This document shows, one piece after another, positions 1-64,000 of a stretch of 64,000 nucleotides of DNA (its first letter is position 1; the number at the start of each line of letters is the position of its first letter). This DNA comes from a virus. A program made the translations under genes and the position numbers. The notes below the pieces were generated by a model that saw nothing but the letters and a program-made list of their open reading frames with translations, was not told where the DNA came from and searched no databases. The stretch spans positions 11,517 through 75,516 of the IMG/VR virus record IMGVR_UViG_3300036828_000389; one strand, written 5' to 3'.

Positions 1-2
1 AG

Positions 3-272
3 GCATTCGACGCCCAGGGTCGCCACACGGGCCCAGGGGAGTGGCTGAACCTCATCCACGCTGTGAACCGGGCCGCCAAGGAGGCCAACCTGCCCATGCT
101 GTTCGGCACCCCTGACTCCACGGGTGACTGGTGGGCCGGTGGCTACGTCGAGGAGTACTTCGACGCCCGTGTCCTGCACCGCACCGATGAGACCGTGTCC
201 ATCATCAGCAAGACCGACCGCGGCGCCCACTTCATGCGGCTCGTCGCCCAGGCCAATGGCTGGGAGGTCTGA
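3..272 (+). CDS. Hypothetical protein, 5'-truncated by window edge
   Basis: Frame open from nt 3 (AFDAQGRHTGPGEWLNLIHAVNRAAK...) to TGA 272; GC3-rich codons; followed by a hairpin. Confidence 0.7.
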   Translation, partial: AFDAQGRHTGPGEWLNLIHAVNRAAKEANLPMLFGTPDSTGDWWAGGYVEEYFDARVLHRTDETVSIISKTDRGAHFMRLVAQANGWEV

Positions 273-308
273 TGACCACATGACCCCACCAGCACCCCAC
301 AGCTGACC

Positions 309-334
309 ACAGGAGCCCCTCCGGGGGCTCCTGT
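309..334 (+). terminator. GC-rich hairpin, probable terminator
   Basis: ACAGGAGCCCC-TCCG-GGGGCTCCTGT perfect inverted repeat after the ORF. Confidence 0.7.
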
Positions 335-390
335 TGCATGTCCGGGCCCGGGTCACACTGGGAGGCACACAGGTCTCGTCCAGAGATGGC

Positions 391-425
391 TTGCATAGCA
401 GTCAGCCTGGGGGTACGGTGGGGGT
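391..425 (+). promoter_or_regulatory. SigA-type promoter, leaderless transcript
   Basis: TTGCAT(391-396)-17 nt-TACGGT(414-419)-6 nt-ATG(426); no SD. Confidence 0.7.
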
Positions 426-1376
426 ATGACATCGATACCGGCTCCCAACGCCGACGCCATGGCCGCCCTGCCCAATGCTGACTGGATCGTGGTCAACACC
501 AGTGCTGGCAAGGACTCGTCCGTGACCCTGGACTACACCCTGGAACTGGCCGACAGCCTGGGCATCGACCACAGCCACATCGTGGCCGTCCACTGTGACC
601 TGGGCCGGGTGGAGTGGGAGGGCACGCCGGAGTTGGCCGAGCGCCAGGTGGACCGCTACGCCGACATCCGCTTCTTCAAGGTGGCTCGCGACGGCACGGT
701 CCGCAAGGATGGCAAGGTGCTGGGTGACCTGGTCGACCAGGTCTGGGAGCGCCATGAGGCCAACCAGGAGAAGGCCAAGACCGACCCCCGCTACGCCAAC
801 CGCTCGCCCTGGCCCACGACCGCCAACCGCTGGTGTACCAGTGACCAGAAGGAGAGCCAGGTCACCAAGCTGATCACCCAGCTGGTGGACGACATCCTGG
901 TGGGTGGCACCCGGAAGGACCGCAAGGACGCCTGGGTCCGCGAGGCCGACGGCACCTACACCCAACGCCCCATCCGCATCATCAACGTGATGGGCATGCG
1001 GGCTGAGGAGTCCGAGAAGAGGAGCCAGATGCCCGAGTGGAGCCTGGACGAGTCCGCCAGCAACGGCAAGCGCACCATCTGGAACTGGCTGGCCATCAAG
1101 GACTGGTCTGAGGAGCAGGTCTGGGACCGCATCCATGCCCAGGGCATTGAGTACCACTGGGCCTACGACAAGGGCATGGAGCGGCTCAGCTGCTGCTTCT
1201 GCGTCCTGGCCAGCCCCAAGAACTGGGCCATCGCCCTCCCTCACAACCGCCAGCTGGCTGAGTCCTACGCCGAGATGGAGCGCCGCACCGGCCATGCCAT
1301 GGTGGAGCGGGCCAACGGCACCAAGGTCAGCATCCAGGACATCATCGACGCCGCTGATCGAGCAGCTGCCGCCTGA
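426..1376 (+). CDS. Phosphoadenosine phosphosulfate (PAPS) reductase-family / DndC-like PP-loop protein
   Basis: PP-loop NTSAGKDS, RWCTSDQK, GMRAEESEKR, IKDWSEEQVW, YDKGMERLSCCFC. Confidence 0.85.
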   Translation: MTSIPAPNADAMAALPNADWIVVNTSAGKDSSVTLDYTLELADSLGIDHSHIVAVHCDLGRVEWEGTPELAERQVDRYADIRFFKVARDGTVRKDGKVLGDLVDQVWERHEANQEKAKTDPRYANRSPWPTTANRWCTSDQKESQVTKLITQLVDDILVGGTRKDRKDAWVREADGTYTQRPIRIINVMGMRAEESEKRSQMPEWSLDESASNGKRTIWNWLAIKDWSEEQVWDRIHAQGIEYHWAYDKGMERLSCCFCVLASPKNWAIALPHNRQLAESYAEMERRTGHAMVERANGTKVSIQDIIDAADRAAAA

Positions 1377-1399
1377 GCCCTCCAGCCAGCTGTACCCCC

Positions 1400-1424
1400 G
1401 GAGCCCCCCACCACGGGGGGCTCT
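1400..1424 (+). terminator. GC-rich hairpin, probable terminator
   Basis: GGAGCCCCCC-ACCAC-GGGGGGCTCT. Confidence 0.65.
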
Positions 1425-1883
1425 GTCGCGTCCAGGGCTCACCGGTCCACCAGCCAGCCCAGGAGAGGCCAGCCGCCCCGCCAGTCGCCATGAGCCCGGC
1501 AGAACCAGCCTGGCTCCGTGAAGCAGTGCCAGACCGCCACCAGCTGGCCACAGTCCCGACACCGGAGCATGCCCCCAAGCTACCCCCAGAGAGCCCGAAT
1601 CGCTCCCAAGGCTCCAGGAGGCCATAGCCGGGCCGGAATGGGTGCATGTACCCCTATGGGGGTATAGACGCTCCTGGAGCCCTACAGGCCCCTCTCCTGG
1701 CCGCCAGCACCCAACCTGGCCTGGAATCCGGCCCCCAGAGCCCTCCCACACGTCTGAGGGGGTATGGAATGCGCCCATAATCAAGTGGTCATTTCGCAAA
1801 ACAGCCTCCAGAGAGCCCAAAAACGGCCTCGCGACCCTCCCCAGGACCGGACAATCGGGCCCGATCCGACGTACAGCCAGGGC

Positions 1884-2081
1884 ATGTACACCGAAGCCAA
1901 GACCCTCATCCCGCACGGCATCGACGCCCAGGAGCTACGCCTCCTCCTCAGACGCGTCCAGCAGCAGGGCATGCCCTACACCAACCGGGCCACACGTCGC
2001 AGAGCCAGCCAGGCCGCCCGCCAGGCCCGAGCCAAGAAAGCGGCCCAGCACCCCCATGTAGAGAGCTACCCAGTCAGCTGA
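1884..2081 (+). CDS. Small basic hypothetical protein (MYTEAKTLIPHGID...)
   Basis: In-frame ATG inside ORF 1764..2081, phage-like codon use, TACAGC 6 nt upstream. Confidence 0.45.
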   Translation: MYTEAKTLIPHGIDAQELRLLLRRVQQQGMPYTNRATRRRASQAARQARAKKAAQHPHVESYPVS

Positions 2082-2489
2082 CCAGGCCATGCATGCACGC
2101 ACCCATGCACCCATGCCAGCACCAGGTAGCAACTACCCCAGCACTCCACTCCCTCTCTAGCCTGGCAGCCCCCACGCAGAGTGACCACCACTGTGGGTGT
2201 ACACAGGGTGTATGCATATGCAGGGGTATGCAGGGGGGATACTCCAAACCATAAACTACACCCATGGGGGCATAAACACAGCCACCAGGGAGAAACCCTT
2301 ACGTAGCAAGGGAAACAGGGCTCAGGGAGGGGGATTAGCAAACGAGTTTATGAGTTTATGGGGGTACGCCATACACCTATTCACGCCAGTGCATACCCAT
2401 GGGGGTACAACCACCCAGAGTACCCCCACCCTTAACCACGCAGAGTGGCCAGGGGGGTCCAGGACACAGGCTCTCGTAGGAGGAAGAAG

Positions 2490-2527
2490 GGGTCGTAGTA
2501 CCTGGGAGAGAGGGTCGTAGTACCTGG
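2490..2527 (+). repeat. Direct repeat GGGTCGTAGTACCTGG x2
   Basis: Two copies 22 nt apart, starting at 2490 and 2512. Confidence 0.8.
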
Positions 2528-2623
2528 GGGCGATGGGGTTCTTCTACATAAGTGCTGGTCAGAGCAGGTAAACAGCGCTACAGGCGTGCTGTGAAGGCTG
2601 CCAAGCGGGGGTATGCTCGGGGT

Positions 2624-2887
2624 ATGAAACCACTGGATGAAGAGGCTGCTGACTACCTGGGTACGCACCCGGAGGCTCGCCACGCCATGCTCAAGCACAA
2701 CCACCGGCTGCTCTACCGCATCAACCCGGACGGCAGCGTGACCCGGGGCCGGGAGCTTCTGGCTGAGGTGGTGAAGGGTGCAGTGCCGGAGGGCGGGGTG
2801 TACCAGTTCGATACCGACGAGGAGCATCGGCGGCTCTCGGAGCATCTGGACGTGGCCTTCAAGCGTCAGGAGGGGCGCAGCAACTAG
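2624..2887 (+). CDS. Hypothetical protein (leaderless)
   Basis: GGGGG-TATGCT-6 nt-ATG at 2624, in frame with ORF 2552..2887. Confidence 0.7.
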   Translation: MKPLDEEAADYLGTHPEARHAMLKHNHRLLYRINPDGSVTRGRELLAEVVKGAVPEGGVYQFDTDEEHRRLSEHLDVAFKRQEGRSN

Positions 2888-2928
2888 GTGTACGGTGTAC
2901 GGCGTACCTGCGAGAAAGAGGTGACGCT

Positions 2929-3285
2929 ATGGAGGCGAATCAGCTGCCAGGGGAACTGGCGCCCCTGGTGAAGGCGTGGGACGACGACTGCTGGGCCCAG
3001 CAGGCCCGGGTGAACCGGGAGAAGGGCTACCCGGCTCCCTGGTGGTGCAACGCCATGCGAGCCCGGGGGGCGCTCCAGGCCGCTCTCAACCTCCTGCGGG
3101 AGGGGGAGAGGGCCGGGCAGCCCCAGCAGGGCTATCTGCACATGCTGGAGATCGGGGAGGTGAAGGCCAGCGTGGAGTACGGGGTATGCCGGGAGGAGTG
3201 GGCGCCGATCTGGGCCTACTTCCCCGCTGAGGTGCGTTGGGCCCGGAAGGTGTTGCGCTTGAGCGGCATCGACCCGCCGTCATGA
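2929..3285 (+). CDS. Hypothetical protein
   Basis: SD GAGGTG, 118 aa, followed by a hairpin. Confidence 0.7.
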   Translation: MEANQLPGELAPLVKAWDDDCWAQQARVNREKGYPAPWWCNAMRARGALQAALNLLREGERAGQPQQGYLHMLEIGEVKASVEYGVCREEWAPIWAYFPAEVRWARKVLRLSGIDPPS

Positions 3286-3289
3286 AAGT

Positions 3290-3321
3290 CGAGAGCCCCC
3301 CTGGCGGGAGGGGGGCTCTCG
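3290..3321 (+). terminator. GC-rich hairpin, probable terminator
   Basis: CGAGAGCCCCCCT-GGCGGG-AGGGGGGCTCTCG. Confidence 0.7.
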
Positions 3322-3410
3322 TAGCGCCCGGGAACTGGTCCCAGCGCAGGTCGCGGGGCGGTTCCGCGACGCCGCATAGCATACACCCACGGGGGTGTAG
3401 GATCCCGGTC

Positions 3411-3605
3411 ATGGCGAGGTATCGGGTCCAACAGAACCGCTCGGGCTGGCTGGTGCTGGACGGCAACACCCCGGTCAACTTCTTCTCAGCTGTAGATCCG
3501 GATCAGGGTCACGCCTCTGCCACCAGGTGGAACGTGGCCTACCAGCGGGCCCAGGACGAGGTCGACTGGCTGAATGCCCAGGAGGCGCCAGCCCGTGATC
3601 GGTGA
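3411..3605 (+). CDS. Hypothetical protein (leaderless)
   Basis: TAGGAT(3398-3403)-7 nt-ATG 3411; MARYRVQQNRSGWLVLDG... Confidence 0.65.
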   Translation: MARYRVQQNRSGWLVLDGNTPVNFFSAVDPDQGHASATRWNVAYQRAQDEVDWLNAQEAPARDR

Positions 3606-4563
3606 GAGCCTGCGGCCCCGGGATGTAGCGTATCTCCGCGGTCAACTACGGGACTGGTGGGCCATCCCGGGCGAGTTACAGTACAAGCTGGCCATGCACG
3701 GGCGCCGGGACATGCCCGGCTGGAAGATGTCCGGCGACGAGACCGAACAGACCCGCCAGCACTACGCCTACGCCCTGGCCAAGGCCGATCTGTACTGGAT
3801 ATCGCCCGACATGAGTGACATGGTGGCCACTCTGGCTCCTTCTATACCGGATTGCATGCCCTACCCGCCCTGCCCCTGCGGCTTCGCCCTGTTCGCTCGC
3901 TCCATCCCCGGCATCGACGCCGTGGACGGCAACCAGATCTACACCACCGGCTTCCTGTGGGCCCAGATCAACCTGGCCAACCTGGGTGACTGCCTGGCCG
4001 TCACCACCTACAGCTGGCGGGGCCTGGTGAAAGCCTTCGACCAGCTGAAGAAGGAGAACCGGCGCCGGGAGGCGGAACTGGATCGCAAGCTGTCGGAGGT
4101 CATGCCCACCCAGCTGTTCCCGACCGGGGGCTGGGAGTGGCCGGAGGGGCACATGATGGAGGACTTCTCCAGCCTGCCCCCCAGTAGCGCCATCATGGAG
4201 GCGTCGATCCTGGAGGATCGCCGGATCCTGTCAACCTTCTGGACCCTCTGCTCGCAGAAAATCACCGTCGAAACAAGAGCCCAGCCCTCCAGGAATGAAA
4301 TACGGGCAGCCACCCGGAAACGGCTCCCCGTACCAGTCGATGAGGTCCGCGTCATCAACCTGCGAGAGGTCGAGACGCGGCATCCAGGTCAGAATGGGCG
4401 GGATATCGATTGGCAGTATCGCTGGATCGTGTCGTCGCATTGGCGGAACCAGTATTACCCTTCCCGGGGCGAGCATATGCCCAAACTGATCGACGCTTAC
4501 CAGAAGGGGCCGCCGGATCGCCCCCTCAAGGTCCGCGACACCGTGAAAGCGCTGGTGCGCTGA
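3595..4563 (+). CDS. Conserved phage hypothetical protein with C-terminal HWRxQ domain
   Basis: SD GGAGG before GTG 3595; C-terminal WIVSSHWRNQYYP...YQKGP motif recurrent in phage proteins of unknown function. Confidence 0.75.
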   Translation: MIGESLRPRDVAYLRGQLRDWWAIPGELQYKLAMHGRRDMPGWKMSGDETEQTRQHYAYALAKADLYWISPDMSDMVATLAPSIPDCMPYPPCPCGFALFARSIPGIDAVDGNQIYTTGFLWAQINLANLGDCLAVTTYSWRGLVKAFDQLKKENRRREAELDRKLSEVMPTQLFPTGGWEWPEGHMMEDFSSLPPSSAIMEASILEDRRILSTFWTLCSQKITVETRAQPSRNEIRAATRKRLPVPVDEVRVINLREVETRHPGQNGRDIDWQYRWIVSSHWRNQYYPSRGEHMPKLIDAYQKGPPDRPLKVRDTVKALVR

Positions 4564-4593
4564 TCATGATCGATCCAAAAGAAAGGAAGCACC

Positions 4594-5277
4594 ATGACCA
4601 CCACCCCTGAACCATCCGTTAACGACCTGAGTCCGATCTCCAAGGCGGGCCCAGCCAACCTGGAACCGGCCTTCCTGATCGACACCAGCGGCTCCATGAG
4701 CTATCCCACCACCGCTGATGGCAAGGTGGAGCGCCGGGAACTGGTCGGAGAGGCCATCCCCTTGATCGTGGCCGGGCTGGAGGGCTTCGACGCCCAGGCG
4801 GCCAAGGAGACTGAGGCTGCGGGCGAGGAGGAGGGCGGCGTGATGACCGTCACCTTCGCGTCGGAGGCCGTGGTGGTGGGCGACATCAACTCCGGCAACG
4901 TCCGCGACCAGTGGAAGGCCATCCGCTGGGGCGGGGGCACCAACATCGTGCCCGGCTACCAGCTGGTCTTGTCCAACTATATGGAGGAGTTTGGCGACGA
5001 AGACCCGACCTCGCGGCCCGCTCTGCTGTGCATGGTCATCACCGACGGCGAGGCCGCCGACGAGGCCGAGTTTGAGCAGCTGCTGGAGAAGTCCAAGGGC
5101 GGCACCTACGTGGCCGTAGCGGTGGTGGGCTACGGTCCGGAGCATGATGCTGCCTTCAGTCAGTACCAGCGCATCGCCGGTAACAACAACCACGTCCGGG
5201 CCCTGTCCTTCGCGGACGCCACCGACCCCAACAGCCTGGCTACCTCTCTGCTGGCCATGTTCGGCGGCACCCCCTGA
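4594..5277 (+). CDS. von Willebrand factor A (vWA, MIDAS) domain protein
   Basis: FLIDTSGSM (DxSxS), GGGTNI, VITDGE motifs; SD AAGGAAG. Confidence 0.85.
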   Translation: MTTTPEPSVNDLSPISKAGPANLEPAFLIDTSGSMSYPTTADGKVERRELVGEAIPLIVAGLEGFDAQAAKETEAAGEEEGGVMTVTFASEAVVVGDINSGNVRDQWKAIRWGGGTNIVPGYQLVLSNYMEEFGDEDPTSRPALLCMVITDGEAADEAEFEQLLEKSKGGTYVAVAVVGYGPEHDAAFSQYQRIAGNNNHVRALSFADATDPNSLATSLLAMFGGTP

Positions 5278-5280
5278 CGT

Positions 5281-5637
5281 ATGAGTGAGCCTCCCCATCG
5301 TTGGTGGTACTGCGTCAGCTGCTTTGCCATCAACGATGGCCTGGAGGAGGCCCGGTGCTGGAACTGCCAGACCGCTTTCCCTAGTCGCCACAAGCACAAG
5401 CCCTGGTGCGAGATGGGCCGCCAGCGCTGCGACGTGTGCCGTAAGTACTACGTGACCTGGACGCTTCCGGCCGGGACCACCTTGACCATCCCTGACGTGT
5501 TGGGATTCTGCCCCTTCTATTTTGAGCATTACGGCGACGACGCCTATTTCCCACCCATGCTCCCAGCCATCTACGTCCTAGAGGCCAATGGTTACAGCTA
5601 CAACGAGAAGCGAAAGAAGCTGGAGAAGATCAGGTGA
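5281..5637 (+). CDS. Cys-rich Zn-finger hypothetical protein
   Basis: CVSC, CWNC, CDVC motifs; tightly packed operon. Confidence 0.6.
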   Translation: MSEPPHRWWYCVSCFAINDGLEEARCWNCQTAFPSRHKHKPWCEMGRQRCDVCRKYYVTWTLPAGTTLTIPDVLGFCPFYFEHYGDDAYFPPMLPAIYVLEANGYSYNEKRKKLEKIR

Positions 5638-5837
5638 GCGACCTGCCGCTTGAAGGAGATAACGAGGTGGTGGTCACGGGCGCTTTGTTGATGCTCGTCG
5701 GCGCACGCTTCAAGACCGAACCTGTAACTACGGAGGAGAGACAGGCCACCAATGAGCTTTACGTTTGGCCTGAATTTATGAAGTCCCGTTACCGCATCAC
5801 AGTCACACTTGATCCCGAAGGAAAGGAAGAGCAATGA
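5634..5837 (+). CDS. Hypothetical protein
   Basis: GTGA/ATGA overlaps at both ends. Confidence 0.65.
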   Translation: MSDLPLEGDNEVVVTGALLMLVGARFKTEPVTTEERQATNELYVWPEFMKSRYRITVTLDPEGKEEQ

Positions 5838-6103
5838 CAACACTGGTGCAAGAGGCCAACCGTATCGAGGACAGCGAGGTTGGCGTGCTGGTCATCCTGG
5901 ACCGCAGCGGCGACACCCGGCACACCTGGGACCGGCGCAACGAGGACGAGGTGCAGGTCATCCGCGACCTGTTCGGCCGCATGATCGACAAGGGCTACCA
6001 GGCGTGGTCGGTGACCCGTAAGGGCGACAAGGATCAGCGCATCACTGAGTTCGACCCCCAGGCTGAGAAGGTGATCTTCGCCCCAGCGCTGGTGGGTGGT
6101 TGA
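5834..6103 (+). CDS. Small protein ending in diglycine (..FDPQAEKVIFAPALVGG*), possible ubiquitin-like/sulfur-carrier protein
   Basis: 89 aa; GGT GGT TGA end; alternating beta/alpha pattern. Confidence 0.75.
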   Translation: MTTLVQEANRIEDSEVGVLVILDRSGDTRHTWDRRNEDEVQVIRDLFGRMIDKGYQAWSVTRKGDKDQRITEFDPQAEKVIFAPALVGG

Positions 6104-6717
6104 TGCCCCAGCAGCTGTACTACCAGCAGTACTGCAACACCACCGCGACCACGAACTACTACGTCCCCACCTGGGGGAGCAACAACGCCACCATCACCTA
6201 TCAGCAGGGCATTCCAACCAATCAGTACTACGCGCCCATCATCACCAGCACCAGCACTGATCAGATCTGGCAGCAGTGGGTGATCATGGGGAACGGCACC
6301 ATAACCACCAGCGGTACGCCCACCACCTTCTGGCAGGAGACTGCGGAGCAGATGGAGGCTCATCGCGAGCAGCGGGAGCGGGAGCGGGAGGAGCGGGTGG
6401 CCGCTCGGACCCGGGCCCGGGTGCTGCTGGAGGACTTCCTCAACGACGAGCAGAAGGTGGAGTTGGAGCGCCATAGTCGCTTCCACGTCACCGGGTCGCG
6501 GGGACGGCGCTACTGCATCCGCACCACCGGCCAGGCTGGCAACGTCGACCTGCTCAAGGACGATGGACAAGTCCAGGCTCAGCTGTGTTGCCATCCCCGG
6601 GGCTACCTGCCCGATGGGGACGCCTGGTTGATGCAGATGATCGAGCTACGTCACGACGAGGATCACTTCCTGGCCACGGCCAACGTCCACCGGGGGGCGC
6701 TCCCCGCAGCCGCATGA
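6103..6717 (+). CDS. Partner of the diGly protein: T/Q/Y-rich N-terminus, charged helix, C-terminal domain with LCCHP
   Basis: TGATG coupling; FHVTGSRGRRYCI, LCCHPRGYLPDGD, DEDHFLATAN. Confidence 0.75.
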   Translation: MPQQLYYQQYCNTTATTNYYVPTWGSNNATITYQQGIPTNQYYAPIITSTSTDQIWQQWVIMGNGTITTSGTPTTFWQETAEQMEAHREQREREREERVAARTRARVLLEDFLNDEQKVELERHSRFHVTGSRGRRYCIRTTGQAGNVDLLKDDGQVQAQLCCHPRGYLPDGDAWLMQMIELRHDEDHFLATANVHRGALPAAA

Positions 6718-6956
6718 GCGATGAACTCGACCCTGGCTTCATCGCCATTGAGCAGCAGGTAGATCTCGGTGGCCAGGTGCTGAGCCTGACCGGCAAGGTG
6801 AACCTGATCGGCCTGTCCGCGGCCCAGCGTGAGGTGCTGCTCGACATCCTGGACGCCTTCGCTCGCCTGGGCTCCAAGACCCGCACGCGAGAGAGGGTGC
6901 GAGCCACGCGGGCCCGTACTGCCGTTCCTCAGGAGGAAGAGGAGGGAGGGGAGTGA
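6714..6956 (+). CDS. Hypothetical protein
   Basis: ATGA overlap; MSDELDPGF... Confidence 0.65.
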   Translation: MSDELDPGFIAIEQQVDLGGQVLSLTGKVNLIGLSAAQREVLLDILDAFARLGSKTRTRERVRATRARTAVPQEEEEGGE

Positions 6957-7093
6957 CTTGCGGTCACCGCTGGCCGCTCCTCGACCCCAACGAGGATGAC
7001 CGGGTCAATGGCGTCACCCATAAGTGCAGTCGTGAGCCTGGACATGGTGATGATCATCTGTGCGTCTGTGGGGCCCGGCCGGGGGACGACTGA
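6953..7093 (+). CDS. 46-aa Cys/His Zn-binding mini-protein (not in ORF track)
   Basis: MTCGHRWPLLDPNEDDRVNGVTHKCSREPGHGDDHLCVCGARPGDD; GTGA and TGATG overlaps. Confidence 0.65.
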   Translation: MTCGHRWPLLDPNEDDRVNGVTHKCSREPGHGDDHLCVCGARPGDD

Positions 7094-7287
7094 TGCCCCC
7101 CCACTTCGACAACCCCACCAACGCCCTGGCCGAAGATATCGCCATCTGGCTTGCTGACGGGCACGGGGACGTGGAGGATTACATCCAGGATGCCTACGAC
7201 CTCATCAGAACCCTGCGGGCCCGGGGGTGGCAGTTCTCTGTCGCTCTCGGGCGCGCTGACTCCACCGGACGAGTCCCGCTGCGGTGA
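7093..7287 (+). CDS. Hypothetical protein
   Basis: TGATG coupling; MPPHFDNPTNAL... Confidence 0.6.
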   Translation: MPPHFDNPTNALAEDIAIWLADGHGDVEDYIQDAYDLIRTLRARGWQFSVALGRADSTGRVPLR

Positions 7288-7523
7288 AGAACTGCGCTGG
7301 TCCCTGGCGTTGGTATTGCCGGTGGTGTGGGGCGAAAGAGCAATATGACGATCCCGCTGAACGGGATCGTTCTGCGTATGAACACGTTGTCTTGATTCAC
7401 CCTGGCCCTGACTATGTGGTCAGATCAGCCTCATTTGGGCACCTTCTGCATGTGTGGCCCATCCCTTCAAGTCTTTCTGACGGCACAGAGCGTGCCTACC
7501 CTGGCGTCGATGCCCCTGAGTAA
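7284..7523 (+). CDS. Zn-finger-like hypothetical protein
   Basis: WYCRWCG...HVVLIH; GTGA overlap. Confidence 0.55.
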   Translation: MKNCAGPWRWYCRWCGAKEQYDDPAERDRSAYEHVVLIHPGPDYVVRSASFGHLLHVWPIPSSLSDGTERAYPGVDAPE

Positions 7524-7980
7524 CCTGCCCGGTCCCTGGCGTTGGGAGAAGCGCAACGGGTTCTGGTGGCGGATTCACGATGAACTGAGGATCGAGGACG
7601 GGCCCCATGAGTGGAACGAACTCAACATCGGCCTGGGTGGCTACGGGGAGGGCAGCCGTTGGCTCGACCGGGACGGCGAACCTATTCCAGTCATAGTGGC
7701 GAGCGACCTCCTGGCTGACCCGGACTACAAGGTCATCGCCAAGGACGTGTTCATCTACGACGACACCCCCATGGAGGTCTCCACCGTCTGGCTCGGGCTG
7801 GATCACAACTGGTGGCCTGATCGCTCTCCTCAGATCTTTGAGACCATGATCTTCGCCCCTGGCACTGACTGGGATCTCAACCTGTGGCGCTACAGCACCG
7901 AAGCTGAGGCTCGCGAAGGACATACTGAGGTGTTGGCTATGGTAAAAGACGCGGAGCAGCACCGAAGGAGGAACTTGTGA
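7510..7980 (+). CDS. Conserved phage hypothetical protein
   Basis: VSTVWLGLDH..P.IFETMIF..RYSTEAEAREGH motif typical of a widespread phage family. Confidence 0.75.
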   Translation: MPLSNLPGPWRWEKRNGFWWRIHDELRIEDGPHEWNELNIGLGGYGEGSRWLDRDGEPIPVIVASDLLADPDYKVIAKDVFIYDDTPMEVSTVWLGLDHNWWPDRSPQIFETMIFAPGTDWDLNLWRYSTEAEAREGHTEVLAMVKDAEQHRRRNL

Positions 7981-8013
7981 GTCAGTATTCGGACATGACC
8001 GGGGAGGGCTGAC

Positions 8014-8280
8014 ATGGCCAAGGTGGATGCGGTCAGCTGCGATACGTGCCAGCGGGTCGAGCGTCCCGCAGAGGGGGCCCAGCTGCCCCTGGAGTGGTAT
8101 CAGGCCACGGTCTTCCAGCAGGGCTCCGGCGAGGTGCTGAGCGACAGCACCTTCTGCTCCTGGGACTGTGTGAACCTGGCCATGAAGCAGGAGCCGGAGG
8201 TCAAGGTCCGCCGGAAGCGTCGGACCCGGGAGCAGATGGAGGCGGACGCGGCGGCAGCTGCTGCGACCGCCAGTGCCTAG
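8014..8280 (+). CDS. Zn-binding protein with basic tail
   Basis: CDTC...FCSWDC; RRKRRTREQMEAD; SD GGAGG. Confidence 0.7.
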   Translation: MAKVDAVSCDTCQRVERPAEGAQLPLEWYQATVFQQGSGEVLSDSTFCSWDCVNLAMKQEPEVKVRRKRRTREQMEADAAAAAATASA

Positions 8281-8596
8281 TGACCCCTGGCAGGATGCCA
8301 GTGCTAAAGCCTGGGTTCGCAACGTCCTCAAGAACATGCTGCCCAAGCTGGAGGGTTCCTCCTGCACCATCTCCCTGGTGCCACAGGACAGGGAGGGTGA
8401 TGTCAAGTTCTGGGTGGAGCTAGGGGCCTCGATCATGCTCGACAAGCCCTTGATCGCCGTCCTGTTGGGCGACGCCCCCTGTCCCCGCAAGCTGGCCCTG
8501 GTCGCGGATGAGATCGTCAGGTGCCCGGATGGCATCGATCCGGCCAGTAGCGAGGAATTGGCTGCGGCCCTCAGGCGAGTGTTGGGTGATGAGTGA
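8273..8596 (+). CDS. Small nucleoside-deoxyribosyltransferase-like fold protein
   Basis: FWVELGASIMLDKPLIAV resembles the NDT E-L-G-x-A...K-P motif. Confidence 0.55.
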   Translation: MPSDPWQDASAKAWVRNVLKNMLPKLEGSSCTISLVPQDREGDVKFWVELGASIMLDKPLIAVLLGDAPCPRKLALVADEIVRCPDGIDPASSEELAAALRRVLGDE

Positions 8597-8762
8597 CACC
8601 CCGGAGAACCTGGAGGCATTCCCCCCGGTCCCCGAACTGGGGGGCGCCATCGGCCGGACAGCGTCTGACGCCTGTCGTCAGGGCCAGCATGATCTGTGCA
8701 AGGACGACACATGCATGTGTCGTCACCATGAGCGCTTGTGGTACGACCAGGTACTGAGGTGA
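8589..8762 (+). CDS. Small Cys/His-rich protein
   Basis: CRQGQHDLCKDDTCMCRHH; overlaps both neighbours. Confidence 0.55.
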   Translation: MSDTPENLEAFPPVPELGGAIGRTASDACRQGQHDLCKDDTCMCRHHERLWYDQVLR

Positions 8763-9274
8763 ACCACCAGGACACCTTTGATGACCTGTGCATCCTGCTG
8801 GAGCAGCACCTGGGTCGCGGCATCGATGACGTGGCCACCGAGATCATGGCCTTCCTGGACATCACCAGCGAGGTGATCCTCTCGGAGCGGGATCCGCCGC
8901 CGGGCCTACGCCGCTGGCTGGCCTCTCACGGACTTGTCCTGGTGGCCGCCGCCGAACCCACGCCCACCCACGTCATGGATCTGATCGATGAGGACGACGA
9001 CGTGGTCGAGGCTGAGGTGTCCACCCAGGAGAGGGCGGGGGGGAGTAGCCCTCTCCTGGGCGTGGGGGACTACGTACAGTACCGCACCGCTCCGATGGGT
9101 CCGAACAACATGAGCCAGCTGGGCTCGGGCACCGTCGTCGGCGTCCACACCGAGAGCATCGAGGTGGAGTTCTCCCCGAACGGGGGCCGGATCGTGCTGT
9201 TCCTTGAAGCCGACACCATCCAGGTGATCCGGTCTAGCCGCGACGAAGACGCCGGGTCGGAGCAGCTGCTGTAG
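8759..9274 (+). CDS. Hypothetical protein with C-terminal SH3/KOW-like domain
   Basis: GTGA overlap; VGDYVQY...GSGTVVGV..IEVEF. Confidence 0.6.
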   Translation: MNHQDTFDDLCILLEQHLGRGIDDVATEIMAFLDITSEVILSERDPPPGLRRWLASHGLVLVAAAEPTPTHVMDLIDEDDDVVEAEVSTQERAGGSSPLLGVGDYVQYRTAPMGPNNMSQLGSGTVVGVHTESIEVEFSPNGGRIVLFLEADTIQVIRSSRDEDAGSEQLL

Positions 9275-10184
9275 CTGGCTCGGGAGCCGGAGCAGGCGCC
9301 CCGCCTTGGCGAGGGACGGCCACCTGGATCTCCACCTTGTCCAGGCGGGTCAGGAAGTCATCGAATTTGCCGCCCAGCTGGTTGGCCCACTCATCCAGAC
9401 CTGACAGGAAGCTCTGTAGGGTGGCGGACACGTCCACCGCTGTCTCTACCACGGCAACGGCAGCTATGGGCTCCCCTGGGGGTACAGGCGCCTCCTGGGC
9501 CTCCTCAGGCTCTCCCTGGGCGGCCAGGATGAGATCCACCATGGCCTGGCGGGTCTTCTTCGGCGGCACGCCCAGCTGGGCCCCGATGTCCTTCAGATCG
9601 TCCATGGACATCTTCTCCAGGTCGGTGCGAGCGAAGATCTCCATCTCCTCCGTGGCCTCGCCCTCGTCCTCGTCGGCAGCTGCCGCGGGCTCAGCCTCCT
9701 CCCCGCCTTCAAAGCTCATGGGGATGAGCCCCTCCGTCAGTTCCCGCACGTCGAGCCCGGCGTCGATGAAGCTGGAGAACATCTCCTCCTGCTCGGACGT
9801 GTCCCGCTCCTTGTCCCACAGCAGGAACAGGGCGGACCGGGGCGCCTCCTTGAGGCTCTGCTCCAGCTGGAGGATGGGATCCTCGACGTTGATGACCTTG
9901 GCGGCGTCGTTGGCCATCTCCACGAAGGCCCGCTTGGAGGTGTCGCTGGAGCGGGTGATGACCTCGTAGACGATGTCGGAGGACTTGGCGATGGCGACGT
10001 ACTCCGTCAGGGTGGCTGTGAACTCGCCGTCCACCAAGACGAACATCCACTTGACCGACTCTGAGGGCTTGATGTTGGCGTCCAGGTACTCCTGGATCAG
10101 CACCATCCCGGCATCCACGTCCATGGCTCCTGTGCCCAGGAAGCCGATGGTGATGCCTTCGGGTGTACCGCGGCGGGGGGGCAT
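9234..10184 (-). CDS. Acidic protein with N-terminal alpha/beta domain and Rho-N/HeH-like motif
   Basis: SD AGGAGAAGGAG before ATG 10184; DLEKMSMDDLKDIGAQLGVPPKKTRQAMVDLIL. Confidence 0.75.
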   Translation of the reverse strand: MPPRRGTPEGITIGFLGTGAMDVDAGMVLIQEYLDANIKPSESVKWMFVLVDGEFTATLTEYVAIAKSSDIVYEVITRSSDTSKRAFVEMANDAAKVINVEDPILQLEQSLKEAPRSALFLLWDKERDTSEQEEMFSSFIDAGLDVRELTEGLIPMSFEGGEEAEPAAAADEDEGEATEEMEIFARTDLEKMSMDDLKDIGAQLGVPPKKTRQAMVDLILAAQGEPEEAQEAPVPPGEPIAAVAVVETAVDVSATLQSFLSGLDEWANQLGGKFDDFLTRLDKVEIQVAVPRQGGAPAPAPEPATAAAPTRRLRRG

Positions 10185-10256
10185 GCGTTCTCCTTCTCCT
10201 AGCTCAGGAGGACACCCAAGCAGCCCCAGTCCGCCAGACCAAGCCGAAGTGAGAAG

Positions 10257-10294
10257 AAAAAACAGCGCCCCGGGATCAGCCCCGGGGCACCGTT
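10257..10294 (-). terminator. Intrinsic terminator
   Basis: On - strand AACGGTGCCCCGGG-GCTGAT-CCCGGGGCGCTGTT followed by TTTT. Confidence 0.75.
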
Positions 10295-10319
10295 CTGACA
10301 CCGTCAACGCGTCGGGGTC

Positions 10320-10348
10320 AGTGTAAACTACATCCGCCCTGAACGCAA
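10320..10348 (-). promoter_or_regulatory. SigA-like promoter
   Basis: TTGCGT-17 nt-TACACT on - strand. Confidence 0.5.
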
Positions 10349-10352
10349 ATAA

Positions 10353-10661
10353 TCACCTTGTTCTTCGGGGCTGGCGCCCGACCACCTCAGATATCGCCTC
10401 ATCTCTGTACCCACGCATCAGCGACTCCAAACCATGTGCCAGCATGGCCAAGCCCGACGCGGCCAGGGCGATGAAGATGCGGGCCTCAGCTGACCGGTTC
10501 TGGACGAGCAGCACCAGGAGGACACAGCAGAGCAGGTTGATGAAGCTCTTCCACCAGGCTGGTTGGAAAAGCCCGATCCGGCGGGTGATCTCTTTGTACA
10601 GCTGCGTAATTCGTACCGACCCCAGCCCGATCAGGATCACGTACCCCAGGTCTACGGCCAT
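10353..10661 (-). CDS. Small membrane protein (holin-like)
   Basis: Three hydrophobic segments, basic C-terminus. Confidence 0.6.
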   Translation of the reverse strand: MAVDLGYVILIGLGSVRITQLYKEITRRIGLFQPAWWKSFINLLCCVLLVLLVQNRSAEARIFIALAASGLAMLAHGLESLMRGYRDEAISEVVGRQPRRTR

Positions 10662-13165
10662 AGGGTCTGATCGATGGGCGGGATGACGTTGCCGGACTCA
10701 AAGGTCAGGGTGTAGGTGGAGGCCATCGGCAGCCAACGGTACAACTCGGTCCGTAGGCGGAAGGACCGGTTGGTCATGCCCCGAAAGTAGTAGCTGGAGC
10801 CGTCGTTGCCCACCTGGTAGTCGAAGTTGCCGTAGTAGGCCGGGAGGTGGGCGTCGAGGAAGGGCGGCGGGCCCGTGGTGAAACTGCCGGGCGCGAGCAT
10901 GGCCGAGTTGAACACGAAGTTGGCGGACTGGGCGGTCGGGAACCGGATGAAGGGGTAGAAGAAGACCGCCGGGAGACCAGTGGACTGCTCGACCGGCGTG
11001 ATGCTGCGGATGCTTTGGCCTGCGGGCGGGAAGCTGAACCGCTGCCAGTCGTTGGTCAGGTAGTCGGTGTCCCAGTCCTCGTAGAAGGTGCCGTCAGGGA
11101 AGTACCAGCGCAGGCCGATCTGGATCTGGGCGTTGGAGGGATCCTGGACGATCATGTACCGGCCGTAGACGCTGAAATTGAGCATCTGACCCGGGAAGGC
11201 CGTGAAGTAGAAGACATTTCCGGCTTGGGGTGGCTGAGGCTGGGCGAACCAGTCTCCACCTCCGACCACACCGGACAGGAGGTTGAAGTACAGCAGGTTG
11301 ATGAAGAACCAGCTGTTGGCCGGGCGGGACGTGTCCGGGGGATCCATCCAGGGTCGTGGCGGGCCCAGCTGAGGCACGGCGCCGTTGAACCAGTCCGGCG
11401 GCTGAGCCGGAGTGGAGTTGGTGTAGTCGATGAACCAGCCGCTGGGGATGGACACAGGCGGGGAGAAGCTGGTGACGGTGCCGCCCCAGATCACAGCGTT
11501 GGCGCCCTGAGTCGGGCTGACCTGTAGTGAAGCCCAGCCGTTGACGGCGAAGAGGGCAGAGGGGTCGTCCGGAGTTTCGTAGTGGATGTACATGCTGGTG
11601 CTGTAGTTCTGCGTGGGATGGGTCGGATCGTTCGCAGAAGTCCAGCCATCGAAGCCGTTCGGGAACGTGGTCAGCGGGTTGGCCATCAGGTTGGTGGCCT
11701 GGGGCGCCAGGGCGATCTTCACGTCGCGGGGATAGTCGTAGGTGGTCGGGATCTCCTGGCCGATCTGACTCGGCTTGGCCGCCCATATCATGCCGAAGGT
11801 CAGGTAGCAGCTGACCCCAAACGCCGGGCCATAGATCCGCACCCGGGGATAGATCCAGTAGTAGGCCGGGATCTGGGCGTTGGCCGGGGGGGTCACGTTC
11901 TGGTAGTAGGGGTTGATGTTGGCGGTACAGGTGTACTGCTTCCAGTTATTGGCCGTCATCGCGGTCGTGGTCGTAGCCGCGATCTGGATGGGAGTGCCGT
12001 TGCCCGCGTCCCCCCACAGGGAGATGTCCATGGTGTACGCAGCAGTACTGAGTACCTGGATCTGGAAGGTGATGTTGCCGGGCCCGTCGGTCTGTGACAG
12101 GAAGTCCAGGACCGGAATGGCTCCGGTGCAGATATCGATGTTGCTGGCCGGATGACCGCTGGCGGGGTTGGCGGTATAGACCCCGATGCCGGTGTTGTTG
12201 TACGGCGGCGGGTTGGGGACGAATCCGATGATGGTCGCGGGGTTGGGCCCGTTGGCCAGCAGGTTGGGGATCTGGGCGAAGTGGAGGCCCACGTTGGCCC
12301 CAGCTGGGGCGGGGAAGCTGGTTCCTGGTGGTGGCCAGGCTTGCCAGGTGCCAGTGCCCTGAGCCCCCACGCTGTCGTCCAGGGTCAGCATGAGGTTGTA
12401 GCCCTTGTGGGCCGTGATGGCGGCCGGGTAGCCGGTCATGATGCTGGAGAAGTCGGTGATGCCTCGCGACGAGCCCTTGAGCTTGTAGAGGTGCATGGCG
12501 TTGCTGATCAGGATGCGTTCCTGGGCCATGCCGATCTCGGGATCGTTGGGTAGCCCGAACTGGTAGGCCAAGAGCGGCAGCAGGGCCCCGGAGACATGCT
12601 TGGCGTCATTGACGGAGAGCAGTGACTCAAGCTCGGTGCGGATGAAGTCCATCTCAAACCCCAGCAAATTCAGGAAGCTTTGCAGGGGTGGCGTGGGCAG
12701 GTTCGGCGTGATCCAGGGGTTGTACGGGTTGACCAGGATGGAGTCGAGGTCGCGATAGGCGAGGGGCAGGAGGTTGTAGTACCTGTTCCCATAGCCCCAC
12801 GGCAGCGGCAGCAACGCGATCAGGTCGGTGCAGCGGATCCACAGCTGATCATGGGTCGAGAACCCCCACATGGTGTAGTAGTTGAATCCGGGCGAGCAAC
12901 CGTCGTCGGTGAAGCTCTGCAACGAAGAGGTGGGCAGGGTGAAAAGGATGGTCCCGTCGGTCTCATCCTGGGGGATGTTGAAGACATTCCTGACCAGCTG
13001 AAGGTTGACGCAGTCATCGGATGGGGGCTTGCTCCAGGTTAGGAACAGGCTCTGGTAGTCCAGGGGAGTGAACTCAAATGGTGACACCGAGAAGTCTGGC
13101 CGTGACAGCGTGGGGTCGCGTCCGAACCTGGTGAGTGAGTAGTAGTCGATGCCGTAGACGCCCAT
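10652..13165 (-). CDS. Baseplate wedge/tail protein (P2 gpI-like core plus beta-rich domains)
   Basis: LLPLLAYQFGL...ERILISNAMHLYKLKGSSRGI; lies downstream of baseplate J. Confidence 0.75.
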   Translation of the reverse strand: MGVYGIDYYSLTRFGRDPTLSRPDFSVSPFEFTPLDYQSLFLTWSKPPSDDCVNLQLVRNVFNIPQDETDGTILFTLPTSSLQSFTDDGCSPGFNYYTMWGFSTHDQLWIRCTDLIALLPLPWGYGNRYYNLLPLAYRDLDSILVNPYNPWITPNLPTPPLQSFLNLLGFEMDFIRTELESLLSVNDAKHVSGALLPLLAYQFGLPNDPEIGMAQERILISNAMHLYKLKGSSRGITDFSSIMTGYPAAITAHKGYNLMLTLDDSVGAQGTGTWQAWPPPGTSFPAPAGANVGLHFAQIPNLLANGPNPATIIGFVPNPPPYNNTGIGVYTANPASGHPASNIDICTGAIPVLDFLSQTDGPGNITFQIQVLSTAAYTMDISLWGDAGNGTPIQIAATTTTAMTANNWKQYTCTANINPYYQNVTPPANAQIPAYYWIYPRVRIYGPAFGVSCYLTFGMIWAAKPSQIGQEIPTTYDYPRDVKIALAPQATNLMANPLTTFPNGFDGWTSANDPTHPTQNYSTSMYIHYETPDDPSALFAVNGWASLQVSPTQGANAVIWGGTVTSFSPPVSIPSGWFIDYTNSTPAQPPDWFNGAVPQLGPPRPWMDPPDTSRPANSWFFINLLYFNLLSGVVGGGDWFAQPQPPQAGNVFYFTAFPGQMLNFSVYGRYMIVQDPSNAQIQIGLRWYFPDGTFYEDWDTDYLTNDWQRFSFPPAGQSIRSITPVEQSTGLPAVFFYPFIRFPTAQSANFVFNSAMLAPGSFTTGPPPFLDAHLPAYYGNFDYQVGNDGSSYYFRGMTNRSFRLRTELYRWLPMASTYTLTFESGNVIPPIDQTLWP

Positions 13166-14032
13166 TTACCGTCCTATCGCCAACCAAACCATGCAGACCA
13201 GGGCCCGCCGATCCACCTGGATGTCTTCAATGAACTGGATCCAGGCGCCCTGGTTGTTGAGTCCGACCAGGGTCAGCTGATCCTCCATGTACTGATAGGC
13301 GTACCAGCCCAGCATGGAGAGCCCCGGGAAGGGCATCTTCATGTAGACGAAGCTGTACAGCTGATGGAACCCGGCCCCGAAGGGCACATAGAGGTTGCCA
13401 TAGCCGTCGGTGTAGCCCTGCGCCACCCCGCCCATGAGAACCAGGGGGCCCCCTCTGGCCTCGTTGACCAACTCTGCGTTGATCATCGCCTCGATCTGGC
13501 CGATGGTGAGACCTTGCGGTACGTCCATGAGCCGGATCAGCTGGTTGACGTGGATGTTGGGGTAGCCGGAACCAGTCCTGGGATCGGGGTAGAAGCCCTG
13601 CACGGGCCTGGTGAAGCCCCGGCTGGCGTTTCTCGGGACGTACACAGGATGACTGTCGGCGCTCAGGTCAGTCAGGAAGTGATGAACGTGGTTGTGCCCG
13701 ATCCACGCCTTGTAGAGATAGAGGTACTGGATGGTGGCGCCCAGAGTGGCCTTGGCAACGGTGGTGCCGGTTACTGGGAGCTTGCCAGTTAGGGGGATGA
13801 GAACCCAGGGATTGATCCCCAGGGTGGTCTCGATGCTCCTGATCTCGGTGTGCAGATCGTTGGTGATGGTGGCCGCGTCGATGGTCAGGTCGATCATGTT
13901 GGGCGTGCCGTCAGGATTGACGCCAGCCTGGATCCACTTCGTGCCGTCCTGAGGCTGATCGGCGTAGGTGCAGAAGTCGCGGATCGCTACGGGGTAACGC
14001 TGGGTGGAGTCAACCGGCGGCGGGACTGGCAT
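13166..14032 (-). CDS. Minor tail/baseplate protein (paralog B)
   Basis: YPVAIRDF..INDLHTEIRSIETTLG, HNHVHH, C-terminal WLAIG shared with the upstream gene. Confidence 0.7.
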   Translation of the reverse strand: MPVPPPVDSTQRYPVAIRDFCTYADQPQDGTKWIQAGVNPDGTPNMIDLTIDAATITNDLHTEIRSIETTLGINPWVLIPLTGKLPVTGTTVAKATLGATIQYLYLYKAWIGHNHVHHFLTDLSADSHPVYVPRNASRGFTRPVQGFYPDPRTGSGYPNIHVNQLIRLMDVPQGLTIGQIEAMINAELVNEARGGPLVLMGGVAQGYTDGYGNLYVPFGAGFHQLYSFVYMKMPFPGLSMLGWYAYQYMEDQLTLVGLNNQGAWIQFIEDIQVDRRALVCMVWLAIGR

Positions 14033-14842
14033 CTACCATCCAATCGCCAACCAGGTCAGAGCTACGTTCATGTAGGGCTGCCAGGAGTAGTCGTGGGAGA
14101 ACTGCACCACGGCTCCTCCCAGAGAGGCGCCCAGGAGGGTGATCTGGGTCTCGATGTGGTTGTAGTCCCCGTTGGGCGCCGGGGCGTAGCCGGGGCCGGG
14201 ACGGACCGGGATCTTGGTGCAGGCCACGGCTACCACGCCGCTCGGGTAGCCGGAGCCGAAGGAGAGATGGATGATGCCGCTACCGTCGGTCCAGCCGAAT
14301 GGAAAGATGCCACCCTTGATGATCCAGTTCGGGTGAGGTGGCGGGTAGCCGAAGGGAGCGTAAAGGGGTGGGCCTCCATAGGCGCCCGTCACCAGGTTGG
14401 CGACGGCGTTGTCGATCAGCTGCTCGACCAACGCCGTGTTGGCGTAGTTCAGGCTTTGCAGCTGGCCCAGAGTCACCAGGTCGTTGGGGTTGTTGCCTGC
14501 CACCCCCGTAACCGGCGCCGTGAAGGACCGGGCGCCGTCGGCGCGGATGTAGAGGACGTGGTCATCGATGAGCAGGTCTTGCAGGAGGTGATGGTCGTGA
14601 GTGTGGTTCGACGGAGCCTTGTTCACCCAGAGATCCTGGACGGCCCCACCGAAGGTGCTGTAGGGCGTGCCCTGGAAGGGATTGGTCCCCAGGGTCCGCT
14701 CGATGACTGAGACCTCCACGTTGACCTCGTTGATGCTGCGGGCCCAGATGATGTCCGTATAGTCCTGGTAGGTCGTGAAGACCTTGATGGCTCGCGGATA
14801 TATAGGCGTAACGGGGATGTTGGTCGGAGGTACAGCCGTCAT
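14033..14842 (-). CDS. Minor tail/baseplate protein (paralog A)
   Basis: YPRAIKVF..INEVNVEVSVIERTLG, HTHDHH, WLAIG end. Confidence 0.7.
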   Translation of the reverse strand: MTAVPPTNIPVTPIYPRAIKVFTTYQDYTDIIWARSINEVNVEVSVIERTLGTNPFQGTPYSTFGGAVQDLWVNKAPSNHTHDHHLLQDLLIDDHVLYIRADGARSFTAPVTGVAGNNPNDLVTLGQLQSLNYANTALVEQLIDNAVANLVTGAYGGPPLYAPFGYPPPHPNWIIKGGIFPFGWTDGSGIIHLSFGSGYPSGVVAVACTKIPVRPGPGYAPAPNGDYNHIETQITLLGASLGGAVVQFSHDYSWQPYMNVALTWLAIGW

Positions 14843-16764
14843 TAAGGAATTCCTCCGGATGGGGTCACAGTGACGGTGTTGGCCTGGGGGATCTCGTAGG
14901 CAGCGCAGACGATGTCACCAGCTGAGGGCACTGCCTCGTTGCGAGCCAGCACGCTGATATTGACGTAGTCCACTCCTTCGACAGCCTGGATGGCGTGATA
15001 AACGCTCGACAGACTGATGCGGGTGCCGAAGTCCACCCCGTCGAAGCGGAACAGGTTCCGAATGATCGACTGGACGTTTTGCTGGACCGTGGTCATCTTG
15101 TATTGGGTCAGTACCTGGATGCCGACACTCACGTTGACCGGCACATAACCCAGGGAGAGGATCCCATTCTTGTTGTACTGGGGCCCCAGGATGGCCACGG
15201 AGACCGTGGCCACCTTCCTGGTGTCGAGGTAGCCGGTCATAGCTGAGTTGGTGATCAACGGGGTGATGTTGTTGACGGCTGACTGGAGAGCCGCGAGCCC
15301 AGCTGGGGTGTTGGGCCAGAAGGATCCCGATGGGTGGATGTAAAGGTTGACGGCGTTGTGGTAGAGCGCAGAGGCGGCGGCCTTGGCGATCTGGGGGATG
15401 TTCAGGATGAGCGCTGCGTAGTCGTCCAGGGTCACGGCGCGGTTGATGGCAGTGATGGATAGTGGGGCATGGATCCGGATGTGGTCAATGCTCTCGGCAT
15501 CGGCACCACCGAGAGCCGGAGCCGTGTTCGTTACGGCCAGGACTCCTGGAATGGCTATGCCCACGTTCACCAGGGTGTTGGTCGCCACGTTCCCAGATGA
15601 GCCGCCGCCCGCGACGTAGCTGGCTGTGATCTGGGCGCCGGAGATCGGGACACGTCCGTTCGTGTTGTCACCGAAGATGATCGACACGATCCCATTGGCG
15701 TCAGTGTTGGTGGTATATGCCATGTCGGTGGCCATGGAGTCCACCAGTCGCTGGAAATACTGCCAGACGTTGTTGGTGCCGCCCTCGTTCACAGAGATGA
15801 TCACGCTGCCGTCCAGGACCGGAGTCCGGTACAGGGTGAATGTCTGAGCGGGGGTGCCGGAAGAGGTTCCCACGTTCTCATTACTGACCTGGTTCCCGTG
15901 GACCGCAGGTACCGATCCGCCGTACATTCCGGGTGCCGCCGGTTGGTACGTGATCACGATGGCTGCGCCTACCGCAGGAGCCATTCCCTGGCCTGCCCCG
16001 CTGAGGCCGTTGCCGAACTGGACCGTGTTGCCGTTGATGACGGTGTAGACCTGGGCGTTCCACAGCTGACCAGCGAAGGGGGGTGTGTTCGCGGGCGGCG
16101 GCGGCACATACGTCCAGGGTGTGCCGTTGACCGTGACATGCTGGTTCACGGACCCCAACCAGATGTAGGTGGGGTAGGGCTTGCCCCCCATGTAGGGGAA
16201 GCCGTCGGTGCCCAGCAGGATCTGTTGGTAGGCCAGCCCCGTCCCGGTCGTATTGATCGTGCCGCTGACCGCGTCACCGTAGATCCACAGGCTCTGAGTG
16301 GTCTGGAAGGTGATGGGGCTGGCGCCGTTGGTGTTGGTGGTGACCAGTGTTGGGCCACCAGAGTCTCCAGGGCCCGGGATCAGTACCGGTGGAGAAGGGT
16401 TGGTAATGGTGAACTGCAATGTGGTCGTAGCGGCGGTATTTCCATGCGGGGTGTAGTCCAGCATGCTGGCGATGTTCAGGACCGACTGTCGCTGCTGAGC
16501 CGTGGCCAGGAAGGCTTCGTTGGCGATGCGGTCGCTGTAGAAGTTGATGATGTCGCCTACGTAGCAGAACAACTCCATCAGCACGATGCCGAAGTCCCCG
16601 GGGCTACGGTCAGTCCACTCGGGCAGATAGGTCGGGATCAGGTTGACCAGGTCGTTGAGGATCGAGGCGTAGTCACGGCTGGTGTAGTCAACCGACGGTA
16701 TAGAGAGGGTGCTGGGGACGACATCGGAAATGGTGCCGCTGATGGAACTCGGGACCATGGTCAT
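14842..16764 (-). CDS. Baseplate J-like wedge protein
   Basis: VDYTSRDYASI, PEWTDRSPGDFGIVLMELF, FGDNTNGRVP, GGADAESID, RAVTLDDY. Confidence 0.9.
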   Translation of the reverse strand: MTMVPSSISGTISDVVPSTLSIPSVDYTSRDYASILNDLVNLIPTYLPEWTDRSPGDFGIVLMELFCYVGDIINFYSDRIANEAFLATAQQRQSVLNIASMLDYTPHGNTAATTTLQFTITNPSPPVLIPGPGDSGGPTLVTTNTNGASPITFQTTQSLWIYGDAVSGTINTTGTGLAYQQILLGTDGFPYMGGKPYPTYIWLGSVNQHVTVNGTPWTYVPPPPANTPPFAGQLWNAQVYTVINGNTVQFGNGLSGAGQGMAPAVGAAIVITYQPAAPGMYGGSVPAVHGNQVSNENVGTSSGTPAQTFTLYRTPVLDGSVIISVNEGGTNNVWQYFQRLVDSMATDMAYTTNTDANGIVSIIFGDNTNGRVPISGAQITASYVAGGGSSGNVATNTLVNVGIAIPGVLAVTNTAPALGGADAESIDHIRIHAPLSITAINRAVTLDDYAALILNIPQIAKAAASALYHNAVNLYIHPSGSFWPNTPAGLAALQSAVNNITPLITNSAMTGYLDTRKVATVSVAILGPQYNKNGILSLGYVPVNVSVGIQVLTQYKMTTVQQNVQSIIRNLFRFDGVDFGTRISLSSVYHAIQAVEGVDYVNISVLARNEAVPSAGDIVCAAYEIPQANTVTVTPSGGIP

Positions 16765-17441
16765 GAGGAGATCTCGACTCCTTGGCCTCCCAGTGAGAAG
16801 CTGATGTTGTGGACGGATTGGCTGACGCCGACGCTGAACTGGATCTCTATCTGGAAGATGCCGGTATAGGGCTCCTGGGCCACCAGGTCACACCTCTGGA
16901 TGGTGATGCTCGGCTCGTAGAGGCCGATCTGGGCCTGGACGTTGGCCACGATGGTCTGCTCGGTGAAGAGGTCGTTGGACTCAAAGACGTACCGGAGCAT
17001 CCCGGCGCCATAGCCGGGCCGCATGACGCGCTCTCCTGGGCTGGTCAACAGGATTGACAGGATGTGGTTGCGAGCCCAGATGACTGGATCCAGGTCGGAG
17101 GCAACGGATCCGGAACTGACCACTGGAGGGATATTCGTCCAGGGGTAGATCGGATTACCGTTCTGGTCCGGCAGGACATTACCGGTGCTGTCGGTGAGGG
17201 GCGTACCCGGAGCGGTGCCGATATTGCCGATCAGGCACTGCCAGCCCATGTTGAGGTAGTACACCGCGTCGTTCTGGTTGTACCCGATGGTGGGATCCCA
17301 CCCTGATGGTGAGTACCAGTTGAAGCCAGGGCTGGTATTAGGCCCGACTGTCGATCCACTGGCGTCGATGCGGAACGGCAGGGATAGCTCTTCCGACTGA
17401 GGCAGGAAGCGGAAGGCCGGAATGGTGGTGAGGAAGGTCAT
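16761..17441 (-). CDS. Baseplate wedge gp25/GPW-like protein with inserted CBM5/12-like motif
   Basis: LPFRID...LLTSPGERVMRPGYG...YEPSI; insert WDPTIGYNQNDAVYYLNMGWQC. Confidence 0.85.
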   Translation of the reverse strand: MTFLTTIPAFRFLPQSEELSLPFRIDASGSTVGPNTSPGFNWYSPSGWDPTIGYNQNDAVYYLNMGWQCLIGNIGTAPGTPLTDSTGNVLPDQNGNPIYPWTNIPPVVSSGSVASDLDPVIWARNHILSILLTSPGERVMRPGYGAGMLRYVFESNDLFTEQTIVANVQAQIGLYEPSITIQRCDLVAQEPYTGIFQIEIQFSVGVSQSVHNISFSLGGQGVEISS

Positions 17442-18352
17442 CTCGACAATGCCCTCACTGAGAAGAAGGCACGATCCATACCTGTCAGTCCTTGCAGCCC
17501 AGTGGTGGAACACCAGTGCTGGATGTAGATCGGGTCGCCCCCTTTACAGGCGACGATGTCACTGACCGGCAAAGTTAGTACATTACCTGCGTAGGGAGCG
17601 TTACAGCCATACGTAGCGACGACGGTGCTGCCGTGGACGATTCTTACATTCGCCCACTGATTCGGACCGGTGGAAACGAAGCCTATCTGGGCCTTCACGA
17701 AATAATCGTCGGAGTAGGGGCAGTAAAAAATATAGCTACTGAAGAACTCTGCTCCGAAGGACACCGTGTCGAAGCCATAGTTGTTCAGGGCAGTGCTTGT
17801 GCTATAGGCACCGTAACGCCATAACCGGCCTCTGGCGCAGTAGTTGCTGTTGCTGTATGGACGAGTTGCATTAGCCCCCGCAGGACCGGTGGGAACTGGT
17901 GGGCGGTAGTTGTCGTTGGTGGCGGTAGCCCACTGGCGCACGTCGTTGAATGCCGTAGCGGTGGTGATGTAGTACAGCGGGATCTCGTAGGTGCCGGTTG
18001 ACACGTTTGGTGCTGGTTGGTGCGGTAGTACGGTTCCTTGAGCGCCAGGCAGATAGAAGAAGCCGATGGTTCTGGCCGCCGGGTCTGCCCGCAGCACGAC
18101 CAAGCCTGGCCCCAGCCCCGCGCTGCTGACGGTGTGGTTGATAGTGGTCTCACCGTAGAAGCCGTCAACCCATACTGCTCCAGGCTGGATGGTAATGACG
18201 CCGACTGCGATAGTGGCAGCGAACTGGGTGGCGAAGCCGGGGATGATGCCATTCCACTGGAAGTCTCTCGACATGGAACGCCAGCGCGGCAGGGTGGCGT
18301 TTACGCCCGGCCCTGCATCGAATGGGATGTAGGTCTCGGTTAGGTTGCTCAT
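17438..18352 (-). CDS. Minor tail/fibre protein with C1q/TNF-like C-terminal domain
   Basis: N-terminus paralogous to 18450..19295; aromatic beta-rich C-terminus of lower GC. Confidence 0.7.
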   Translation of the reverse strand: MSNLTETYIPFDAGPGVNATLPRWRSMSRDFQWNGIIPGFATQFAATIAVGVITIQPGAVWVDGFYGETTINHTVSSAGLGPGLVVLRADPAARTIGFFYLPGAQGTVLPHQPAPNVSTGTYEIPLYYITTATAFNDVRQWATATNDNYRPPVPTGPAGANATRPYSNSNYCARGRLWRYGAYSTSTALNNYGFDTVSFGAEFFSSYIFYCPYSDDYFVKAQIGFVSTGPNQWANVRIVHGSTVVATYGCNAPYAGNVLTLPVSDIVACKGGDPIYIQHWCSTTGLQGLTGMDRAFFSVRALSR

Positions 18353-18449
18353 TCGACCGGCCTCCCCAGGTGTTGTGTCCAGAGACTTGCAGGCAGTGTG
18401 TCGCTAACCATGGGTTCGCTGGGGGGTTGTTCTGTGTCCAGGTCGATGC

Positions 18450-19295
18450 TTACGACGCTGTTTGTGTTCCCAGGTGAACCTGGTTGATCAGCATCGTCAG
18501 CGGACCGAACAGAATCTGCGGGCCGGTCCCCGCTGTCACTAGACATCCAATGCTCTTCTTTCCTGTGGTCACGGGTAAGGAGGCTGACAGTGAGATCGGC
18601 ACGGAGATGGGCACACCCGACGGACCGCCACCAGCTGAGGCTGGGGTGACTACCGGTGTGAGGCTGGTCTGGTTGTCAGACTGTCCGTACTCATAGCTGA
18701 TCTGACAGATGGCTGACTGCGCCGAACTGGCGTCGGTGAAGGTGATGGCTCCCGTAGCTCGCAGCTGTACCTGGGCCGGGTAGGAGAACCGCGGGTACAT
18801 GAAGTTGAAATTGATCGTGAGTCCGCTGTTGACCGGCTGCTGGGTCATGGTCCCAGACCAGCCCACAGCACCCCCGCCACTGATAAAGCAACGCAGGTCT
18901 GTCAGCGAGCCGGAGCTAACCAACCAGAGTGGGATCTCCCAGGCATGAACATCTTGCTGGTAGCCGTTGTAGTCCACGGCACCGCTGTGGAAGATGATGG
19001 AGCAAACCTCGTTGTCGAGATCGGCCCTGGCCACGATGGTGCCACTGGCTCCCACAGGGACGGCTTGTTGGGCGAAGATCTCGGCGTAGTACCCGTGAAT
19101 GAAGCAGGCACCTGGGGTGACTGTGGCAGTTCCGCCAGACAGGGTGGCGCCCAGTCCCCAACCACTCTGGCCGACGGGATAGTTGGCTACGACACCATCA
19201 GGGGCCCACAGCTGTGCCATCTTGCGCCAGCGCGCCGAGTTGGCTGCCGAACCGAAGCCCTTGTCCCAGGGATAGTACTCATCGAAAGTCCCCAT
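18450..19295 (-). CDS. Minor tail/fibre protein
   Basis: YYPWDKG..RWRKMA..VTPGACFIHGYY..WEIPL actinophage minor-tail-type N-terminus. Confidence 0.7.
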   Translation of the reverse strand: MGTFDEYYPWDKGFGSAANSARWRKMAQLWAPDGVVANYPVGQSGWGLGATLSGGTATVTPGACFIHGYYAEIFAQQAVPVGASGTIVARADLDNEVCSIIFHSGAVDYNGYQQDVHAWEIPLWLVSSGSLTDLRCFISGGGAVGWSGTMTQQPVNSGLTINFNFMYPRFSYPAQVQLRATGAITFTDASSAQSAICQISYEYGQSDNQTSLTPVVTPASAGGGPSGVPISVPISLSASLPVTTGKKSIGCLVTAGTGPQILFGPLTMLINQVHLGTQTAS

Positions 19296-19296
19296 C

Positions 19297-20001
19297 TCAG
19301 TCTGGTGACCCCTGGACTCCCGGCGGCCCTGGTGGCAGCTGCTTGGTCAAGGTCTGCCAGGCATAGCGGTGCTGGGCCCTCACGTCCGTGCGGCCCTGAG
19401 GCGCGGTGGGCGGCATGGGTGACCCTCCCCCGGGCGTTGGTGCGCCGTGACCAAGCAGATCGTCCAGGGTCCGGGGCGCTGCGTGGGCGGGCCCGGGTGG
19501 CTTCGCTCCTGCTGTCTGATCTCTCTGCTGTTGGTTCTGTAAGGAGTTGATGTAGTCGTTGACGTGAGAGGGCACCGCTTCCATCCCGATGGTGTGTCGT
19601 AAAGCGGCGGCGATACCGGCGTTTTTGAAGTGAGTGTGGTACATATTCGTTAAAAGGATCTTTCGCATCGCAGCCATGGCGGCGTTGGTCCCGGTCTGTT
19701 TCCAGTTGAGGGTCCAGTTCGCCCCAGCTGGTGGCGGGTTCGGACCCATGGGCCTCGTCGGACCCCAACGAGGTGGTGCCCCTGGTTGTGGTCGCCAACC
19801 GGGCCCTGGGCCACTCGGACCTCTCGGGCCGCTTCCACGCCCACCCCCACCTGGAGGAGGTCCGTTTCGACCTGGCATTGGGGGCATTGTTGCCGGGGGC
19901 GCTCCCCTGGGAGGAAACAGGGGAGGCATTCCGCCCCCTCCACCCGGAGCGGTCCGCGGAATGGTCCGCGACTTAACGGTGATGGGGTCTTGCTTGGCCA
20001 T
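19297..20001 (-). CDS. Pro/Gly-rich low-complexity protein
   Basis: SD GAGGAA before ATG 20001 (MAKQDPITVK). Confidence 0.6.
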   Translation of the reverse strand: MAKQDPITVKSRTIPRTAPGGGGGMPPLFPPRGAPPATMPPMPGRNGPPPGGGGRGSGPRGPSGPGPGWRPQPGAPPRWGPTRPMGPNPPPAGANWTLNWKQTGTNAAMAAMRKILLTNMYHTHFKNAGIAAALRHTIGMEAVPSHVNDYINSLQNQQQRDQTAGAKPPGPAHAAPRTLDDLLGHGAPTPGGGSPMPPTAPQGRTDVRAQHRYAWQTLTKQLPPGPPGVQGSPD

Positions 20002-20006
20002 GTTCC

Positions 20007-20549
20007 TCAGTACCTTCCTCGCAACCAGGAGATGTGAGCTATCCGCGCATCGGCTGCTTCTTGGTAAGGAGTCTTGCGATCCATCTCGGTCGCCACCGCT
20101 CCTACCGCCGCTGCCGCACGTATGAATCCTCTGGCGAATGGGCGTTTCCACCGTGGCATAGCAGAAATCTGCTCATGAACACCCTGCATGCGCTCACCCA
20201 CTGGGTCGTACTGAGGCTGGGGTGGAGGTTGCTGGGGCTGGTTGAACTGGGGCCCCAGGTTGGGGTTGACCCTGTCAGATCCCGGCACGTTCCGAGTCTC
20301 AGAGCCCGCTCCGGTCCGCGAATAAACGCCCCGGTTCGGTGGCCTGGGCACGTTCTGAGTCTCCTGGTCTACTCCGGTTCGTGCATAGGTGCCCTGCCGC
20401 GCTCCGGGCACGTTCTGAGTCTCCGGATCTCCACCAGCCCGTGCATAGGTGGTCCGGGGACCGGCCTTAGCTCGGGATGCCCTGGGTGGCTTGGTGCTGT
20501 ACTCGCCCCACTTCACACCACCGGGGATCCTGGGTTGTCGAGTCGGCAT
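20007..20549 (-). CDS. Basic protein with three ~20-aa repeats
   Basis: YARAGGDPETQNVP / YARTGVDQETQNVP / YSRTGAGSETRNVP. Confidence 0.65.
   Translation of the reverse strand: MPTRQPRIPGGVKWGEYSTKPPRASRAKAGPRTTYARAGGDPETQNVPGARQGTYARTGVDQETQNVPRPPNRGVYSRTGAGSETRNVPGSDRVNPNLGPQFNQPQQPPPQPQYDPVGERMQGVHEQISAMPRWKRPFARGFIRAAAAVGAVATEMDRKTPYQEAADARIAHISWLRGRY
20280..20452 (-). repeat. Three tandem 60-63-nt coding repeats
   Basis: GGCACGTTCYGAGTCTC core at ~20284, ~20347, ~20407. Confidence 0.8.
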
Positions 20550-20551
20550 GG

Positions 20552-21055
20552 CTATCTCCAGGGCGGCGCGAGCTTGCGTAGCTGGGTGGTGCGCCCGATG
20601 CCAGGATCGGCGCCCATCATGGACTGCTGGCGTGGACTGTACATGGGCATCAGCTGAGACTTGGGTGCCGCCCGGGGCACCAGGATCACCGTGTCGAAGG
20701 GAACCCCCTGGGACTCCCGGGTCAGCCCATCGGTGGGCTGCAACTCGGCCGGGAAGTAGTAGTCAGCCGGGTCTATGCGCTCACCCTTATGAACACCCCG
20801 AACGTAGGAGCGTTGGTTCTGCCGCGTCTTGAGGCTGTCGAGGAGCCGGTCTCCGCGCCTGGTGTTGATCGTCCCCAGGTACCCGTCGGGGTACATGGCC
20901 TCTGGCGTGCGGTTGTACATGGACCGCCGGGCGTCCATAGCATCCCGAAAGTACGGCCCGATTCCGCCGCCGCCCCCGACGGTGTTCGCATTGCCAGGCG
21001 CCCCCTGGTTGTACGGAGGCAGGAACTCCCATGGCGTGAAGACACCGCGGGGCAT
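20552..21055 (-). CDS. Conserved hypothetical (probable virion) protein
   Basis: PEAMYPDGYLGTI..RGVHKGERIDPADY; TAATG coupling. Confidence 0.7.
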   Translation of the reverse strand: MPRGVFTPWEFLPPYNQGAPGNANTVGGGGGIGPYFRDAMDARRSMYNRTPEAMYPDGYLGTINTRRGDRLLDSLKTRQNQRSYVRGVHKGERIDPADYYFPAELQPTDGLTRESQGVPFDTVILVPRAAPKSQLMPMYSPRQQSMMGADPGIGRTTQLRKLAPPWR

Positions 21056-21306
21056 TACCCGATCACGCTCGTAGCGTCAAAGAAGGAGCGCACCTCCTCA
21101 GAGCGCGAGTGTGACACTGGCAGCAGCTGGCCGGTCCAGTGTGGATCCTGGGCGTCGGGCACCTCGCCGGTCTTCTCGGACATGACCATGTCGTAGGTGG
21201 GCCCGTGCGGCTCCTTGAGGACGTGATCGGCGTACTCATAGCCACCCTGGCCACCGCTGGTGGGAGCCGGGCCCTGGAAGACGCCGCGGTTACCCACTGT
21301 AGGCAC
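21055..21306 (-). CDS. Hypothetical protein (start uncertain)
   Basis: Fills gap in operon; coupled to the downstream ATG. Confidence 0.5.
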   Translation of the reverse strand: MPTVGNRGVFQGPAPTSGGQGGYEYADHVLKEPHGPTYDMVMSEKTGEVPDAQDPHWTGQLLPVSHSRSEEVRSFFDATSVIG

Positions 21307-21763
21307 TCTGCTGCCCGGCCCCGAACATCGCCGTGCGCCCAGGAGAGGACGGAACCGGATACCCACCACCCTGGGTCGGAACCGGCGACTCCTGGGGCAT
21401 TTTCATGCTAGGAGACACGGTGAGCCGGGCACCAGCTGATTCGCCAGCAGACAACCGACCGCGATGGGCAGTCGGTTCGTGGACGGTGTCACGCACACCG
21501 CTGACAAAAGCTGCGTTGTCGCGAGCCAACGGTGGCCCGCTTCCCCGGCCGTAAGTGTCGCTGCCGGTCTCATACGTGTCAGGAACGCCCTTGAGGCGCC
21601 CACCGGTCGCACCCACCTCCCCGCCCAGGCCGGTCGGCGTACCGACCATGCCCGGTTGGGGCCCAGGAGGATACCAGATGCCCGACCGGGCCTGACCCAG
21701 GTGACTTGAATTGGCACCCATCCGACGCCGAATGGCGTGCCCGACTCTTCGCTGATCAGCCAT
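21290..21763 (-). CDS. Gly/Pro/Arg-rich protein (leaderless, first gene of baseplate-side operon)
   Basis: TAGCAT-7 nt-ATG 21763 (MADQRRVGH). Confidence 0.65.
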   Translation of the reverse strand: MADQRRVGHAIRRRMGANSSHLGQARSGIWYPPGPQPGMVGTPTGLGGEVGATGGRLKGVPDTYETGSDTYGRGSGPPLARDNAAFVSGVRDTVHEPTAHRGRLSAGESAGARLTVSPSMKMPQESPVPTQGGGYPVPSSPGRTAMFGAGQQSAYSG

Positions 21764-21784
21764 GACGCCCATGCTAGGGCTGGG

Positions 21785-22381
21785 CTACTTGGCGGGCCGG
21801 ACCAGGCGACGCCCGCTCAGTGGTACCCATTCCGTATGTCCCTGGAGCGCGGCGATGACATCCTGCTGGAACCGCGGCATTTCCGGTTCAGCTGCAAAGG
21901 CGTAGGCGAGGCGAGCCAGGGCGTAGGCGTCGGCCTTGTTGGGGTCACTGAAGTCCTCGTTCCACCGCTTGAGGATCTCCTTGGTCATCTGATCCTTGCG
22001 GGTGTTGCCGTTGCCGGTGGCGAACTTCTTCAGCTGCTGAGGCTGGACGATGAGGGGGTAGGCCCGCCGGTCCTGGGAGTCGAAGAGAGCCAGGATGGTC
22101 ATCTTGATGCAGGCCCCCACCTCGCCGGAGGCGTGCTGGCCGTACTTCTCAGCCATGCTGTAGCCCTCCATGGCGATCTGGAGGACTTGTCCCCCTGGCT
22201 CCAGACTGGCCAGCCTGGTGAACTCGTTAGTGATGCCCACCATGAGCATGCGGAGCCGTAGCACTCCCTTTGGGATCTGGCCTTTGGGCTTCCAGCTGCT
22301 GACGATGCCCCGGGTGGGGCTCCAGGTCACCATGGCGCAATTGGCCACCCCGGGATCGATGCCCACGTAGAGATCAGTCAC
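21785..22381 (-). CDS. ruvC: RuvC-like Holliday junction resolvase
   Basis: VGIDPG, IAMEGY, LKKFATGNGNTRK, NKADAYALA. Confidence 0.9.
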   Translation of the reverse strand: MTDLYVGIDPGVANCAMVTWSPTRGIVSSWKPKGQIPKGVLRLRMLMVGITNEFTRLASLEPGGQVLQIAMEGYSMAEKYGQHASGEVGACIKMTILALFDSQDRRAYPLIVQPQQLKKFATGNGNTRKDQMTKEILKRWNEDFSDPNKADAYALARLAYAFAAEPEMPRFQQDVIAALQGHTEWVPLSGRRLVRPAK

Positions 22382-22599
22382 GTCTTGTGCCAGCGCTCTC
22401 GCATCTCGGTGGTGGCCGCAGGCTCGGGTGGGGCCTTCTTCGGCTTTCGCCGTTCGGCGGGCAAGTAGCCCTGATAGAGCCGCTCTCCACAATCAGCGCA
22501 GTACACGCACCGGCCGGTCTGTTGCCAGGTGTGGTCTTCATGGAGAGCTAGTTGCTGATCGAAAGCCTCCAGCGCTTGCCTGATCTGGGTCTCATCCAT
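22378..22599 (-). CDS. Small Zn-finger protein
   Basis: CVYCADCGERLYQG; coupled overlaps. Confidence 0.6.
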   Translation of the reverse strand: MDETQIRQALEAFDQQLALHEDHTWQQTGRCVYCADCGERLYQGYLPAERRKPKKAPPEPAATTEMRERWHKT

Positions 22600-22813
22600 G
22601 AAGGTTGCGAGCGATGTGGGCGTGAACCCAGAACGTGCATTCCTCCAGTGTGGTTAGTGCCAGAGCCTTCTCCCGCGTGTCGCCACCTGGAAGATCATTG
22701 ATGTGATCGGCGTACCAGCGTTCGTGGGTGCGCCACTCATCGTGGAGGGCGCGGGTGACCTCGTCCGGCGCATGGTAGGTATATCGGCTGTCAAGTTCCT
22801 CGCTGTTCGGCAT
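22592..22813 (-). CDS. Acb2/Tad1-like putative nucleotide-signal sponge
   Basis: RYTYHAP...REKALALTTLEECTFWVHAHIARN helical-hairpin signature. Confidence 0.65.
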   Translation of the reverse strand: MPNSEELDSRYTYHAPDEVTRALHDEWRTHERWYADHINDLPGGDTREKALALTTLEECTFWVHAHIARNLHG

Positions 22814-23054
22814 TCGTTATCCTTTCGACCTCCCGGTTGACGTACCAGGCTGCCTTTTTGAGATCCTCCACCGGGTCAGTGCCCTTCTTGAGGCCCGCCC
22901 GCCACAGGTATTTGATGGCGTTGCCCACGTTGAAGTTGTACTGCTCAGCGATGACGATGCACTCCACCCCGGAGGGATGGGCGCTGTAGTGATGCGGGTG
23001 GTAAACAGCGTCGAACTCTTCGTCGGTCACTTCGGTGTAGTGAGGGTGATTCAC
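22791..23054 (-). CDS. DUF3310 / T7 gp1.7-like nucleotide kinase domain protein
   Basis: VYHPHHY..GVECI..FNVGNAIKYLWRAGLK..EDLKKAAWY. Confidence 0.85.
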   Translation of the reverse strand: MNHPHYTEVTDEEFDAVYHPHHYSAHPSGVECIVIAEQYNFNVGNAIKYLWRAGLKKGTDPVEDLKKAAWYVNREVERITNAEQRGT

Positions 23055-23221
23055 TTCTTCACCGGGGGTGGGCCCACCTCTTTGATGGCGGCGATCAGGG
23101 CGTCGATCTCATCCTGGGGCCGGTCGAAGAGCAGCTGGGTGAGACAGCGCCCTCCGTCCACGTCATCACGAATGACCCGTAGTAGCTCCAGCAGAAGTCG
23201 GTGTTCTGAGTCACCAGCCAC
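23051..23221 (-). CDS. 56-aa hypothetical protein (not in ORF track)
   Basis: MAGDSEHRLLLELLRVIRDD...; GTGA overlap with DUF3310 gene. Confidence 0.55.
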   Translation of the reverse strand: MAGDSEHRLLLELLRVIRDDVDGGRCLTQLLFDRPQDEIDALIAAIKEVGPPPVKK

Positions 23222-23360
23222 GCTGACTCCGTAGCTCTTCGGTGTCCTGCTCAGTTTGTGGCACTAGTCGGCGTACCGTCGACACGTCCTCCCGCTCGAT
23301 CACCACCAGGATCGGTCCCTGGCAGTGCGGGCAGTTGATCTCCACCTCGCTCTTGTTCAT
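23211..23360 (-). CDS. 49-aa Zn-ribbon mini-protein (not in ORF track)
   Basis: MNKSEVEINCPHCQGPILVV...; SD GAGGAG, ATGA overlap. Confidence 0.55.
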   Translation of the reverse strand: MNKSEVEINCPHCQGPILVVIEREDVSTVRRLVPQTEQDTEELRSQRGW

Positions 23361-23923
23361 GGCGCTCCTCGATCTGCTCGCGCCCAGCCCGGGTTCTTGG
23401 CATCGGTCCGCCGGGTGAGTTCGCGGCTCACCACGGACGCGTCCCGCTCAGCTGACTCGTAGAGCATCTGCTTGAGCTTCCTCCTGGCGTAGATGATCTT
23501 GGCTGAGTCCCGGGCCCGCTGGATCTCGGGGTCGGACTCCATCTGGGCCCGCACCCAGGTGACAGCTTCAGTGACCCGGTCCGGCTTGTTGGCTGCCATG
23601 TACAGCCCTTCCAGGCGACGGACCTCAGCTTCGGCGTAGCGCTCGGACACGTCCTCCCCGGCGAACTGGGCCTGGAAGAAGTCGGTCCAGCGTGTCAGCT
23701 GCACGAAGAGGTTCATCAGCTGCTTGTCGGTCAGGTCATCGATGTCCTGGGGCAGCGGAGGCAGACCGAACTCTGGCGAGGAAATCGGCTCGACCTGTAG
23801 CTCTTCGTAGGCCCGATCCCAGAGTTTCCCCCGTAGATCGCTCAGATGTTCTTGCAGGGTTCTAGGACGCTGAAGTCGATGGCCTTCGGAGGATTCTCCG
23901 CTGCGGCTGGGGGCTTTCTTCAT
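23357..23923 (-). CDS. Helical protein, possible UvsY-like recombination mediator
   Basis: Coiled-coil character; lies in RecA/nuclease cluster; function inferred from context. Confidence 0.55.
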   Translation of the reverse strand: MKKAPSRSGESSEGHRLQRPRTLQEHLSDLRGKLWDRAYEELQVEPISSPEFGLPPLPQDIDDLTDKQLMNLFVQLTRWTDFFQAQFAGEDVSERYAEAEVRRLEGLYMAANKPDRVTEAVTWVRAQMESDPEIQRARDSAKIIYARRKLKQMLYESAERDASVVSRELTRRTDAKNPGWARADRGAP

Positions 23924-24821
23924 ACCGTTGACAGTCTGGGCACCCATCGAAGGGGCATCGGGGGATCTTGCCACCGTCCAGAGCAGAGCAGATGGCACGG
24001 CACTGATCCAGCCGATCTGAGATGCGCTCCTCCTCGTAATGCACGACCATCTCCTTGACCCGCTGGTTCCACTTGCACTCGTACAGGTAGATGAAGGTCT
24101 CCGGCGCTCCCAGGTAGCTGTAGAAGTGCCCCTGGCGGATGTGGGAGGGGAACGGGATGCGGATGGCGCTCCACAGGGCGTCGAGGTCGATGAAGGTGCG
24201 ATCCTTGCCGTTGAGCCGGACCTTGTAGGTGTGTTCCTCCAGCAGCCGGGGGTTCTCAAACCGCAGGGTGTTGATGCCCACGGACTTGATCTCGATACCG
24301 GCCTGGTCCCCGTCGAGCCCGTCGGCGTGCCCGGCCATACGGAGGTGCTGGTTGTAGAGCGGCACCTCGTCAAAGCGAAGGAAGCTGCGGTCAGCCTGGC
24401 ACTCCTCGCACTTCTCCGGTGCGGTACCCATCCAGGCTGAGTGACAGCTGGTGCAATAGAATTGCCCCCTGAGGCGGCCCAGATCCCAGATCCGGCTCTG
24501 CCATTTACGGTGGATCTCCTTGCCCTCATCGAAGATCATCTGCATCTGCCAGTGGGTGATCGGCGCCTCACTGGCGGGGCGGTACCCGGCTAGTTCGTAG
24601 TAGTTAGCTCGCGGGCACCAGTCGTTGTGGGAGACCCGGGAGGGATGCAGTACACCGCTCCTGGGCCCGTCGTCGTAGGACGGCTGCAACAAGAGCCTTT
24701 GAATGTCCCCAAGGAGCCGGGTCTCTTGCTTGGACGTTTCCAGCAACGCCCGCAGGTTGGGATCGATCAGCGGCGGCCTGAGAGATCGCGATGATCTTGC
24801 CGGTGGCGAGGGCATCTTCAC
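23862..24821 (-). CDS. Cas4-like PD-(D/E)xK exonuclease
   Basis: LHPSRV..WCPR, GHADG..IEIKS, QGHFY, C-terminal CPFDGCPDC. Confidence 0.8.
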   Translation of the reverse strand: MKMPSPPARSSRSLRPPLIDPNLRALLETSKQETRLLGDIQRLLLQPSYDDGPRSGVLHPSRVSHNDWCPRANYYELAGYRPASEAPITHWQMQMIFDEGKEIHRKWQSRIWDLGRLRGQFYCTSCHSAWMGTAPEKCEECQADRSFLRFDEVPLYNQHLRMAGHADGLDGDQAGIEIKSVGINTLRFENPRLLEEHTYKVRLNGKDRTFIDLDALWSAIRIPFPSHIRQGHFYSYLGAPETFIYLYECKWNQRVKEMVVHYEEERISDRLDQCRAICSALDGGKIPRCPFDGCPDCQRYEESPQPQRRILRRPSTSAS

Positions 24822-25125
24822 GACGGCGTTGCCGCTTGATCCGGCGTCTTTCTCTTTCGCTTGATCCCCCCCAGACGCCCCACTTCTCGCCGTTGGCGAG
24901 GGCGTACTCTAGGCACTCGGTCAGGACCGGGCACGCTCCGGGGTGGTCCGGGTGGGTTCCCAGGCAGACGGCCTTGGCTTCCTGCACCTGACCGTTGTGC
25001 TGGTGATCGGCGTAGAAGAGGTTCCCCGTGTCGAATGCGTTGACGCCCAAGCACTTTGCCCTGTCGAACCACTCCGGCCGGGCCCGTTCGTGGACCGGCG
25101 GCAGCACCAGATCCACGTCCACCAT
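24604..25125 (-). CDS. whiB: WhiB-family transcription factor
   Basis: WFDRAKCLG..LFY..AKAVC..CPVLTECLEYAL..WGVWGGSSERERR. Confidence 0.9.
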   Translation of the reverse strand: MVDVDLVLPPVHERARPEWFDRAKCLGVNAFDTGNLFYADHQHNGQVQEAKAVCLGTHPDHPGACPVLTECLEYALANGEKWGVWGGSSERERRRIKRQRRREDALATGKIIAISQAAADRSQPAGVAGNVQARDPAPWGHSKALVAAVLRRRAQERCTASLPGLPQRLVPAS

Positions 25126-25426
25126 CAGCCAGTTGGAAGTACTCCCGTTCTGGGAGTACGACAAAGTCTCGGCCTCCCAGCTGAAATCCGAGAACAGGGC
25201 GGCGAGACTCTGCCAGGGCGTGCCGCTCCAGGTCGATGAGGTCGTCAAGTTGGAGCGTAATTGAGCTTCGGTTATCGGTGCGCTTGAACTCGATAAGTTC
25301 AGAATCGGTGCGACCGTCGTTGCGACGGTCCCAACGCGCTCCCGAACGAGGATTACACGCCCCGTCGAACCGCTCCATTCCTTCCCGCTCCTGCTGCCGC
25401 GACAACAGAAGGCGCCGATCCCTCAC
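24818..25426 (-). CDS. Holliday junction resolvase-like PD-(D/E)xK nuclease with long tail
   Basis: SRQQE..NPRSGA..RNDGR..LIEFKRT..SITL motif set. Confidence 0.75.
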   Translation of the reverse strand: MRDRRLLLSRQQEREGMERFDGACNPRSGARWDRRNDGRTDSELIEFKRTDNRSSITLQLDDLIDLERHALAESRRPVLGFQLGGRDFVVLPEREYFQLADGGRGSGAAAGPRTGPAGVVRQGKVLGRQRIRHGEPLLRRSPAQRSGAGSQGRLPGNPPGPPRSVPGPDRVPRVRPRQRREVGRLGGIKRKRKTPDQAATPS

Positions 25427-26523
25427 GCTCGTCGGAGGCGTCGGCCGGAGGCAGGAGGACTGACCTCAGGGCGGCGTCCCTTAGTAACTACGTCCATGAC
25501 AGCATCCTGCAAGGTCTGCCTCAGAGTCAAGTCCCATCTGACCTGCTCTTCCAGGGCCGTCCGGCCATGCCAGGACTCGTCCCCGTGGTAGTAATAGGCG
25601 CCCTTGGTGGTGATCACATCGTAATAGATAGCCAAGTTAAGTATCTCCTTGGCCGGATCATACGAGCCGGGTGAGACACCCACCTCGTTGTGGTCGAAGT
25701 AGAAGTCGAAGGCTGCCACGCGCTCGGGTGGGAACCCCTTGTTCTTCTTGATCAGGCACTTGATGGAGAGCCCGACCTTGCGCTGGTTTCGCTTTTCGCC
25801 CTCTGTGAGCCATTCGTCCCGCTTTAGCTCCACTCGCGTGAAGTACCAGTAGTTCTTGGCCCTCCCACCAGGAGTTACGCGAGGATCGCCCCAGGTCAGG
25901 CCGATCTTCTCCCGCCACTGGTTGACCATGAAGCAAGTCACCGGCCGGTCGGTCTCCACCATGGACCGCTTCATAGCGGTGTACGCCTTGCGGAAGAACT
26001 TGCCCAGGAGCCGCGCTGCCAGACCCACCTGGGTGTCGTCCATGGAGCCCTCCGACTCGCTGACGGGGCTGAGGGCGGGCAGGCTGTCGATCACCAGGGC
26101 GTCGACCGTGCGGCTCTCCAGCACCCGGACGGCGGCGTTGGTGGCCTCCTCCAGGACGTTGGTCTGCATGACCACGATGCGGTCGGTGTCGCAGCCAAGC
26201 TCGCGGGCCCAGCTGGGCACGAAGTCCTCCGCGGCGATCCAGAAGACCGTCCAGTTGGGGTCGGTGGCCTGGTGGGCGGCGATGGTCTTCAGGATGATGG
26301 TGGTCTTCCCGCTGGACTCGTCCCCGTAGATCTCATGCCAGCTGTTCACCGTCCAGCCGCCACCCAGGGCCACGTCGAGGGCCAGGGAGCCGGAGGAGAT
26401 CCTGGGGATCTCGGAGAACCGGATCTGGCTGCCCAGCACCACGGTCTCGGGCCCGTACTCCTTGTTGATCTCGTCTATGACGGCGCCGATCTGGCTCTTG
26501 GGGTCCGCCTTCTTGGTTGGCAT
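25423..26523 (-). CDS. recA: RecA/UvsX-like recombinase
   Basis: ISSGSLALDVALGGG, EIYGDESSGKTT, VIDSL, NQWREKIG..GDPRVTPGGRA. Confidence 0.95.
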   Translation of the reverse strand: MPTKKADPKSQIGAVIDEINKEYGPETVVLGSQIRFSEIPRISSGSLALDVALGGGWTVNSWHEIYGDESSGKTTIILKTIAAHQATDPNWTVFWIAAEDFVPSWARELGCDTDRIVVMQTNVLEEATNAAVRVLESRTVDALVIDSLPALSPVSESEGSMDDTQVGLAARLLGKFFRKAYTAMKRSMVETDRPVTCFMVNQWREKIGLTWGDPRVTPGGRAKNYWYFTRVELKRDEWLTEGEKRNQRKVGLSIKCLIKKNKGFPPERVAAFDFYFDHNEVGVSPGSYDPAKEILNLAIYYDVITTKGAYYYHGDESWHGRTALEEQVRWDLTLRQTLQDAVMDVVTKGRRPEVSPPASGRRLRRA

Positions 26524-27065
26524 CACTCTCCTCGTCGGTCGTGGAAGATGTCGCGCCATGCGCTGATCTCGTTTTCGCCCTCCTCAGGACTCCAGCGCAT
26601 GGCGTCCGGACTATCCAGTTCGGCGGGTGGAGCGTGTACCGGTCTGGCAGGGCCCCATCCGCGCCCCGGGGTCCAGGCCGCGGGGGCACCCTCAGTGACA
26701 CGACGGAGCGCTCGGGCACTGGGGCTTCGGTACTGATCGAACCCTCGTTCGCTGGCCTGCTCGGCTCTGGCTCGATATGTGTTACGGGGAGTTAGCTCAC
26801 CCCGGGCGATGACGCCCATGTTGCCCTCCGCATCTCGCACGGTGGTAAATCGCCGGGACCAGCCCCTCACCCCGGAGTTCATCTGCCGGTTGTGTTCACT
26901 CAGCTGCTGGACCGGAGATCCCGGTGGGATGCGGGTACGGCCCATGCCGACGACATCAGGGGAGTAGTCGTGGCTGTGCCGGAAGGGCCGGGCTAGTTCG
27001 TTCTGAAGCCGCTCCGCGGTCTCTTCCCGGGCGGTACGCGGTCTGCGTCGGGGCTCGTCAGGCAC
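26523..27065 (-). CDS. Arg-rich protein with shared C-terminal tag
   Basis: SD GGAGGAG, GTG 27065; ends DAMRWSPEEGENEISAWRDIFHDRRGE. Confidence 0.7.
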   Translation of the reverse strand: MPDEPRRRPRTAREETAERLQNELARPFRHSHDYSPDVVGMGRTRIPPGSPVQQLSEHNRQMNSGVRGWSRRFTTVRDAEGNMGVIARGELTPRNTYRARAEQASERGFDQYRSPSARALRRVTEGAPAAWTPGRGWGPARPVHAPPAELDSPDAMRWSPEEGENEISAWRDIFHDRRGE

Positions 27066-27390
27066 CTCTCCTCCGATCATGAAAGATGTCGCCCCAGGCA
27101 CCGATCTCATGCTCCCCAGCTGCGGGGCTCCAGGACATGGCATCGCCTGGGTCGGGCTCGGCAGGCAGGTTCCACCGCATGGGATCGCGGCCCGGGTGGC
27201 CGTGAGCGGTCTCCATGTAGGTGTCCATGCCCAGCCGGTCACTGGCTACATACTCGGGATCGTGTTGCAGGTCGTGGATCATCTCGGCGTAGCCCCGGGA
27301 GACACGGAAGGCGGGGTTGGTCGAGCGGGGCGGCTTGTACCCGTGCATCTCACCCAGATGCGCCAGCAGATCCTTCTTGTTCCTAGCCAC
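27058..27390 (-). CDS. His-rich protein with shared C-terminal tag
   Basis: Ends DAMSWSPAAGEHEIGAWGDIFHDRRRGA. Confidence 0.7.
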   Translation of the reverse strand: MARNKKDLLAHLGEMHGYKPPRSTNPAFRVSRGYAEMIHDLQHDPEYVASDRLGMDTYMETAHGHPGRDPMRWNLPAEPDPGDAMSWSPAAGEHEIGAWGDIFHDRRRGA

Positions 27391-27393
27391 GGT

Positions 27394-27636
27394 TCATTTC
27401 TTCTTGGCGGGCTTGCTCACCTGGATGCTGGGGTACTTCTTCGACACCCTGGACCGGACAGAGGACTTCTCAGCTGAGGTGCCGTGCTGGCTCACCCGGG
27501 AGAGGGCGTTGGCGGCCCGCTTCTTGGTGTCGATGGGGTAGTTGCCGGGCTCCCCCTTCTCCTTGCCCTTGGCCTTGGACGGGACGCCGAAGTCGCTCTT
27601 GGGCAGGCTCTCACGCTTCGCCTTGCTGATCGCCAC
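27394..27636 (-). CDS. DUF6582-like small basic protein
   Basis: RESLPKSDFGVP..YPIDTKKRAANALSRV.Q.G..EK..V..KYP. Confidence 0.7.
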   Translation of the reverse strand: MAISKAKRESLPKSDFGVPSKAKGKEKGEPGNYPIDTKKRAANALSRVSQHGTSAEKSSVRSRVSKKYPSIQVSKPAKKK

Positions 27637-27770
27637 TACTTCCCCCTGCTGGTCTTCTTGGCTGCCTTCTTCGCCGGGGCCTTCTTGGCCTTGTCGTCCT
27701 TGTCGTCATCCTTTTGGCCGAACGGCTTGGCCTGCTTGCCCCCGAACGGATCCTTCTTCGTGGTTGCCAT
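27636..27770 (-). CDS. 44-aa Lys/Ala-rich histone-H1-like peptide (not in ORF track)
   Basis: MATTKKDPFGGKQAKPFGQKDDDKDDKAKKAPAKKAAKKTSRGK; SD GAGGAA. Confidence 0.7.
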   Translation of the reverse strand: MATTKKDPFGGKQAKPFGQKDDDKDDKAKKAPAKKAAKKTSRGK

Positions 27771-28163
27771 CTATTCCTCTCTTCTGTCGTGAAAGACTGA
27801 CTGCCACTCTCCCATTTCCTTCTCACCGGCCTCAGGGCTCCAGCGAGCCGCATCGCTACCCGACTCCGTCCATCGACGCTGACGGCCGACGGTGGGGTCA
27901 TGTCCGCCCGGGTCGTGCCCCATCAAGTCGGTGTACTCCTGACGGTTGGCCCGGTGCCGCCAGAGCCCGTAGCGGATGGTCTGGCGCCGGATGGCTGGGG
28001 TCCAGGACTCGCCCTGCTTCCCACTAGCCGCTTGGTCGATAGCTCCCTGGATCTTTTCATGGACTTCGGCATCGGGTGTGCCGACGTGGGTGCGCCCCAG
28101 CATGCGGTCGATTGATCTGGTGGGGACCAGGGGGTCCACCTGGGGCTTACGTGGCTTTGCCAC
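27771..28163 (-). CDS. Basic protein with shared C-terminal tag
   Basis: Ends DAARWSPEAGEKEMGEWQSVFHDRREE. Confidence 0.7.
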   Translation of the reverse strand: MAKPRKPQVDPLVPTRSIDRMLGRTHVGTPDAEVHEKIQGAIDQAASGKQGESWTPAIRRQTIRYGLWRHRANRQEYTDLMGHDPGGHDPTVGRQRRWTESGSDAARWSPEAGEKEMGEWQSVFHDRREE

Positions 28164-28356
28164 GCTTGGGCTGGGGTTCGCGCCCGGTCTCCCGGGTCTT
28201 GGCGGCCTTCTTGGCCATTTGGCTACGTCGCTTGGGGCCCTGGGCGGATGCGTTGGAGATGGCGGCAGCCTTGGACTTGGAGTAGCCCTCGTCCTTTAAA
28301 TCCTCGTACAACTTTGGCCGTTTAATGCTGGGCCCAGGATCTTTACCGCCCGGCAT
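28147..28356 (-). CDS. Small basic protein (GPSIK..YEDLKDEGYSKSKAAAISN type)
   Basis: SD AGGAGG; motif resembles small actinobacterial proteins often fused to Rho-N domains. Confidence 0.7.
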   Translation of the reverse strand: MPGGKDPGPSIKRPKLYEDLKDEGYSKSKAAAISNASAQGPKRRSQMAKKAAKTRETGREPQPKRGKAT

Positions 28357-28666
28357 GATTCCTCCTAAGGATGATTCGTCTAGGGGGTGTGGCTTTCCAG
28401 ACCCTTTGGCCCCGACCAGATAGTCCTTGGCGTTTTCGATCCGTTTCGATCACGAAGCCCTTACGAACCAAGGGCCGGAGCCGTGGAGATATCGTCACCT
28501 TGTCCAGGCCAGTTGCTCGGGTGATGTCGTCCAAGATGGCACCCTGCTCGCCGGTCGCTTGCACGACATCGAACACCATGTTCTCCAGGTAAGTGGCGTT
28601 GACTGACTGAGCAGCGTCAACCGCTGTCTCTATATCGCGACGCCGATACGCTCCCGGTTCGCTCAT
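28343..28666 (-). CDS. Winged-helix DNA-binding protein
   Basis: GAILDDITRATGLDKVTISPRLRPLVRKGFV..R..SGR..VW. Confidence 0.75.
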   Translation of the reverse strand: MSEPGAYRRRDIETAVDAAQSVNATYLENMVFDVVQATGEQGAILDDITRATGLDKVTISPRLRPLVRKGFVIETDRKRQGLSGRGQRVWKATPPRRIILRRNHAGR

Positions 28667-29175
28667 CTCACGTTGGCCCAGCTGAAGTCGGTGTTCCCGG
28701 CCAGGCTGGCGTCGACCTCAAAGTGCTGATCGCCCCTGGGATTGTCACTGCGAGCGAACTGGGTGGGCCCGGAGGACTTCATGCCGATGGCGTTGAGCAT
28801 CCGGCCCGACTGCTCAAACAGGTCGCCGTTGTAGCCGCAATCGGTGCAGAGCGGGGCGCACTCGGCGTTGGCCCAGCGTCGACTGAAGTAGTTGCCACCA
28901 CCGCACTCCGGGCAGCGACTGACCTTGCCGATGTTGCCTGGCGCCTTGGCGACGTATCCCTGGGTGTGGACCCGTTGCCAGTTAGCGTCGTCACTGCCCT
29001 CCGGCTGGACGTTACCCACCTCCTGGCGCGGACCAGTCGGAGGGTACGACTCCCGCCAGCGCACGGCTTTGGCAGGATAGGAGCCCGGTACAGGGGCAGC
29101 TGGGGGCGTCGTGACCGGTGCCTCCGGCGCTCCTGTCCGCCCCAGGTGTCGTTGCCACCAACCGTTATCACTCAT
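28663..29175 (-). CDS. Zn-ribbon hypothetical protein
   Basis: CPECGGGNYF...CTDCGY. Confidence 0.7.
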   Translation of the reverse strand: MSDNGWWQRHLGRTGAPEAPVTTPPAAPVPGSYPAKAVRWRESYPPTGPRQEVGNVQPEGSDDANWQRVHTQGYVAKAPGNIGKVSRCPECGGGNYFSRRWANAECAPLCTDCGYNGDLFEQSGRMLNAIGMKSSGPTQFARSDNPRGDQHFEVDASLAGNTDFSWANVR

Positions 29176-29181
29176 AAATCG

Positions 29182-31419
29182 TCACTTACACTCGGCCCAG
29201 TTGTTTCCAACACTGATATTTGCGATCAGAGGTATGTCGAGGACCGGGTGGCCATCCAGCCGGACATCCTCCATAGCCTCACGCACCAAGGGTAAAGCCT
29301 GGTCGACCACGTCTTCGGCACACTCGATGACGAACTCATCGTGGATCTGGAGAACCAGGTGGGCGTCGAGCCCGGCCAGGGCCCGGTGTACCTGGACAAG
29401 TCCGATCTTGGCTATGTCCGCGGCCGTGCCCTGGATGGGGTGATTGACGGCCTGGCGCTCGCTGTAGAACTTGAGTCCGTTATCGGAGGAGTTGATCTCT
29501 GGCAGCCGCCGTTTGCGGCCATATAAGGTCTCGACGTAGCCATTCGACCGGCAGAACCGCTTGACCGAATAGCCCCAGCGCTTGACCCCTGGGTAGGCCC
29601 GGTGCCAGGCTTCCCAGACGGCTTCAGCCTCTCGCTCAGAGATGCCGGACATCTCCATGACCCGGCCGGGGCCGCCCTCAAAGGCGAAGTTGAAGTTGCT
29701 GTTCTTGGCGATGGCCCGCTGCTCGCCGGAGACCTGGGTCTCGGGGATCCCCCAGATCAGAGCGGCGGTCTGGAGGTGCAAGTCCAGGTCATGGGTGTAG
29801 GCGTAGAGCAGGCGCGGGTCTCGGGTCTGGTAGGCCAGGATCCGTAGCTCGATCTGGGAGTAGTCGGCCACGATCAGCCTCTTGCCCGGTGGGGCCACGA
29901 ACAGCTGGCGGATCATGGTGGCCTCAAAGCTCTCCTTGTGGCGCGCCGGGATGTTCTGGAGGTTCGGACCGCTACAGCTGAGCCGCCCGGTCTTGGCCAC
30001 GGCCTGGTTGAAGCTGGCCCGGATGCGGGCGTCCTCACCGATGTGAGGCATGAACCCGACCACGTAGGTGGACAGCAGCTTGTTCACGTCCTTGTACTCC
30101 AGGAGCCGCCTGGGTTCCTTGTGGCGTCTTGCCAGGCTCTTGAGAGCGGGAGCCGCGGTGGAACGCTGGCCCGTATCAGTCAGGACGGTGCAGCGCAGGG
30201 GAGGGTCCAGTTCGTCATAGAGCCACTTGCCCAGCTGCTGGGTGCTGTTCAGGTTGATCTCATGGCCCACCATGGACCGGATGTCGTCACCGATCTCGGT
30301 CAGCTGGGCCTCCAGCTGGGGTCGCAGGATTCCGAATCCCGTGACATCAACATGGGCTCCCTGCTGACGCATGTCGAGCAGTACCCGGAGTACATCCATC
30401 TCCAGGTCGAAAAGACTGGCCAGCTTCGGCTTCTTCTTCAGGACGCGATGGATTTTCCACCACAGCATCCAGGCCATCTTGGCGTCGGTGATCGAGTACC
30501 TCATGGCCCGCCGCCACTCGACGTTGTACGCCTCCTCACCCAACTTCTCGACGTAGGTGAATCCGATGTAGGTCTGGGCCAGAGCCCCCAACTTGTAGCT
30601 ATCCAGGTTCTCGTTGAGTAGGAACACCATCATCATCACGTCGGCGTAGGGCGGCGGCGGGATTTCGCCGTAATACTTGGCGATGGATAGCAGGTCGAAG
30701 GCCACGTTCTGATTGATCTTGCGCCGGTCGGAGAAGAACAGCGGCTTCAGGGCGGCTAAGACTTCGGTGCGGTCCAGCTGACGGCGTTTGTCGGGATGTC
30801 CCATGGGTATGACGTGCGACACGCCCGGACCCGCGAGGGATAGGCACCAGACTTTGTTGGTCCGGGTGTCCAGGGCCGGTTTATCCTTATCAGCTGCCTT
30901 CCGGCAGAGATCAGAGCAGTAGGCGCGGCGCTTGGAAGGGATGGGTAGGCCACAGGCCAGGCAGGGAGTGGTCCCCTCCCGGTGCCTCGTCAGCACCTTG
31001 CGACCGGATTGCAGCATGCGGACCGGTCGGTCCCCACGGGTCTCGACATCGAAGGCGAACTCCGAAAAAGCCGAGTAGACGCTGACGACTTCTTCTAGCT
31101 CATCCCTGGTGGTGATGGTCTTAACGGGACTGACGTTCTGATCAGTCTGGCGCAGCACCCAGGATTCAAACTGCTCGTAACCGGCGACGTGGCCAGGCGG
31201 CTGAGGGCTGCCCAGCCGCCTCCACGTCTTCTCCACCTTCGTGGAATACTCGATGTCGGCGTCAGTGAATTTGCGGCCGCCATGGGTGCCATCGGTCTTC
31301 TCGGTGCGATGTGCTTCCTCATGGTCAGCGTCGAGGGCGCACAGCCAGGTGCCCCGGTAGTCCCAGCGACCGTCCTTCTCCTTGCGGGGTTCCCTGCGCC
31401 GGGCAGGGCATTTGGCCAC
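29182..31419 (-). CDS. polA: Family A DNA polymerase (3'-5' exo + pol) with Zn-finger insertions
   Basis: FDVET, NQNVAFDL, TGRLSCSGPNLQNIP, ADYSQIELR, QIHDE. Confidence 0.95.
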   Translation of the reverse strand: MAKCPARRREPRKEKDGRWDYRGTWLCALDADHEEAHRTEKTDGTHGGRKFTDADIEYSTKVEKTWRRLGSPQPPGHVAGYEQFESWVLRQTDQNVSPVKTITTRDELEEVVSVYSAFSEFAFDVETRGDRPVRMLQSGRKVLTRHREGTTPCLACGLPIPSKRRAYCSDLCRKAADKDKPALDTRTNKVWCLSLAGPGVSHVIPMGHPDKRRQLDRTEVLAALKPLFFSDRRKINQNVAFDLLSIAKYYGEIPPPPYADVMMMVFLLNENLDSYKLGALAQTYIGFTYVEKLGEEAYNVEWRRAMRYSITDAKMAWMLWWKIHRVLKKKPKLASLFDLEMDVLRVLLDMRQQGAHVDVTGFGILRPQLEAQLTEIGDDIRSMVGHEINLNSTQQLGKWLYDELDPPLRCTVLTDTGQRSTAAPALKSLARRHKEPRRLLEYKDVNKLLSTYVVGFMPHIGEDARIRASFNQAVAKTGRLSCSGPNLQNIPARHKESFEATMIRQLFVAPPGKRLIVADYSQIELRILAYQTRDPRLLYAYTHDLDLHLQTAALIWGIPETQVSGEQRAIAKNSNFNFAFEGGPGRVMEMSGISEREAEAVWEAWHRAYPGVKRWGYSVKRFCRSNGYVETLYGRKRRLPEINSSDNGLKFYSERQAVNHPIQGTAADIAKIGLVQVHRALAGLDAHLVLQIHDEFVIECAEDVVDQALPLVREAMEDVRLDGHPVLDIPLIANISVGNNWAECK

Positions 31420-31426
31420 GGGGCGC

Positions 31427-32167
31427 CTACTGGGTCGACTGGTTGGCTACGTCCTGAAGCTCGGCCCGGGTGGACTTCTCCACCGACTCCTCGTCCCAGC
31501 ACTTCTGTTGCCAGGCCACGATGTCGTCGTCGGTCAGGGGCTCGACCTTCCAGTCCTCCAGCACGTCGCGCCGCTTCACCTGGTGGATCTGGGTGCGCTT
31601 GCTCTTCTTCGGGCCCTTCATGGCGATGGCCCAGTACGTCCCGGCCAGCCCCCTCTCACCAATGTCATCCTCGATGGTCTGGGCGATGGTGATGCCGGTC
31701 TCCAGGGTCTCCAGCAGCGGTGGCTCAGCTGACATATTCATGACGTTGAACCGCACTCGGGCTGAGGGATCCTGCACCTTGCACAGCGGGCAGTCATCCG
31801 GCCGGAGGCAGACGTAGCTCATCTTCACTCCCCGGGCCACCCAGTCGGCCCAGTGCTGAAGGAAGCTGGCGTAGGGGGCATCCTCCAGGAACAAAATTAA
31901 TTGCTCCTGGTCTTGTACCTTGTACATCTTCGTCCATTTACTGGGCGCCGCCGCCTTGGTGCGGTTGTAGCCACCCCAGCCGGTGGCGACGGTACCGACC
32001 TTCAGGTCGTCGTCATCGTCACCAGGACGGGCCGTCGGGTGGGGGTGAGGAGAGCGGAGGGTGGTCGATGGCTCATGCCGTCTGAGAGTCGGCCGGGCCT
32101 CTTCTTCGTATTCTTCGGCTGGCCGGGGCCGCCGTATGAGTCGTCTTCCCGTCTGTTGATCTGGCAC
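31427..32167 (-). CDS. Single-stranded DNA-binding protein (gp32-like, Zn)
   Basis: FLEDAPY..QHW..YVCL..DCPLC; adjacent to polA; acidic C-terminal region. Confidence 0.65.
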   Translation of the reverse strand: MPDQQTGRRLIRRPRPAEEYEEEARPTLRRHEPSTTLRSPHPHPTARPGDDDDDLKVGTVATGWGGYNRTKAAAPSKWTKMYKVQDQEQLILFLEDAPYASFLQHWADWVARGVKMSYVCLRPDDCPLCKVQDPSARVRFNVMNMSAEPPLLETLETGITIAQTIEDDIGERGLAGTYWAIAMKGPKKSKRTQIHQVKRRDVLEDWKVEPLTDDDIVAWQQKCWDEESVEKSTRAELQDVANQSTQ

Positions 32168-32438
32168 GTTGGTCCCTTTGCACGTAGGTAGATAGGTAAT
32201 TGTCAGCAAGATTGGGGTGGATCTCCGACCACCGGGTGGCATTCTCCAGTTCGGCCCGGAGCAGTGTGTCCAGCTGGCGGCTGAGGATCAGCTGCATGTG
32301 GTTCATGGTCGTGTCCAGGTCAGCCGGTCTCTTGTCGAGATCCTCGTCGCTGATCTCGGCGCCCACCTCTACCTGGACGGTCTCGTAGTCGCGGATCCGC
32401 ACCAGGATCCGGAGGTGCTTCTCAAGCTTCATGTCCAT
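32073..32438 (-). CDS. Hypothetical protein
   Basis: SD GGAGG; LVRIRDYETVQVEVGAEI. Confidence 0.6.
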   Translation of the reverse strand: MDMKLEKHLRILVRIRDYETVQVEVGAEISDEDLDKRPADLDTTMNHMQLILSRQLDTLLRAELENATRWSEIHPNLADNYLSTYVQRDQRARSTDGKTTHTAAPASRRIRRRGPADSQTA

Positions 32439-32905
32439 TCCCTCCAGCTGGCGATGACCCGTTCGGTGAATCTGGTGTTGGTCATTAATGGTGGGATCTC
32501 GTCAAGCAGTCCCTCCTCCTCCGCTATTTTCTGCATGCCTTCGATCTGCTTGCGGTTCCACAGCCGCAGTCCGGCGTCGCCGCGGGTTCCAGCCCTGCCC
32601 CTGGTGACGTACCCGGCCTTGGGGATCCAGCCCTTGTCGATCCAGCTGCGGATGGTGACCGACCGCCGTCCCAGAGCCTTGGCCAGGGCGCCGATGTAGA
32701 ACAGTTCCAGGCTCTCACCGGTCGCCGGGTTCGTCCACACCTTCGGGTGGGCGTCCCAACCCTCTTCGGCGCGGATGGCCTTCCTCTCCTGCTTCATGCG
32801 AGCCCGCCGCATGTCGCGGGACTCGCGGCGCCGCTGGGTCGAGTGGGGGTAGAACTCGTCCTCCATGCCCTTGAGGTCTTCAAAGCCTCGCAAGAGGTCG
32901 CTCAC
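32429..32905 (-). CDS. MerR-like HTH DNA-binding protein
   Basis: FYIGALAKALGRRSVTIRSWIDKGWIP..RLWNRKQI. Confidence 0.8.
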   Translation of the reverse strand: MSDLLRGFEDLKGMEDEFYPHSTQRRRESRDMRRARMKQERKAIRAEEGWDAHPKVWTNPATGESLELFYIGALAKALGRRSVTIRSWIDKGWIPKAGYVTRGRAGTRGDAGLRLWNRKQIEGMQKIAEEEGLLDEIPPLMTNTRFTERVIASWREWT

Positions 32906-33369
32906 GACACCGGCTTCCCGTTGTCATCCAGGAGGATGAAGCTGAAGCTGACGGTCTCGGGGAACATCATCTTCAACTCGTCTTCGGTGATGTCGCCGTC
33001 GTAGAACCCGGCAAAGATAGCGTCGGAGTCGGGGACCACGATGGTCTTGGTCATCTTCTCCCACAGCCCCTTCTTCTGGAGGATCTTCTGTATGACCTCC
33101 TCGTTGGCGCTCGGGGTGACGGCCCGCTGGTTCTTCAGCTGGCTGATCTTGCGGTCGCCTACCGGCTCACCCAGGTCGAGGAACAGGGAGCCGGTGGTGG
33201 GATCCTTCTGGCCGAACCGCTGCACCAGTTCCTTGAGCTTGCCCTTACCCTCGTTCAGCTTGGACTGGATGAGGGCGCCCTGACGCTTGACCGCGTACCA
33301 GGCGTCCACCTGGTCGCGGAGTTGCTCCAGGTCGAGGTCATCAGCAGCTGGCCTGCGTAGCGTCGGCAT
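32902..33369 (-). CDS. Hypothetical protein (Gam-like helical?), leaderless
   Basis: TACCCT-7 nt-ATG 33369. Confidence 0.7.
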   Translation of the reverse strand: MPTLRRPAADDLDLEQLRDQVDAWYAVKRQGALIQSKLNEGKGKLKELVQRFGQKDPTTGSLFLDLGEPVGDRKISQLKNQRAVTPSANEEVIQKILQKKGLWEKMTKTIVVPDSDAIFAGFYDGDITEDELKMMFPETVSFSFILLDDNGKPVS

Positions 33370-33399
33370 ACCCACCAGGGTAAGCCGGGGGTGTGACCG

Positions 33400-33789
33400 T
33401 TATGAAGCCGGTGTGCGATCCCGGGGGGGCGGCTTCGGCCGATGGTAGGTGCTGACGCAGTAGACGGGGATACCGGCCCAGCTGGCCTGGTTCAGCCAGT
33501 CCTGGACGTGCCGGTCATGCTCCAGCCGGTCCATGAAGGCGAATACGATATTCGCCCGGGTCCACGACCGTACTTGCCGGCGAGTCAGGTATTTAAAGTG
33601 ATCGACCTCATGCTCCAGGCCGGGCATGGTGCCGTTGTCCAGGATGGTCAGTTCCTCATTCCACTGCCGGGCCCAGGTGTTGAGCGACTCCAGCACCAGG
33701 CGCGGCATGTAGAGGTCGGTGTCGAGCGGTGTGCCCAGGAAGAGATAGCGCGGCCCCTGCGTAGTCACAGATCGGCCAGGGTAGCGCAC
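33400..33789 (-). CDS. SLOG/DUF2493-like protein (degenerate)
   Basis: IVFAFMDRL..DWLNQASWAGIPV C-terminal signature. Confidence 0.5.
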   Translation of the reverse strand: MRYPGRSVTTQGPRYLFLGTPLDTDLYMPRLVLESLNTWARQWNEELTILDNGTMPGLEHEVDHFKYLTRRQVRSWTRANIVFAFMDRLEHDRHVQDWLNQASWAGIPVYCVSTYHRPKPPPRDRTPAS

Positions 33790-33793
33790 GTCA

Positions 33794-33821
33794 AAGAGGC
33801 CCCCCCGAAGGGGAGCCTCTT
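33794..33821 (-). terminator. Hairpin terminator with cUUCGg loop
   Basis: AAGAGGCTCCCC-TTCG-GGGGGGCCTCTT on - strand. Confidence 0.75.
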
Positions 33822-33887
33822 GATTGACCAGCCTGCCTGGGGGTCATCCTCTGCGCCGCGTGGGCCTTCAGGAATCAAGCGCAGGCG

Positions 33888-34709
33888 TCAGCTGACCAAA
33901 GCCAGTTCCAGGGCTTCCAGAGCCTTGGAGACAGCAATCGTGGGGCCCAGAAGCATGTTCCGAATTAGCTCCTTGACGGGCCCGGCGGGCACGCTCTCAA
34001 AGAGCATTTTCAAATGGTACGCACCGTCGGTGGTGCTTTCCAGTGTGGCCTGGTAGGTCTTGATCAGTTTCAACATCCACTGAGTGTCGGACGCATTGGC
34101 CAACTCGTCGGCCTCCCGCTTGCGGTCCTGGGCCGCGGCGTGGGCAGCGTTGGCCACGATGGTCAGATTCTTCTTCCGCTGACCGCGCATGGCGACGCCA
34201 ACCGCATCGATGACCGCACGGTCGACGTAATCCGACTGGTTCCTCCACATGCGCCGGGCCGCGATCAGCTGCTTGGCATTGAGGTTTGACTGGGCGAACG
34301 GATCAGCGTCCTCCTCGCCCAGCAGGATCCTCAGAGCCTGCTTGACGTTGTAGTGATCACGCTGGGGGTCGCTGGCGTACAACGCCCTCCTGTGTTCCTC
34401 CCAGGACTTATCCGGCACCACCAGGTCGGGGGTGAAGTGCCAACCTACGATCCACCACTCCTTCATCCGGTTGATGGATATCTCCCGGCCCAAAGCGGCC
34501 TGATCTACGGCCAGCTGCTGGAGCCGGGTGCGCTGCTCGGTCTTGGCCGCCCGGCTGGTGTCCAGGGGCGTGCAGGGGTGCATCAAGGGAACCAGGGCGT
34601 GGTGGCCCAGGCTCCAGGTGGCGCCGCTATCGGGCGGAAGGCCCGTGGTGCTGAGAACACCACGGGCCCCCACTAGCCCTGGGCGATCCGGAAGATCGCC
34701 GGTACTCAC
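33888..34709 (-). CDS. Hypothetical helical protein
   Basis: 273-aa ORF, GTGA overlap with upstream gene; true start uncertain. Confidence 0.65.
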   Translation of the reverse strand: MSTGDLPDRPGLVGARGVLSTTGLPPDSGATWSLGHHALVPLMHPCTPLDTSRAAKTEQRTRLQQLAVDQAALGREISINRMKEWWIVGWHFTPDLVVPDKSWEEHRRALYASDPQRDHYNVKQALRILLGEEDADPFAQSNLNAKQLIAARRMWRNQSDYVDRAVIDAVGVAMRGQRKKNLTIVANAAHAAAQDRKREADELANASDTQWMLKLIKTYQATLESTTDGAYHLKMLFESVPAGPVKELIRNMLLGPTIAVSKALEALELALVS

Positions 34710-35578
34710 CCGTTCAGCTTGCCCTTCGGAGCCTTCTCCAGTTCACCGGATGACCAGCTGGCGGGAGTCAAGCTGAGCCCGGCCTGCTGATAGACCGGCG
34801 CCAGAACCCCACTCACCTGGGTGGTGGTTGCCTGCAACAGGCCGATGAACATGGCCTGGTCCGCAGGATCAGGGAAGGTGCCCAGGTCCGCCGTGATCTG
34901 CTTGGCGAATCTGAGCAGGCTGCCCACGGCGCGCTGGGCCGCCGGATTGGAAACGTAGCTGAGCGCCCGTTCCGGCACGTTGGTGGCAAACCGGACCTGG
35001 ACTTTCATCGAGGTCTTGGTGCCATCGGGGTTCACCACGATCCGGGTCAGCGCCCCGGTCACGTTCGGCGCCTTGCTCTTCAGGTGCTTCGGTGACTCCA
35101 CCATCACGGTGTGTGCCGGGAGCTTCCCCGACTTGGCCAGGGCGCCCTTGTTGGTCAGGAGGGGCCAGACCAGATCGGTGAGGAAATCCCACTCGACCGG
35201 GAAGTCTGACTTGTCCTCCTCAGACAGTCCCCAGAAGGTGCCGTTGACATCCTCCTGATCGATGCCAAGCTCGGCCACCAGGGGCAGATTGGCATCAGTG
35301 ACCATCCGGGGCAGCACGATCCCGGCAACGTGGTCGAGCATCCGCTCACCGTTGATCATGATGGGCTGGTCCCCGTTGGCGGGGATGTCCAGCAGACCCC
35401 GGCTCTCCAGCACGAACCGCGTCATCTGGGAATCGCGCCAGATGAACCTGGCCGGTGGTGTCGGCAACGGGAATGCCGTGCCCTGGAACTCGGACAGATC
35501 CAGTTCCAGGGGTGGGGGTGGGGCTCCGGGCGTCGCCGCCGGAACCTCCTCCTCCACCGTAGTGGGTGTATCGGTCAT
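34706..35578 (-). CDS. Hypothetical protein
   Basis: SD AAGGAG before ATG 35578 (MTDTPTT). Confidence 0.75.
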   Translation of the reverse strand: MTDTPTTVEEEVPAATPGAPPPPLELDLSEFQGTAFPLPTPPARFIWRDSQMTRFVLESRGLLDIPANGDQPIMINGERMLDHVAGIVLPRMVTDANLPLVAELGIDQEDVNGTFWGLSEEDKSDFPVEWDFLTDLVWPLLTNKGALAKSGKLPAHTVMVESPKHLKSKAPNVTGALTRIVVNPDGTKTSMKVQVRFATNVPERALSYVSNPAAQRAVGSLLRFAKQITADLGTFPDPADQAMFIGLLQATTTQVSGVLAPVYQQAGLSLTPASWSSGELEKAPKGKLNG

Positions 35579-35671
35579 GCTGTTCTTCTCCTTTACCTTG
35601 TCCCCTATGAGCCGTAGCTGGCGGGGTTGTGGTCTGCGTTTGATGACCCAGCCGCAAACTGGGTGACAACA

Positions 35672-35700
35672 CTTATACTCCCATTGTGGGGTGCCGTCAA
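35672..35700 (-). promoter_or_regulatory. Strong SigA-type promoter
   Basis: TTGACG-17 nt-TATAAG. Confidence 0.7.
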
Positions 35701-37256
35701 GGCGTGTGGTCAACCAGGTATCCCGACAGGCTCTGGAGGTCGAGCTTCAGGCGCCCCCGGGCGTCGATGCCCTGGCCGTCGATCACCGCGGCCGCCACCT
35801 TCGCCTTCTGCTTCAGCAGGGCATGCTGATACTGCTCGATGCTGTCCTCGACCTGGAGGCTGATCAGGGTGACGGTGCGGAACCGGGAGGACAGCCGGAT
35901 GATGCGCGCCTGGCGTTGGGCGTAGGCACCAGCGCTCCAGGGCAAGTCATATGAAATGAGGTAGTTAGCCATGGGAAGGTCTAGACCGACACCACCAGCA
36001 TCAGAACTCAGGAAGAGCCGGGTCTCGGGGTCGACGGCGAACTGAGCCTTGGCGGCGTCGCGGTCCCGCTGGCTGACTCGGCCGGTGAACATCACCGACT
36101 TGGTCAGGGTGGCGGTCTCGGCCGCCAGCATGTCGAGGGCGTCTATAAAGAAGGAGAAGAGGACAACCTTGTTCCGGGGGCTGGCCCCCAGGATGTCGAT
36201 CAGCATCTCCATGGTGGCCCGGAGCTTCGGGGACTCGTCCAGGCCGTCCAGGTGGCCGCCCTCCCATAGCTCCTGGGCGTACTCGGAGCCGCCCCGGCGC
36301 CCGTCCCTGATCGCACCGCGGAACCGACCGGCCGAGTTGGCCAGCAGCTGGGGATGATCGCACAGCATCCTGAGGGCCAGCAGCTTGGCCATGATCCGGC
36401 CGCGGGCGTCGCCGCTGTCGTCACCGTGGTAGAAGGCGAACACGTTGAAATTCCCGAACGTGTACATCACCTCTTCGATATCGTGCTGGAGGTCGGACAC
36501 AATGTGCCGGTAGAGCTTGGCCCCCGCCCGGTCGAGTTCTACCGGCACGACCTGTTCGGTCACGGCGGGCAATTGATCGGCTACCTCGTCCCTGGTGTGG
36601 CGGATCATGTTGTCCGACAACAGCTTGTGCAACGTCGGCAGGTTCCGGTAGGTGCGGACGCGGCCCCAGTGATCCCGAACGATAAATGCGCGGTCGAAGA
36701 TGTCCCACCGGCCCAGCGCATCCGGCTTTACCCATTGCATGATGCTGAAGACCTCTTCGGCGCGATTCTCAACGGGCTGGCCGGTCAAGCCCCATTGAAA
36801 CGTGGCCTTCAGCTGCTTGAGGCGGCGCGACCGCTTGGCCTTGAACCCCTTGGCCCAGGTCACCTCGTCCGCGATGATGAAGTCGCGCGGCAGCTTGGAG
36901 ATGACCTGCCAGTCCGACAGGAACAGGTCGGGGTTGAAGATCAAGTACTCACCGCGCCCGGCCTTGTAGTCGCTGTAGTAGCTCAGCCGCTCCCGGGGGT
37001 CGCCCTCCACCAGGATGACCTTGGCGTCGCCTCCGGTGAACTCCTCCAGCATCTGGCGCCACTGTCGCTTGAGGCTGGCCGGGCAGATGATGAAGCCGCC
37101 GCCGATGTCACCCTGGTCGAACAGCTGCTCCGTGGCCGCGATGGACACGACCGTTTTGCCCAGACCCATGTCCATGGCCAGGAGCAGCTGCCGTGCCGCG
37201 ATCATACGCTCGACGGCGGCAGCCTGGAAGGGGTACAGCTGGCCCTTGAAGCTCAC
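35697..37256 (-). CDS. SNF2-family helicase
   Basis: MDMGLGKT, ICPASL, IIADEV, LTGQPVEN, GGVGLDL, DLPWS, QRQARIIR. Confidence 0.9.
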   Translation of the reverse strand: MSFKGQLYPFQAAAVERMIAARQLLLAMDMGLGKTVVSIAATEQLFDQGDIGGGFIICPASLKRQWRQMLEEFTGGDAKVILVEGDPRERLSYYSDYKAGRGEYLIFNPDLFLSDWQVISKLPRDFIIADEVTWAKGFKAKRSRRLKQLKATFQWGLTGQPVENRAEEVFSIMQWVKPDALGRWDIFDRAFIVRDHWGRVRTYRNLPTLHKLLSDNMIRHTRDEVADQLPAVTEQVVPVELDRAGAKLYRHIVSDLQHDIEEVMYTFGNFNVFAFYHGDDSGDARGRIMAKLLALRMLCDHPQLLANSAGRFRGAIRDGRRGGSEYAQELWEGGHLDGLDESPKLRATMEMLIDILGASPRNKVVLFSFFIDALDMLAAETATLTKSVMFTGRVSQRDRDAAKAQFAVDPETRLFLSSDAGGVGLDLPMANYLISYDLPWSAGAYAQRQARIIRLSSRFRTVTLISLQVEDSIEQYQHALLKQKAKVAAAVIDGQGIDARGRLKLDLQSLSGYLVDHTP

Positions 37257-38146
37257 CAGAATCCAGCCAGGATGGCGTCATCGACGGCCTTGGCCACCTG
37301 GTCAGCATCGCACTCACCCGGATCCTTCTTCCCCGGGGCGTGGATGTAGTTGAAGACGGTGGTGGGCAAGCGGTGATGCCAGCGCTCGTCCAGGATGGCT
37401 CGGGTGGCCTTGATGCCAGCGGTGTCGTTGTCGAGCGCCAGGATCACCGAGTGGAAGTGTTCCACGATCAGGTACATCTGCCGGTCGCTCACGCTGGCGC
37501 CGAAGCTGGCCACGGCGGGGAAGCCCAGGCCATGAAGGTAGACCACGTCCAACGGCGACTCGACCAGTAGTACCTGGTGGGTCTCGTCCTGCTCCAGGCG
37601 ATGGAGCCCGAACAGGGTGCGGCTCTTCTTGATGCCGGGCGGGTGGTTGCGGACGTTCTCCCCCTTGGCCTGGTAGCCCCACAAGTCCCCTACCGGCCCG
37701 AAGATAGGTAGTACCCACTCGGCCAGTTCGTAGTTCCAGAGCAGCCCGAAGTGGATGCACGCCTCCAGGGTCAGCTGGCGCCGATCCCGGGCCCGGCGCG
37801 GCGGCTCCGAGAAAGCGCGCAGCTGATCCTCGATGTCTGTACTCTCCGGCGGCTGCCAGGTCTCCCAGTTGCTGTCCGAGACCAGATCTACGTCGTGGTC
37901 GCGCAGGAGCTTATGGGCCTCCCACACGCCCAGCTGGGTCTGCTCGATGATGAGCCGGACCAGGGAGCCCTTGTACTCGCAGCTGAAGCAATGGTGCTGG
38001 CCGGTGCGCCTGTTGATCGACCAGTGCCGCGGCCTCTGCTCCCGCTGGCCGGTCCGGCGCTCATGCTCTGGGCACCGGCCCTGGATCTCGTCCCCCATGG
38101 AATGAAGATCCAGGATGCCGATCTGATACAAGAGATCCTCAAGCAT
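37253..38146 (-). CDS. dnaG: DNA primase (Zn finger + TOPRIM)
   Basis: CPEH..HHCFSC; LLVESPLD; LALDNDTAG; KDPGE. Confidence 0.9.
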   Translation of the reverse strand: MLEDLLYQIGILDLHSMGDEIQGRCPEHERRTGQREQRPRHWSINRRTGQHHCFSCEYKGSLVRLIIEQTQLGVWEAHKLLRDHDVDLVSDSNWETWQPPESTDIEDQLRAFSEPPRRARDRRQLTLEACIHFGLLWNYELAEWVLPIFGPVGDLWGYQAKGENVRNHPPGIKKSRTLFGLHRLEQDETHQVLLVESPLDVVYLHGLGFPAVASFGASVSDRQMYLIVEHFHSVILALDNDTAGIKATRAILDERWHHRLPTTVFNYIHAPGKKDPGECDADQVAKAVDDAILAGFW

Positions 38147-39398
38147 TGTTTTCGTCGTCCTCGTCAACGACATCGTCGCGCCCGTAGACCACCTCGTCCA
38201 TCTCCGTGATGGTGCCGTTGTCCCAGTCGAACCGGAGCCGGATCTCCTTGGTCGATGAGTGGCGCGCCGCGATGATCTTCAGCACCCGCTCCTCCGGGTT
38301 GTCGCCCTTCTCGACCCCGAAGATCACGTCGGAGTCCTGGCCGAAGCTGCTGCTGTAGCCCACCGAGTTAAGGCTCAGCTTGCCCTTACGGGCCTTCCAG
38401 GTTAGAGCCTGGGTGGTGATCACGATGGGGATATGGGCCCGCTGAGCCAGCCGCTTGAGGCTCCTGGTGATGCTGGTAAGAGCCTGGGCGGACCCTGGCT
38501 CCGTGTCGGTTAGTTCGGCGTCCATCATGTAGGCGCCATCCACGAAGACCACGTCGGGCTTGTGCTGGGCCACTTTGGCGGCCAGGCCGGACACTGTGGT
38601 GGTGCTGCTGGCGTCGTGGACGAAGACCATGGGCGCCATGTCCTGCATGGCATGCATCGTCTTCCGCAGTCGTGACCACTCCTGGCCGGTCAGCTTGCCG
38701 TTGGCCAGTCGGTTGTAACTGACCCCGGCGCGGAAGGCACTGTGGCGCATGGCCTGCTCCTCGTTGCTCATCTCAAAGGTGACGAAGAGGGTCTTCCGTC
38801 GAGCGTTATGGGCGGCGATGGCCATACACAGCAGGATCATGGACTTGCCGTCCTTGGGCAGCCCCACCAGGGACACCAGCTGCTCCGGCTGGAGTCCGGC
38901 GGTAGCCAGATCCATGCTGGGGAACCCGGTGGTGATGCCACGGAGCCCGTGGTCGCTGGTCAAGGTCTTGCAGTAGGCCAACCATGCCTCCGTGGTCTGG
39001 GTGAAGTCGGTGTCGGACAAGTCCGAGACCTCCGTGTGGGCGGTCTCGACCCCGTGCGCCATGATCCGCAGGACCGTGGCCGCGTCACCTTGCTTGAGGG
39101 GATCCTTGACCTGGTCGAGCATCTCTGCCACCAGGGAGTAACGGTGCCGGGCCCGTAGCTCCTGGAGATACCAGGACATGGGCTCCGGCGTTTCGATCAG
39201 GTCATAGGCCGGGAACAGGTGGTGTAGGACAGCCTCTGTGGGGCTGGCGTTGTGTTCGGACCAGTAGTCCAGCATGGCGTTGAAGACATGCACGTTGTCC
39301 AGGTCTGAGAAGTAGCTGGCCGTGATCCTGGCGTCCAGTAGTGACCGGAAATCACTGGTCTCTACCGCTTTACAGAGGGCGGCCCATTCGATATCCAT
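38139..39398 (-). CDS. dnaB: DnaB-like replicative helicase
   Basis: GITTGFPSMD, GLPKDGKS, TFEMS, FVDGAYMM, QDSDVI. Confidence 0.9.
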   Translation of the reverse strand: MDIEWAALCKAVETSDFRSLLDARITASYFSDLDNVHVFNAMLDYWSEHNASPTEAVLHHLFPAYDLIETPEPMSWYLQELRARHRYSLVAEMLDQVKDPLKQGDAATVLRIMAHGVETAHTEVSDLSDTDFTQTTEAWLAYCKTLTSDHGLRGITTGFPSMDLATAGLQPEQLVSLVGLPKDGKSMILLCMAIAAHNARRKTLFVTFEMSNEEQAMRHSAFRAGVSYNRLANGKLTGQEWSRLRKTMHAMQDMAPMVFVHDASSTTTVSGLAAKVAQHKPDVVFVDGAYMMDAELTDTEPGSAQALTSITRSLKRLAQRAHIPIVITTQALTWKARKGKLSLNSVGYSSSFGQDSDVIFGVEKGDNPEERVLKIIAARHSSTKEIRLRFDWDNGTITEMDEVVYGRDDVVDEDDENNA

Positions 39399-39847
39399 CA
39401 GCTGACCGTGATGGGTTGGTCGGGATCGAGGTAGTACCCGCGCGGCCCGTAGCTCCAGCGTTGCTCCTCGACGCCGTAGTACACCCGGTCGACATCCGGC
39501 ATCTGGGGCAGCATGCGGCCCAGGTCAGACGGGGTCTCGCTGTAGACGTAGCGGACTGGTAGGTTGCGCCGCTCTATCCATCTGGCTACGGCCAGGGCGA
39601 AGTTCGGGCCCCGGGTGGTGAGGCACACGTCCAGGCGCATGTCGGTGCGCTGGAAGAGTGACCACATGAGGGCGACGGTGCGCTCCTGGATCTCCCAGTA
39701 GCCCACGGCGGCGTCCCAGAGCGCCATGCGACGTTTGATGTCCTCCAGCAGCCGGATCGTCCTGCTGTCGGGCAGGATGGCTATCGTGCCCTCCCAGATA
39801 AAGATGATCCGGCGCGGGCTGAAGATGCCTAGCTGTCCTTTTTCCAC
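39398..39847 (-). CDS. Hypothetical protein (degenerate HAD-like?)
   Basis: IIFIWEGTIA; coupled to dnaB. Confidence 0.65.
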   Translation of the reverse strand: MEKGQLGIFSPRRIIFIWEGTIAILPDSRTIRLLEDIKRRMALWDAAVGYWEIQERTVALMWSLFQRTDMRLDVCLTTRGPNFALAVARWIERRNLPVRYVYSETPSDLGRMLPQMPDVDRVYYGVEEQRWSYGPRGYYLDPDQPITVS

Positions 39848-40491
39848 TGTTCGATCTTGTTGTTCATAGCGATCTGGTCCCGGTAGTCGTCACCTACGAT
39901 CCCGACCATAAAGGAGCATTCGGTCAGCACACTGGTGAGTCCTTCGGTGTAGCGGTTGTCCAGTTCACTGAGGCGTAGGTTGCAGGTCACCAGAGTGGGT
40001 AGGCGGCGGTTGTAGCGAAACCGGACCAAGTCGAAGAGTTGCTGACCTGACCAACCGGACTCAGAGGCGTACTCCCGGCCCACGTCGTCCAGGAGCAACC
40101 AGTCGGCACCTTGCTTGGGGGAGCGCCCCTGCCCCTGGATATAGCGCAGACGGTCATGCACCTCATCTGCTTGCTCGCAGTATTCCTCGTAGTCCTCTCT
40201 CGTCAGGTTGTCGAGCCGCCAGCTGTCCTTGATCAGCTGCACGTAGGCGGACATCTCGATGGACTCCACCCGGTAACCCTTCTCCCGGGCGGCGCTAATC
40301 ACCACACTGGCCAGCGTGGTCTTGCCCACGCCGATGGGGCCCATGAAGGTAATCCCTTGACCTGCTACACGGTGGAGTTCTAGGTCTTCGATATAGACCC
40401 GCACTATCTCCTTGGCGTCATGTTGAGTTTCGTGCGTCGGCTGGTAGTCGTCCAGGGTCTGGCCGCGGTACCTTCTGAACACGCCCTTCAT
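39829..40491 (-). CDS. DnaC/IstB-like AAA+ helicase loader
   Basis: GPIGVGKT, LLLDDVGRE, RYNRRLPTLVTCNL. Confidence 0.85.
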   Translation of the reverse strand: MKGVFRRYRGQTLDDYQPTHETQHDAKEIVRVYIEDLELHRVAGQGITFMGPIGVGKTTLASVVISAAREKGYRVESIEMSAYVQLIKDSWRLDNLTREDYEEYCEQADEVHDRLRYIQGQGRSPKQGADWLLLDDVGREYASESGWSGQQLFDLVRFRYNRRLPTLVTCNLRLSELDNRYTEGLTSVLTECSFMVGIVGDDYRDQIAMNNKIEQWKKDS

Positions 40492-40868
40492 CGTTTCCCC
40501 TTTCGTCGGTCCACGCCTGGCGTCCGGCTACGACGTTCCCTCAGCCTGGCGATAATGGTGGTGTAGGTAGCGGTTGACCAGTTCTGCCTCCAATCCTTAA
40601 AGCGCTTCTTGCCGGTGGCGATGCGGTGCCGCTCCTGTTCGGTATAACCGGCGAAGATGCCAGCCTCTTCTGGGTGAGCGATGCCGTACCGGGCACACTG
40701 CTCAAACACCGGGCACCTACCACAGGCGTACTGACGGATCCAGGCCAGGTCATCGATCTCGTAGCTGAACCAGAGCCCGGGGTGATCCTTACATTTCCTG
40801 GAGGGATCCGACATGAAGCTGTTGTCAGCCCGGCCGTAGGCCCACAGGTGAGTGGTTGGAGCGGTCAC
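40488..40868 (-). CDS. whiB: Second WhiB-family protein
   Basis: KCKDHPGLWF..ACGRCPVFEQCARYG..AGIFAGYTEQER. Confidence 0.8.
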   Translation of the reverse strand: MTAPTTHLWAYGRADNSFMSDPSRKCKDHPGLWFSYEIDDLAWIRQYACGRCPVFEQCARYGIAHPEEAGIFAGYTEQERHRIATGKKRFKDWRQNWSTATYTTIIARLRERRSRTPGVDRRKGKR

Positions 40869-41371
40869 CGGTCGAACCAGTACTCCAGTGAAGACCTGTC
40901 CACTCTGACCTGTCCAGCCCTGTTGGGGGTATACTGTACGCCCTCCGTCTGGGCAGACCTCTCGCCGGAAAACCTGAGGCTCCTTCCGCCTCCGCTGCGC
41001 TCCGGCTCAGGAGCAGAAGTGTGCTGGCCACCCCAGTGCCCTGTGGGCACTAGACTATCCTGCCTGCCGAAAAATTTTCTAGTCGAAGTGAGATTTCGGC
41101 CTTTGACCAGGGGTGGAGGAGGGCAGGAACAGGAAACCAGGATCTGAAATCCTCCTGTGTCCAGTCCAATGATGGCGTCGTTGTCTATTAATTGCTTTAT
41201 GAGATCCCGGGCTCTGCCCATGGAGTTGTGGGAGTTATAGACGTAGCGAGCCAAATCGTCCGCGACTTCTGATGGCGTCCAACGCAACACTCCCTTCCGT
41301 GTGGCCTTCCGGCTCATGCGGCTCAAAGCGCGGTGGAGCGATGTTTGTTCAAGCTCACGACAGTTCTCCAT
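40865..41371 (-). CDS. Hypothetical protein, possible HTH/initiator, first gene of replication operon
   Basis: SD AAGGAGG; WTPSEVADDLA..ARDLIKQLIDNDAI. Confidence 0.55.
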   Translation of the reverse strand: MENCRELEQTSLHRALSRMSRKATRKGVLRWTPSEVADDLARYVYNSHNSMGRARDLIKQLIDNDAIIGLDTGGFQILVSCSCPPPPLVKGRNLTSTRKFFGRQDSLVPTGHWGGQHTSAPEPERSGGGRSLRFSGERSAQTEGVQYTPNRAGQVRVDRSSLEYWFDR

Positions 41372-41433
41372 GAGCGCCGCCCTCCTTGATTGTTGACGGT
41401 GTTACGTCCCGGTCCCTGCCGGGAGGTGGTTCG

Positions 41434-41462
41434 GGTGTACTACCGCCAGTCGACCGCGTCAA
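41434..41462 (-). promoter_or_regulatory. Promoter of replication operon
   Basis: TTGACG-17 nt-TACACC on - strand. Confidence 0.5.
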
Positions 41463-41508
41463 GCTGATGCGGGAAGTTGTCGGAGATCCCCAGGTTGTCC
41501 CCAGTCAG

Positions 41509-41551
41509 GGGTGGTCGCGGTGGACAAAGCCTTGGTGCATAGGCTTTTTTC
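41509..41551 (+). promoter_or_regulatory. Late-type promoter of terminase (leaderless)
   Basis: GGGTGGTCGCGG at 41509, TAGGCT at 41540, GTG 6 nt later; AAAGCCT/AGGCTTT inverted repeat. Confidence 0.65.
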
Positions 41552-43204
41552 GTGACCTATGTGGACGATCCGCGCCTGGACGAGCCTGAGTCTGATGGTG
41601 AGGAGGAGGGGGCTGAGCTTTCCGATGAGCTACAGGATCTGGCCCCTGCTGTCCTCGACCCAGGTGACCAGCAGTTTGTAGATCGCCTGGTAGATAAAAT
41701 CTGGCAGTTCACCCTGGAATTCAGCGGCGTCGCCATGTTTCCGTACCAGGCTGCTCTCGGTCGACGCATCATTGAGTCGGTGGTAGGTAGCGACGGCTCC
41801 ACCATCACCGGAGAGTTCTCCCGCCAGTCGGGCAAGACGGAGGTGGTGGCCAACGTGGCCGCCAGCCTCATGATCCTGCTGCCCAGGTTGGCCGCCATGT
41901 TCCCAGAGTTCGGGCCCCTCCAGAAGTATCTCCGCGGCGTCATGGTGGGATGCTTCGCTCCAGTTGAACAGCAGGTAGAGACCCTGTTCGGCCGGGTGGT
42001 CGACCGGCTCACCAGCGACCGGGCCCTGGAGCTACTGGAGGATCCGGACATCGATGACGAGGTCCGTCCCGGCTCCCGTAAGGTCCGCCTGAAGAAGTGC
42101 CAGAGCTTCTGCGCCATGCAGACCGCCAACCCCCGGGCCAAGATCGAGTCGAAGAGCTACCACATCATCTTCATCGATGAGTCCCAGAGTGTGGACGAAT
42201 ATACTCTGAACAAGAGCATCGGACCCATGGGCGCCTTCTATTTAGCAACCATGGTCATGACCGGCACCCCCGATGTGACCAAGGGCGTGTTCTACAAGAC
42301 CATCCAGCACAACAAGAGGATGGAGCTACGCCGGGGCGGCCGGAAGAACCACTTCCACTTCGACTGGAAGTACTGCGCCCGGTACAACCGTAACTATGCG
42401 GCTTATATTCGGGGTGAGGCTCTACGGATTGGTGAGGACTCTGACGAGTTCCGGCTCAACTACAAGCTGGAGTGGCTGCTGGAGCGGGGCATGCTCATCA
42501 CCGAGTCCCGGTTGGATGAGCTTGGTGACCCCAGCATGCCCATCGTCCAGAGCTACTGGAAGAGCCCGCTCATCGCCGGGATCGACTTCGCCCGCAAGAT
42601 GGACTCGACCGTCGCCACCGTGGTGTGGGTGGATTGGGACCGGCCCGATGAGTTAGGGCTGTACGACCATCGTATTTTGGGATGGCTGGAGATGCATGGG
42701 GAAGAATGGGAGACCCAGTACTGGCGACTTGTGGACTGGTTCTCCAATTACTCCGTGATGGCTATCGGCGTCGACGCGCAAGGCGTGGGTGACGTAGCAG
42801 CTGACCGGCTGAAGCGACTGCTTCCGAACATCCAGGTGGAACCACTGTCGTCGCAGATCGCGGATCAGTCCATGCGGTGGAAGCACCTTCAGCAGCTGCT
42901 ACAACGTGGCCTGCTGTCCTGGCCCGCCCACCCAAAGGCCAAGAAGACCAAGAACTGGCGCCGGTTCCGCCAGCAGATGATCGACGTGGAGAAGAGCTAC
43001 AAGGGCGCCCACATGATGGTGGAGGCCCCCAACGAGGCCGGGGTCCACGACGACTACGTCGACAGCCTGGCCTGCGCCACCATCATGAGCCGGACGTTGA
43101 TGGTGCCGGAGGTCGAGATCATGACCACTCCGTGGTCGCCGTCACCTCGACACGGAGAACGGGTCCGCCGCCCCCGGGCTAGGGCCGGAGTAAGCCTGGG
43201 CTAG
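41552..43204 (+). CDS. terL: Terminase large subunit
   Basis: YQ..SRQSGKTE, IFIDESQ, MTGTP, AGIDFAR, HDDYVDS. Confidence 0.92.
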   Translation: MTYVDDPRLDEPESDGEEEGAELSDELQDLAPAVLDPGDQQFVDRLVDKIWQFTLEFSGVAMFPYQAALGRRIIESVVGSDGSTITGEFSRQSGKTEVVANVAASLMILLPRLAAMFPEFGPLQKYLRGVMVGCFAPVEQQVETLFGRVVDRLTSDRALELLEDPDIDDEVRPGSRKVRLKKCQSFCAMQTANPRAKIESKSYHIIFIDESQSVDEYTLNKSIGPMGAFYLATMVMTGTPDVTKGVFYKTIQHNKRMELRRGGRKNHFHFDWKYCARYNRNYAAYIRGEALRIGEDSDEFRLNYKLEWLLERGMLITESRLDELGDPSMPIVQSYWKSPLIAGIDFARKMDSTVATVVWVDWDRPDELGLYDHRILGWLEMHGEEWETQYWRLVDWFSNYSVMAIGVDAQGVGDVAADRLKRLLPNIQVEPLSSQIADQSMRWKHLQQLLQRGLLSWPAHPKAKKTKNWRRFRQQMIDVEKSYKGAHMMVEAPNEAGVHDDYVDSLACATIMSRTLMVPEVEIMTTPWSPSPRHGERVRRPRARAGVSLG

Positions 43205-43363
43205 TACGGCAGCCAGGTTCTTCTGAATCTCGTCCTTGCTGTTGCCACCCAGCTTGTCGCCCTGGGCGATATACCGATCAGCTGGGCCCCGCCGTCGTTT
43301 CATCGGCACGGTACCGGTCGCACGCTGCATGGCGCTCAGCTGAGCCCGCTCCTGGGACGCCAT
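43142..43363 (-). CDS. Small basic protein (leaderless), convergent overlap with terL
   Basis: TACGCT-6 nt-ATG 43363. Confidence 0.55.
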   Translation of the reverse strand: MASQERAQLSAMQRATGTVPMKRRRGPADRYIAQGDKLGGNSKDEIQKNLAAVLAQAYSGPSPGAADPFSVSR

Positions 43364-43406
43364 GGCTCAAGCGTAACCGATAGCAACTACATGGTGCCCT
43401 ATCGCC

Positions 43407-43443
43407 GGGTGGCCGCGGTGTGAACCGGAGGCGTCACTAGCGT
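43407..43443 (+). promoter_or_regulatory. Late-type promoter of head operon
   Basis: GGGTGGCCGCGG at 43407, TAGCGT at 43438. Confidence 0.6.
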
Positions 43444-43476
43444 TCATGGAAACACCATAGAAGGAGCGCGTGCCGT

Positions 43477-43878
43477 ATGAGCATTGCCCCCGACCCAGGA
43501 TTCCCAGAGCGCGGCATGTACCGCTACGAGGAGACCATGGCCCCGGCGCGGCCGGGAGGTCGTGGCCCGCTCCGCTTTGAGGAAGGTTTGGCCACCGACA
43601 CTGATGTCCCCGACGACTTCACCAGGGGGATGTTGGAGCCGATGATCCCTGCCCCGGGGAGGCTGAACCACGTCAACCCAGCCATACAGTTCAAGATGCC
43701 GGAGGAGACCATCCAGGAGCGGGTCCACGTCGGCTCCGCGGCCTGGGTCGACGCCCCCACCATGTTGGGGGAATTTGCTCATGGGAGCTTCACGGATCAA
43801 GCCGAAGTCCGCTACGAAGAGGTGGTCCGCAACGGTCGCAACCAGAAGCGTCGGGCTCCTGAGGTCGTCACCGACTGA
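43477..43878 (+). CDS. Conserved hypothetical head-region protein
   Basis: RGPLRFEEGLATDTDVP..HVGSAAWVDAP; SD AAGGAG. Confidence 0.75.
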   Translation: MSIAPDPGFPERGMYRYEETMAPARPGGRGPLRFEEGLATDTDVPDDFTRGMLEPMIPAPGRLNHVNPAIQFKMPEETIQERVHVGSAAWVDAPTMLGEFAHGSFTDQAEVRYEEVVRNGRNQKRRAPEVVTD

Positions 43879-44897
43879 TGCCGCGGCGGGCGTCCGGCCT
43901 GGAGGTGCCGCCCAGCGCTGGGCGGGCCATCGTAACGGCGCGCCCTAACCTATGGATCCCGCCGCCGCCGGAGGAGGCGCCGGTACGCACTGCGTCGGGT
44001 GGCGTGAGCCATGCGGGCTGGTCGGAGCGCTACCCGAAGTGGGACTTGTCCCAGGAGGAGCAGCGCCAAGCTGCCGTCCAAAACCTGACCACCTTTCATG
44101 ACGTACTCCGGCGCCATGCTCCTGAGAGCTTGGAAGAGGGGCGTCGCTGGCACGAAGAGGCCCACCTGGGCGCCAGCGCAGCCATCCGCGGTAGCCGGAA
44201 GATCCGCAGTACCAGTCGCCGGAGCGCCCATGAGGCCGCCTCTGGGACGCTGGCCATCCTCAGCCCGGCCATGGACTGGAAGGCGGGCAACGTCCCGGCC
44301 CTGCACGCTGCCCTGCAACTCAGGCCCGAACACTGGAAGACAATTGAGCGGGCCCACAAGGCGGGGGGTGGTCGCTCAGCTGAGGTCACCGCTATCACCA
44401 AGGGCAGCCCTCTCGACCAGGCCACCACCAGTGCGCTCTACAAGACGCACCAGATCCTGCATGGGGGTGCCCATCCCCTGGACGTGATCAGTGCCCAGAC
44501 CTCACCCAAGGAGTGGCACTTCTATCACGACCTGGAGTTCCCCACCGAGTCGCACGGGGAAGGCGCCACCATCGACTACCGGGCCCACGACGTGGCCATC
44601 AACCGGATGTACCCGCCTCGCTACGGCCGGGGCCTGGAGGCAGGGTTCACCAAGACCGGTAGGACCGCTACCCGGTACCAGCACTTCGCCCGCGCTTACC
44701 AGACGGCGAGCGAGGCGAAGGACTTTGAGCATCCGAAGCACTTCCAGGCTGCGACTTGGCTGGGCGGTAAATACGTAGAGACCCTGCCCCCGAAGAAGGG
44801 CGGGGGCCAGCGGAAGGTTGGCGTCCCTCGCCGGAGCCAGCCTTACTTCTTGTCGCCCGGCGAGGAGGGGTATGAGCGTTGGGGTCATGCTGGATAG
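43878..44897 (+). CDS. DUF7178-like protein (possible glycosylase-like fold)
   Basis: GRRWHEEAH..LAILSPAMDW..N..KEWHFY..TIDYRAHDVA..FQAATW. Confidence 0.6.
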   Translation: MPRRASGLEVPPSAGRAIVTARPNLWIPPPPEEAPVRTASGGVSHAGWSERYPKWDLSQEEQRQAAVQNLTTFHDVLRRHAPESLEEGRRWHEEAHLGASAAIRGSRKIRSTSRRSAHEAASGTLAILSPAMDWKAGNVPALHAALQLRPEHWKTIERAHKAGGGRSAEVTAITKGSPLDQATTSALYKTHQILHGGAHPLDVISAQTSPKEWHFYHDLEFPTESHGEGATIDYRAHDVAINRMYPPRYGRGLEAGFTKTGRTATRYQHFARAYQTASEAKDFEHPKHFQAATWLGGKYVETLPPKKGGGQRKVGVPRRSQPYFLSPGEEGYERWGHAG

Positions 44898-45060
44898 CCA
44901 GCGTGTAGCCCTGTTCGTGCGCCGCCTCCTGGAGGGTCGCCCAGAGCCGGTCTCCCATCTTGATGGTCTCGGCCATCTCGCTGGGATCGCTGAAGCCATG
45001 CCGCCGGTCCAGGTAGTCCCAGAGCAGGGCGAAGTACTCGTCCGACAACTCGATACCCAT
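44668..45060 (-). CDS. Hypothetical protein (leaderless), antisense-overlapping
   Basis: TACGAT-7 nt-ATG 45060; MGIELSDEYFALLWDYLDRRHG... Confidence 0.55.
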   Translation of the reverse strand: MGIELSDEYFALLWDYLDRRHGFSDPSEMAETIKMGDRLWATLQEAAHEQGYTLAIQHDPNAHTPPRRATRSKAGSGEGRQPSAGPRPSSGAGSLRIYRPAKSQPGSASDAQSPSPRSPSGKRGRSAGTG

Positions 45061-45136
45061 AGCACCCATCGTACCGTAAATGGCTGCTCCATGGGCGGGT
45101 TCGCCCCACCACCCCGTATTTTCTGTCGGAGGCACC

Positions 45137-45352
45137 ATGGCTGACAAGCCGTACATCCAGAACGTGCCGGTCCCGTACATGGACGTGCAGACTCTCTGGA
45201 ACGACCGCCGCGACCCCCACGCCAGTCCCCTGAGCAGTGCGCCGCGGCGGGAGTCGGCGCGCACGGCGCCCGGCAACCTGCACCGCATGGTTGACGAGAT
45301 CTACACGGGCGTCCCTAACCCGGGTGGCAAGCCTGCCGGGAGCGAGAGGTAA
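45137..45352 (+). CDS. Small protein with LWNDRR motif
   Basis: SD GGAGG; TAATG coupling downstream. Confidence 0.65.
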   Translation: MADKPYIQNVPVPYMDVQTLWNDRRDPHASPLSSAPRRESARTAPGNLHRMVDEIYTGVPNPGGKPAGSER

Positions 45353-45549
45353 TGGGGACTGACGCCAACCCCATGGCTGTGTCCCAGCTGCATCGATTCC
45401 GGCCCCGGTACGCAGCCAAGGCCGCCGGTACGCCTCAGCAGCGCTATCAGAACTCGGTTGTCGTCCAGTTCCAGTCGACGGCTAAAAAGCGGCGCCTGCC
45501 GAAGACTCAGCAGCAGCTGGAGCAAGAGCGACGGGCGCAGCGACGCTGA
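45352..45549 (+). CDS. Small basic protein
   Basis: Coupled on both sides. Confidence 0.6.
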   Translation: MGTDANPMAVSQLHRFRPRYAAKAAGTPQQRYQNSVVVQFQSTAKKRRLPKTQQQLEQERRAQRR

Positions 45550-45965
45550 TGGCGGGTGAGAGGTTCTTCGGCCGCGCCGCCCATGACGGCAAGTACATCA
45601 CCGGGGTGGAGCGTCATCCGCCTTCCGATATCGAAGGCACGTCCGGGTCTCGCGGCCCAGCTGAAGTCGCCTTTCACCCTGAGTTCGTCCACCCCAGTGT
45701 CTGGCGCTCCCAGGTCTACTGGGACCGGCGAGAGGAGGGACGGCGCCCGAACCCCACCTGGGTCCGTCCGTTCCAGCAGTCCGAGCATATGCGGGAGTTC
45801 CCCCCGGGATCCGAAGAAACGGGGATGCGAGGTGGGAAGCCGGAGCAGAAGTCGGACATTTTTGAGCCCCTAGCTCACCGCTTCCCGGGAGAAATGAACA
45901 AGCTGTACATGCCCTTCCAGCCTGGTATCGACCCACTGCCACCCAACCCACCCATGTACCAGTAA
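45549..45965 (+). CDS. Hypothetical protein with YWDRREE motif
   Basis: TGATG coupling; abuts portal. Confidence 0.65.
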   Translation: MAGERFFGRAAHDGKYITGVERHPPSDIEGTSGSRGPAEVAFHPEFVHPSVWRSQVYWDRREEGRRPNPTWVRPFQQSEHMREFPPGSEETGMRGGKPEQKSDIFEPLAHRFPGEMNKLYMPFQPGIDPLPPNPPMYQ

Positions 45966-47738
45966 ATGGCCATACAGTTCCAGTCCCCCAGCTATCGGGC
46001 AGCTAGTTCCGACCTCACCATCCAGATCTCTCCCCTGGGTCTGGTGGAGCTTGCCGACGAAGAATTTGAGGTTCACGGTCCCCGGTTGAACCGGTACGCC
46101 ATGAACTGGGCCTTCTACCTGGGATACCACTGGGCCCAGCGACCGGACCTGGGCGAGCCCCAGCTGACCTTTAACTATGTGCGCGCCCTGTCGGACTTCA
46201 CCACCAACTTCGTCTTCGGTAAGGGCATCGGGTTCCGCACTCCGGACGCCACCGGAGCGATAATACCGACGCGGCTCCAACGTATCTGGGAGAAGGACAA
46301 CAGCAAGGACTCCCTCATCTGGGAGGCCGGGTCCATGGGGTCAGTGTCAGGTGACTGCTTTGTCAAGGTGGCTTACGAGGAGCCGTGGGAGGATCCCTCC
46401 GGCATGCCTCACCCCGGACGTGTCCGTATCCTGCCCCTGAATGCTGCGTTCTGTTTCCCTGAGTGGCATCCCCATGACCGCAAGCGGCTGATCCGCTTCA
46501 AGCTGAAGTACCGCTTCTGGGGCACGACCCAGGAGGGAACAAGGCAGGTATTCACCTACACTGAGTTGTTGACCGAGAACTTCATCGAGGAGTACGTCAA
46601 CGACGAGTTGATCGACCAGCGTGAGAACCCGCTGGGGGAGATCCCCGTCGTTCACATCTCCAACCTGCCCATCGCTGGCTCTCCCTGGGGGATGCCCGAC
46701 ATACAGGACATCACAGTCCTCAATCGGGAACTGAATGAGAAGGCCACGGATATCAGCGACATCATCAATTATCATGCTGCGCCGGTCACGGTGATCACGG
46801 GCGCGCGTGCCTCCAACCTGGAGAAGGGCACCCACCAGACCTGGTCGATCCCCAACAAGGAGGCCAAGGTCACCAACCTGCTCTTCGATCCCCAGGGCAT
46901 CGAGATGTCGCTTAAGTTCCTGGAGTTCGTCAAGCAGGCCATGCACGAAATGACCGGGGTTCCTAAAAGTAGTTTAGGCGACGAGCAGCCGATTTCTAAC
47001 ACCAGTGGCGTGGCCCTGGCCATTCAGTACCAGCCGTTGATGAACCGGTTCAAGCTCAAGGCCACCCAGTACGGGGAGGGCTTCGCGGAGGTCAACCGGC
47101 TGGCCCTCAAGACCCTGTTCATGAAGGAGCCCGAGACTCTGGTGTACAACCCAGAGTTTGATCCGCCCCTCCAGGATGACCAGCTGCCGATGTTGGATCC
47201 GATGGATCCGATCACCTACGAGTCGACAGTTCACTTCCAGCCGCCCCTGCCGGTCGACCAGCTGGTGAAGCTGAACGAGCTACAGGTGAAGATGGCCCTG
47301 GGCCTGGAGTCGAAGAAGGGGGCCCTGCGTGAACTGGGCGAGGAGCAGCCGGACGAGAAGCTGAGCGAACTCTTCCACGAACTGATTGATGATGCCGAGC
47401 AGCAAGCTGCTCTGGACTTACTGCGGTCCCAGATCGCTGGCTTCACCGTGATGCAGACCGGCATGGTGCCACCAGAGGGACCACAGCCCATGCCCCCGCC
47501 CCCGGCTAACGGGAACGGGAACGGCAAGTCCAAGAGCGGCGGTAGCTCCGGAGGAGTGAAGTCAGCTGGTGGGCCTAACGTCAACGTGGCCCCCGGATCC
47601 AAGCCGCCCCCTGGTGTCCTGCCTGGTCTCGACCTCACCAGTTCGGCGGATGTCAAGAAGATGTTCGACCGAGTGGTGGCTCTGAGCCACGGCACCGTGT
47701 TGCCACAACGACGTAAACCTGAGGAGGATGAACCTTGA
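45966..47738 (+). CDS. Portal protein (SPP1 gp6-like)
   Basis: FYLGYHW, FNYVRAL, ENPLGEIPVVHISN, NTSGVALAI; position between TerL and MCP. Confidence 0.88.
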   Translation: MAIQFQSPSYRAASSDLTIQISPLGLVELADEEFEVHGPRLNRYAMNWAFYLGYHWAQRPDLGEPQLTFNYVRALSDFTTNFVFGKGIGFRTPDATGAIIPTRLQRIWEKDNSKDSLIWEAGSMGSVSGDCFVKVAYEEPWEDPSGMPHPGRVRILPLNAAFCFPEWHPHDRKRLIRFKLKYRFWGTTQEGTRQVFTYTELLTENFIEEYVNDELIDQRENPLGEIPVVHISNLPIAGSPWGMPDIQDITVLNRELNEKATDISDIINYHAAPVTVITGARASNLEKGTHQTWSIPNKEAKVTNLLFDPQGIEMSLKFLEFVKQAMHEMTGVPKSSLGDEQPISNTSGVALAIQYQPLMNRFKLKATQYGEGFAEVNRLALKTLFMKEPETLVYNPEFDPPLQDDQLPMLDPMDPITYESTVHFQPPLPVDQLVKLNELQVKMALGLESKKGALRELGEEQPDEKLSELFHELIDDAEQQAALDLLRSQIAGFTVMQTGMVPPEGPQPMPPPPANGNGNGKSKSGGSSGGVKSAGGPNVNVAPGSKPPPGVLPGLDLTSSADVKKMFDRVVALSHGTVLPQRRKPEEDEP

Positions 47739-48535
47739 CCGTTACCGAGCCTGATCCGACACCGGACCCCGGGTCTCAGCCGTCGGATTCTGGTGACCCC
47801 AACAGCATCACCATTCCGGCGCCACCGGAAGCCCCCACGCCCCCGCCACGGACCCAGCGCGGCTCCGATCCCCAGTCCTTCACCCAGGAGGACATCGACC
47901 GTATCCGCCAGGAGGAGCGGGCCCGTGTGGCTGCTGAGCAGCAGCGCGCCGACGCCCTGGACGCGGAGTTAGCCAAGTACCGCCAGTCCGATGAGGAGCG
48001 GCAGAAGGCTGAGGTCAAGGCTCAGCGGGATGCGGAGCGGGCCCAGAAGAAGAAGGAAGAGGAGGAGATGGAACTGCGGGATCTCATGACCCGCAGGGAC
48101 GCGGAGTGGGAAGAGAAGCTCAACGCCGAGCGGGCAGAGCGGGAAAAGGCTCTGGCCATCCTGGAGCAGGAGCGGCGCCACGCCCACCTTCAGACCTATC
48201 TGGCTGGTCGCATGGCCAGTGAGGCCGAAGAGATCATGCCCGAGCTACGGGACATGGTCAGCGGTAACTCTGAGCAGGAAATCGATGCATCCATCGAGTT
48301 GGCCAAGAACAAGTCCCAGGCAATTATGGGTCAGTTCAACATGAACATGCAGCAACAGCGGGCCCAGGGTCGCACAGCCAGTGTGACCTCGCCGCCCGTT
48401 GGCCCCCCGGAGATGGCCGGGGGTACGACGCGGTCCTACAACGCTGATGACCTCAAGGCTCTAACTGCTGAGGAATACGCTGCTATTCGTGAGGATCTGC
48501 ACCGGGCTGCTTCGGCGCAATATCGCAACAGGTAG
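47735..48535 (+). CDS. Capsid scaffolding protein
   Basis: FTQEDIDRIRQEER, long charged coiled coil, precedes MCP; SD GAGGAGG, TTG start. Confidence 0.8.
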   Translation: MTVTEPDPTPDPGSQPSDSGDPNSITIPAPPEAPTPPPRTQRGSDPQSFTQEDIDRIRQEERARVAAEQQRADALDAELAKYRQSDEERQKAEVKAQRDAERAQKKKEEEEMELRDLMTRRDAEWEEKLNAERAEREKALAILEQERRHAHLQTYLAGRMASEAEEIMPELRDMVSGNSEQEIDASIELAKNKSQAIMGQFNMNMQQQRAQGRTASVTSPPVGPPEMAGGTTRSYNADDLKALTAEEYAAIREDLHRAASAQYRNR

Positions 48536-48589
48536 TACCCCAAACCCAATGGAAGGCCGGAAATAGGCCCAAACACTAGGAGGTAGGCA

Positions 48590-49579
48590 ATGCCTTCCGC
48601 GATTACCGGCACTCCACTCTTGAGCGCCAGCCCAACCGGGTACCCCGGTACCAACTCACAGCTGTCACCCGCCATTCAGGTCATCTGGTCGAAAGAAATT
48701 TTGTTCCAGAGCATGCCCGTGCTGAGGTTTGAACAGTTCGCGGTCAAGAAGACCGAGTTGGGCATCCAGCCCGGACTGCAAATCAACTTCATGCGGTACA
48801 ACAACCTGGGTGACGCTACGCAGCTGGTCGAGGGTGTCCGCATGCAGACCGCTGCTCTCACGGCCAGCCAGTACGCCATCACGGTGGCTGAGCAGGGCTT
48901 CGCCGTGGCTGTGAGCGAGCTACTGCTCAACTCGTCCTTCGATGACGTGATGGCCTCATCCTCGCGACTCCTGGGCCGCAACATGGCCAAGTACCTGGAC
49001 GGGTCCGCCCGCAACACCTTGATGAACGCGTCGTCACTGCTCTTCGGCTATGCCCTGCCGACTGGCACCATCACCCCGATCTCGCCTTACGACCAGGGCG
49101 TGGTGGCCACCAGCGACGCCGGGCTGACTGGCACCCAGTACATGAGCGTGAACGTCACCAAGGACGCCGTCGAGACATTGGCCACCAAGAACGTGCCTCG
49201 CATTGGTGAGACCTACGTGGCGTTCATTGACCCTCACCAGTCCCGTAGATTGCGCGATAATCCCGAATTTATCGAGATTACTAAATATGCAGCAGCAGGC
49301 AACTTTATGCTAGGCGAAATCGGGCGCCTGAATGACACCGTGTACATCGAGACAACCCAGATCGTTCAGGCTCCCTACCAGGGCACGCCTGGCAACCCGG
49401 TCATCCACACGGCTATCTATCTTGGCGACAATGCCTTCGGACACGCCATCTCTTTGCCGGTTGAATTGAGGGATGGTGGCGTGCTGGACTTCGGTCGTGA
49501 ACACGCTCTCTGCTGGTATGCGATTTGGGGCTTCGGACTGATCACAGATCAGGCTGTAGTCCTGGCCCACACCAACTAA
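48590..49579 (+). CDS. Major capsid protein (N4-gp56-like, HK97 fold)
   Basis: SD AGGAGG; LRFEQFA..GLQINF..EQGFAV..YVAFIDPHQ..GEIG. Confidence 0.88.
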   Translation: MPSAITGTPLLSASPTGYPGTNSQLSPAIQVIWSKEILFQSMPVLRFEQFAVKKTELGIQPGLQINFMRYNNLGDATQLVEGVRMQTAALTASQYAITVAEQGFAVAVSELLLNSSFDDVMASSSRLLGRNMAKYLDGSARNTLMNASSLLFGYALPTGTITPISPYDQGVVATSDAGLTGTQYMSVNVTKDAVETLATKNVPRIGETYVAFIDPHQSRRLRDNPEFIEITKYAAAGNFMLGEIGRLNDTVYIETTQIVQAPYQGTPGNPVIHTAIYLGDNAFGHAISLPVELRDGGVLDFGREHALCWYAIWGFGLITDQAVVLAHTN

Positions 49580-49583
49580 ATCT

Positions 49584-49625
49584 GGGGGGGATGTCGAAAT
49601 CTCTTGGCAGTTCGGCATCCTCCCC
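49584..49625 (+). terminator. Stem-loop after MCP (attenuator/mRNA stabiliser)
   Basis: GGGGGGGATGTCGAA...TTCGGCATCCTCCCC. Confidence 0.55.
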
Positions 49626-49649
49626 CTCCAAATGCCAAGAGGAGAAGCA

Positions 49650-50180
49650 ATGCCGCGACCCACATCACAAAGAGGTGACTTCACTGGCCAGGAGCGCGAG
49701 CGGCTGGCCCGCGAGAAGGCGGACGAACTGGTCGAGCGCCAGAAGGAGATCGGCCTGGTGAACCAGGTGGACATCGTGGTGGAGGAGGAGGGCGTCTTCG
49801 ACCCGAGCAGCGGGGCCCTCCTGGAGGTGTCAGACCAGGGTAGGCAGCGTATCGGCCAGATCAACGAGCCGGTGATGGTGGACGAGGATGAGATCTTCGA
49901 CCCCTCCCAGCCCCAGCCGCCCAAGCCGCCGCCACCCACCCAGGTCACCGAGACCCAGCAGGTTCCCAAGCTGACACGTCCCAATGCCCTCCAGGTGGAA
50001 GACCTGGGTGCCGAACCCATGGTGGTCGACCAGGAGTGGCGGGTGATCCGGGTCAACACCGACATCGAGCAGATGACCTACGGGGCCGGGAATGACCTGA
50101 CCTTCCTGCGAGGGCGCCGCTATAGGGTGCCCCGAGATCTATACGACTGGCTGGAGAGCAGAGGGGTGGTGTACCACTGA
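49650..50180 (+). CDS. Conserved hypothetical virion-associated protein
   Basis: SD GAGGAG; C-terminal RVNTDIEQMTYG..F..GRRYRVP..L. Confidence 0.7.
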   Translation: MPRPTSQRGDFTGQERERLAREKADELVERQKEIGLVNQVDIVVEEEGVFDPSSGALLEVSDQGRQRIGQINEPVMVDEDEIFDPSQPQPPKPPPPTQVTETQQVPKLTRPNALQVEDLGAEPMVVDQEWRVIRVNTDIEQMTYGAGNDLTFLRGRRYRVPRDLYDWLESRGVVYH

Positions 50181-50521
50181 TGACGGACGTAGAGCGAGTG
50201 GAACGAACGTGTGCGACGTGCGGGGTGACTGATTCGCATGCCCACCACGTTCAGTACGTGGCCTTTAACCATCCGGTTAGCGGCATGGGTGTGGACTTGT
50301 CCGTGAGCAAGCATGTGCAGTGCTGTGCCGACGACGGTGATCCTATTTGTCAGAGCGCCATGAAGTTTGCCCGTGATGCTCTGGACGATTACAGCCCCTC
50401 AGACCGGTTCAACGAGTTCATACAGAACCCGCCTCGCGAATACCTACAGGAACTGTTTGAGGTTCACGGCATCACTTCCCCAGAGTTTGATTATCCGAAG
50501 ATGGAGGGAGAGAGTGGCTAA
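50180..50521 (+). CDS. Zn-binding hypothetical protein
   Basis: CATCGVTDSHAHH..HVQCC..C. Confidence 0.65.
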   Translation: MTDVERVERTCATCGVTDSHAHHVQYVAFNHPVSGMGVDLSVSKHVQCCADDGDPICQSAMKFARDALDDYSPSDRFNEFIQNPPREYLQELFEVHGITSPEFDYPKMEGESG

Positions 50522-50909
50522 CCTGGTCACGACTGAAGCAAATAACCTTCTGAACGCATCGTCTGGACAGGCTGCCTTCACTGCTGTGTCTGGAGGGGTG
50601 GGTACTCAGCTGGTGGCCTTGACGACAACCGCTACCGCCAGCACTGCGACAGCGGCGGGCAGCGAAGTCACGGGCGGCAGCTATGCCCGCAAGACCATTA
50701 CCTTCGCGGCTGCCTCCGCTGGTTCGATCTCGTCAAACATTGCCCTGACGTACACGTCGATGCCTGCCTGTACCGTCGGGGGTGTGGACGAGTATGACGC
50801 CAATGGAACCACTCGTCGTTGGTTCGGGCTGTTGTCAGCGTCGAAGACTGTCAACGCGGGTGACACTTTCAGTATTGCTTCGGGGTCGTACACCAAGACG
50901 CTGTCGTAA
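50514..50909 (+). CDS. Small virion structural protein (fibre-associated)
   Basis: VALTT..GSEVTGGSYARKTITF..SN..KTVNAGDTF. Confidence 0.75.
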   Translation: MANLVTTEANNLLNASSGQAAFTAVSGGVGTQLVALTTTATASTATAAGSEVTGGSYARKTITFAAASAGSISSNIALTYTSMPACTVGGVDEYDANGTTRRWFGLLSASKTVNAGDTFSIASGSYTKTLS

Positions 50910-50918
50910 GGGGCGGGC

Positions 50919-53900
50919 GTGGCCTACGCCCTCGTCGGAACCATCGGTGCGGTATCGCAGGGGGCTGCATCCGCAGCTGTAACCGCGGCCTGGGGTACCA
51001 GCGAGAACCGCACTGCTAACAATCTGCTGACCTGTTCGGTATCGGGCACAGGCATCGCCACGCTGCCCACCACGCCCGCAGGCTGGTCGATAGGGGTCCA
51101 ACGGGCTGGTACCAGCTGTAGCGTCACCGTCTACTACAAGGTGGCTGCTGGAGCGGACGCCGCCCCGACCATTGCTGCTGTTACCAGCGCGGTGTGGGCG
51201 GTACAACTGGCCGAGTACTCCGGTGGTGCGGCCAGTCCGGCGGACCAGTCGGGTGGTAACAGCGCCACCACCAGCCCGCTGGTGGCAACCTGTGGTGCTG
51301 CGGATGCCGGAGCCGGGGACTTGGTCATTGGTTGCCAGGCTCTCCTCAACTCAGCGGCTCGTACCAACGCCACCTGGTCCCCGGCCTTCAACAACGGGGC
51401 CACAGCCACCAGCAACGTCAACAACGCCGCCACCTCCACCGCTAACCACTACGGGTTCGTCTACGGCACTACCACTGGTAACGCTGCCGCCGACACCCAT
51501 ACCCTGACCTTCACCACCACCAGCGTCACTGGCTGCGCGGTGGCCATGGCCAGCTTCAAGCTGACGCCTGTGCAGGCCGGTACGGCGACGCTGTCAGCTA
51601 CAGCTGGTATGACGGTCGCTGGTACGAGCCCTCGTCCCTACCTGGTGGCTCAGGGCCCGATCAATCAGGGTACGGGGACACTCGCTCCGACCTTCGGGCA
51701 GCCCACCACCGCAGGCAACCTGCTGGTGTGCCTGATCTCTGAAAACGCCAACTCGCCCATTGTCACCAACCCCAATGGTGCCTGGGTGCTGGCAGGTAGA
51801 CAGGCTCAGAACTACGGCATCATCTACTACCGGCCGAACTGTCTGGCCAGTGAGTCGCCGCCCACCTTCACTGATGGTTCATGTGGTGGCCAGGGCACAG
51901 CCATATTGCTGGAGTTCGGGAACGTAGCTACCAGTAGTCCTCTTGACTTGACTACTAACACTCAAGGCTCATCAAACCCCTACACCCTTACCCAGGGGGC
52001 TCCTAGCGCAGCCCCAGGTGAGCTTCTAATAGCTGTCGCTGGTGCTAGTGCTTCCGAAGCCTCAGGCAGCCTTACGTTCAACAACGCCACGGCTGTCAAC
52101 ATCGCCAGCAATACGGCTCACGTAGTGAACTACCAGATGGTCTACGGCATTGGCACCACTAACGCCACCGCAGACTCGACCACGGTCACCTACTCCGCTA
52201 CCCCTGGGGTGTATGGAGCCGTTTTCGTTTCGTTCAAAGGGACCGGCCCGTCCACAATTGTAGGTGCAGTTGCACTACACGCTACTGCTGGGATGACGGC
52301 GATTGCCACGACGGTGTCCGGCTCAGCATCGTTCAGCACTCTGGCGGATGACTTCAACTCCGGATCAATCAACAGCACCACCTGGACGAACGGATCACCT
52401 AGCCAGATCAGCGTGGTGGCTGGGCAACTTCAGGTAGCCACTGTGACGGCGGCGCAAGAGAACCAGTTATATACGAACAGTTTCTATGATCTGACATCGT
52501 CGTATGTGTCTATGCAGTTGGTCAGTGCTGGTAATACCGCCCTCACCAGTCTGGATATGTACCCGGTCCTGTTGCAGGATTCTGGTGGTACCAATCAGTT
52601 GTATTGGTATCAGAACAATGGGTTCCTAGCTGCCTACCAAAATGTGGCGGGTACCTCGACGCAGGTATTCCTCGTCAGCTATAACAGCACGAATCAGCAA
52701 TGGTTGCGTATCCGTGAGGCGGCGGGCACGACTTACTGGGAGTACTCGGCGGACGGTTCTACCTGGACGGTGGCACACAGCGTAGCCAACCCTATCCCTG
52801 TCACATCGTTGCGGCTGATCATGCAGGCTGGGACGTTTAGTACCGCTACATCGGCCTCGACGGTCATTTTTGACAACGTCAATACCACTCCAGCAAGTGG
52901 GGCGTTCGTCGGTACTGCTACCGCGAGTATGTCGGTGGCTGCCTCGATCACTGAAGTCTCCTCTGTCGCGCTGGCTGGTACCGCCGGGCTGACCGTCACT
53001 CCGACGCCTGTGTTCGGGTCGCTCCAGGACAACTTCGACACCAACGTCATCGACGCGACCAAATGGAACGCCAGCAATACCACTCAGGTCACCGCAGCGA
53101 GCCAGCGAATCAACATTGCCAGCACAACCGCGCCAGCGGTGTACTACCTGGCCTCAACTCATTTCTACGAGTTGGAGGGCAGTGGCGTTGTCGTGCAGTG
53201 TGGCGTCGGCAGCCAGGCCATCAACAGCTTTGAGACCTACCCCATCCTGATCGAGGTCGACGGGAACAACCAGCTGTACTTCTACGTCCTCCAGGGCTTC
53301 ATCGCCGCCTACACGGTCATTGGTGGCACCCAAACACAGGTGGCGTCGGTTGCTTACAGCGCCACCAGCCATGCCTGGCTCCAAATCTCGGCTACCCCTA
53401 CCACTGTCTACTGGTGGACTTCTCCAGATGGGCACACCTGGACGCAGTTCGCCAGCGCTGCGCTGAACGTCATCTTCAACCAGCCGATGCAGTTCTACTT
53501 CCAGGCTGGCACCTACAACACAGAGGTGTCGACCACCTCGTCCTGGATCGACAACGTCAACCTACAGCCATCAGCTGTCAACCTCAGTGGTAGTACCGGG
53601 ATGACTGTGGGGGCCCTGGTCACTGAGGTCGCGAGTGTGACCCTGGCGGGTGGGGCAGCACTGAATGTGTCGGCCCTGGTGACTGAGGTCTCCAGTGTGT
53701 CCATGTCCAGTACGACCAGCCTGATCGCTACTAGTTCCACGGCGGCTATCGACTTCGGCACTGTCGTTTTGACCGGGACTGCGGGCATGGTTGTGAGTGC
53801 TGCTGTCACCGAAGTCGCCAGTGTATTGGAGTCGGCTAACGCTGGAATGACCGTCACTGGTGTCCAGGTGCAGTTTGGGGCTGTGGCTCTGTCCGGTACG

Positions 53901-55706
53901 GGCGGCCTCACGGTTGCAGCGTCGGTGACCGAAGTCGCCAGCGTCAGCATGGCTGGTTCAACATCCCTGACGGCGGCCGGTACCAGGACTCAACTCGGCA
54001 CGGTAGCCCTGGCCGGTACAGCTGGGATGGCTGTCGCCGCATCAGTAACAGAAGTCGCCACCGTCGCGCTGTCCGGCACGGCTTCGTTGGCAGCGACCGG
54101 TACCCAAACCCAGTTTGCCACTGTTGCCCTGGCTGGTACTGCGGGCATGACCGTCACCGGTACCTGGGTTCAGGTGGCGGCGGCCAACCTATCGGGCTCG
54201 TCTGGCCTGACGGTGTCGGCCTCAGTCATTGAAGTCGCCTCTGTTCCTCTGTCGGCTGCGTCGGGGATGACAGTCACCGGGACCAGGATTGTGCCCGCAG
54301 CGGTACCCCTATCCGGCACGGGTGGACTCACAGTCAGTGCCTCCGTTGTCGAGGTCGCGGCGGTAAACCTGTCTGGCTCTGGTGCCATGACCGTGGCGGC
54401 GAGTGTTACTGAACTTGCGGCAGTGTCCCTGTCGGGATCCACTGGCCTAGTGGTGGCAGCTGGTGTCACCGAACTGGCCACGGTAGCCATGTCCGGGTCC
54501 ACCGTTATGACCGTCGCGGCCGGTGGCACCCAGGCTGGCCAGGTAACTCTGGCGGCAACGGCCGGGGCCACGGTGTCCGCTTTGGTCACCGAACTGGCCA
54601 CAGTAGCCATGTCCGCCCATGGGAGCCTGGCCACCAACGCGTCCTTAGCTATCACCAGCACCGTGGCTATGGCAGCGAGTGCCGCCCAGACCACCACGTC
54701 CCTGGTGACTCAGCTGGCATCGGTAACTGAGTCGGGCTCGACCACGCTGACGGTCAGCATGGGGGCGGGTCTGGTGACGGCTACGGTCGGGCTGTCGGCG
54801 GCTGCCTCCCTGACTGCGGCGGGCACCGTCATCTATATGCCGTCGGTGGTCTTGGCTGGGACCACGTCCCTGACGGCTACCGGCCTACGAACCGTCCTGG
54901 GGATCGTCAACCTTGCGGGTGTCGCCAGCGTGACCGTCGCGGCCACCGCTGCTTCCTTCGCGCTCGTCGGCCTGGCAGGAGCTACCTCGCTGACGGTCTC
55001 GATATCAGGAACCGAGACAGCCAGCGTTCTCATGACAGCTGCATCGGCCCTGACCCCGGTTGGAACCATGACCAGGTGGGGCGCATTGGCCTGGGCCGCC
55101 AGTGCCAGCATGGTCGTAACTGCGGGCCCTGTTCAGATCGTCGCCCAGGTCACCATGTCCTCCCTGGCGTCCATGGTGGTGGCCGGGTTCTTGCCCCAGA
55201 CCGTTCAGGGACAAGTCCAGATGGGCGCCACGGCACATCTGGTGGCCGCGGCCGGGGAACAGGAGATCGCCAATGTCACTATGTTGGTCAACGCCGTCTT
55301 GCTCGCCAGTGGATTCCTGCCCCAGACGATTCAGGGTCAGGTGGCCATGGCAGCCCTCACCAACCTGGTCGCGACCGGACTGATCAACCCGGTTATCTTC
55401 CTCCATATGAGCGCATCGACATCCCTCACGACTACGGCCCATGTGCTGGAGGTGTCGCAGTCGGTCCTCACGGCCAGAGCATCCATGACTGTCTACGCCA
55501 CGACGGCTGCACCAGTCCGAGTGGATATGTATGCCAACACGGCGATGACGGTGACAGCTGTTGTCGAAACGCCAGCTGGAGTCCCTGAGATGCCCTCCCT
55601 GGAGGATCAGATCATCGGCGTGGCGGGAGAGGATCCCATCCTGATGGGAGCGTCTGGCTACTTGAATGAGCTATTTACTTCTCGGCTGCTGAGTGATTCG
55701 GAGTAG
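50919..55706 (+). CDS. 1595-aa virion fibre/decoration protein with duplicated beta-domains and 20-aa repeats
   Basis: A/T/G/S/V-rich; two lectin-like DDF..W domains; repeat V.LSG..GxTV.A.VTEVA. Confidence 0.8.
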   Translation: MAYALVGTIGAVSQGAASAAVTAAWGTSENRTANNLLTCSVSGTGIATLPTTPAGWSIGVQRAGTSCSVTVYYKVAAGADAAPTIAAVTSAVWAVQLAEYSGGAASPADQSGGNSATTSPLVATCGAADAGAGDLVIGCQALLNSAARTNATWSPAFNNGATATSNVNNAATSTANHYGFVYGTTTGNAAADTHTLTFTTTSVTGCAVAMASFKLTPVQAGTATLSATAGMTVAGTSPRPYLVAQGPINQGTGTLAPTFGQPTTAGNLLVCLISENANSPIVTNPNGAWVLAGRQAQNYGIIYYRPNCLASESPPTFTDGSCGGQGTAILLEFGNVATSSPLDLTTNTQGSSNPYTLTQGAPSAAPGELLIAVAGASASEASGSLTFNNATAVNIASNTAHVVNYQMVYGIGTTNATADSTTVTYSATPGVYGAVFVSFKGTGPSTIVGAVALHATAGMTAIATTVSGSASFSTLADDFNSGSINSTTWTNGSPSQISVVAGQLQVATVTAAQENQLYTNSFYDLTSSYVSMQLVSAGNTALTSLDMYPVLLQDSGGTNQLYWYQNNGFLAAYQNVAGTSTQVFLVSYNSTNQQWLRIREAAGTTYWEYSADGSTWTVAHSVANPIPVTSLRLIMQAGTFSTATSASTVIFDNVNTTPASGAFVGTATASMSVAASITEVSSVALAGTAGLTVTPTPVFGSLQDNFDTNVIDATKWNASNTTQVTAASQRINIASTTAPAVYYLASTHFYELEGSGVVVQCGVGSQAINSFETYPILIEVDGNNQLYFYVLQGFIAAYTVIGGTQTQVASVAYSATSHAWLQISATPTTVYWWTSPDGHTWTQFASAALNVIFNQPMQFYFQAGTYNTEVSTTSSWIDNVNLQPSAVNLSGSTGMTVGALVTEVASVTLAGGAALNVSALVTEVSSVSMSSTTSLIATSSTAAIDFGTVVLTGTAGMVVSAAVTEVASVLESANAGMTVTGVQVQFGAVALSGTGGLTVAASVTEVASVSMAGSTSLTAAGTRTQLGTVALAGTAGMAVAASVTEVATVALSGTASLAATGTQTQFATVALAGTAGMTVTGTWVQVAAANLSGSSGLTVSASVIEVASVPLSAASGMTVTGTRIVPAAVPLSGTGGLTVSASVVEVAAVNLSGSGAMTVAASVTELAAVSLSGSTGLVVAAGVTELATVAMSGSTVMTVAAGGTQAGQVTLAATAGATVSALVTELATVAMSAHGSLATNASLAITSTVAMAASAAQTTTSLVTQLASVTESGSTTLTVSMGAGLVTATVGLSAAASLTAAGTVIYMPSVVLAGTTSLTATGLRTVLGIVNLAGVASVTVAATAASFALVGLAGATSLTVSISGTETASVLMTAASALTPVGTMTRWGALAWAASASMVVTAGPVQIVAQVTMSSLASMVVAGFLPQTVQGQVQMGATAHLVAAAGEQEIANVTMLVNAVLLASGFLPQTIQGQVAMAALTNLVATGLINPVIFLHMSASTSLTTTAHVLEVSQSVLTARASMTVYATTAAPVRVDMYANTAMTVTAVVETPAGVPEMPSLEDQIIGVAGEDPILMGASGYLNELFTSRLLSDSE
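53577..55565 (+). repeat. About 30 degenerate 20-aa (60-nt) coding repeats
   Basis: VNLSGSTGMTVGALVTEVAS / VTLAGGAALNVSALVTEVSS / VALSGTGGLTVAASVTEVAS ... Confidence 0.8.
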
Positions 55707-55707
55707 C

Positions 55708-56310
55708 TCAGCCGATCACACAAGCCCAGATGTTGTTCTGCCCACCCTTGCCGTTGAGGGTGATCTCTTGCAGCTTTGACCCCGCAGGACAGGTGAACGT
55801 GCCTGCTGGCCCTATTGGCCCCCTGGCCCCGGTGGCCCCGGTGGCTCCCGTCGCTCCCGTCGCGCCCACGGGCCCCGATGATCCGGTCGCACCCGTCTTC
55901 CCCGTAGCTCCCGCCGCTCCTGCGGGACCGGGAGGCCCAGCAATCCCAGCAGCACCGTTGTTTCCAGCCGTGCCAGCTGCACCTGGTTGACCCTGCGCTC
56001 CGGTTGACCCGGCAGATCCCGTTGATCCGGTCGATCCTGCTGCACCTGTCCCCCCTGACCCTGAGCTACTAGCGGTGTTGGCGCCGTTCCTCCCGGCTGG
56101 TCCGATTGGCCCCTGGATTCCCGGCGGTCCCTGTGGGCCCGGCAAGCCTGTACTCCCAGGAGGACCGGTAGAACCTGGCGGTCCTACTATCGTAGACGCA
56201 GGCGCAGCGGGGTTCGCCTGAACCAGTGCTATGGCACAGATGATGAACAGCAATCCTGAGATGACGAGTAACGCCGCTCCGTTACTGAAGATCCTTCGGA
56301 TCAGTTTCAT
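55708..56310 (-). CDS. Membrane-anchored collagen-like protein in lysis cassette
   Basis: N-terminal TM segment, long Gly-X-Y tract, C-terminal Cys pair. Confidence 0.75.
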   Translation of the reverse strand: MKLIRRIFSNGAALLVISGLLFIICAIALVQANPAAPASTIVGPPGSTGPPGSTGLPGPQGPPGIQGPIGPAGRNGANTASSSGSGGTGAAGSTGSTGSAGSTGAQGQPGAAGTAGNNGAAGIAGPPGPAGAAGATGKTGATGSSGPVGATGATGATGATGARGPIGPAGTFTCPAGSKLQEITLNGKGGQNNIWACVIG

Positions 56311-56566
56311 CCTCTTCACCCCCATTCAGCTTCGGAGGCTTGATCCCATGTTCCGCTAAGTCAAGCAAAAGCTCGTAGTTGTGTCGTTCGGCCTCGATAC
56401 GCAACCGGCGTTCATCGGCCAGCATGAGGTTGACGGTATCGAGATCCGTCTTGGCCGCCTTGCGCTCCTTGCTGCGAACTGTCCTGATCGCCAGCAGGAT
56501 TCCCCCGATGGCTGTGATGACTCCAGCTATTCCCGCGATGAGGGCGATGAGATCGGTAACGCTCAT
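56282..56566 (-). CDS. Single-TM coiled-coil membrane protein (lysis accessory)
   Basis: LIALIAGIAGVITAIGGILLAI followed by charged helix. Confidence 0.7.
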   Translation of the reverse strand: MSVTDLIALIAGIAGVITAIGGILLAIRTVRSKERKAAKTDLDTVNLMLADERRLRIEAERHNYELLLDLAEHGIKPPKLNGGEEDETDPKDLQ

Positions 56567-56844
56567 TCATCTTGCTTGGCTCTCCTCGACACAGCGAGGA
56601 GCATGGTCTCGACAGGGATGATGCCAATCAGGATCAGCCCAGTGATGATGTAGGCGATGTTCTTGCTCGTAGCAGTGACTGAGTAGGTGATGAGCCACAC
56701 CCCCAGGATGAAAATGGCTATCTGTCTGAGGTAGACCAGCCACCGGGGAACCTCAACTGTGTTGTTGCTACTGAGGTGTTCTGCCAGACGTTCAAGGGTA
56801 CCGACCGGCTTGGGCGTAGGTTCCCGGCCTGGTACGGAGGACAT
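56563..56844 (-). CDS. Putative holin (2 TM)
   Basis: Two TM segments, coupled directly downstream of endolysin. Confidence 0.65.
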   Translation of the reverse strand: MSSVPGREPTPKPVGTLERLAEHLSSNNTVEVPRWLVYLRQIAIFILGVWLITYSVTATSKNIAYIITGLILIGIIPVETMLLAVSRRAKQDE

Positions 56845-57629
56845 CAGGTCACAGGCGCGTTCCAGGCGGCAGCCCAGGTTTCCGGACCCACCACCCCGTC
56901 CACTCCTAGCCCCTTCTCTTGCTGGAACTGCGTGCAGACCCGCTCGCTCTCTCCCCCGTACATATCATCGACACCGATGGCCCAACCTCTAGCCGCCATC
57001 TGCTGCTGCCATTGTCTGGTGCCGTGGCCCTGCGTGAAGTTGACCAGCAGCGTGCCGGGGAAGGGCGGGGCAGCCCCTGTAGCGGGTGGTGGCGTAGGAC
57101 TGGGGGCGACGGGCGCCCCACCACTGGCTATGGAGAGGACGTGATCCATGGGGAAGCCGGACCCGCAGTCAACGTGGCCCCCACCCCAGCTGCCCAGGTC
57201 GATGTGCTGGCACACGCCTCGTCCGCTGCCCTGAGCCTGGCTGGCACTGAGCCTGACGATAGGAATCCCGAAGGCGGCGGCTTCTTCTTTGACCCACTGA
57301 GCGATGTTGTTCAGCATGTTGGTGTGGTTGTTCATCCACTCAGCTGTCGACCAGGCTGCGAATCCACAAGCCTCAATTTGACAGGCCACTGGGTTCGCAT
57401 TTGAGGCCGTCCAAGCTTTATTGCCCCGCTTGACGTACTCACCCACCGTGTTGACCTTGTCGTCCGCGCCCGTATGGCTGGATACCCCGCTGGACGAAGA
57501 GGCAAAAAAGTTGCCCAACGACTCGATGGTTCTTGATCCCTCAGCAGTATGCAGCACCAGGAGCCTGACGCCTGAGCCGCCCCGGCTGGAGTAGTTGGGG
57601 CTGGGGATCCAGACACGATTGAGGGCCAT
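56844..57629 (-). CDS. Endolysin: N-acetylmuramoyl-L-alanine amidase + PG-binding domain
   Basis: SPNYSSR, VLHTAEG, VSSH, AWT..N..QIE, HVDCG..FP; FQQEKGLGVDGVVGPETW. Confidence 0.92.
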   Translation of the reverse strand: MALNRVWIPSPNYSSRGGSGVRLLVLHTAEGSRTIESLGNFFASSSSGVSSHTGADDKVNTVGEYVKRGNKAWTASNANPVACQIEACGFAAWSTAEWMNNHTNMLNNIAQWVKEEAAAFGIPIVRLSASQAQGSGRGVCQHIDLGSWGGGHVDCGSGFPMDHVLSIASGGAPVAPSPTPPPATGAAPPFPGTLLVNFTQGHGTRQWQQQMAARGWAIGVDDMYGGESERVCTQFQQEKGLGVDGVVGPETWAAAWNAPVT

Positions 57630-57826
57630 CAGCTGGCCTCATCCTGGTCAAAGGGACGGCCTCTACGCCGCTCTGCCTCGACACGACGGGGATCGTCGCG
57701 CTCCAGCCAACGCCCATCCTCGTCGTCGTCCAGGGGGCCCCGGTGGAGATCTACCGGCTCTCTGTCGGGTTCCCTCATGGGCTCTACATCGGTGTCGGGA
57801 TCGAATTCGAGATCTCCTGTAGCCAT
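57629..57826 (-). CDS. Small acidic hypothetical protein
   Basis: SD AAGGAG; TGATG coupling to endolysin. Confidence 0.6.
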   Translation of the reverse strand: MATGDLEFDPDTDVEPMREPDREPVDLHRGPLDDDEDGRWLERDDPRRVEAERRRGRPFDQDEAS

Positions 57827-57836
57827 GCGTGGCTCC

Positions 57837-58499
57837 TTAGCCTTGTCCAGCGAAATCGATGTCGAGGAACGTGCTGATGCTCCCGGTAGTAATAACCAGG
57901 GCGTTGTTGGATTGAGTGACGATCCGGAAGGTATCCCCCACGTTCAGGTAAACCCGGTCGGTCAGGAATCCACTCTGCTGTTCTGCTGCTTGTCTGGCAG
58001 CTGTCACATCCGAACGATTTGCCACCGTGGTTCCGTTTACCTGGAAGTTGATGATGCAATAGTCGTTGTTCGCCTGAGCGGTGTACTTGATGACCGTTGT
58101 TACCAGAAAGAGGGCCGCGACGGGGGAGGTGAAGACACCAGTAGTGGTGTTGTAGAGCGAATAGGGGTCACGGCTTGCGCTGTCGTAGGTCAGCAGGGTG
58201 GGTGTCGTACTGAGGTTGGTGGCGATATTGAGGTAGACCCGAGAGTGCAGCACATCGCGAGCCCGGTACCAGTTGCCGTTGCGGACGCCGTTTGCGGCAA
58301 TCCAGATGTCGCCCATCACGTCGGTGAAGGTCTGGATGCCGCTGCCGGACGTGACCGGTGCAGGCATGGCCGCCACGGTGGCAGCCTGCGTTAGCAGGAA
58401 GTGCCGGGTGGACACGTCCTGGGCGCTGACCGGGTCAGGGACGTTGACAGGCTTGGTGCTGGCCCCGTAGTCGGTGTTGACGTAGCTCCTGGTTGGCAT
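57837..58499 (-). CDS. Fibre-tip protein with C1q-like domain
   Basis: YNTTTGVFTSPVAALFLVT..LNVGDT; N-terminus paralogous to upstream gene. Confidence 0.7.
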   Translation of the reverse strand: MPTRSYVNTDYGASTKPVNVPDPVSAQDVSTRHFLLTQAATVAAMPAPVTSGSGIQTFTDVMGDIWIAANGVRNGNWYRARDVLHSRVYLNIATNLSTTPTLLTYDSASRDPYSLYNTTTGVFTSPVAALFLVTTVIKYTAQANNDYCIINFQVNGTTVANRSDVTAARQAAEQQSGFLTDRVYLNVGDTFRIVTQSNNALVITTGSISTFLDIDFAGQG

Positions 58500-59362
58500 C
58501 AGGCGCCGATGATGACGACTCGTAGAGCGTTCGGAGCATTGGTGTCCACGCTGATTCCCACCGTGTTGGGCGACGGGATGGTGACGCCTACCGCCACACT
58601 CTGGAGGGTCACCGTGTCCCAGACTTGGACGATGACATCGGTGGTGCCCATGTTGTGGGTGACGGTGTAAGGCGAGCCCGCAGCTGTCACAGCTGAGAGG
58701 GTGGAGGCCACCACGACGGCCAAGCCCTTGTCCACAGCGGGAGCCAGAGGGCTGCTGGCCAGGCCACCCAGGCTCATGTTGGAGCGAGCCGCCGCTGCGC
58801 TGGTGGTACCGGTGCCACCCTGGGCGATGGAGACCACGCCCGCCACGCCAGCGCTGACCAGAACCCAGGTCTGGCCGGTCAGGCCGATGCTGACCGGGTC
58901 TGTTGTCTGGATCCAGGCAGTGTTGCCGTTGGTGGTCCCGTTCTTGATGTAGATGCCAGTGCCGCCGCTCAGTTCGGGATCGGCGTTGGCGTCCGGAGAG
59001 CGCGTCAGTATCCAGGGAGAGGAGGCGCCGCCCAGGCTGCTGGCCACGTAGATACCGTCGTTGATGTTGTTGCTCTCGTTCTTGACCAGGACGCGGTCGT
59101 TGACCAGTACGGCATAGTTGTCCAGACTGCCCAGGGGGCCGTTCGTGCTGGCCGTGAGGGTCATCGCACTGCTGCTGTAGGTGTTGGCTGGGAGTGCAGC
59201 TGTGGTCCCTACTTCGGCCTCCTCCTTCCAGCGGGTGCCGGTGACCACCAGATTGTCCACGTAGTGCTTGGTGGCGGCATCCTGAGGGGCGATGGGATCA
59301 GGGACGTTGAAGGGGCGTACCGCACCCTGGTAGTCGATGTTGGCGTACTGCTTGGTGGGCAT
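58499..59362 (-). CDS. Tail/neck fibre protein
   Basis: PQDAATKHYVD, DRVLVKNE..NDGIY, IAQGGTG, THNMGT.DV.VQV. Confidence 0.75.
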   Translation of the reverse strand: MPTKQYANIDYQGAVRPFNVPDPIAPQDAATKHYVDNLVVTGTRWKEEAEVGTTAALPANTYSSSAMTLTASTNGPLGSLDNYAVLVNDRVLVKNESNNINDGIYVASSLGGASSPWILTRSPDANADPELSGGTGIYIKNGTTNGNTAWIQTTDPVSIGLTGQTWVLVSAGVAGVVSIAQGGTGTTSAAAARSNMSLGGLASSPLAPAVDKGLAVVVASTLSAVTAAGSPYTVTHNMGTTDVIVQVWDTVTLQSVAVGVTIPSPNTVGISVDTNAPNALRVVIIGA

Positions 59363-59373
59363 CTGGACCCCTT

Positions 59374-60408
59374 TCAGATAATGATGGCGAAGCCAGCTAC
59401 TGGGCCCGCTTCTGGTTCAACTTGAACGGTGAAGGGAGTGATCTGAACGATGGCAGCCTCAATCGAATCCCCCCCGGTGTCGAAGATCTGGATCTGGGGG
59501 TAGTAGCCGAAGTTGTGGTTGATGATCCAGGTCGAACTGGGCGTGGTCTGGTTGAACTTCAGATAGTTGAGAGTCGTGCCCCCAGGTGTGGGGATTGGGG
59601 GAGGCTGGCCACCCGCGCTCCTCGATATCCAGGCCAGGTTGTCCAGGAATAGCTGCCCACTGGTGTTCTTCGCCGGAAAGCGCAGCACGACATTGCCGTC
59701 GGTCTGCACGTCCACCCGGTAGACCCGGGCTGGTGTCACGTCCTCGATGGCCGAGAAGACAGAGTTGCTCGTCGGGAGGGCACCGGACGGGACTTGCATG
59801 ATGATCGAACCGTCGGGCGGATTGCCGCCGGGGTAGAACACCTCGCCGCTCAGCTGGCAACGTCCGAAGGCATTGCTCATGAACAGGACCGGTGAGTTCG
59901 CCACAGCCTTCCAGGGCGGCACCACATTGTTGATCACGTCCTGCCACTGAGGAGCGAAGGAGATCAGCTGCTCGACGCCACCTGGTGGTCCCTGGGGCCC
60001 GGTGAGTCCCTGGGCGCCGGTCGGACCGACCGCTCCCTGACCTCCGGCGGCTCCTGGCGGACCAGCCGGGCCGGACGGCCCCTGAGGCCCAGCTGCGATG
60101 TTCAGGGTCATCCAGTGAGCTACTGGGTCGTAGAAGTGAACGATGTAGCTGGTGGTGCCGACCAGCCAGACCATGCCCGTCTGATTGGCGGGTGGCACAG
60201 CAGGTAAGTGGCTGGTGTCTGGGACCACGGCTGCGATCAGGAAGCCACCTGGAGGCCCCTGGACACCGGCCGGACCAGGCCCACCAGGAGGGCCCACTGC
60301 TCCCTGGAGGCCCCCAGCCCCCCGGGGACCGGGCGGGCCTGGCGGGCCCGGCAGCCCTGGCGTGAGGATCTCGATGATGTTGTCTTGGGGTGTGGTGACA
60401 GTGGACAT
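59374..60408 (-). CDS. Collagen-like fibre protein
   Basis: Two Gly-X-Y tracts; C-terminal [20 protein letters not shown]. Confidence 0.8.
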
Positions 60409-60848
60409 CAGGTTCCTCTCACTGCCAGCTGGGGGGTGGCTTGTGGTGTGACCTGAGTGATGTTGGGGTCGACATTGAAGTAGCCCCGCATGATCCGTTG
60501 TAGCGCACCAGCTGGGTTGTATTGAGCGAACAGGTCGTAGACGTAGGACCGGCCGATGCCCCAGATCCCCACAGCCTGTACGGCACCGGGGTAGTTGCCC
60601 CACTGGAAGGCAGCCAGGCTGTCACTGTGCGAGATGGACAGCTGGATCGATGCTCCGTCATCGGCACTGATCAGGCATCTCCCGCTGGGTGCGTCCAGCC
60701 GTAGTACCAGGACTTTGTTGGAGTTGCGGATCTCCATGACAGCTGCGTCGAGCGGCACCAGGAGACCGGTGCCCGGGTCTCTCAGTCGGATGGTCTTCTG
60801 CCAGTCGGCCCCCGCGTCGAGAGTGAAGTCGTAGAGGACGAGCGGCAT
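60408..60848 (-). CDS. Virion structural adaptor protein
   Basis: [28 protein letters not shown]. Confidence 0.65.
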
Positions 60849-61354
60849 TACCAGACCAGCTGCTGGCTGAAGAAGTCGGGCTGCTGGGTGTCGTTCACGA
60901 TCTCCTCACCCTTGACCTGCTCACCGAGTGCGGAAACAGTCAAGTACTGGCCGTGAACGAACCCCTGCTTCTCGTATTTCGTGACGCGGTAGATGTTGTT
61001 GTCGTACTGGAACCGGTCACGGAAGTGGGAGGCAGTGAAGAGCGGGCTGATCCGCATGCGGTCGTTCGCCTCCGTCACCTGGAAGCAGACGCTGGCTGTC
61101 GACAGGACGTAGAAGCCTGCGTCGGTGTCGATGGGGTCGTCCTGGCGGAAGTCGAGGAACATGACCGGCAGGACGATAGGTGGGTACCAGACTCGGCTGG
61201 GCCCCTCGTCGTAGACCTCATCCTTGGTTGACGCCATGGCGTTGTACTCAAACCACAGGACGCTCTCGCCCCAGACTCGCTGGTAGTTCCGCATGATCTC
61301 GTTCATGCGGATCATGCGGTCCTTGAAGTACCAGGCAGGCGTGTAGAGCGGCAT
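60848..61354 (-). CDS. Putative head-closure/neck protein
   Basis: SD AAGGA; GESVLWFEY..DEVYDEG; structural context. Confidence 0.6.
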   Translation of the reverse strand: MPLYTPAWYFKDRMIRMNEIMRNYQRVWGESVLWFEYNAMASTKDEVYDEGPSRVWYPPIVLPVMFLDFRQDDPIDTDAGFYVLSTASVCFQVTEANDRMRISPLFTASHFRDRFQYDNNIYRVTKYEKQGFVHGQYLTVSALGEQVKGEEIVNDTQQPDFFSQQLVW

Positions 61355-61482
61355 CAGCGTTTCCTTCTCAAGATGACCCTGCCGGTCCACTCATGGCTGG
61401 GGTGTTCCCAGCGCTCACCGCAGCGAGCGCAGATGGTTCGGTCCTTGTCATCGAGGGGCCCCGGTGCCCAGAAGTGGCTCAC
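61354..61482 (-). CDS. 42-aa Zn-finger mini-protein (not in ORF track)
   Basis: MSHFWAPGPLDDKDRTICARCGERWEHPSHEWTGRVILRRKR; GTGA and TGATG overlaps. Confidence 0.55.
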   Translation of the reverse strand: MSHFWAPGPLDDKDRTICARCGERWEHPSHEWTGRVILRRKR

Positions 61483-62594
61483 CACCAGCCCACCCACCCC
61501 GTGTTGATGGTTGTCCATGACCAGTAGTACCCCTGGCCCTTGGTCGGGTCCACGTCCCGGGTTGGATCGATATTCGTGTTGGGCTGGGTGCAGGTGTAGC
61601 GGTGGTTCTGATAATCGATCAGGTCATGGACTTGGTAGGCCCGGGTCGGATCCCAGGTGCCCTGGTAGGTGTACAGCTGCTGGGTCACGTCGATATTCGG
61701 AAGCGACCTCTGCGGCCACGTCAGGTCGTCGTACTCCTTGGAGCGGTAGATGGGCACCAACCTCTTCGTGGTCCGGCTGACGCGACGCAGGCGCGACATG
61801 GTGATGCGATAGAGCCCCACCCCCAGGGCGCTCGACAGCGTCAGGTACTGCTGCTGGAGCGCATTGATCATGCTGTTGATCTGCTGGAAGGTCTGCGAGA
61901 TCGGGATGGTCACGCCGTCCGGGGTATGGACATCGTGCTGCTGGGCGGCGCCGACAGCCATGTCCCACAGGGCCATGATCGTGACCAGGATGGAGATGGG
62001 GTACTCCTCCACCTCCGAGATCATGATGGGTGCAGGCACGCCGTAGCTGATGGGTTGGCCGGTGGTGCCCAGTGGCGGTCCCATGGGCGACGGGTAGCCG
62101 GTGTCGAGGGTCTCGGTGGGCTCCGTGCCGTAGGTGTGCTGGATGTACGCCGTGCGGATGTACAGGTCAAGCTCAGGGGGCAGGAAGTCCCGGTAGAACG
62201 TGCCCTGCGCCACCATGAGCAAGCCCTGGGCGGGCGCCGTCCGGAAGGTCAGGATGCCTCCGTGGTCATCCAGGACGTAGTCGGTGCCCAGGGTCTGGCC
62301 CATGGTCCCGCCCTGGGACGTGTCCGTCAAGACCACCTGGATGGAGTCGGCCTGGACGTTCTCCACCGGCAACTCAAATCGCCAGGCCACACCCGAGCAG
62401 GTCTGACGGCACAGGAACGGCCGGGGCAGATCCCGAAGACGGAGTCGTGTCAGCTGTGCGATCCGCTGGGTCGAAGACGGATTGACGGGCGGGTAGTTGT
62501 AGTAGCCCTGATCGGTGTCGGGATACTCGCCAGGCGTACCCGCGGTGATGTCATAAGGATTCGGTAGACCTGACGGTCCGGTCACCAGGCTCAC
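61479..62594 (-). CDS. Putative head-tail connector/neck protein with C-terminal CBM5/12-like domain (leaderless)
   Basis: TAGCCT-6 nt-GTG; TPDGVTIP..LRRVSRTT.RLVP; YQGTWDPTRAYQVHDLIDYQNHRYTC. Confidence 0.7.
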   Translation of the reverse strand: MSLVTGPSGLPNPYDITAGTPGEYPDTDQGYYNYPPVNPSSTQRIAQLTRLRLRDLPRPFLCRQTCSGVAWRFELPVENVQADSIQVVLTDTSQGGTMGQTLGTDYVLDDHGGILTFRTAPAQGLLMVAQGTFYRDFLPPELDLYIRTAYIQHTYGTEPTETLDTGYPSPMGPPLGTTGQPISYGVPAPIMISEVEEYPISILVTIMALWDMAVGAAQQHDVHTPDGVTIPISQTFQQINSMINALQQQYLTLSSALGVGLYRITMSRLRRVSRTTKRLVPIYRSKEYDDLTWPQRSLPNIDVTQQLYTYQGTWDPTRAYQVHDLIDYQNHRYTCTQPNTNIDPTRDVDPTKGQGYYWSWTTINTGWVGWW

Positions 62595-62600
62595 AGGCCC

Positions 62601-62648
62601 AGGCTACTGACGGGTGGTCTCGGTCCCAGAGTCACCCGGCGTTACGCT
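62601..62648. promoter_or_regulatory. Divergent late promoters sharing a palindromic box
   Basis: GGGTGGTCTCGG(62612,+)..TACGCT(62643); GGGTGACTCTGG(62637,-)..TAGCCT(62606). Confidence 0.65.
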
Positions 62649-62717
62649 CGCTTTGACCGGGCTGCTTTCCCCGGCCAGTAGTACCCAGCGAAGTTCAGAG
62701 CCTATATCGGACGGCAA

Positions 62718-63125
62718 ATGCCTTCTCCATCGCGGTCGTGGATAAATAAATCCGCCCTATCCCAACTCGCCCAGGTGGCGCAGGCATATAAGAAAATGGC
62801 CTCCGTCAACACGGTGGAACAGGCAGCCACTCACGCAGGCGTGACCATGGCTTCGTCCATGACGAACATGGTTCAGTCTCAGCCGGACTTGTCCTCCTAC
62901 GCCGATGTGATCGCAGGCTTCACAGCCTGGGCGGGCCCCGACACTGTTCATGTCGGCATCCCTGAGGACAACAGCCCTCTGCTCAAGCGGGCCCAGGCTC
63001 TGGAGGAGGAGTTCCCCCTCATGGAGACCATCCTCGACATGGAGGCTCAGACCGGTGACACCCAGCGAGCCTTCTATGACTCTCTGGCCAGTCAGGTGGG
63101 TCTCCGAGATCCGGAGCGTCACTGA
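62718..63125 (+). CDS. Hypothetical tail-operon protein
   Basis: TGATG coupling to next gene. Confidence 0.6.
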   Translation: MPSPSRSWINKSALSQLAQVAQAYKKMASVNTVEQAATHAGVTMASSMTNMVQSQPDLSSYADVIAGFTAWAGPDTVHVGIPEDNSPLLKRAQALEEEFPLMETILDMEAQTGDTQRAFYDSLASQVGLRDPERH

Positions 63126-63874
63126 TGTCGCTGGCCCCTGGTCCGATCTTCGACACCCAGCCAAACCCGGACACCGGCTTCCTGGGTCTCTACACCGAAG
63201 AGGACATGGGGCTGAAGGCTCTGCTGACCGGGCTCACCGTTCTTGACCTCAACGCTCCGGAGCCGACGCCCAGACCGGTGCCGGTGTGGTTCTTAAATCC
63301 TGAGCGTGAGGAACGGAGGATCACCTACCCGAATATCACCATCAACTTCACGGGCGAGCGCGTAGCTCACGAACGAGAGCATCGGGGCTGGGTCCAGATC
63401 CACTACTGGTACCTCCAGAACGTGCTGTTCGATGATTCCTTCCCGCCGATGATGGACTACCCCCTGCCGATGGACTTCGACTACACCGTCACGGTCTCGG
63501 CCAGGATCAACCAGCACATCTCTCAGCTGAGTGGTGCCCTGGCTCTGGGTGCGTTGCATCCCCGCTTCGCCCACGTCCGCTGTCCCGGTGGCACGGACCG
63601 GCGGCTCTGGGTGCTGGCCACCTCCCGCACCAACAACATGGAGGTCGACAAGCGACTGTTCCGGCAGATCTATCGGCTGCGGATCGAGACTGAGATCGAA
63701 GACGTGGTGGCGATCAGCCAGACCCGGGTGAAGGAAGTCGTGCTACGACTCATCGACAAGGACACCGGAACGCTGTTGATGGGGCCCGCTGAAGTGACTA
63801 CCACAAACGCATTTAAGTACAACCCGCCCGCCATCCAGACCGGTCAGTACCAATCACAGGACGCAGGAGAATGA
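63125..63874 (+). CDS. Putative tail terminator/completion protein
   Basis: EEDMGLKALL..VPVWF.NPE.E....YP.ITI; precedes sheath. Confidence 0.6.
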   Translation: MSLAPGPIFDTQPNPDTGFLGLYTEEDMGLKALLTGLTVLDLNAPEPTPRPVPVWFLNPEREERRITYPNITINFTGERVAHEREHRGWVQIHYWYLQNVLFDDSFPPMMDYPLPMDFDYTVTVSARINQHISQLSGALALGALHPRFAHVRCPGGTDRRLWVLATSRTNNMEVDKRLFRQIYRLRIETEIEDVVAISQTRVKEVVLRLIDKDTGTLLMGPAEVTTTNAFKYNPPAIQTGQYQSQDAGE

Positions 63875-63875
63875 T

Positions 63876-64000
63876 ATGGCGACCCTAACCCGCCCCGGTG
63901 TCTACGTAGATACGTCACCGTACCCTACCTTTGTCTCTACGAGCCCAGGGGTGGCAGCGGCGGCGTTCATCGCTGACTCACCGCGGGGCCCAACCCTTCC
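63876..64000 (+). CDS. Tail sheath protein, N-terminus (truncated by window edge)
   Basis: MATLTRPGVYVD...AAFIADSPRGP; SD AGGAG. Confidence 0.8.
   Translation, partial: MATLTRPGVYVDTSPYPTFVSTSPGVAAAAFIADSPRGPTL

Follow-up and report, generated by a model that had tools for sequence, protein, structure and literature searches.

Does a pair of overlapping genes on a soil phage genome encode a ubiquitin-like modifier together with a cysteine-bearing partner that handles it? The question arises in a window of 64,000 nucleotides (positions 11,517 to 75,516 of the IMG/VR virus record IMGVR_UViG_3300036828_000389), where a small protein ending exactly in Gly-Gly (GG) is directly followed by a larger protein with a Cys-Cys-His-Pro motif. 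The window was present in only two soil-metagenome DNA runs, with no RNA run listed. To our knowledge, bacterial ubiquitin-like conjugation has so far been described as anti-phage defence (Bil, Bub, CBASS Cap2), and a phage-borne counterpart, if true, would mean that ubiquitin-like chemistry is used on the viral side as well and would raise the question of how a free Gly-Gly end is activated without an encoded E1. The original prediction, made from the sequence, had proposed a two-gene protein-tagging or sulfur-carrier module, and we followed it up by homologue searches, structure prediction and comparison of loci.

The positions of the two genes and their parts are collected in Table 1. The small protein closes with ...KVIFAPALVGG, and its TGA (6101-6103) and the ATG of the partner gene (6103-6105) have one A in common, so both the GG end and the overlap claimed for this locus can be read directly in the sequence, as can the LCCHP motif of the partner (L-C162-C163-H164-P165) behind a leader rich in Thr, Gln, Tyr and Trp. 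The TGATG junction suggests translational coupling of the pair. Since ATGA overlaps tie the two genes to a 67-aa ORF upstream and an 80-aa ORF downstream, the packing is operon-like, and the companions of the pair in the operon of this phage are small non-structural genes. A vWA gene does lie three genes upstream on the same strand, as had been noticed (4594-5277; PF00092, E 5.5e-7), but it proved to be a facultative neighbour and not a fixed part of the module. This gene anatomy, together with the conservation of GG, is far beyond chance.

Table 1. Positions within the window of the two genes and of their parts
Feature	Position	Strand	Basis
Small-protein gene, 89 aa	5834..6103	+	ORF and conservation; AF2 model with pLDDT 77; fold matches all beta-grasp
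Last two Gly codons (GGT GGT), stop codon next	6095..6100	+	Read from sequence
TGATG junction, stop of small gene overlapping start of partner gene	6101..6105	+	Overlap or gap of <=20 nt in most related loci
Partner gene, 204 aa	6103..6717	+	ORF and alignment of 48 homologues
Partner residues 1-97, hypervariable part and start of long helix	6103..6393	+	Alignment, pLDDT
Partner residues 98-204, conserved C-domain	6394..6714	+	Block pLDDT 74-97; invariant residues across clades
Codons of C162-C163-H164-P165, end of predicted strand 4	6586..6597	+	C162 invariant; H164 and P165 common, not universal

A search for homologues, the check suggested with the original prediction, bears out both the conservation and the terminal position of GG. 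It is the exact end of the small protein in 45/45 close homologues and in 18/18 IMG/VR loci, where identity falls to 37%. The whole family amounts to 1963 clusters at 50% identity and is almost purely viral; among its 149 best representatives, mutually less than 50% identical, 125 (84%) end exactly at GG and 13 carry 1-7 residues beyond it. Ubiquitin-like precursors have residues beyond GG. One representative, P0210, is a natural fusion of small protein and partner with GG at the joint; a dedicated search for longer fused forms returned none. Across 150 diverse sequences G88 is retained in 93% and G89 in 95%, and the family also includes varied N-terminal additions and tandem copies (P0164, P0216 and P0272). 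The terminal Gly codons vary synonymously, with every one of the four GGN codons and each of the three stop codons in use at some locus, and gene spacing ranges from an 8-nt overlap to +287 nt, with an intervening gene at one locus. Because Gly codons, stop codons and the spacing to the partner gene all vary, selection must act at the protein level. The variable third positions, the spacing and the intervening gene also rule out that GG is a mere by-product of a ribosome-binding site for the partner (GGNGGN), and a programmed frameshift or read-through fusion is ruled out by the frame relation of the two genes, which is not constant.

The small protein was expected to adopt a beta-grasp fold, and structure prediction agrees with this. 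The predicted order of elements is helix, two strands, long helix and three strands, followed by the six-residue tail PALVGG, and the AF2 model (pLDDT 77) has the beta-grasp order strand-strand-helix-strand-strand-strand with the tail free and unstructured. The top Foldseek matches are all beta-grasp proteins (FAT10, UBX, SUMO and PB1; best E 0.013, probability up to 0.90), and VIA-align matched protein G and protein L, PB1, UBL, MoaD, TtuB, SAMP1 and BubA, with Z values (4.6-5.1) that are below levels often reached by unrelated models and that indicate no specific subfamily. Protein G B1 was the best single fold match and MoaD scored Z 3.6. From these weak fold scores we predict a ubiquitin-like beta-grasp protein. 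Its last Lys or Arg is K79, so that trypsin would leave the ten residues VIFAPALVGG, and not a bare Gly-Gly, on any lysine it modified. The small protein has no Pfam, PHROG or PADLOC match and none to the ThiS/MoaD families, and a profile search against PDB sequences gave spurious PPR matches only.

The first ~76 residues of the partner are hypervariable and rich in Thr, Gln, Tyr, Trp and Asn, with a conserved W-x-x-W motif (W56, W59), and lead into a long helix (H81-112), of which residues ~81-97 are the beginning. Mean pLDDT over blocks of ten residues is 34-66 up to residue ~80, averages 78 in the blocks covering 81-100 and reaches 74-97 in the C-domain, which is predicted to run helix, helix, four strands, loop, two helices and a final strand. 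Cys162 (codon 6586-6588) is kept in 48/48 close homologues and in 47/47 locus sequences (22 and 25). It is the only invariant Cys, and as no further Cys or His is available to bind a metal, it points to a likely nucleophile. The partner had been described as a Cys-His protein, and only the first half of that description stands: Cys162 is invariant in all 95 sequences, but His164 has been replaced in several clades, although the C-x-H motif is nonetheless common.

A more specific identity as an E2, peptidase or ligase, the enzymes named in the original prediction, found no family match by sequence and no more than a weak likeness to RWD/UBC domains in structure. In a wide VIA search the C-domain matched best the RWD domain 2daw (Z 4.9, rmsd 4.0, 103 aligned), then the GCN2 RWD (2yz0; Z 4.8), Ubc9 (4y1l; Z 4.8, rmsd 3.3, 85 aligned) and the RWD domain 7e2k (Z 4.4), with VPS37A and FANCL lower down, and these Z values, 4.4-4.9, are below typical chance matches and too low for a claim of homology. 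We read them as a weak resemblance of the modelled C-domain to the RWD/UBC fold. Foldseek against the PDB gave nothing for the partner, a VIA re-examination of the Foldseek list was likewise empty, and so was a profile search of PDB sequences. Pfam scans of 48 + 10 members and PADLOC gave no E2, RWD or Prok-E2 match; the models PF00179 and PF05773 found nothing in six-frame translations of five records at E <= 10; and hhalign against the Prok-E2_B domain returned a probability of 0.2%. Weak matches to DUF6894 and LTXXQ were dropped, as they were not reproduced in distant members. Catalytic E2s carry an HPN motif and, ~8-10 residues beyond it, the active-site Cys, which lies in the loop leading to helix 2. 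This order is absent from the partner: Cys162 lies two residues ahead of His-Pro, no later Cys follows and there is no Asn after the Pro. Further, only a short loop separates strand 4 from the next helix, which recalls RWD, and the Cys is off the E2 position.

The two genes travel together. The partner follows the small gene in 20/21 loci found from the small gene, and the small gene is upstream in 23/24 evaluable loci found from the partner, which confirms the predicted co-occurrence. The two-gene module is confirmed as well: five unrelated phage genomes of 82-235 kb and 49-64% GC have only these two families in common, and no third gene is shared by all five. Neither the vWA gene nor a PAPS-reductase gene, both considered as a fixed third component, is conserved across loci. 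Cellular genomes gave one locus among 185,579 species genomes, tblastn against plasmids gave nothing for the pair, and GenBank phages have it only in two uncultured records; we found no cultured phage with it. The ESM Atlas returned unnamed clusters only. Matches of the partner in BFVD were Rctr197k proteins only, plus a weak one to Agrobacterium phage Atu_ph07, in which no relative of the small protein was detected at E <= 1 under conditions that detected two positive controls. Modelling the C-domain of the partner in complex with the small protein gave a score of 0.71, against 0.69 for a control. As judged by sequence, the pair fits no described family and is absent from Pfam, PHROGs and PADLOC; it forms a self-contained cassette, horizontally spread among phages, whose products are made together, probably by translational coupling. 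With ~2000 clusters at 50% identity in such a portable two-gene unit, assigning one function would annotate thousands of phage genes.

What could such a pair do? A free carboxylate requires ATP-dependent activation before it can form a thioester. Searches for a ThiF-type E1 (PF00899) found none in the record of this phage or in five related ones, of which four are 97-100% complete, and no Prok-JAB (PF14464) was found in those five, so that the absence noted beforehand holds for E1 in this record and for JAB in the related records searched. ThiF-family genes lie above the cut-off in 11/14 control genomes, and there are two in the only cellular MAG that holds the pair. With no E1 encoded by the phage and a free carboxylate to be activated, any scheme of conjugation rests on a putative host enzyme. 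Our preferred reading, tentative at a probability of about 40%, is that the small protein is a ubiquitin-like modifier or carrier which some enzyme of the host activates and which works with the Cys-bearing partner. The flexible tail of the small protein, P-x-x-x-G-G, would present a free carboxylate; a host enzyme of the ThiF/MoeB class, invoked because the phage encodes none, would adenylate it; Cys162 of the partner would take over the activated end in thioester form and hand it on to a lysine of the target, a protein of the host or the phage perhaps selected by the fast-evolving N-terminal part of the partner. We infer every chemical step here, as well as the host enzyme and the target, and a role in counter-defence or in hijacking host proteolysis, also raised in the original prediction, is pure conjecture. 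An even bolder version, which we regard as unlikely, is a minimal phage tagging system of two proteins, the ubiquitin-like protein and a single-Cys enzyme of a new family, working unaided or together with a general adenylating enzyme of the host, and with the N-terminus of the partner picking the target. If true, it would be the first ubiquitin-like conjugation system of a virus of bacteria and the smallest known.

Other readings draw on the same evidence. Since the best matches of the C-domain are RWD domains, which are non-catalytic, the two proteins could form a non-covalent pair in which an inactive RWD/UEV-like C-domain binds the ubiquitin-like protein, either as an adaptor or as a decoy whose unusable GG tail keeps the E1 or E2 of Bil, Bub or type II CBASS engaged. 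Inactive RWD-like E2 folds do occur in bacterial operons with ubiquitin-like proteins, where they have been proposed to bind the modifier (PMC1779556), and the short loop after strand 4, the displaced Cys and the lack of an encoded E1 in this and the five related records would all suit such a pair; two-gene cassettes spreading among unrelated lytic phages are, moreover, typical of anti-defence genes. We still consider this reading somewhat unlikely, because those inactive domains have no conserved Cys (PMC1779556), whereas that of the partner is invariant, and because a plain binding epitope seldom requires an exact Gly-Gly end. The decoy version also has to explain why the family numbers 1963 clusters when most bacteria lack Bil, Bub and type II CBASS, and why no PADLOC model resembles the pair. 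More sceptically, the whole likeness might be superficial and the pair a two-subunit protein that does something else, for example in regulation or assembly, and in which GG and Cys are structural. Every fold score is weak, no family matches, beta-grasp is a very common small fold whose best single match here is protein G B1, and in close relatives the pair adjoins the tail and baseplate module. We find this quite improbable, however, given a terminal GG in most of the best representatives of a ~2000-cluster family and an invariant partner Cys, both hard to explain structurally, and a tail that is predicted to be unstructured.

Sulfur transfer, the other function originally proposed, would have a ThiS/MoaD/TtuB-type small protein adenylated by host MoeB/ThiF, with a persulfide on Cys162 yielding a thiocarboxylate for thio-modification of a nucleic acid or cofactor. 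Several observations speak for it: a beta-grasp protein with terminal GG and with MoaD, TtuB and SAMP1 among its fold matches, short extensions past GG that are known in sulfur carriers too, ThiF/MoeB supplied by hosts nearly everywhere, a single invariant Cys compatible with a persulfide relay, and a PAPS-reductase/PP-loop gene in the same operon of this phage (426-1376; PF01507, E 3e-16). But that gene is absent near the pair in every other locus examined, the five pair-bearing genomes compared share no sulfur-using enzyme, the small protein has no ThiS/MoaD match in sequence, the partner shows neither a rhodanese nor a cysteine desulfurase signature in Pfam, and its hypervariable N-terminus is hard to reconcile with a metabolic relay; we rate sulfur transfer as improbable as a superficial likeness. 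Either a decoy or a sulfur carrier, if true, would still be a new phage strategy. The activation problem would disappear altogether if, as in E2-CBASS, no E1 were needed: Cys162 and His164 would act as a protease and transpeptidase on a precursor, and a peptide bond beyond GG would supply the energy for the thioester. There is indeed a bacterial E2 with Cys and His that, on its own and without an E1, removes the residue following the C-terminal Gly of cGAS and becomes linked to this enzyme (bioRxiv 10.1101/2022.05.25.493364), and the C-x-H motif, the residues past GG in 13/149 best representatives and the natural fusion could be seen in this light. With 84% of those representatives and the protein of this phage ending at GG, however, there is no peptide bond to spend; several clades have no His164, and the variable frame relation and spacing mean that read-through or frameshift fusion is not a general solution. 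This makes an E1-free route very improbable.

Several known systems resemble the pair in some respects and differ in others. The TAPI protein of phages lambda and T1, with TAPK (Iyer, Burroughs and Aravind 2006, PMC1779556), includes a phage-encoded ubiquitin-like beta-grasp domain whose C-terminal glycine is conserved and which cooperates with the product of a neighbouring gene. In TAPI, however, a second domain follows and leaves the glycine internal, whereas the GG described here is terminal; the TAPI neighbour is a JAB plus NlpC/P60 peptidase in a tail operon, whereas our partner is unrelated, no Prok-JAB was found in the five related records and the genes around the pair are early or accessory ones. 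RWD domains, and the inactive E2 folds that resemble them, including those of 6E-type operons in bacteria (PMC1779556), can be compared with the modelled C-domain: RWD domains are its best, though weak, structural matches, with an equal predicted order of elements, and its aromatic/His-Pro ... Pro motif after strand 4 recalls the YPxxxP of RWD, but they differ in the Cys, which is not conserved in RWD, and no RWD model matched the partner at E <= 10. ThiS, MoaD, TtuB and SAMP are also small beta-grasp proteins that end in GG, some with short extensions, and they need an adenylating enzyme of the ThiF/MoeB type, possibly encoded elsewhere; the phage pair differs in having no sequence membership in these families and no linked sulfur-using enzyme, in being virus-restricted and in the hypervariable N-terminal part of its partner.

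E2-CBASS (bioRxiv 10.1101/2022.05.25.493364) is similar in that two components do without an E1 and the C-terminal Gly of one, whose tail inserts into a pocket of the E2, is acted on by a Cys that has a His close by. Its substrate, however, is a 400-aa enzyme from which a post-Gly residue is removed, whereas the phage small proteins mostly end at GG, and its E2 is a recognisable UBC member with a canonical Cys, whereas the phage partner matches no such family and has its Cys before His-Pro. Finally, the Bil (BilABCD) and Bub (6E/DUF6527) operons are described as ubiquitination-like (PMC11601596; 10.1101/2023.09.04.556158; PMC10557695). An E1 is present in all of them, as a rule accompanied by a JAB or serine peptidase, whereas neither E1 nor Prok-JAB was found for the phage pair, which does not match the operon layout of type II CBASS, Bil or Bub (Ubl or CD-NTase, E2, E1, peptidase) and has no sequence similarity to Bil/Bub models in PADLOC or hhalign. 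Bub works through oxyester intermediates with no catalytic Cys, and both are bacterial defence systems, whereas the phage pair is almost purely viral and sits in lytic-type genomes. The architecture is nevertheless comparable: in these operons a small beta-grasp protein with a reactive C-terminal Gly adjoins a small alpha/beta partner of E2-like shape, which the predicted folds of the phage pair weakly recall, the ubiquitin-like proteins show N-terminal additions and tandem copies as in P0164, P0216 and P0272, and the Ubl-E2 fusion BubAB (PMC11601596) parallels the phage fusion P0210.

The small protein and its partner belong to a tightly packed operon of small genes, as ATGA overlaps join the pair to a 67-aa ORF upstream and an 80-aa ORF downstream. 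The operon spans ~426 to 9274 and is abutted by a tail/baseplate module on the opposite strand, in a 75.5-kb soil virus record of IMG/VR that codes for DNA polymerase, helicases, terminase, portal and baseplate proteins. The original prediction described a small protein ending in Gly-Gly whose stop codon overlaps the start of a 204-aa ORF, and both features were borne out. A single base is common to the TGA of the small gene (6101-6103) and the ATG of the partner (6103-6105); since homologues begin MPQ..., this ATG is the start and not the TTG at 6100. The vWA gene described upstream is also real. Between it and the pair lies a gene for a 118-aa Cys-rich protein, common to two close relatives only, whose Pfam matches are weak and zinc-finger-like (E 0.025-0.04). 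A PAPS-reductase/PP-loop family gene heads the operon; no such gene was seen close to the pair in the related loci. Elsewhere in the window, downstream of the portal/head genes, a 1595-aa ORF matches PHROGs of unknown function only (phrog_14065).

Coordinates of the gene pair and of other features, in the window and in related loci (L handles) and a compared phage genome (G004)
Feature	Source	Coordinates	Strand	Remarks
Small protein gene	window	5834-6103	+	89 aa, C-terminus ...AEKVIFAPALVGG
Partner gene	window	6103-6717	+	204-aa ORF
vWA gene	window	4594-5277	+	PF00092, E 5.5e-7; three genes upstream of pair
PAPS-reductase/PP-loop family gene	window	426-1376		operon head; PF01507, E 3e-16; phrog_424
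Cys-rich protein gene	window	5281-5637		118 aa
Large ORF	window	50919-55706		1595 aa
vWA gene near pair	L007	11184-11846		
vWA gene near pair	L008	8106-8855		
vWA gene near pair	L016	8239-9885		
Small-protein tblastn match	G004	10001-10237		
Feature listed with the partner paralogues	L001 (Virus Rctr197k)	2327-2581		
Partner paralogue	L001 (Virus Rctr197k)	4264-5070		
Partner paralogue	L001 (Virus Rctr197k)	6150-6989		
Protein with partner C-domain	L088 (436-kb phage)	2368-3342		324 aa

The module formed by these two genes is real, widespread and virus-specific, and it is undescribed in the sources searched, where we found no paper describing the pair. A profile search over 1.84 billion representatives returned 1963 clusters of the small protein with E <= 0.001, of which 570 reach E <= 1e-10. 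The family occurs almost exclusively in viruses: 185,579 prokaryote species (one genome each) yielded one locus, on a Planctomycetaceae MAG contig that carries the intact pair, and two of 50,697 GenBank phage records carry it, both uncultured (Virus Rctr197k and a 595-kb phage). The two genes, originally proposed to form one module, do co-occur when searched from either side. With the small protein as query (the window, two GenBank records and 18 IMG/VR loci), the partner is the next same-strand gene in 20/21 loci, a 98-codon ORF intervening in the exception. Starting from the partner (25 viral loci, 24 evaluable), the small gene lies directly upstream in 23; the only lone partner seen is that of the 436-kb phage, where no small GG gene is detectable in the 3 kb that precede it. 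We also compared all ORFs of five phages of different clades (82-235 kb, 49-64% GC, BLASTP E <= 0.001). The small protein and the partner were the only families present in all five genomes, which argues that the pair is a self-contained portable module requiring no third phage gene in common. Neither the whole record nor five related records, of which four are 97-100% complete, yielded a ThiF-family E1, whose absence had been noted for the window, and no Prok-JAB was detected in those five.

The vWA gene does not belong to the module as a constant part, being missing from four of the five genomes compared. In two relatives it follows the pair, whose end it overlaps in L008 and from which it is ~240 nt away in L007; in the close relative G001 it lies 10 kb from the pair. 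In the unrelated 235-kb phage G004, the genome's only vWA gene (548 aa, of a different vWA lineage) is found directly upstream of the small gene and ends ~116 nt ahead of the small-protein match, the two longest ORFs overlapping. Two different vWA lineages stand beside the pair in two unrelated clades, and the gene looks like a facultative accessory.

The small protein has no match in Pfam, PHROGs or PADLOC. Its AF2 model (pLDDT 77) predicts a short helix followed by two strands, then a long helix and three further strands, with the last six residues unstructured. The best PDB matches by Foldseek are all beta-grasp (FAT10, UBX, SUMO, PB1), with a best E of just 0.013, and VIA-align placed protein G and L, PB1 and UBL domains at Z 4.6-5.1, above MoaD, TtuB, SAMP1 and BubA. 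The predicted order and these matches, weak in score, agree with the beta-grasp expectation, and we read the small protein as a predicted beta-grasp fold closer to no single described family. The JGI names 'metallophosphoesterase superfamily enzyme' and 'pentatricopeptide repeat protein' carried by several 89-aa homologues (P0007, P0016, P0026, P0029 and others) look spurious, the latter because the long helix by chance resembles the PPR consensus.

We collected 75 close homologues, nearly all of metagenome origin. All 45 close homologues that were aligned terminate in G88 and G89, both invariant. Among the best 149 representatives after clustering at 50% identity, the exact GG terminus is kept in 125; 13 have 1-7 residues after GG, six have a lone Gly at the end, preceded by another residue, and three carry GG internally in a longer protein. 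The most conserved positions (150 sequences) are W32 (100%), G26 (99%), F73 (97%), G89 (95%), A57 (94%) and G88 (93%). In 22 loci the two Gly codons draw on all four GGN forms, the stop is TGA, TAG or TAA and the spacing to the next gene varies, so the constraint acts on the protein, and a ribosome-binding site is ruled out as the reason for GG. Anatomy and conservation give good support to reading the small protein as ubiquitin-like. The Virus Rctr197k small protein ends ...STIPG, and metagenome variants of the family (P0210, P0205, P0280, P0272, P0164, P0216) include fusion to an unrelated C-terminal region. P0164 and P0216 have N-terminal additions of 80-130 aa of no known family, P0272 has two tandem copies, and P0210 is a natural fusion of small protein and partner domain in which the joint carries GG and the T/Q/Y region is absent.

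The partner has no family match either (Pfam, PHROGs, PADLOC). Thr, Gln, Tyr, Trp and Asn abound in residues 1 to ~76; this N-terminal part is poorly modelled and differs in length and sequence even between close relatives, W-x-x-W being the sole kept motif. The C-domain (residues 98-204) is conserved and confidently modelled, with pLDDT 74-97 (10-residue block means, residue 101 on), and the predicted order, which opens with a long helix from residue 81, runs through two helices, four strands, a loop of eight residues and two more helices to a last strand. Across 14 diverse clades A105, C162, P170, D173, Q178 and A193 are invariant, and N147, E186, N194 and G134 nearly so. Cys162 closes strand 4 and is present in 48/48 close and 47/47 diverse sequences, but His164 is replaced by Val, Leu or Asn in several clades, so the 'Cys-His' dyad of the original prediction is not general. 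The loop after C-x-H-P tolerates insertions of up to ~20 residues. The 324-aa protein of the 436-kb phage retains this Cys in its C-domain and has a different N-terminal part; Virus Rctr197k has two partner paralogues inside 3 kb, with an annotated CRISPR array and a transposase-like gene just upstream.

An exhaustive structural comparison of the C-domain placed RWD domains (2daw, Z 4.9; 2yz0, Z 4.8; 7e2k, Z 4.4) and Ubc9 (Z 4.8) at the top, VPS37A and FANCL lower, and the next unrelated folds at Z ~3.5. A UBC/RWD superfold is a consistent lead, at Z values that chance often exceeds. Foldseek gave no match for the partner, RWD and UQ_con models gave none at E <= 10 in six-frame searches of five records, and hhalign against a Prok-E2_B domain gave a probability of 0.2%. 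The HPN...Cys order of catalytic E2s is not that of the partner, whose Cys lies two residues ahead of His-Pro. The proposed E2/ligase/peptidase chemistry therefore keeps a weak structural lead but not the catalytic order and, as the fold scores are weak and sequence matches absent, we refrain from calling the partner an E2; the data carry its description no further than an RWD/UBC-like topology plus one additional invariant Cys.

An exact terminal Gly-Gly on a flexible beta-grasp tail is the hallmark of proteins with a carboxylate that E1-like enzymes adenylate, and the one invariant Cys of a partner that is obligatory and co-translated suggests a nucleophile. Together they make a three-step transfer the most economical scheme. 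A host enzyme of the ThiF/MoeB class would adenylate the Gly-Gly carboxylate, the activated small protein would pass to Cys162, and onward transfer would follow to a target picked by the variable N-terminal part of the partner. We give this scheme a probability of roughly 0.4; we infer all its chemical steps, and its main weakness is the missing activating enzyme. In 11 of 14 control genomes, genes of the ThiF/MoeB class scored above the cut-off.

If the RWD-like domain were inactive, the pair could serve as a non-covalent adaptor or decoy, which we hold to be rather unlikely. That the small protein is a sulfur carrier like ThiS/MoaD, with a persulfide relay through the Cys, appears improbable, and a function of the pair unrelated to any of these is equally so. 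Least probable is an E1-independent protease/transpeptidase route like that of E2-CBASS (10.1101/2022.05.25.493364), which is weakened because most small proteins already end at GG.

The systems closest to the pair are ThiS/MoaD carriers, Bil/Bub operons, E2-CBASS, the lambda TAPI/TAPK proteins, a phage ubiquitin-like domain and JAB peptidase (PMC1779556), and the RWD-like inactive E2 folds that occur in bacterial operons (PMC1779556). The pair stands outside each of them: no sequence match, E1 or JAB was found, its Cys is off the canonical position, and it is viral. Bil/Bub operons and E2-CBASS serve bacterial defence and include an E1 or a recognisable E2, whereas the pair is viral and no E1 was found; TAPI/TAPK has a JAB, unlike the five related records of the pair. 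N-terminal additions and tandem copies have been described for Bil/Bub ubiquitin-like proteins (PMC11601596), the same kinds of variation as in P0164, P0216 and P0272, and the P0210 fusion runs parallel to BubAB, a Ubl-E2 fusion from which cleavage releases the Ubl (PMC11601596).

Follow-up and report, generated by a model that had tools for sequence, protein, structure and literature searches.

What one and the same terminal peptide does on proteins that are otherwise unrelated is the question raised by a small gene cluster in an uncultured soil phage, related to Streptomyces phage BRock and represented by a 75.5-kb virus record, of which a stretch of 64,000 nucleotides (the window) was analysed. 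Three small genes of the minus strand (A, B and C; Table 1) encode proteins with a common C-terminal peptide of ~27-29 residues, referred to below as the tail. All three open reading frames are present on that strand with the C-terminal ends reported in the initial annotation, and their N-terminal bodies are unrelated, as it had stated: they cannot be aligned to one another and fall into separate BLAST classes. The start of gene A, a GTG at position 27065, agrees with the length of P0014 and overlaps the stop of gene B by 8 nt. The claim that the last codons also contain the Shine-Dalgarno sequence of the next gene holds for each copy, with GGAGAGTGATG in A preceding recA, GGAGGAGAGGTGCCTGA in B around the GTG of A, and GAGAGGAATAGATG in C preceding the 44-aa ORF. 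The last two to three tail residues are therefore also under Shine-Dalgarno constraint, and conservation at the extreme end is partly not driven by the peptide.

Table 1. Tail-bearing genes, tail copies and related features of the window (positions in the window; bodies, linkers and disorder as predicted).
Feature	Position	Strand	Description
RecA/UvsX-like recombinase	25423..26523	-	366 aa from an ATG overlapping the stop of A; Pfam RecA 8.6e-51, phrog_97
Gene A	26523..27065	-	180 aa, P0014; beta-rich body, ~55-residue disordered linker, tail
Tail copy A	26526..26612	-	29 aa, SPDAMRWSP...FHDRRGE; stop overlaps the recA ATG by 1 nt
Gene B	27058..27390	-	110 aa, P0012; body and tail
Tail copy B	27061..27153	-	DPGDAMSWSP...FHDRRRGA; final codons contain the Shine-Dalgarno sequence and GTG start of gene A
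80-aa ORF	27394..27636	-	between the 44-aa ORF and B; phrog_16160
44-aa Lys-rich ORF	27636..27770	-	downstream of C
Gene C	27771..28163	-	130 aa; helical body of a wider 78-85-aa family, linker, tail
Tail copy C	27774..27860	-	GSDAARWSP...FHDRREE; stop abuts the ATG of the 44-aa ORF
Small ORF between terminase and portal	45080..45352	+	looser motif TLWNDRRDPH; conserved in G001-G003
138-aa disordered protein	45549..45965	+	just upstream of portal; internal core motif VWRSQVYWDRREEGRRPNP, from about 45714

The consensus of the tail in A, B and C is [SG]P-D-A-M-R-W-[STN]-P-x-x-G-E-x-E-[IM]-x-x-W-x-x-[ILVM]-F-[HNR]-D-R-R. Exactly three copies were found by a six-frame scan of the window and by the profile search of the whole record that the initial annotation had recommended, with within-genome E values of 6e-25 to 3e-22, far beyond chance. 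Across 17 tails, nine residues are invariant (D154, W158, P160, G163, E166, F174, D176, R177 and R178), and 18 of the ~27 positions are conserved; the tail is acidic (net charge -1 to -6) and contains aromatic residues. Over a 25-codon core aligned for four copies, the invariant columns number 15, 18 and 2 at the first, second and third codon positions, respectively. Pairwise pS amounts to 0.69-1.0, saturated in five of the six pairs, compared with a pN of 0.12-0.26, while the sixth, unsaturated pair has a dS of 1.89 and a dN/dS of 0.10. Judged by these substitution patterns, purifying selection acts on the tail as a peptide, in agreement with the earlier observation that the copies differ at synonymous sites. 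The codon-position pattern, together with the absence of a conserved RNA structure at the tail (consensus -5.5 kcal/mol), led to rejection of an RNA or DNA element as the cause of conservation. The similarity between the DNA of A and C does continue a few codons beyond the stop, into the starts MPTKKADP and MATTKKDP of the following genes, evidence that the tail module moved by recombination at gene boundaries. A functionless relic of recent DNA duplication has nevertheless a negligible probability: amino acids are kept where synonymous sites are saturated, the tail persists in 14 or more clusters (50% identity), and the dN/dS near 1 that had been named in advance as the mark of such a relic is contradicted by the only pair in which it can be measured.

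A profile search against 1.84 billion proteins yielded ~14 tail clusters. The 18 bearers collected fall by BLAST into 11 unrelated body classes, and in every one of them the tail sits at the extreme C-terminus, several bearers having seven to eight variable residues beyond DRRxE. Homologues of A (P0017-19 and P0021) keep both body and tail, with a linker varying in length from 0 to ~60 residues, and some bearers consist of little more than the tail (P0028 with 48 aa and P0023 with 65 aa). In the C-body family three members have the tail and eight do not; addition of the tail to a body family mostly without it is supported by these sequences. The proposal that the peptide is a portable sorting signal or a docking motif thus stands as far as portability is concerned, given a module under purifying selection on 11 body classes, and its docking part fits the predicted anatomy of body, linker and helix described below.

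Carriers are few. Searches of IMG/VR and JGI metagenomes with a strict DNA pattern and profile-guided scans retrieved only genome G001 and metagenome contig L013, and the sequencing runs carrying the tail were only two soil DNA runs, with no RNA run among those listed. Among 50,697 phage records, blastn with the region found no match; with the tail, tblastn yielded nothing beyond chance similarity to Klebsiella phage polymerases (E at least 0.3) and no cultured phage carrier, and the Zn-ribbon short-tail protein had no relative among cultured phages. With the full tail on no more than two long genomes, gene co-occurrence is unable to name its reader; when G000 and G001 were compared with G002 and G003, both complete and without the tail, what accompanied it was a PAPS-reductase-like gene together with a few small ORFs, a result made uninformative by there being two carriers, both incomplete. 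No family was assigned to A, B, C, P0015, P0016, P0020 or P0022 by Pfam-A (E≤0.1) or PHROGs (E≤0.01), the sole weak Pfam row among bearers, P0022 against RRM_3 (0.062), being counted as no match. As far as these searches show, the tail motif looks undescribed and matches no Pfam or PHROG family.

The tail genes lie outside the head module, between PolA and RecA in a replication/recombination operon that also encodes DnaB, primase and helicases. The bodies of A, B and C are missing from five relatives, two of them complete genomes, and for the B body no relatives were found at all; the tail genes are accessory, and the slot that they occupy is variable. A tail gene is lacking in most relatives (RecA identity 70-81%), and in most relatives a homologue of the 44-aa ORF sits immediately before recA. 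In all three phages of known context (3/3), the gene directly before recA bears the tail on differing bodies, namely an A-type body in the window, a P0013-type body in G001 and a C-type fragment in contig L013. The stop of the tail gene overlaps or abuts the next start in five of five known contexts, tight coupling being general in this operon with or without a tail. No match to a hidden clamp or SSB was obtained for the proteins encoded at 31427-35713 in Pfam, PHROGs and PDB sequence searches, and a promoter and terminator scan of positions 23000-42000 gave no informative site.

Structure prediction describes the tail as a helix on a disordered tether. In the AF2 model of A, strands at residues 52-93 are followed by a stretch with pLDDT below 50 (residues 99-152) and a helix at residues 160-179; in that of C, a body with pLDDT 83-92 (residues 10-81) precedes a linker below 50 (residues 88-108) and a helix at residues 110-129, where confidence is low (pLDDT about 50). 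In both of these unrelated bearers, the tail is modelled as a single helix beyond a linker of pLDDT below 50, unpacked against the body, and its conserved positions span over half the helix circumference. Fold searches found no known fold for either body: the C model gave nothing at E≤0.001 in PDB and only one uncharacterised phage protein in BFVD, and the A model, a weak test with its mean pLDDT of 58, gave Z≤3.7 against 48,161 chains. The ESM Atlas provided no usable feature match for the tail, its structure rows being generic short helices.

A shorter core of the tail, ΦFHDRRxEG[RK]R, is present in other small proteins of every clade genome examined, where it stands at either terminus or within the chain. 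The window has five matches, each lying in a coding frame; G001 has six, G002 three and G003 two. Two to four of the proteins that have it, all small, disordered and fast-evolving, are encoded between terminase and portal in the window and in relatives G001-G003 (Table 1); among them are proteins of 53-96 aa with ...LFHDRRxEG[RK]R... at the C- or N-terminus. In recurring at varied sites of small proteins, the core behaves like a short linear motif with a conserved hub as its reader. It is absent from the scaffold and capsid proteins of this phage. In BRock, a cultured relative, the C-terminus of the large terminase reads ...NPFYDRRR, while terminases of the present clade have another, Arg-rich end (TPW[SA]...).

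In sequence terms, the tail is a modular and always C-terminal element, selected as a peptide and built around a shorter motif of the whole clade. With slightly better than an even chance, we consider it a portable tethered docking peptide whose bearers share one reader protein. It would comprise a flexible linker, a short stretch (SPDAMRW-S/T-P) and a single amphipathic helix of acidic character (GExE[IM]xxWxxΦF[HN]DRR); through this tail, unrelated accessory small proteins of the clade may be held by a common reader. Two steps are inferred here, namely that the tail binds a partner and that this partner is common to all bearers. Circumstantial candidates for the reader are a component of head assembly or packaging (portal, procapsid interior or terminase) and the recombination or replication machinery (RecA), and a hub of the host is a further possible one. 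A membrane-targeting helix and an arginine-rich RNA-binding motif were both rejected, as the tail is net acidic and its copies in the window end right after DRR. Where unrelated phage proteins have a terminal peptide in common, this points to hubs around which infection is organised, through replisome docking, cargo loading or timed turnover, and the tail is a well-defined example, being long, strongly conserved and clearly modular. If its reader were found, it would place unannotated proteins of the widespread BRock-related soil actinophages in a common pathway, and could provide a transferable tag for protein recruitment or packaging.

By analogy, the tail might be a capsid-loading tag, as the initial annotation had proposed, or one for docking at the portal. 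In this special case of docking, diverse accessory proteins would be brought into the procapsid, or attached to portal or terminase, so as to be co-injected or coupled to packaging; we give this a limited chance of being correct. The core-motif proteins between terminase and portal would agree with such a role, as would the end of the BRock large terminase, and portal, capsid protein and terminase are the best conserved proteins of the clade (82-88% identity), as expected of a common reader. Diverse bodies with only a conserved tag in common are also the pattern of the T-even internal proteins, where a short conserved peptide (the capsid targeting sequence, CTS) is the sole part common to a diverse, fast-evolving accessory set and is portable to foreign proteins (PMC3012670). 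The tail is alike in being one short, conserved, portable peptide on diverse accessory proteins, but it is C-terminal, ~27 aa long and acidic, whereas the CTS is N-terminal and has no sequence similarity to it. The T4 CTS is removed by the prohead protease, while neither a protease gene between portal and capsid protein nor a cleavage site was found here; moreover, the three tail genes belong to the replication operon, where they follow polA and are in tight coupling with recA, and the ends of the clade terminases and the motif-free scaffold and capsid proteins likewise argue against head loading. Encapsulin cargo peptides and the C-terminal coat-binding helices of phage scaffolds and of the HK97 protease are tethered, transferable and bind the inside of an HK97-fold shell. 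The tail shares with them its C-terminal position, tethering and transferability, but differs in sequence: the Gly/Ser/Leu-rich consensus of encapsulin cargo-loading peptides is absent from DAMRWSP..GE.E..W..FHDRR, which agrees with it in C-terminal position alone, and here again scaffold and capsid protein are devoid of the motif. A more specific version, which we regard as doubtful, takes tail and core (ΦFHDRRxEGRR) as an address label read by the portal or the procapsid interior, loading interchangeable accessory proteins for co-injection; the cargo, coming from the variable early slot, would possibly be host-takeover or anti-defence factors, and actinophages would have in the tail an equivalent of the T4 CTS that is C-terminal and stays uncleaved.

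Docking of accessory proteins onto the phage RecA filament or the replisome polymerase, again an argument by analogy, is unlikely. The tail-bearing genes before recA, each with a different body, are what it would predict, but that adjacency may merely reflect a hot spot of gene insertion; neither B nor C lies next to recA, proteins of the head module have the core motif too, and the relatives with similar RecA mostly have no tail gene. A co-fold of RecA and tail (81 RecA sequences; tail as A residues 138-180, 18 rows; without controls) scored 0.00 and weighs neither way. The acidic tail with its aromatic residues and the module encoding PolA, DnaB, primase and helicases are in keeping with docking at the replisome. 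The C-terminal tip of SSB and the tails of the T7 proteins gp2.5 and gp4 are short, acidic, flexibly tethered ends that dock partners and close in an aromatic or hydrophobic residue. The tail resembles them as a C-terminal, acidic, aromatic-containing element on a flexible linker in replication-module proteins; however, its chain runs on for 1 to 10 residues after DRR and never stops at the aromatic residue, its helix is longer, and one tail serves many clients instead of one hub tail serving many partners. Even less probable, and likewise analogical, is a portable C-terminal degron for the timed proteolysis of early accessory proteins by a host protease. In phage lambda, the CII protein is marked for proteolysis by a C-terminal tag, and a transferable peptide at the extreme C-terminus, exposed on a disordered linker and carried by accessory early genes, would suit such a purpose; yet the 18 conserved positions go far beyond the need of known degrons, the core is also N-terminal or internal in head-module proteins, and the tail has no likeness to ssrA-like or other known tags. 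We consider it very improbable that the last ~27 residues act in cis as a nascent peptide, pausing termination in the ribosome tunnel and tuning coupling to the next gene. Conservation at the peptide level and tight downstream coupling recall the arrest peptides SecM, TnaC and MifM, the tail invariably occupies the 3' end, is about as long as the exit tunnel and is indifferent to the body, with Trp, Pro and Arg conserved and the stop abutting or overlapping the next start; but no conserved RNA structure was found for a paused ribosome to open, several bearers extend past DRRxE, the core also stands near the N-termini of other proteins, and tight coupling is the rule of the operon regardless.

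The preferred reading, a docking peptide with a single reader, has a further parallel in the sliding-clamp motifs (QL[SD]LF and the PIP box), in which one short terminal motif on many unrelated clients is read by one hub. The many clients are alike and the tail segment [DS][ILVM]F resembles [SD]LF, but the five tail positions ending in F174 are W, [QRE], a variable residue, [ILMV] and F, without Gln at the first position or a hydrophobic residue at the second, and clamp motifs have nothing like the invariant flanks (W...., HDRR); no clamp gene was recognised among those of the window. Finally, WSPxxGExEI of the tail is similar to YWSPxTGAxEI of the LGFP repeat (PF08310) of actinobacterial cell-wall proteins. 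Identity with this repeat was rejected, as no bearer has a Pfam match at E≤0.1, each protein has a single copy and the tail is predicted to be helical; the bearers also differ from LGFP proteins as cytoplasmic early proteins. The tail profile does match multi-repeat LGFP proteins at E values of 8e-6 to 7e-5, with 17-19 residues per repeat, and these matches arise only because three to four repeats sum.

The C-terminal peptide of about 29 residues (the tail) shared by the products of genes A, B and C is a real and robust feature. Re-examination of the open reading frames agreed with the initial annotation on the three genes and their endings, with gene A starting at a GTG codon (position 27065) in line with the 180-aa protein on record. 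The profile scan proposed there, combined with a six-frame motif search, recovered exactly three copies in the whole record (E-values of 6e-25 to 3e-22), and the bodies of the three proteins (bearers minus tail), which it had called unrelated, gave no alignment with one another. Its claim that selection acts on the peptide was likewise borne out by codon analysis of a 25-codon core in four copies, three from the window and one from a related phage. Invariant columns numbered 15, 18 and 2 of 25 at codon positions 1, 2 and 3, respectively, pS (Nei-Gojobori) was 0.69-1.0 and saturated in five of six pairs, pN was 0.12-0.26, and the sole measurable pair showed a dS of 1.89 and a dN/dS of 0.10. Given this pattern and the weak consensus RNA fold over five tail regions (-5.5 kcal/mol), the tail is conserved at the peptide level; a recent DNA duplication or functionless relic is excluded by the pS, pN and dN/dS values, and an RNA or DNA element as the cause of conservation by the codon pattern and the weak fold. 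As also annotated, the final tail codons double as the Shine-Dalgarno sequence of the downstream gene. Each stop either overlaps the start that follows or lies directly against it. DNA similarity between copies A and C extends beyond the stop and takes in the first few codons of the following gene (RecA, starting MPTKKADP, after A; a 44-aa ORF, starting MATTKKDP, after C), which suggests that the tail moved together with the gene boundary by recombination.

The tail profile, run on 5.8 billion clustered proteins and exhaustively on 1.84 billion representatives, matched only about 14 clusters, most of them derived from run assemblies without names. Eighteen bearers were aligned in register and conservation was counted on 17 non-degenerate tails, leaving out the bearer P0030. 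Nine positions were invariant (D154, W158, P160, G163, E166, F174, D176, R177 and R178 in the numbering of A) and six nearly so (P153, M156, R157, E164, [MI]167 and W170), with net charges of -1 to -6. Stripped of their tails, the 18 bodies fell into 11 BLAST classes; no bearer was matched by any Pfam or PHROG family, and no cultured phage was found with the tail. Since the broader C-type body family (78-85 aa) is mostly tail-less (8 of the 11 proteins collected), A-type homologues keep body and tail with linkers differing by 0 to about 60 residues, and some bearers barely exceed the tail itself (48 and 65 aa), the tail constitutes a module of its own. The body classes, the tail-less C-type proteins and the near tail-only bearers also speak for the portable tag originally postulated. 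One tail-less C-body homologue (P0005), present on 69 contigs, is an NCBI record from a 'Candidatus Dormibacteria' MAG, so this body family extends outside the phage clade.

AlphaFold2 models built with family alignments placed the tail off its own body in both A and C. In model A, strands at 52-93 make up a beta-rich body (pLDDT about 70-77), which is followed by a linker (99-152, pLDDT <50) and a helix at 160-179 (pLDDT about 80 for residues 161-170), while model C comprises a confident helical body (10-81, pLDDT 83-92), a linker (88-108, pLDDT <50) and a low-confidence helix at 110-129. Fold searches with both models revealed no recognisable solved fold for either body. The conserved tail positions span more than half of the helical wheel, which suggests a helix that would sit deep in the groove of a partner and not flat on a surface.

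The virus record (75.5 kb, estimated 64% complete) contributes its bases 11517-75516 to the window, which has a G+C content of 62.6% and is also present in two soil metagenome runs. Its major capsid protein is 68% identical to counterparts in Streptomyces phages BRock, pSt2308 and GiJojo (113-116 kb), on which basis the phage belongs with the BRock group, as an uncultured relative from soil. Besides the genes tabulated below, the replication and recombination module codes for a DnaC-like loader, DnaB helicase, primase and an SNF2-type helicase, as well as for Zn-ribbon (170 aa), winged-helix and DUF7218 proteins.

Coordinates of features in the window and in related loci
Feature	Position	Strand	Remarks
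PAPS-reductase-like protein	426-1376	+	PF01507, 3e-16
329-aa protein, then vWA-domain protein	3574-4563 and 4594-5277	+	Pfam VWA, 5.5e-7
Replication and recombination module	~40868 down to ~21785	-	
319-aa ORF	23862..24821		After WhiB-like gene; no family match
WhiB-like protein, 214 aa	24604-25248	-	Long N-terminal extension; just downstream of recA
RecA	25423..26523	-	After A/B/C in module order
A and C similarity across stops	26500-26525 and 27748-27773	-	
Gene A	26523..27065	-	
Gene B	27058..27390	-	
Lys-rich ORF	27636-27770	-	
Gene C	27771..28163	-	
PolA	29182..31419	-	In replication module
Second WhiB-like gene	40488-40868	-	In replication module; two in total
Head module	begins 41552	+	Large terminase first
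138-aa core-motif protein	45549..45965		
Portal	45966..47738	+	Followed by scaffold-like and major capsid proteins
1595-aa protein	50919-55706	+	Downstream of head genes
Small Zn-ribbon protein	L039 1354-1557 (G002); L004 4935-5252 (G001); L028 167-343		C-x2-C ... C-x-C
BRock large terminase (gp156)	L040 8528-10102		

RecA has many relatives at 70-81% identity (25 IMG/VR loci), and a full tail lies within 4 kb of recA in just one of them, the related phage G001 (93.6 kb). Two relatives with essentially complete genomes, G002 (117.5 kb) and G003 (114.5 kb), lack a full tail throughout, and five relatives have none of the A, B and C bodies; the tail genes are thus accessory and occupy a slot of variable content bounded by DUF7218 and recA. 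In all three phages of known tail context, the gene just before recA ends in the tail on a different body, namely A-type in the window, P0013-type in G001 and a fragment of the C-type on metagenome contig L013. Directly before recA in most of these relatives is a Lys-rich gene of 41-46 aa (MATKKEPFGGKQAKPFGKKG...KKAPAKKTAAKKK), conserved across the clade (homologues in L014-L038), whose PAKK-type end resembles the DNA-binding tails of histone-like proteins; in the window it is the 44-aa ORF downstream of C.

Taken alone, the C-terminal half of the tail forms a distinct motif, ΦFHDRRxEG[RK]R(xxP), with the EGRR..P extension present in several full tails of the 18-bearer alignment, and this core also occurs in proteins that do not have the N-terminal half. 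In G001, G002 and L028, and thus also in relatives without a full tail, a small Zn-ribbon protein ends ...LRPDLFHDRREE(A); it has no homologue in the window. Small, disordered, fast-evolving proteins encoded between terminase and portal also carry the core: for example, a 53-aa protein of G002 ends ...LRPDLFHDRREEGRRDRPN, two G001 proteins start ...DLFHDRRGEGKRTAP and ...GLFHDRREEGRRTAP, and the G003 and 138-aa window proteins contain ...HHDRRVEGRRNTP and ...VYWDRREEGRRPNP, respectively. All five six-frame matches to the loose pattern Φ-aromatic-x-DRR in the window fall in coding frames. Each clade genome examined encodes two to six proteins of this kind, at least one of them in the terminase-portal interval; counting the ORF with the looser LWNDRR raises this to two or more everywhere except in the window phage. 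The large terminase of cultured BRock ends in ...NPFYDRRR, similar to the core motif; those of the uncultured clade end instead in TPW[SA] and an Arg-rich stretch.

Peptide-level selection, the strictly terminal placement behind a flexible linker, the exchange among unrelated bodies, the near tail-only proteins and the scatter of the core over many small clade proteins all fit a docking peptide, which would act on its tether as an address label that a single conserved partner reads; we regard this binding and such a partner as moderately probable. The candidate readers lie in different directions, each on circumstantial grounds. A recombinase or replisome component, also of low probability, is suggested by the location of full tails in the replication operon, their adjacency to recA and their acidic-aromatic character, which recalls the tails of T7 gp2.5 and gp4. 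A head-assembly or packaging component, corresponding to the capsid loading first proposed, is rather unlikely; it would fit the core motif in the terminase-portal interval and the strong conservation (82-88%) seen in portal, capsid protein and terminase. Such loading would resemble the T4 capsid targeting sequence, the only element common to diverse defence-related internal proteins (PMC3012670). Less probable are a host hub as the reader, a degron, or an influence of the nascent chain on translational coupling.

Portable terminal address or docking peptides are a known type of device; the motif of this tail, its two-part build and its reader have no description in the libraries searched. Its sequence departs from the consensus of both clamp-binding motifs and encapsulin cargo peptides, it is not N-terminal as the T4 sequence is, it does not end in its aromatic residue as SSB and T7 tails do, and it lies outside every family tested here. 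Weak profile matches to actinobacterial LGFP-repeat proteins (P0024, P0026 and P0027; IYWSPATGAHEIHGSI..W) cover 17-19 residues (WSPxxGxxEI) and arise from summed repeat scores only, so this is probably a local resemblance.

Elsewhere in the window, the 1595-aa protein, which diverges strongly between relatives and matches solely phrog_14065 (unknown function), may be a tape-measure or other large virion protein. The PAPS-reductase-like protein is also found in G001 and missing from the complete G002 and G003. The vWA-domain protein and the 329-aa protein of no known family preceding it recur as a pair in G003, and G002 has the 329-aa protein only.
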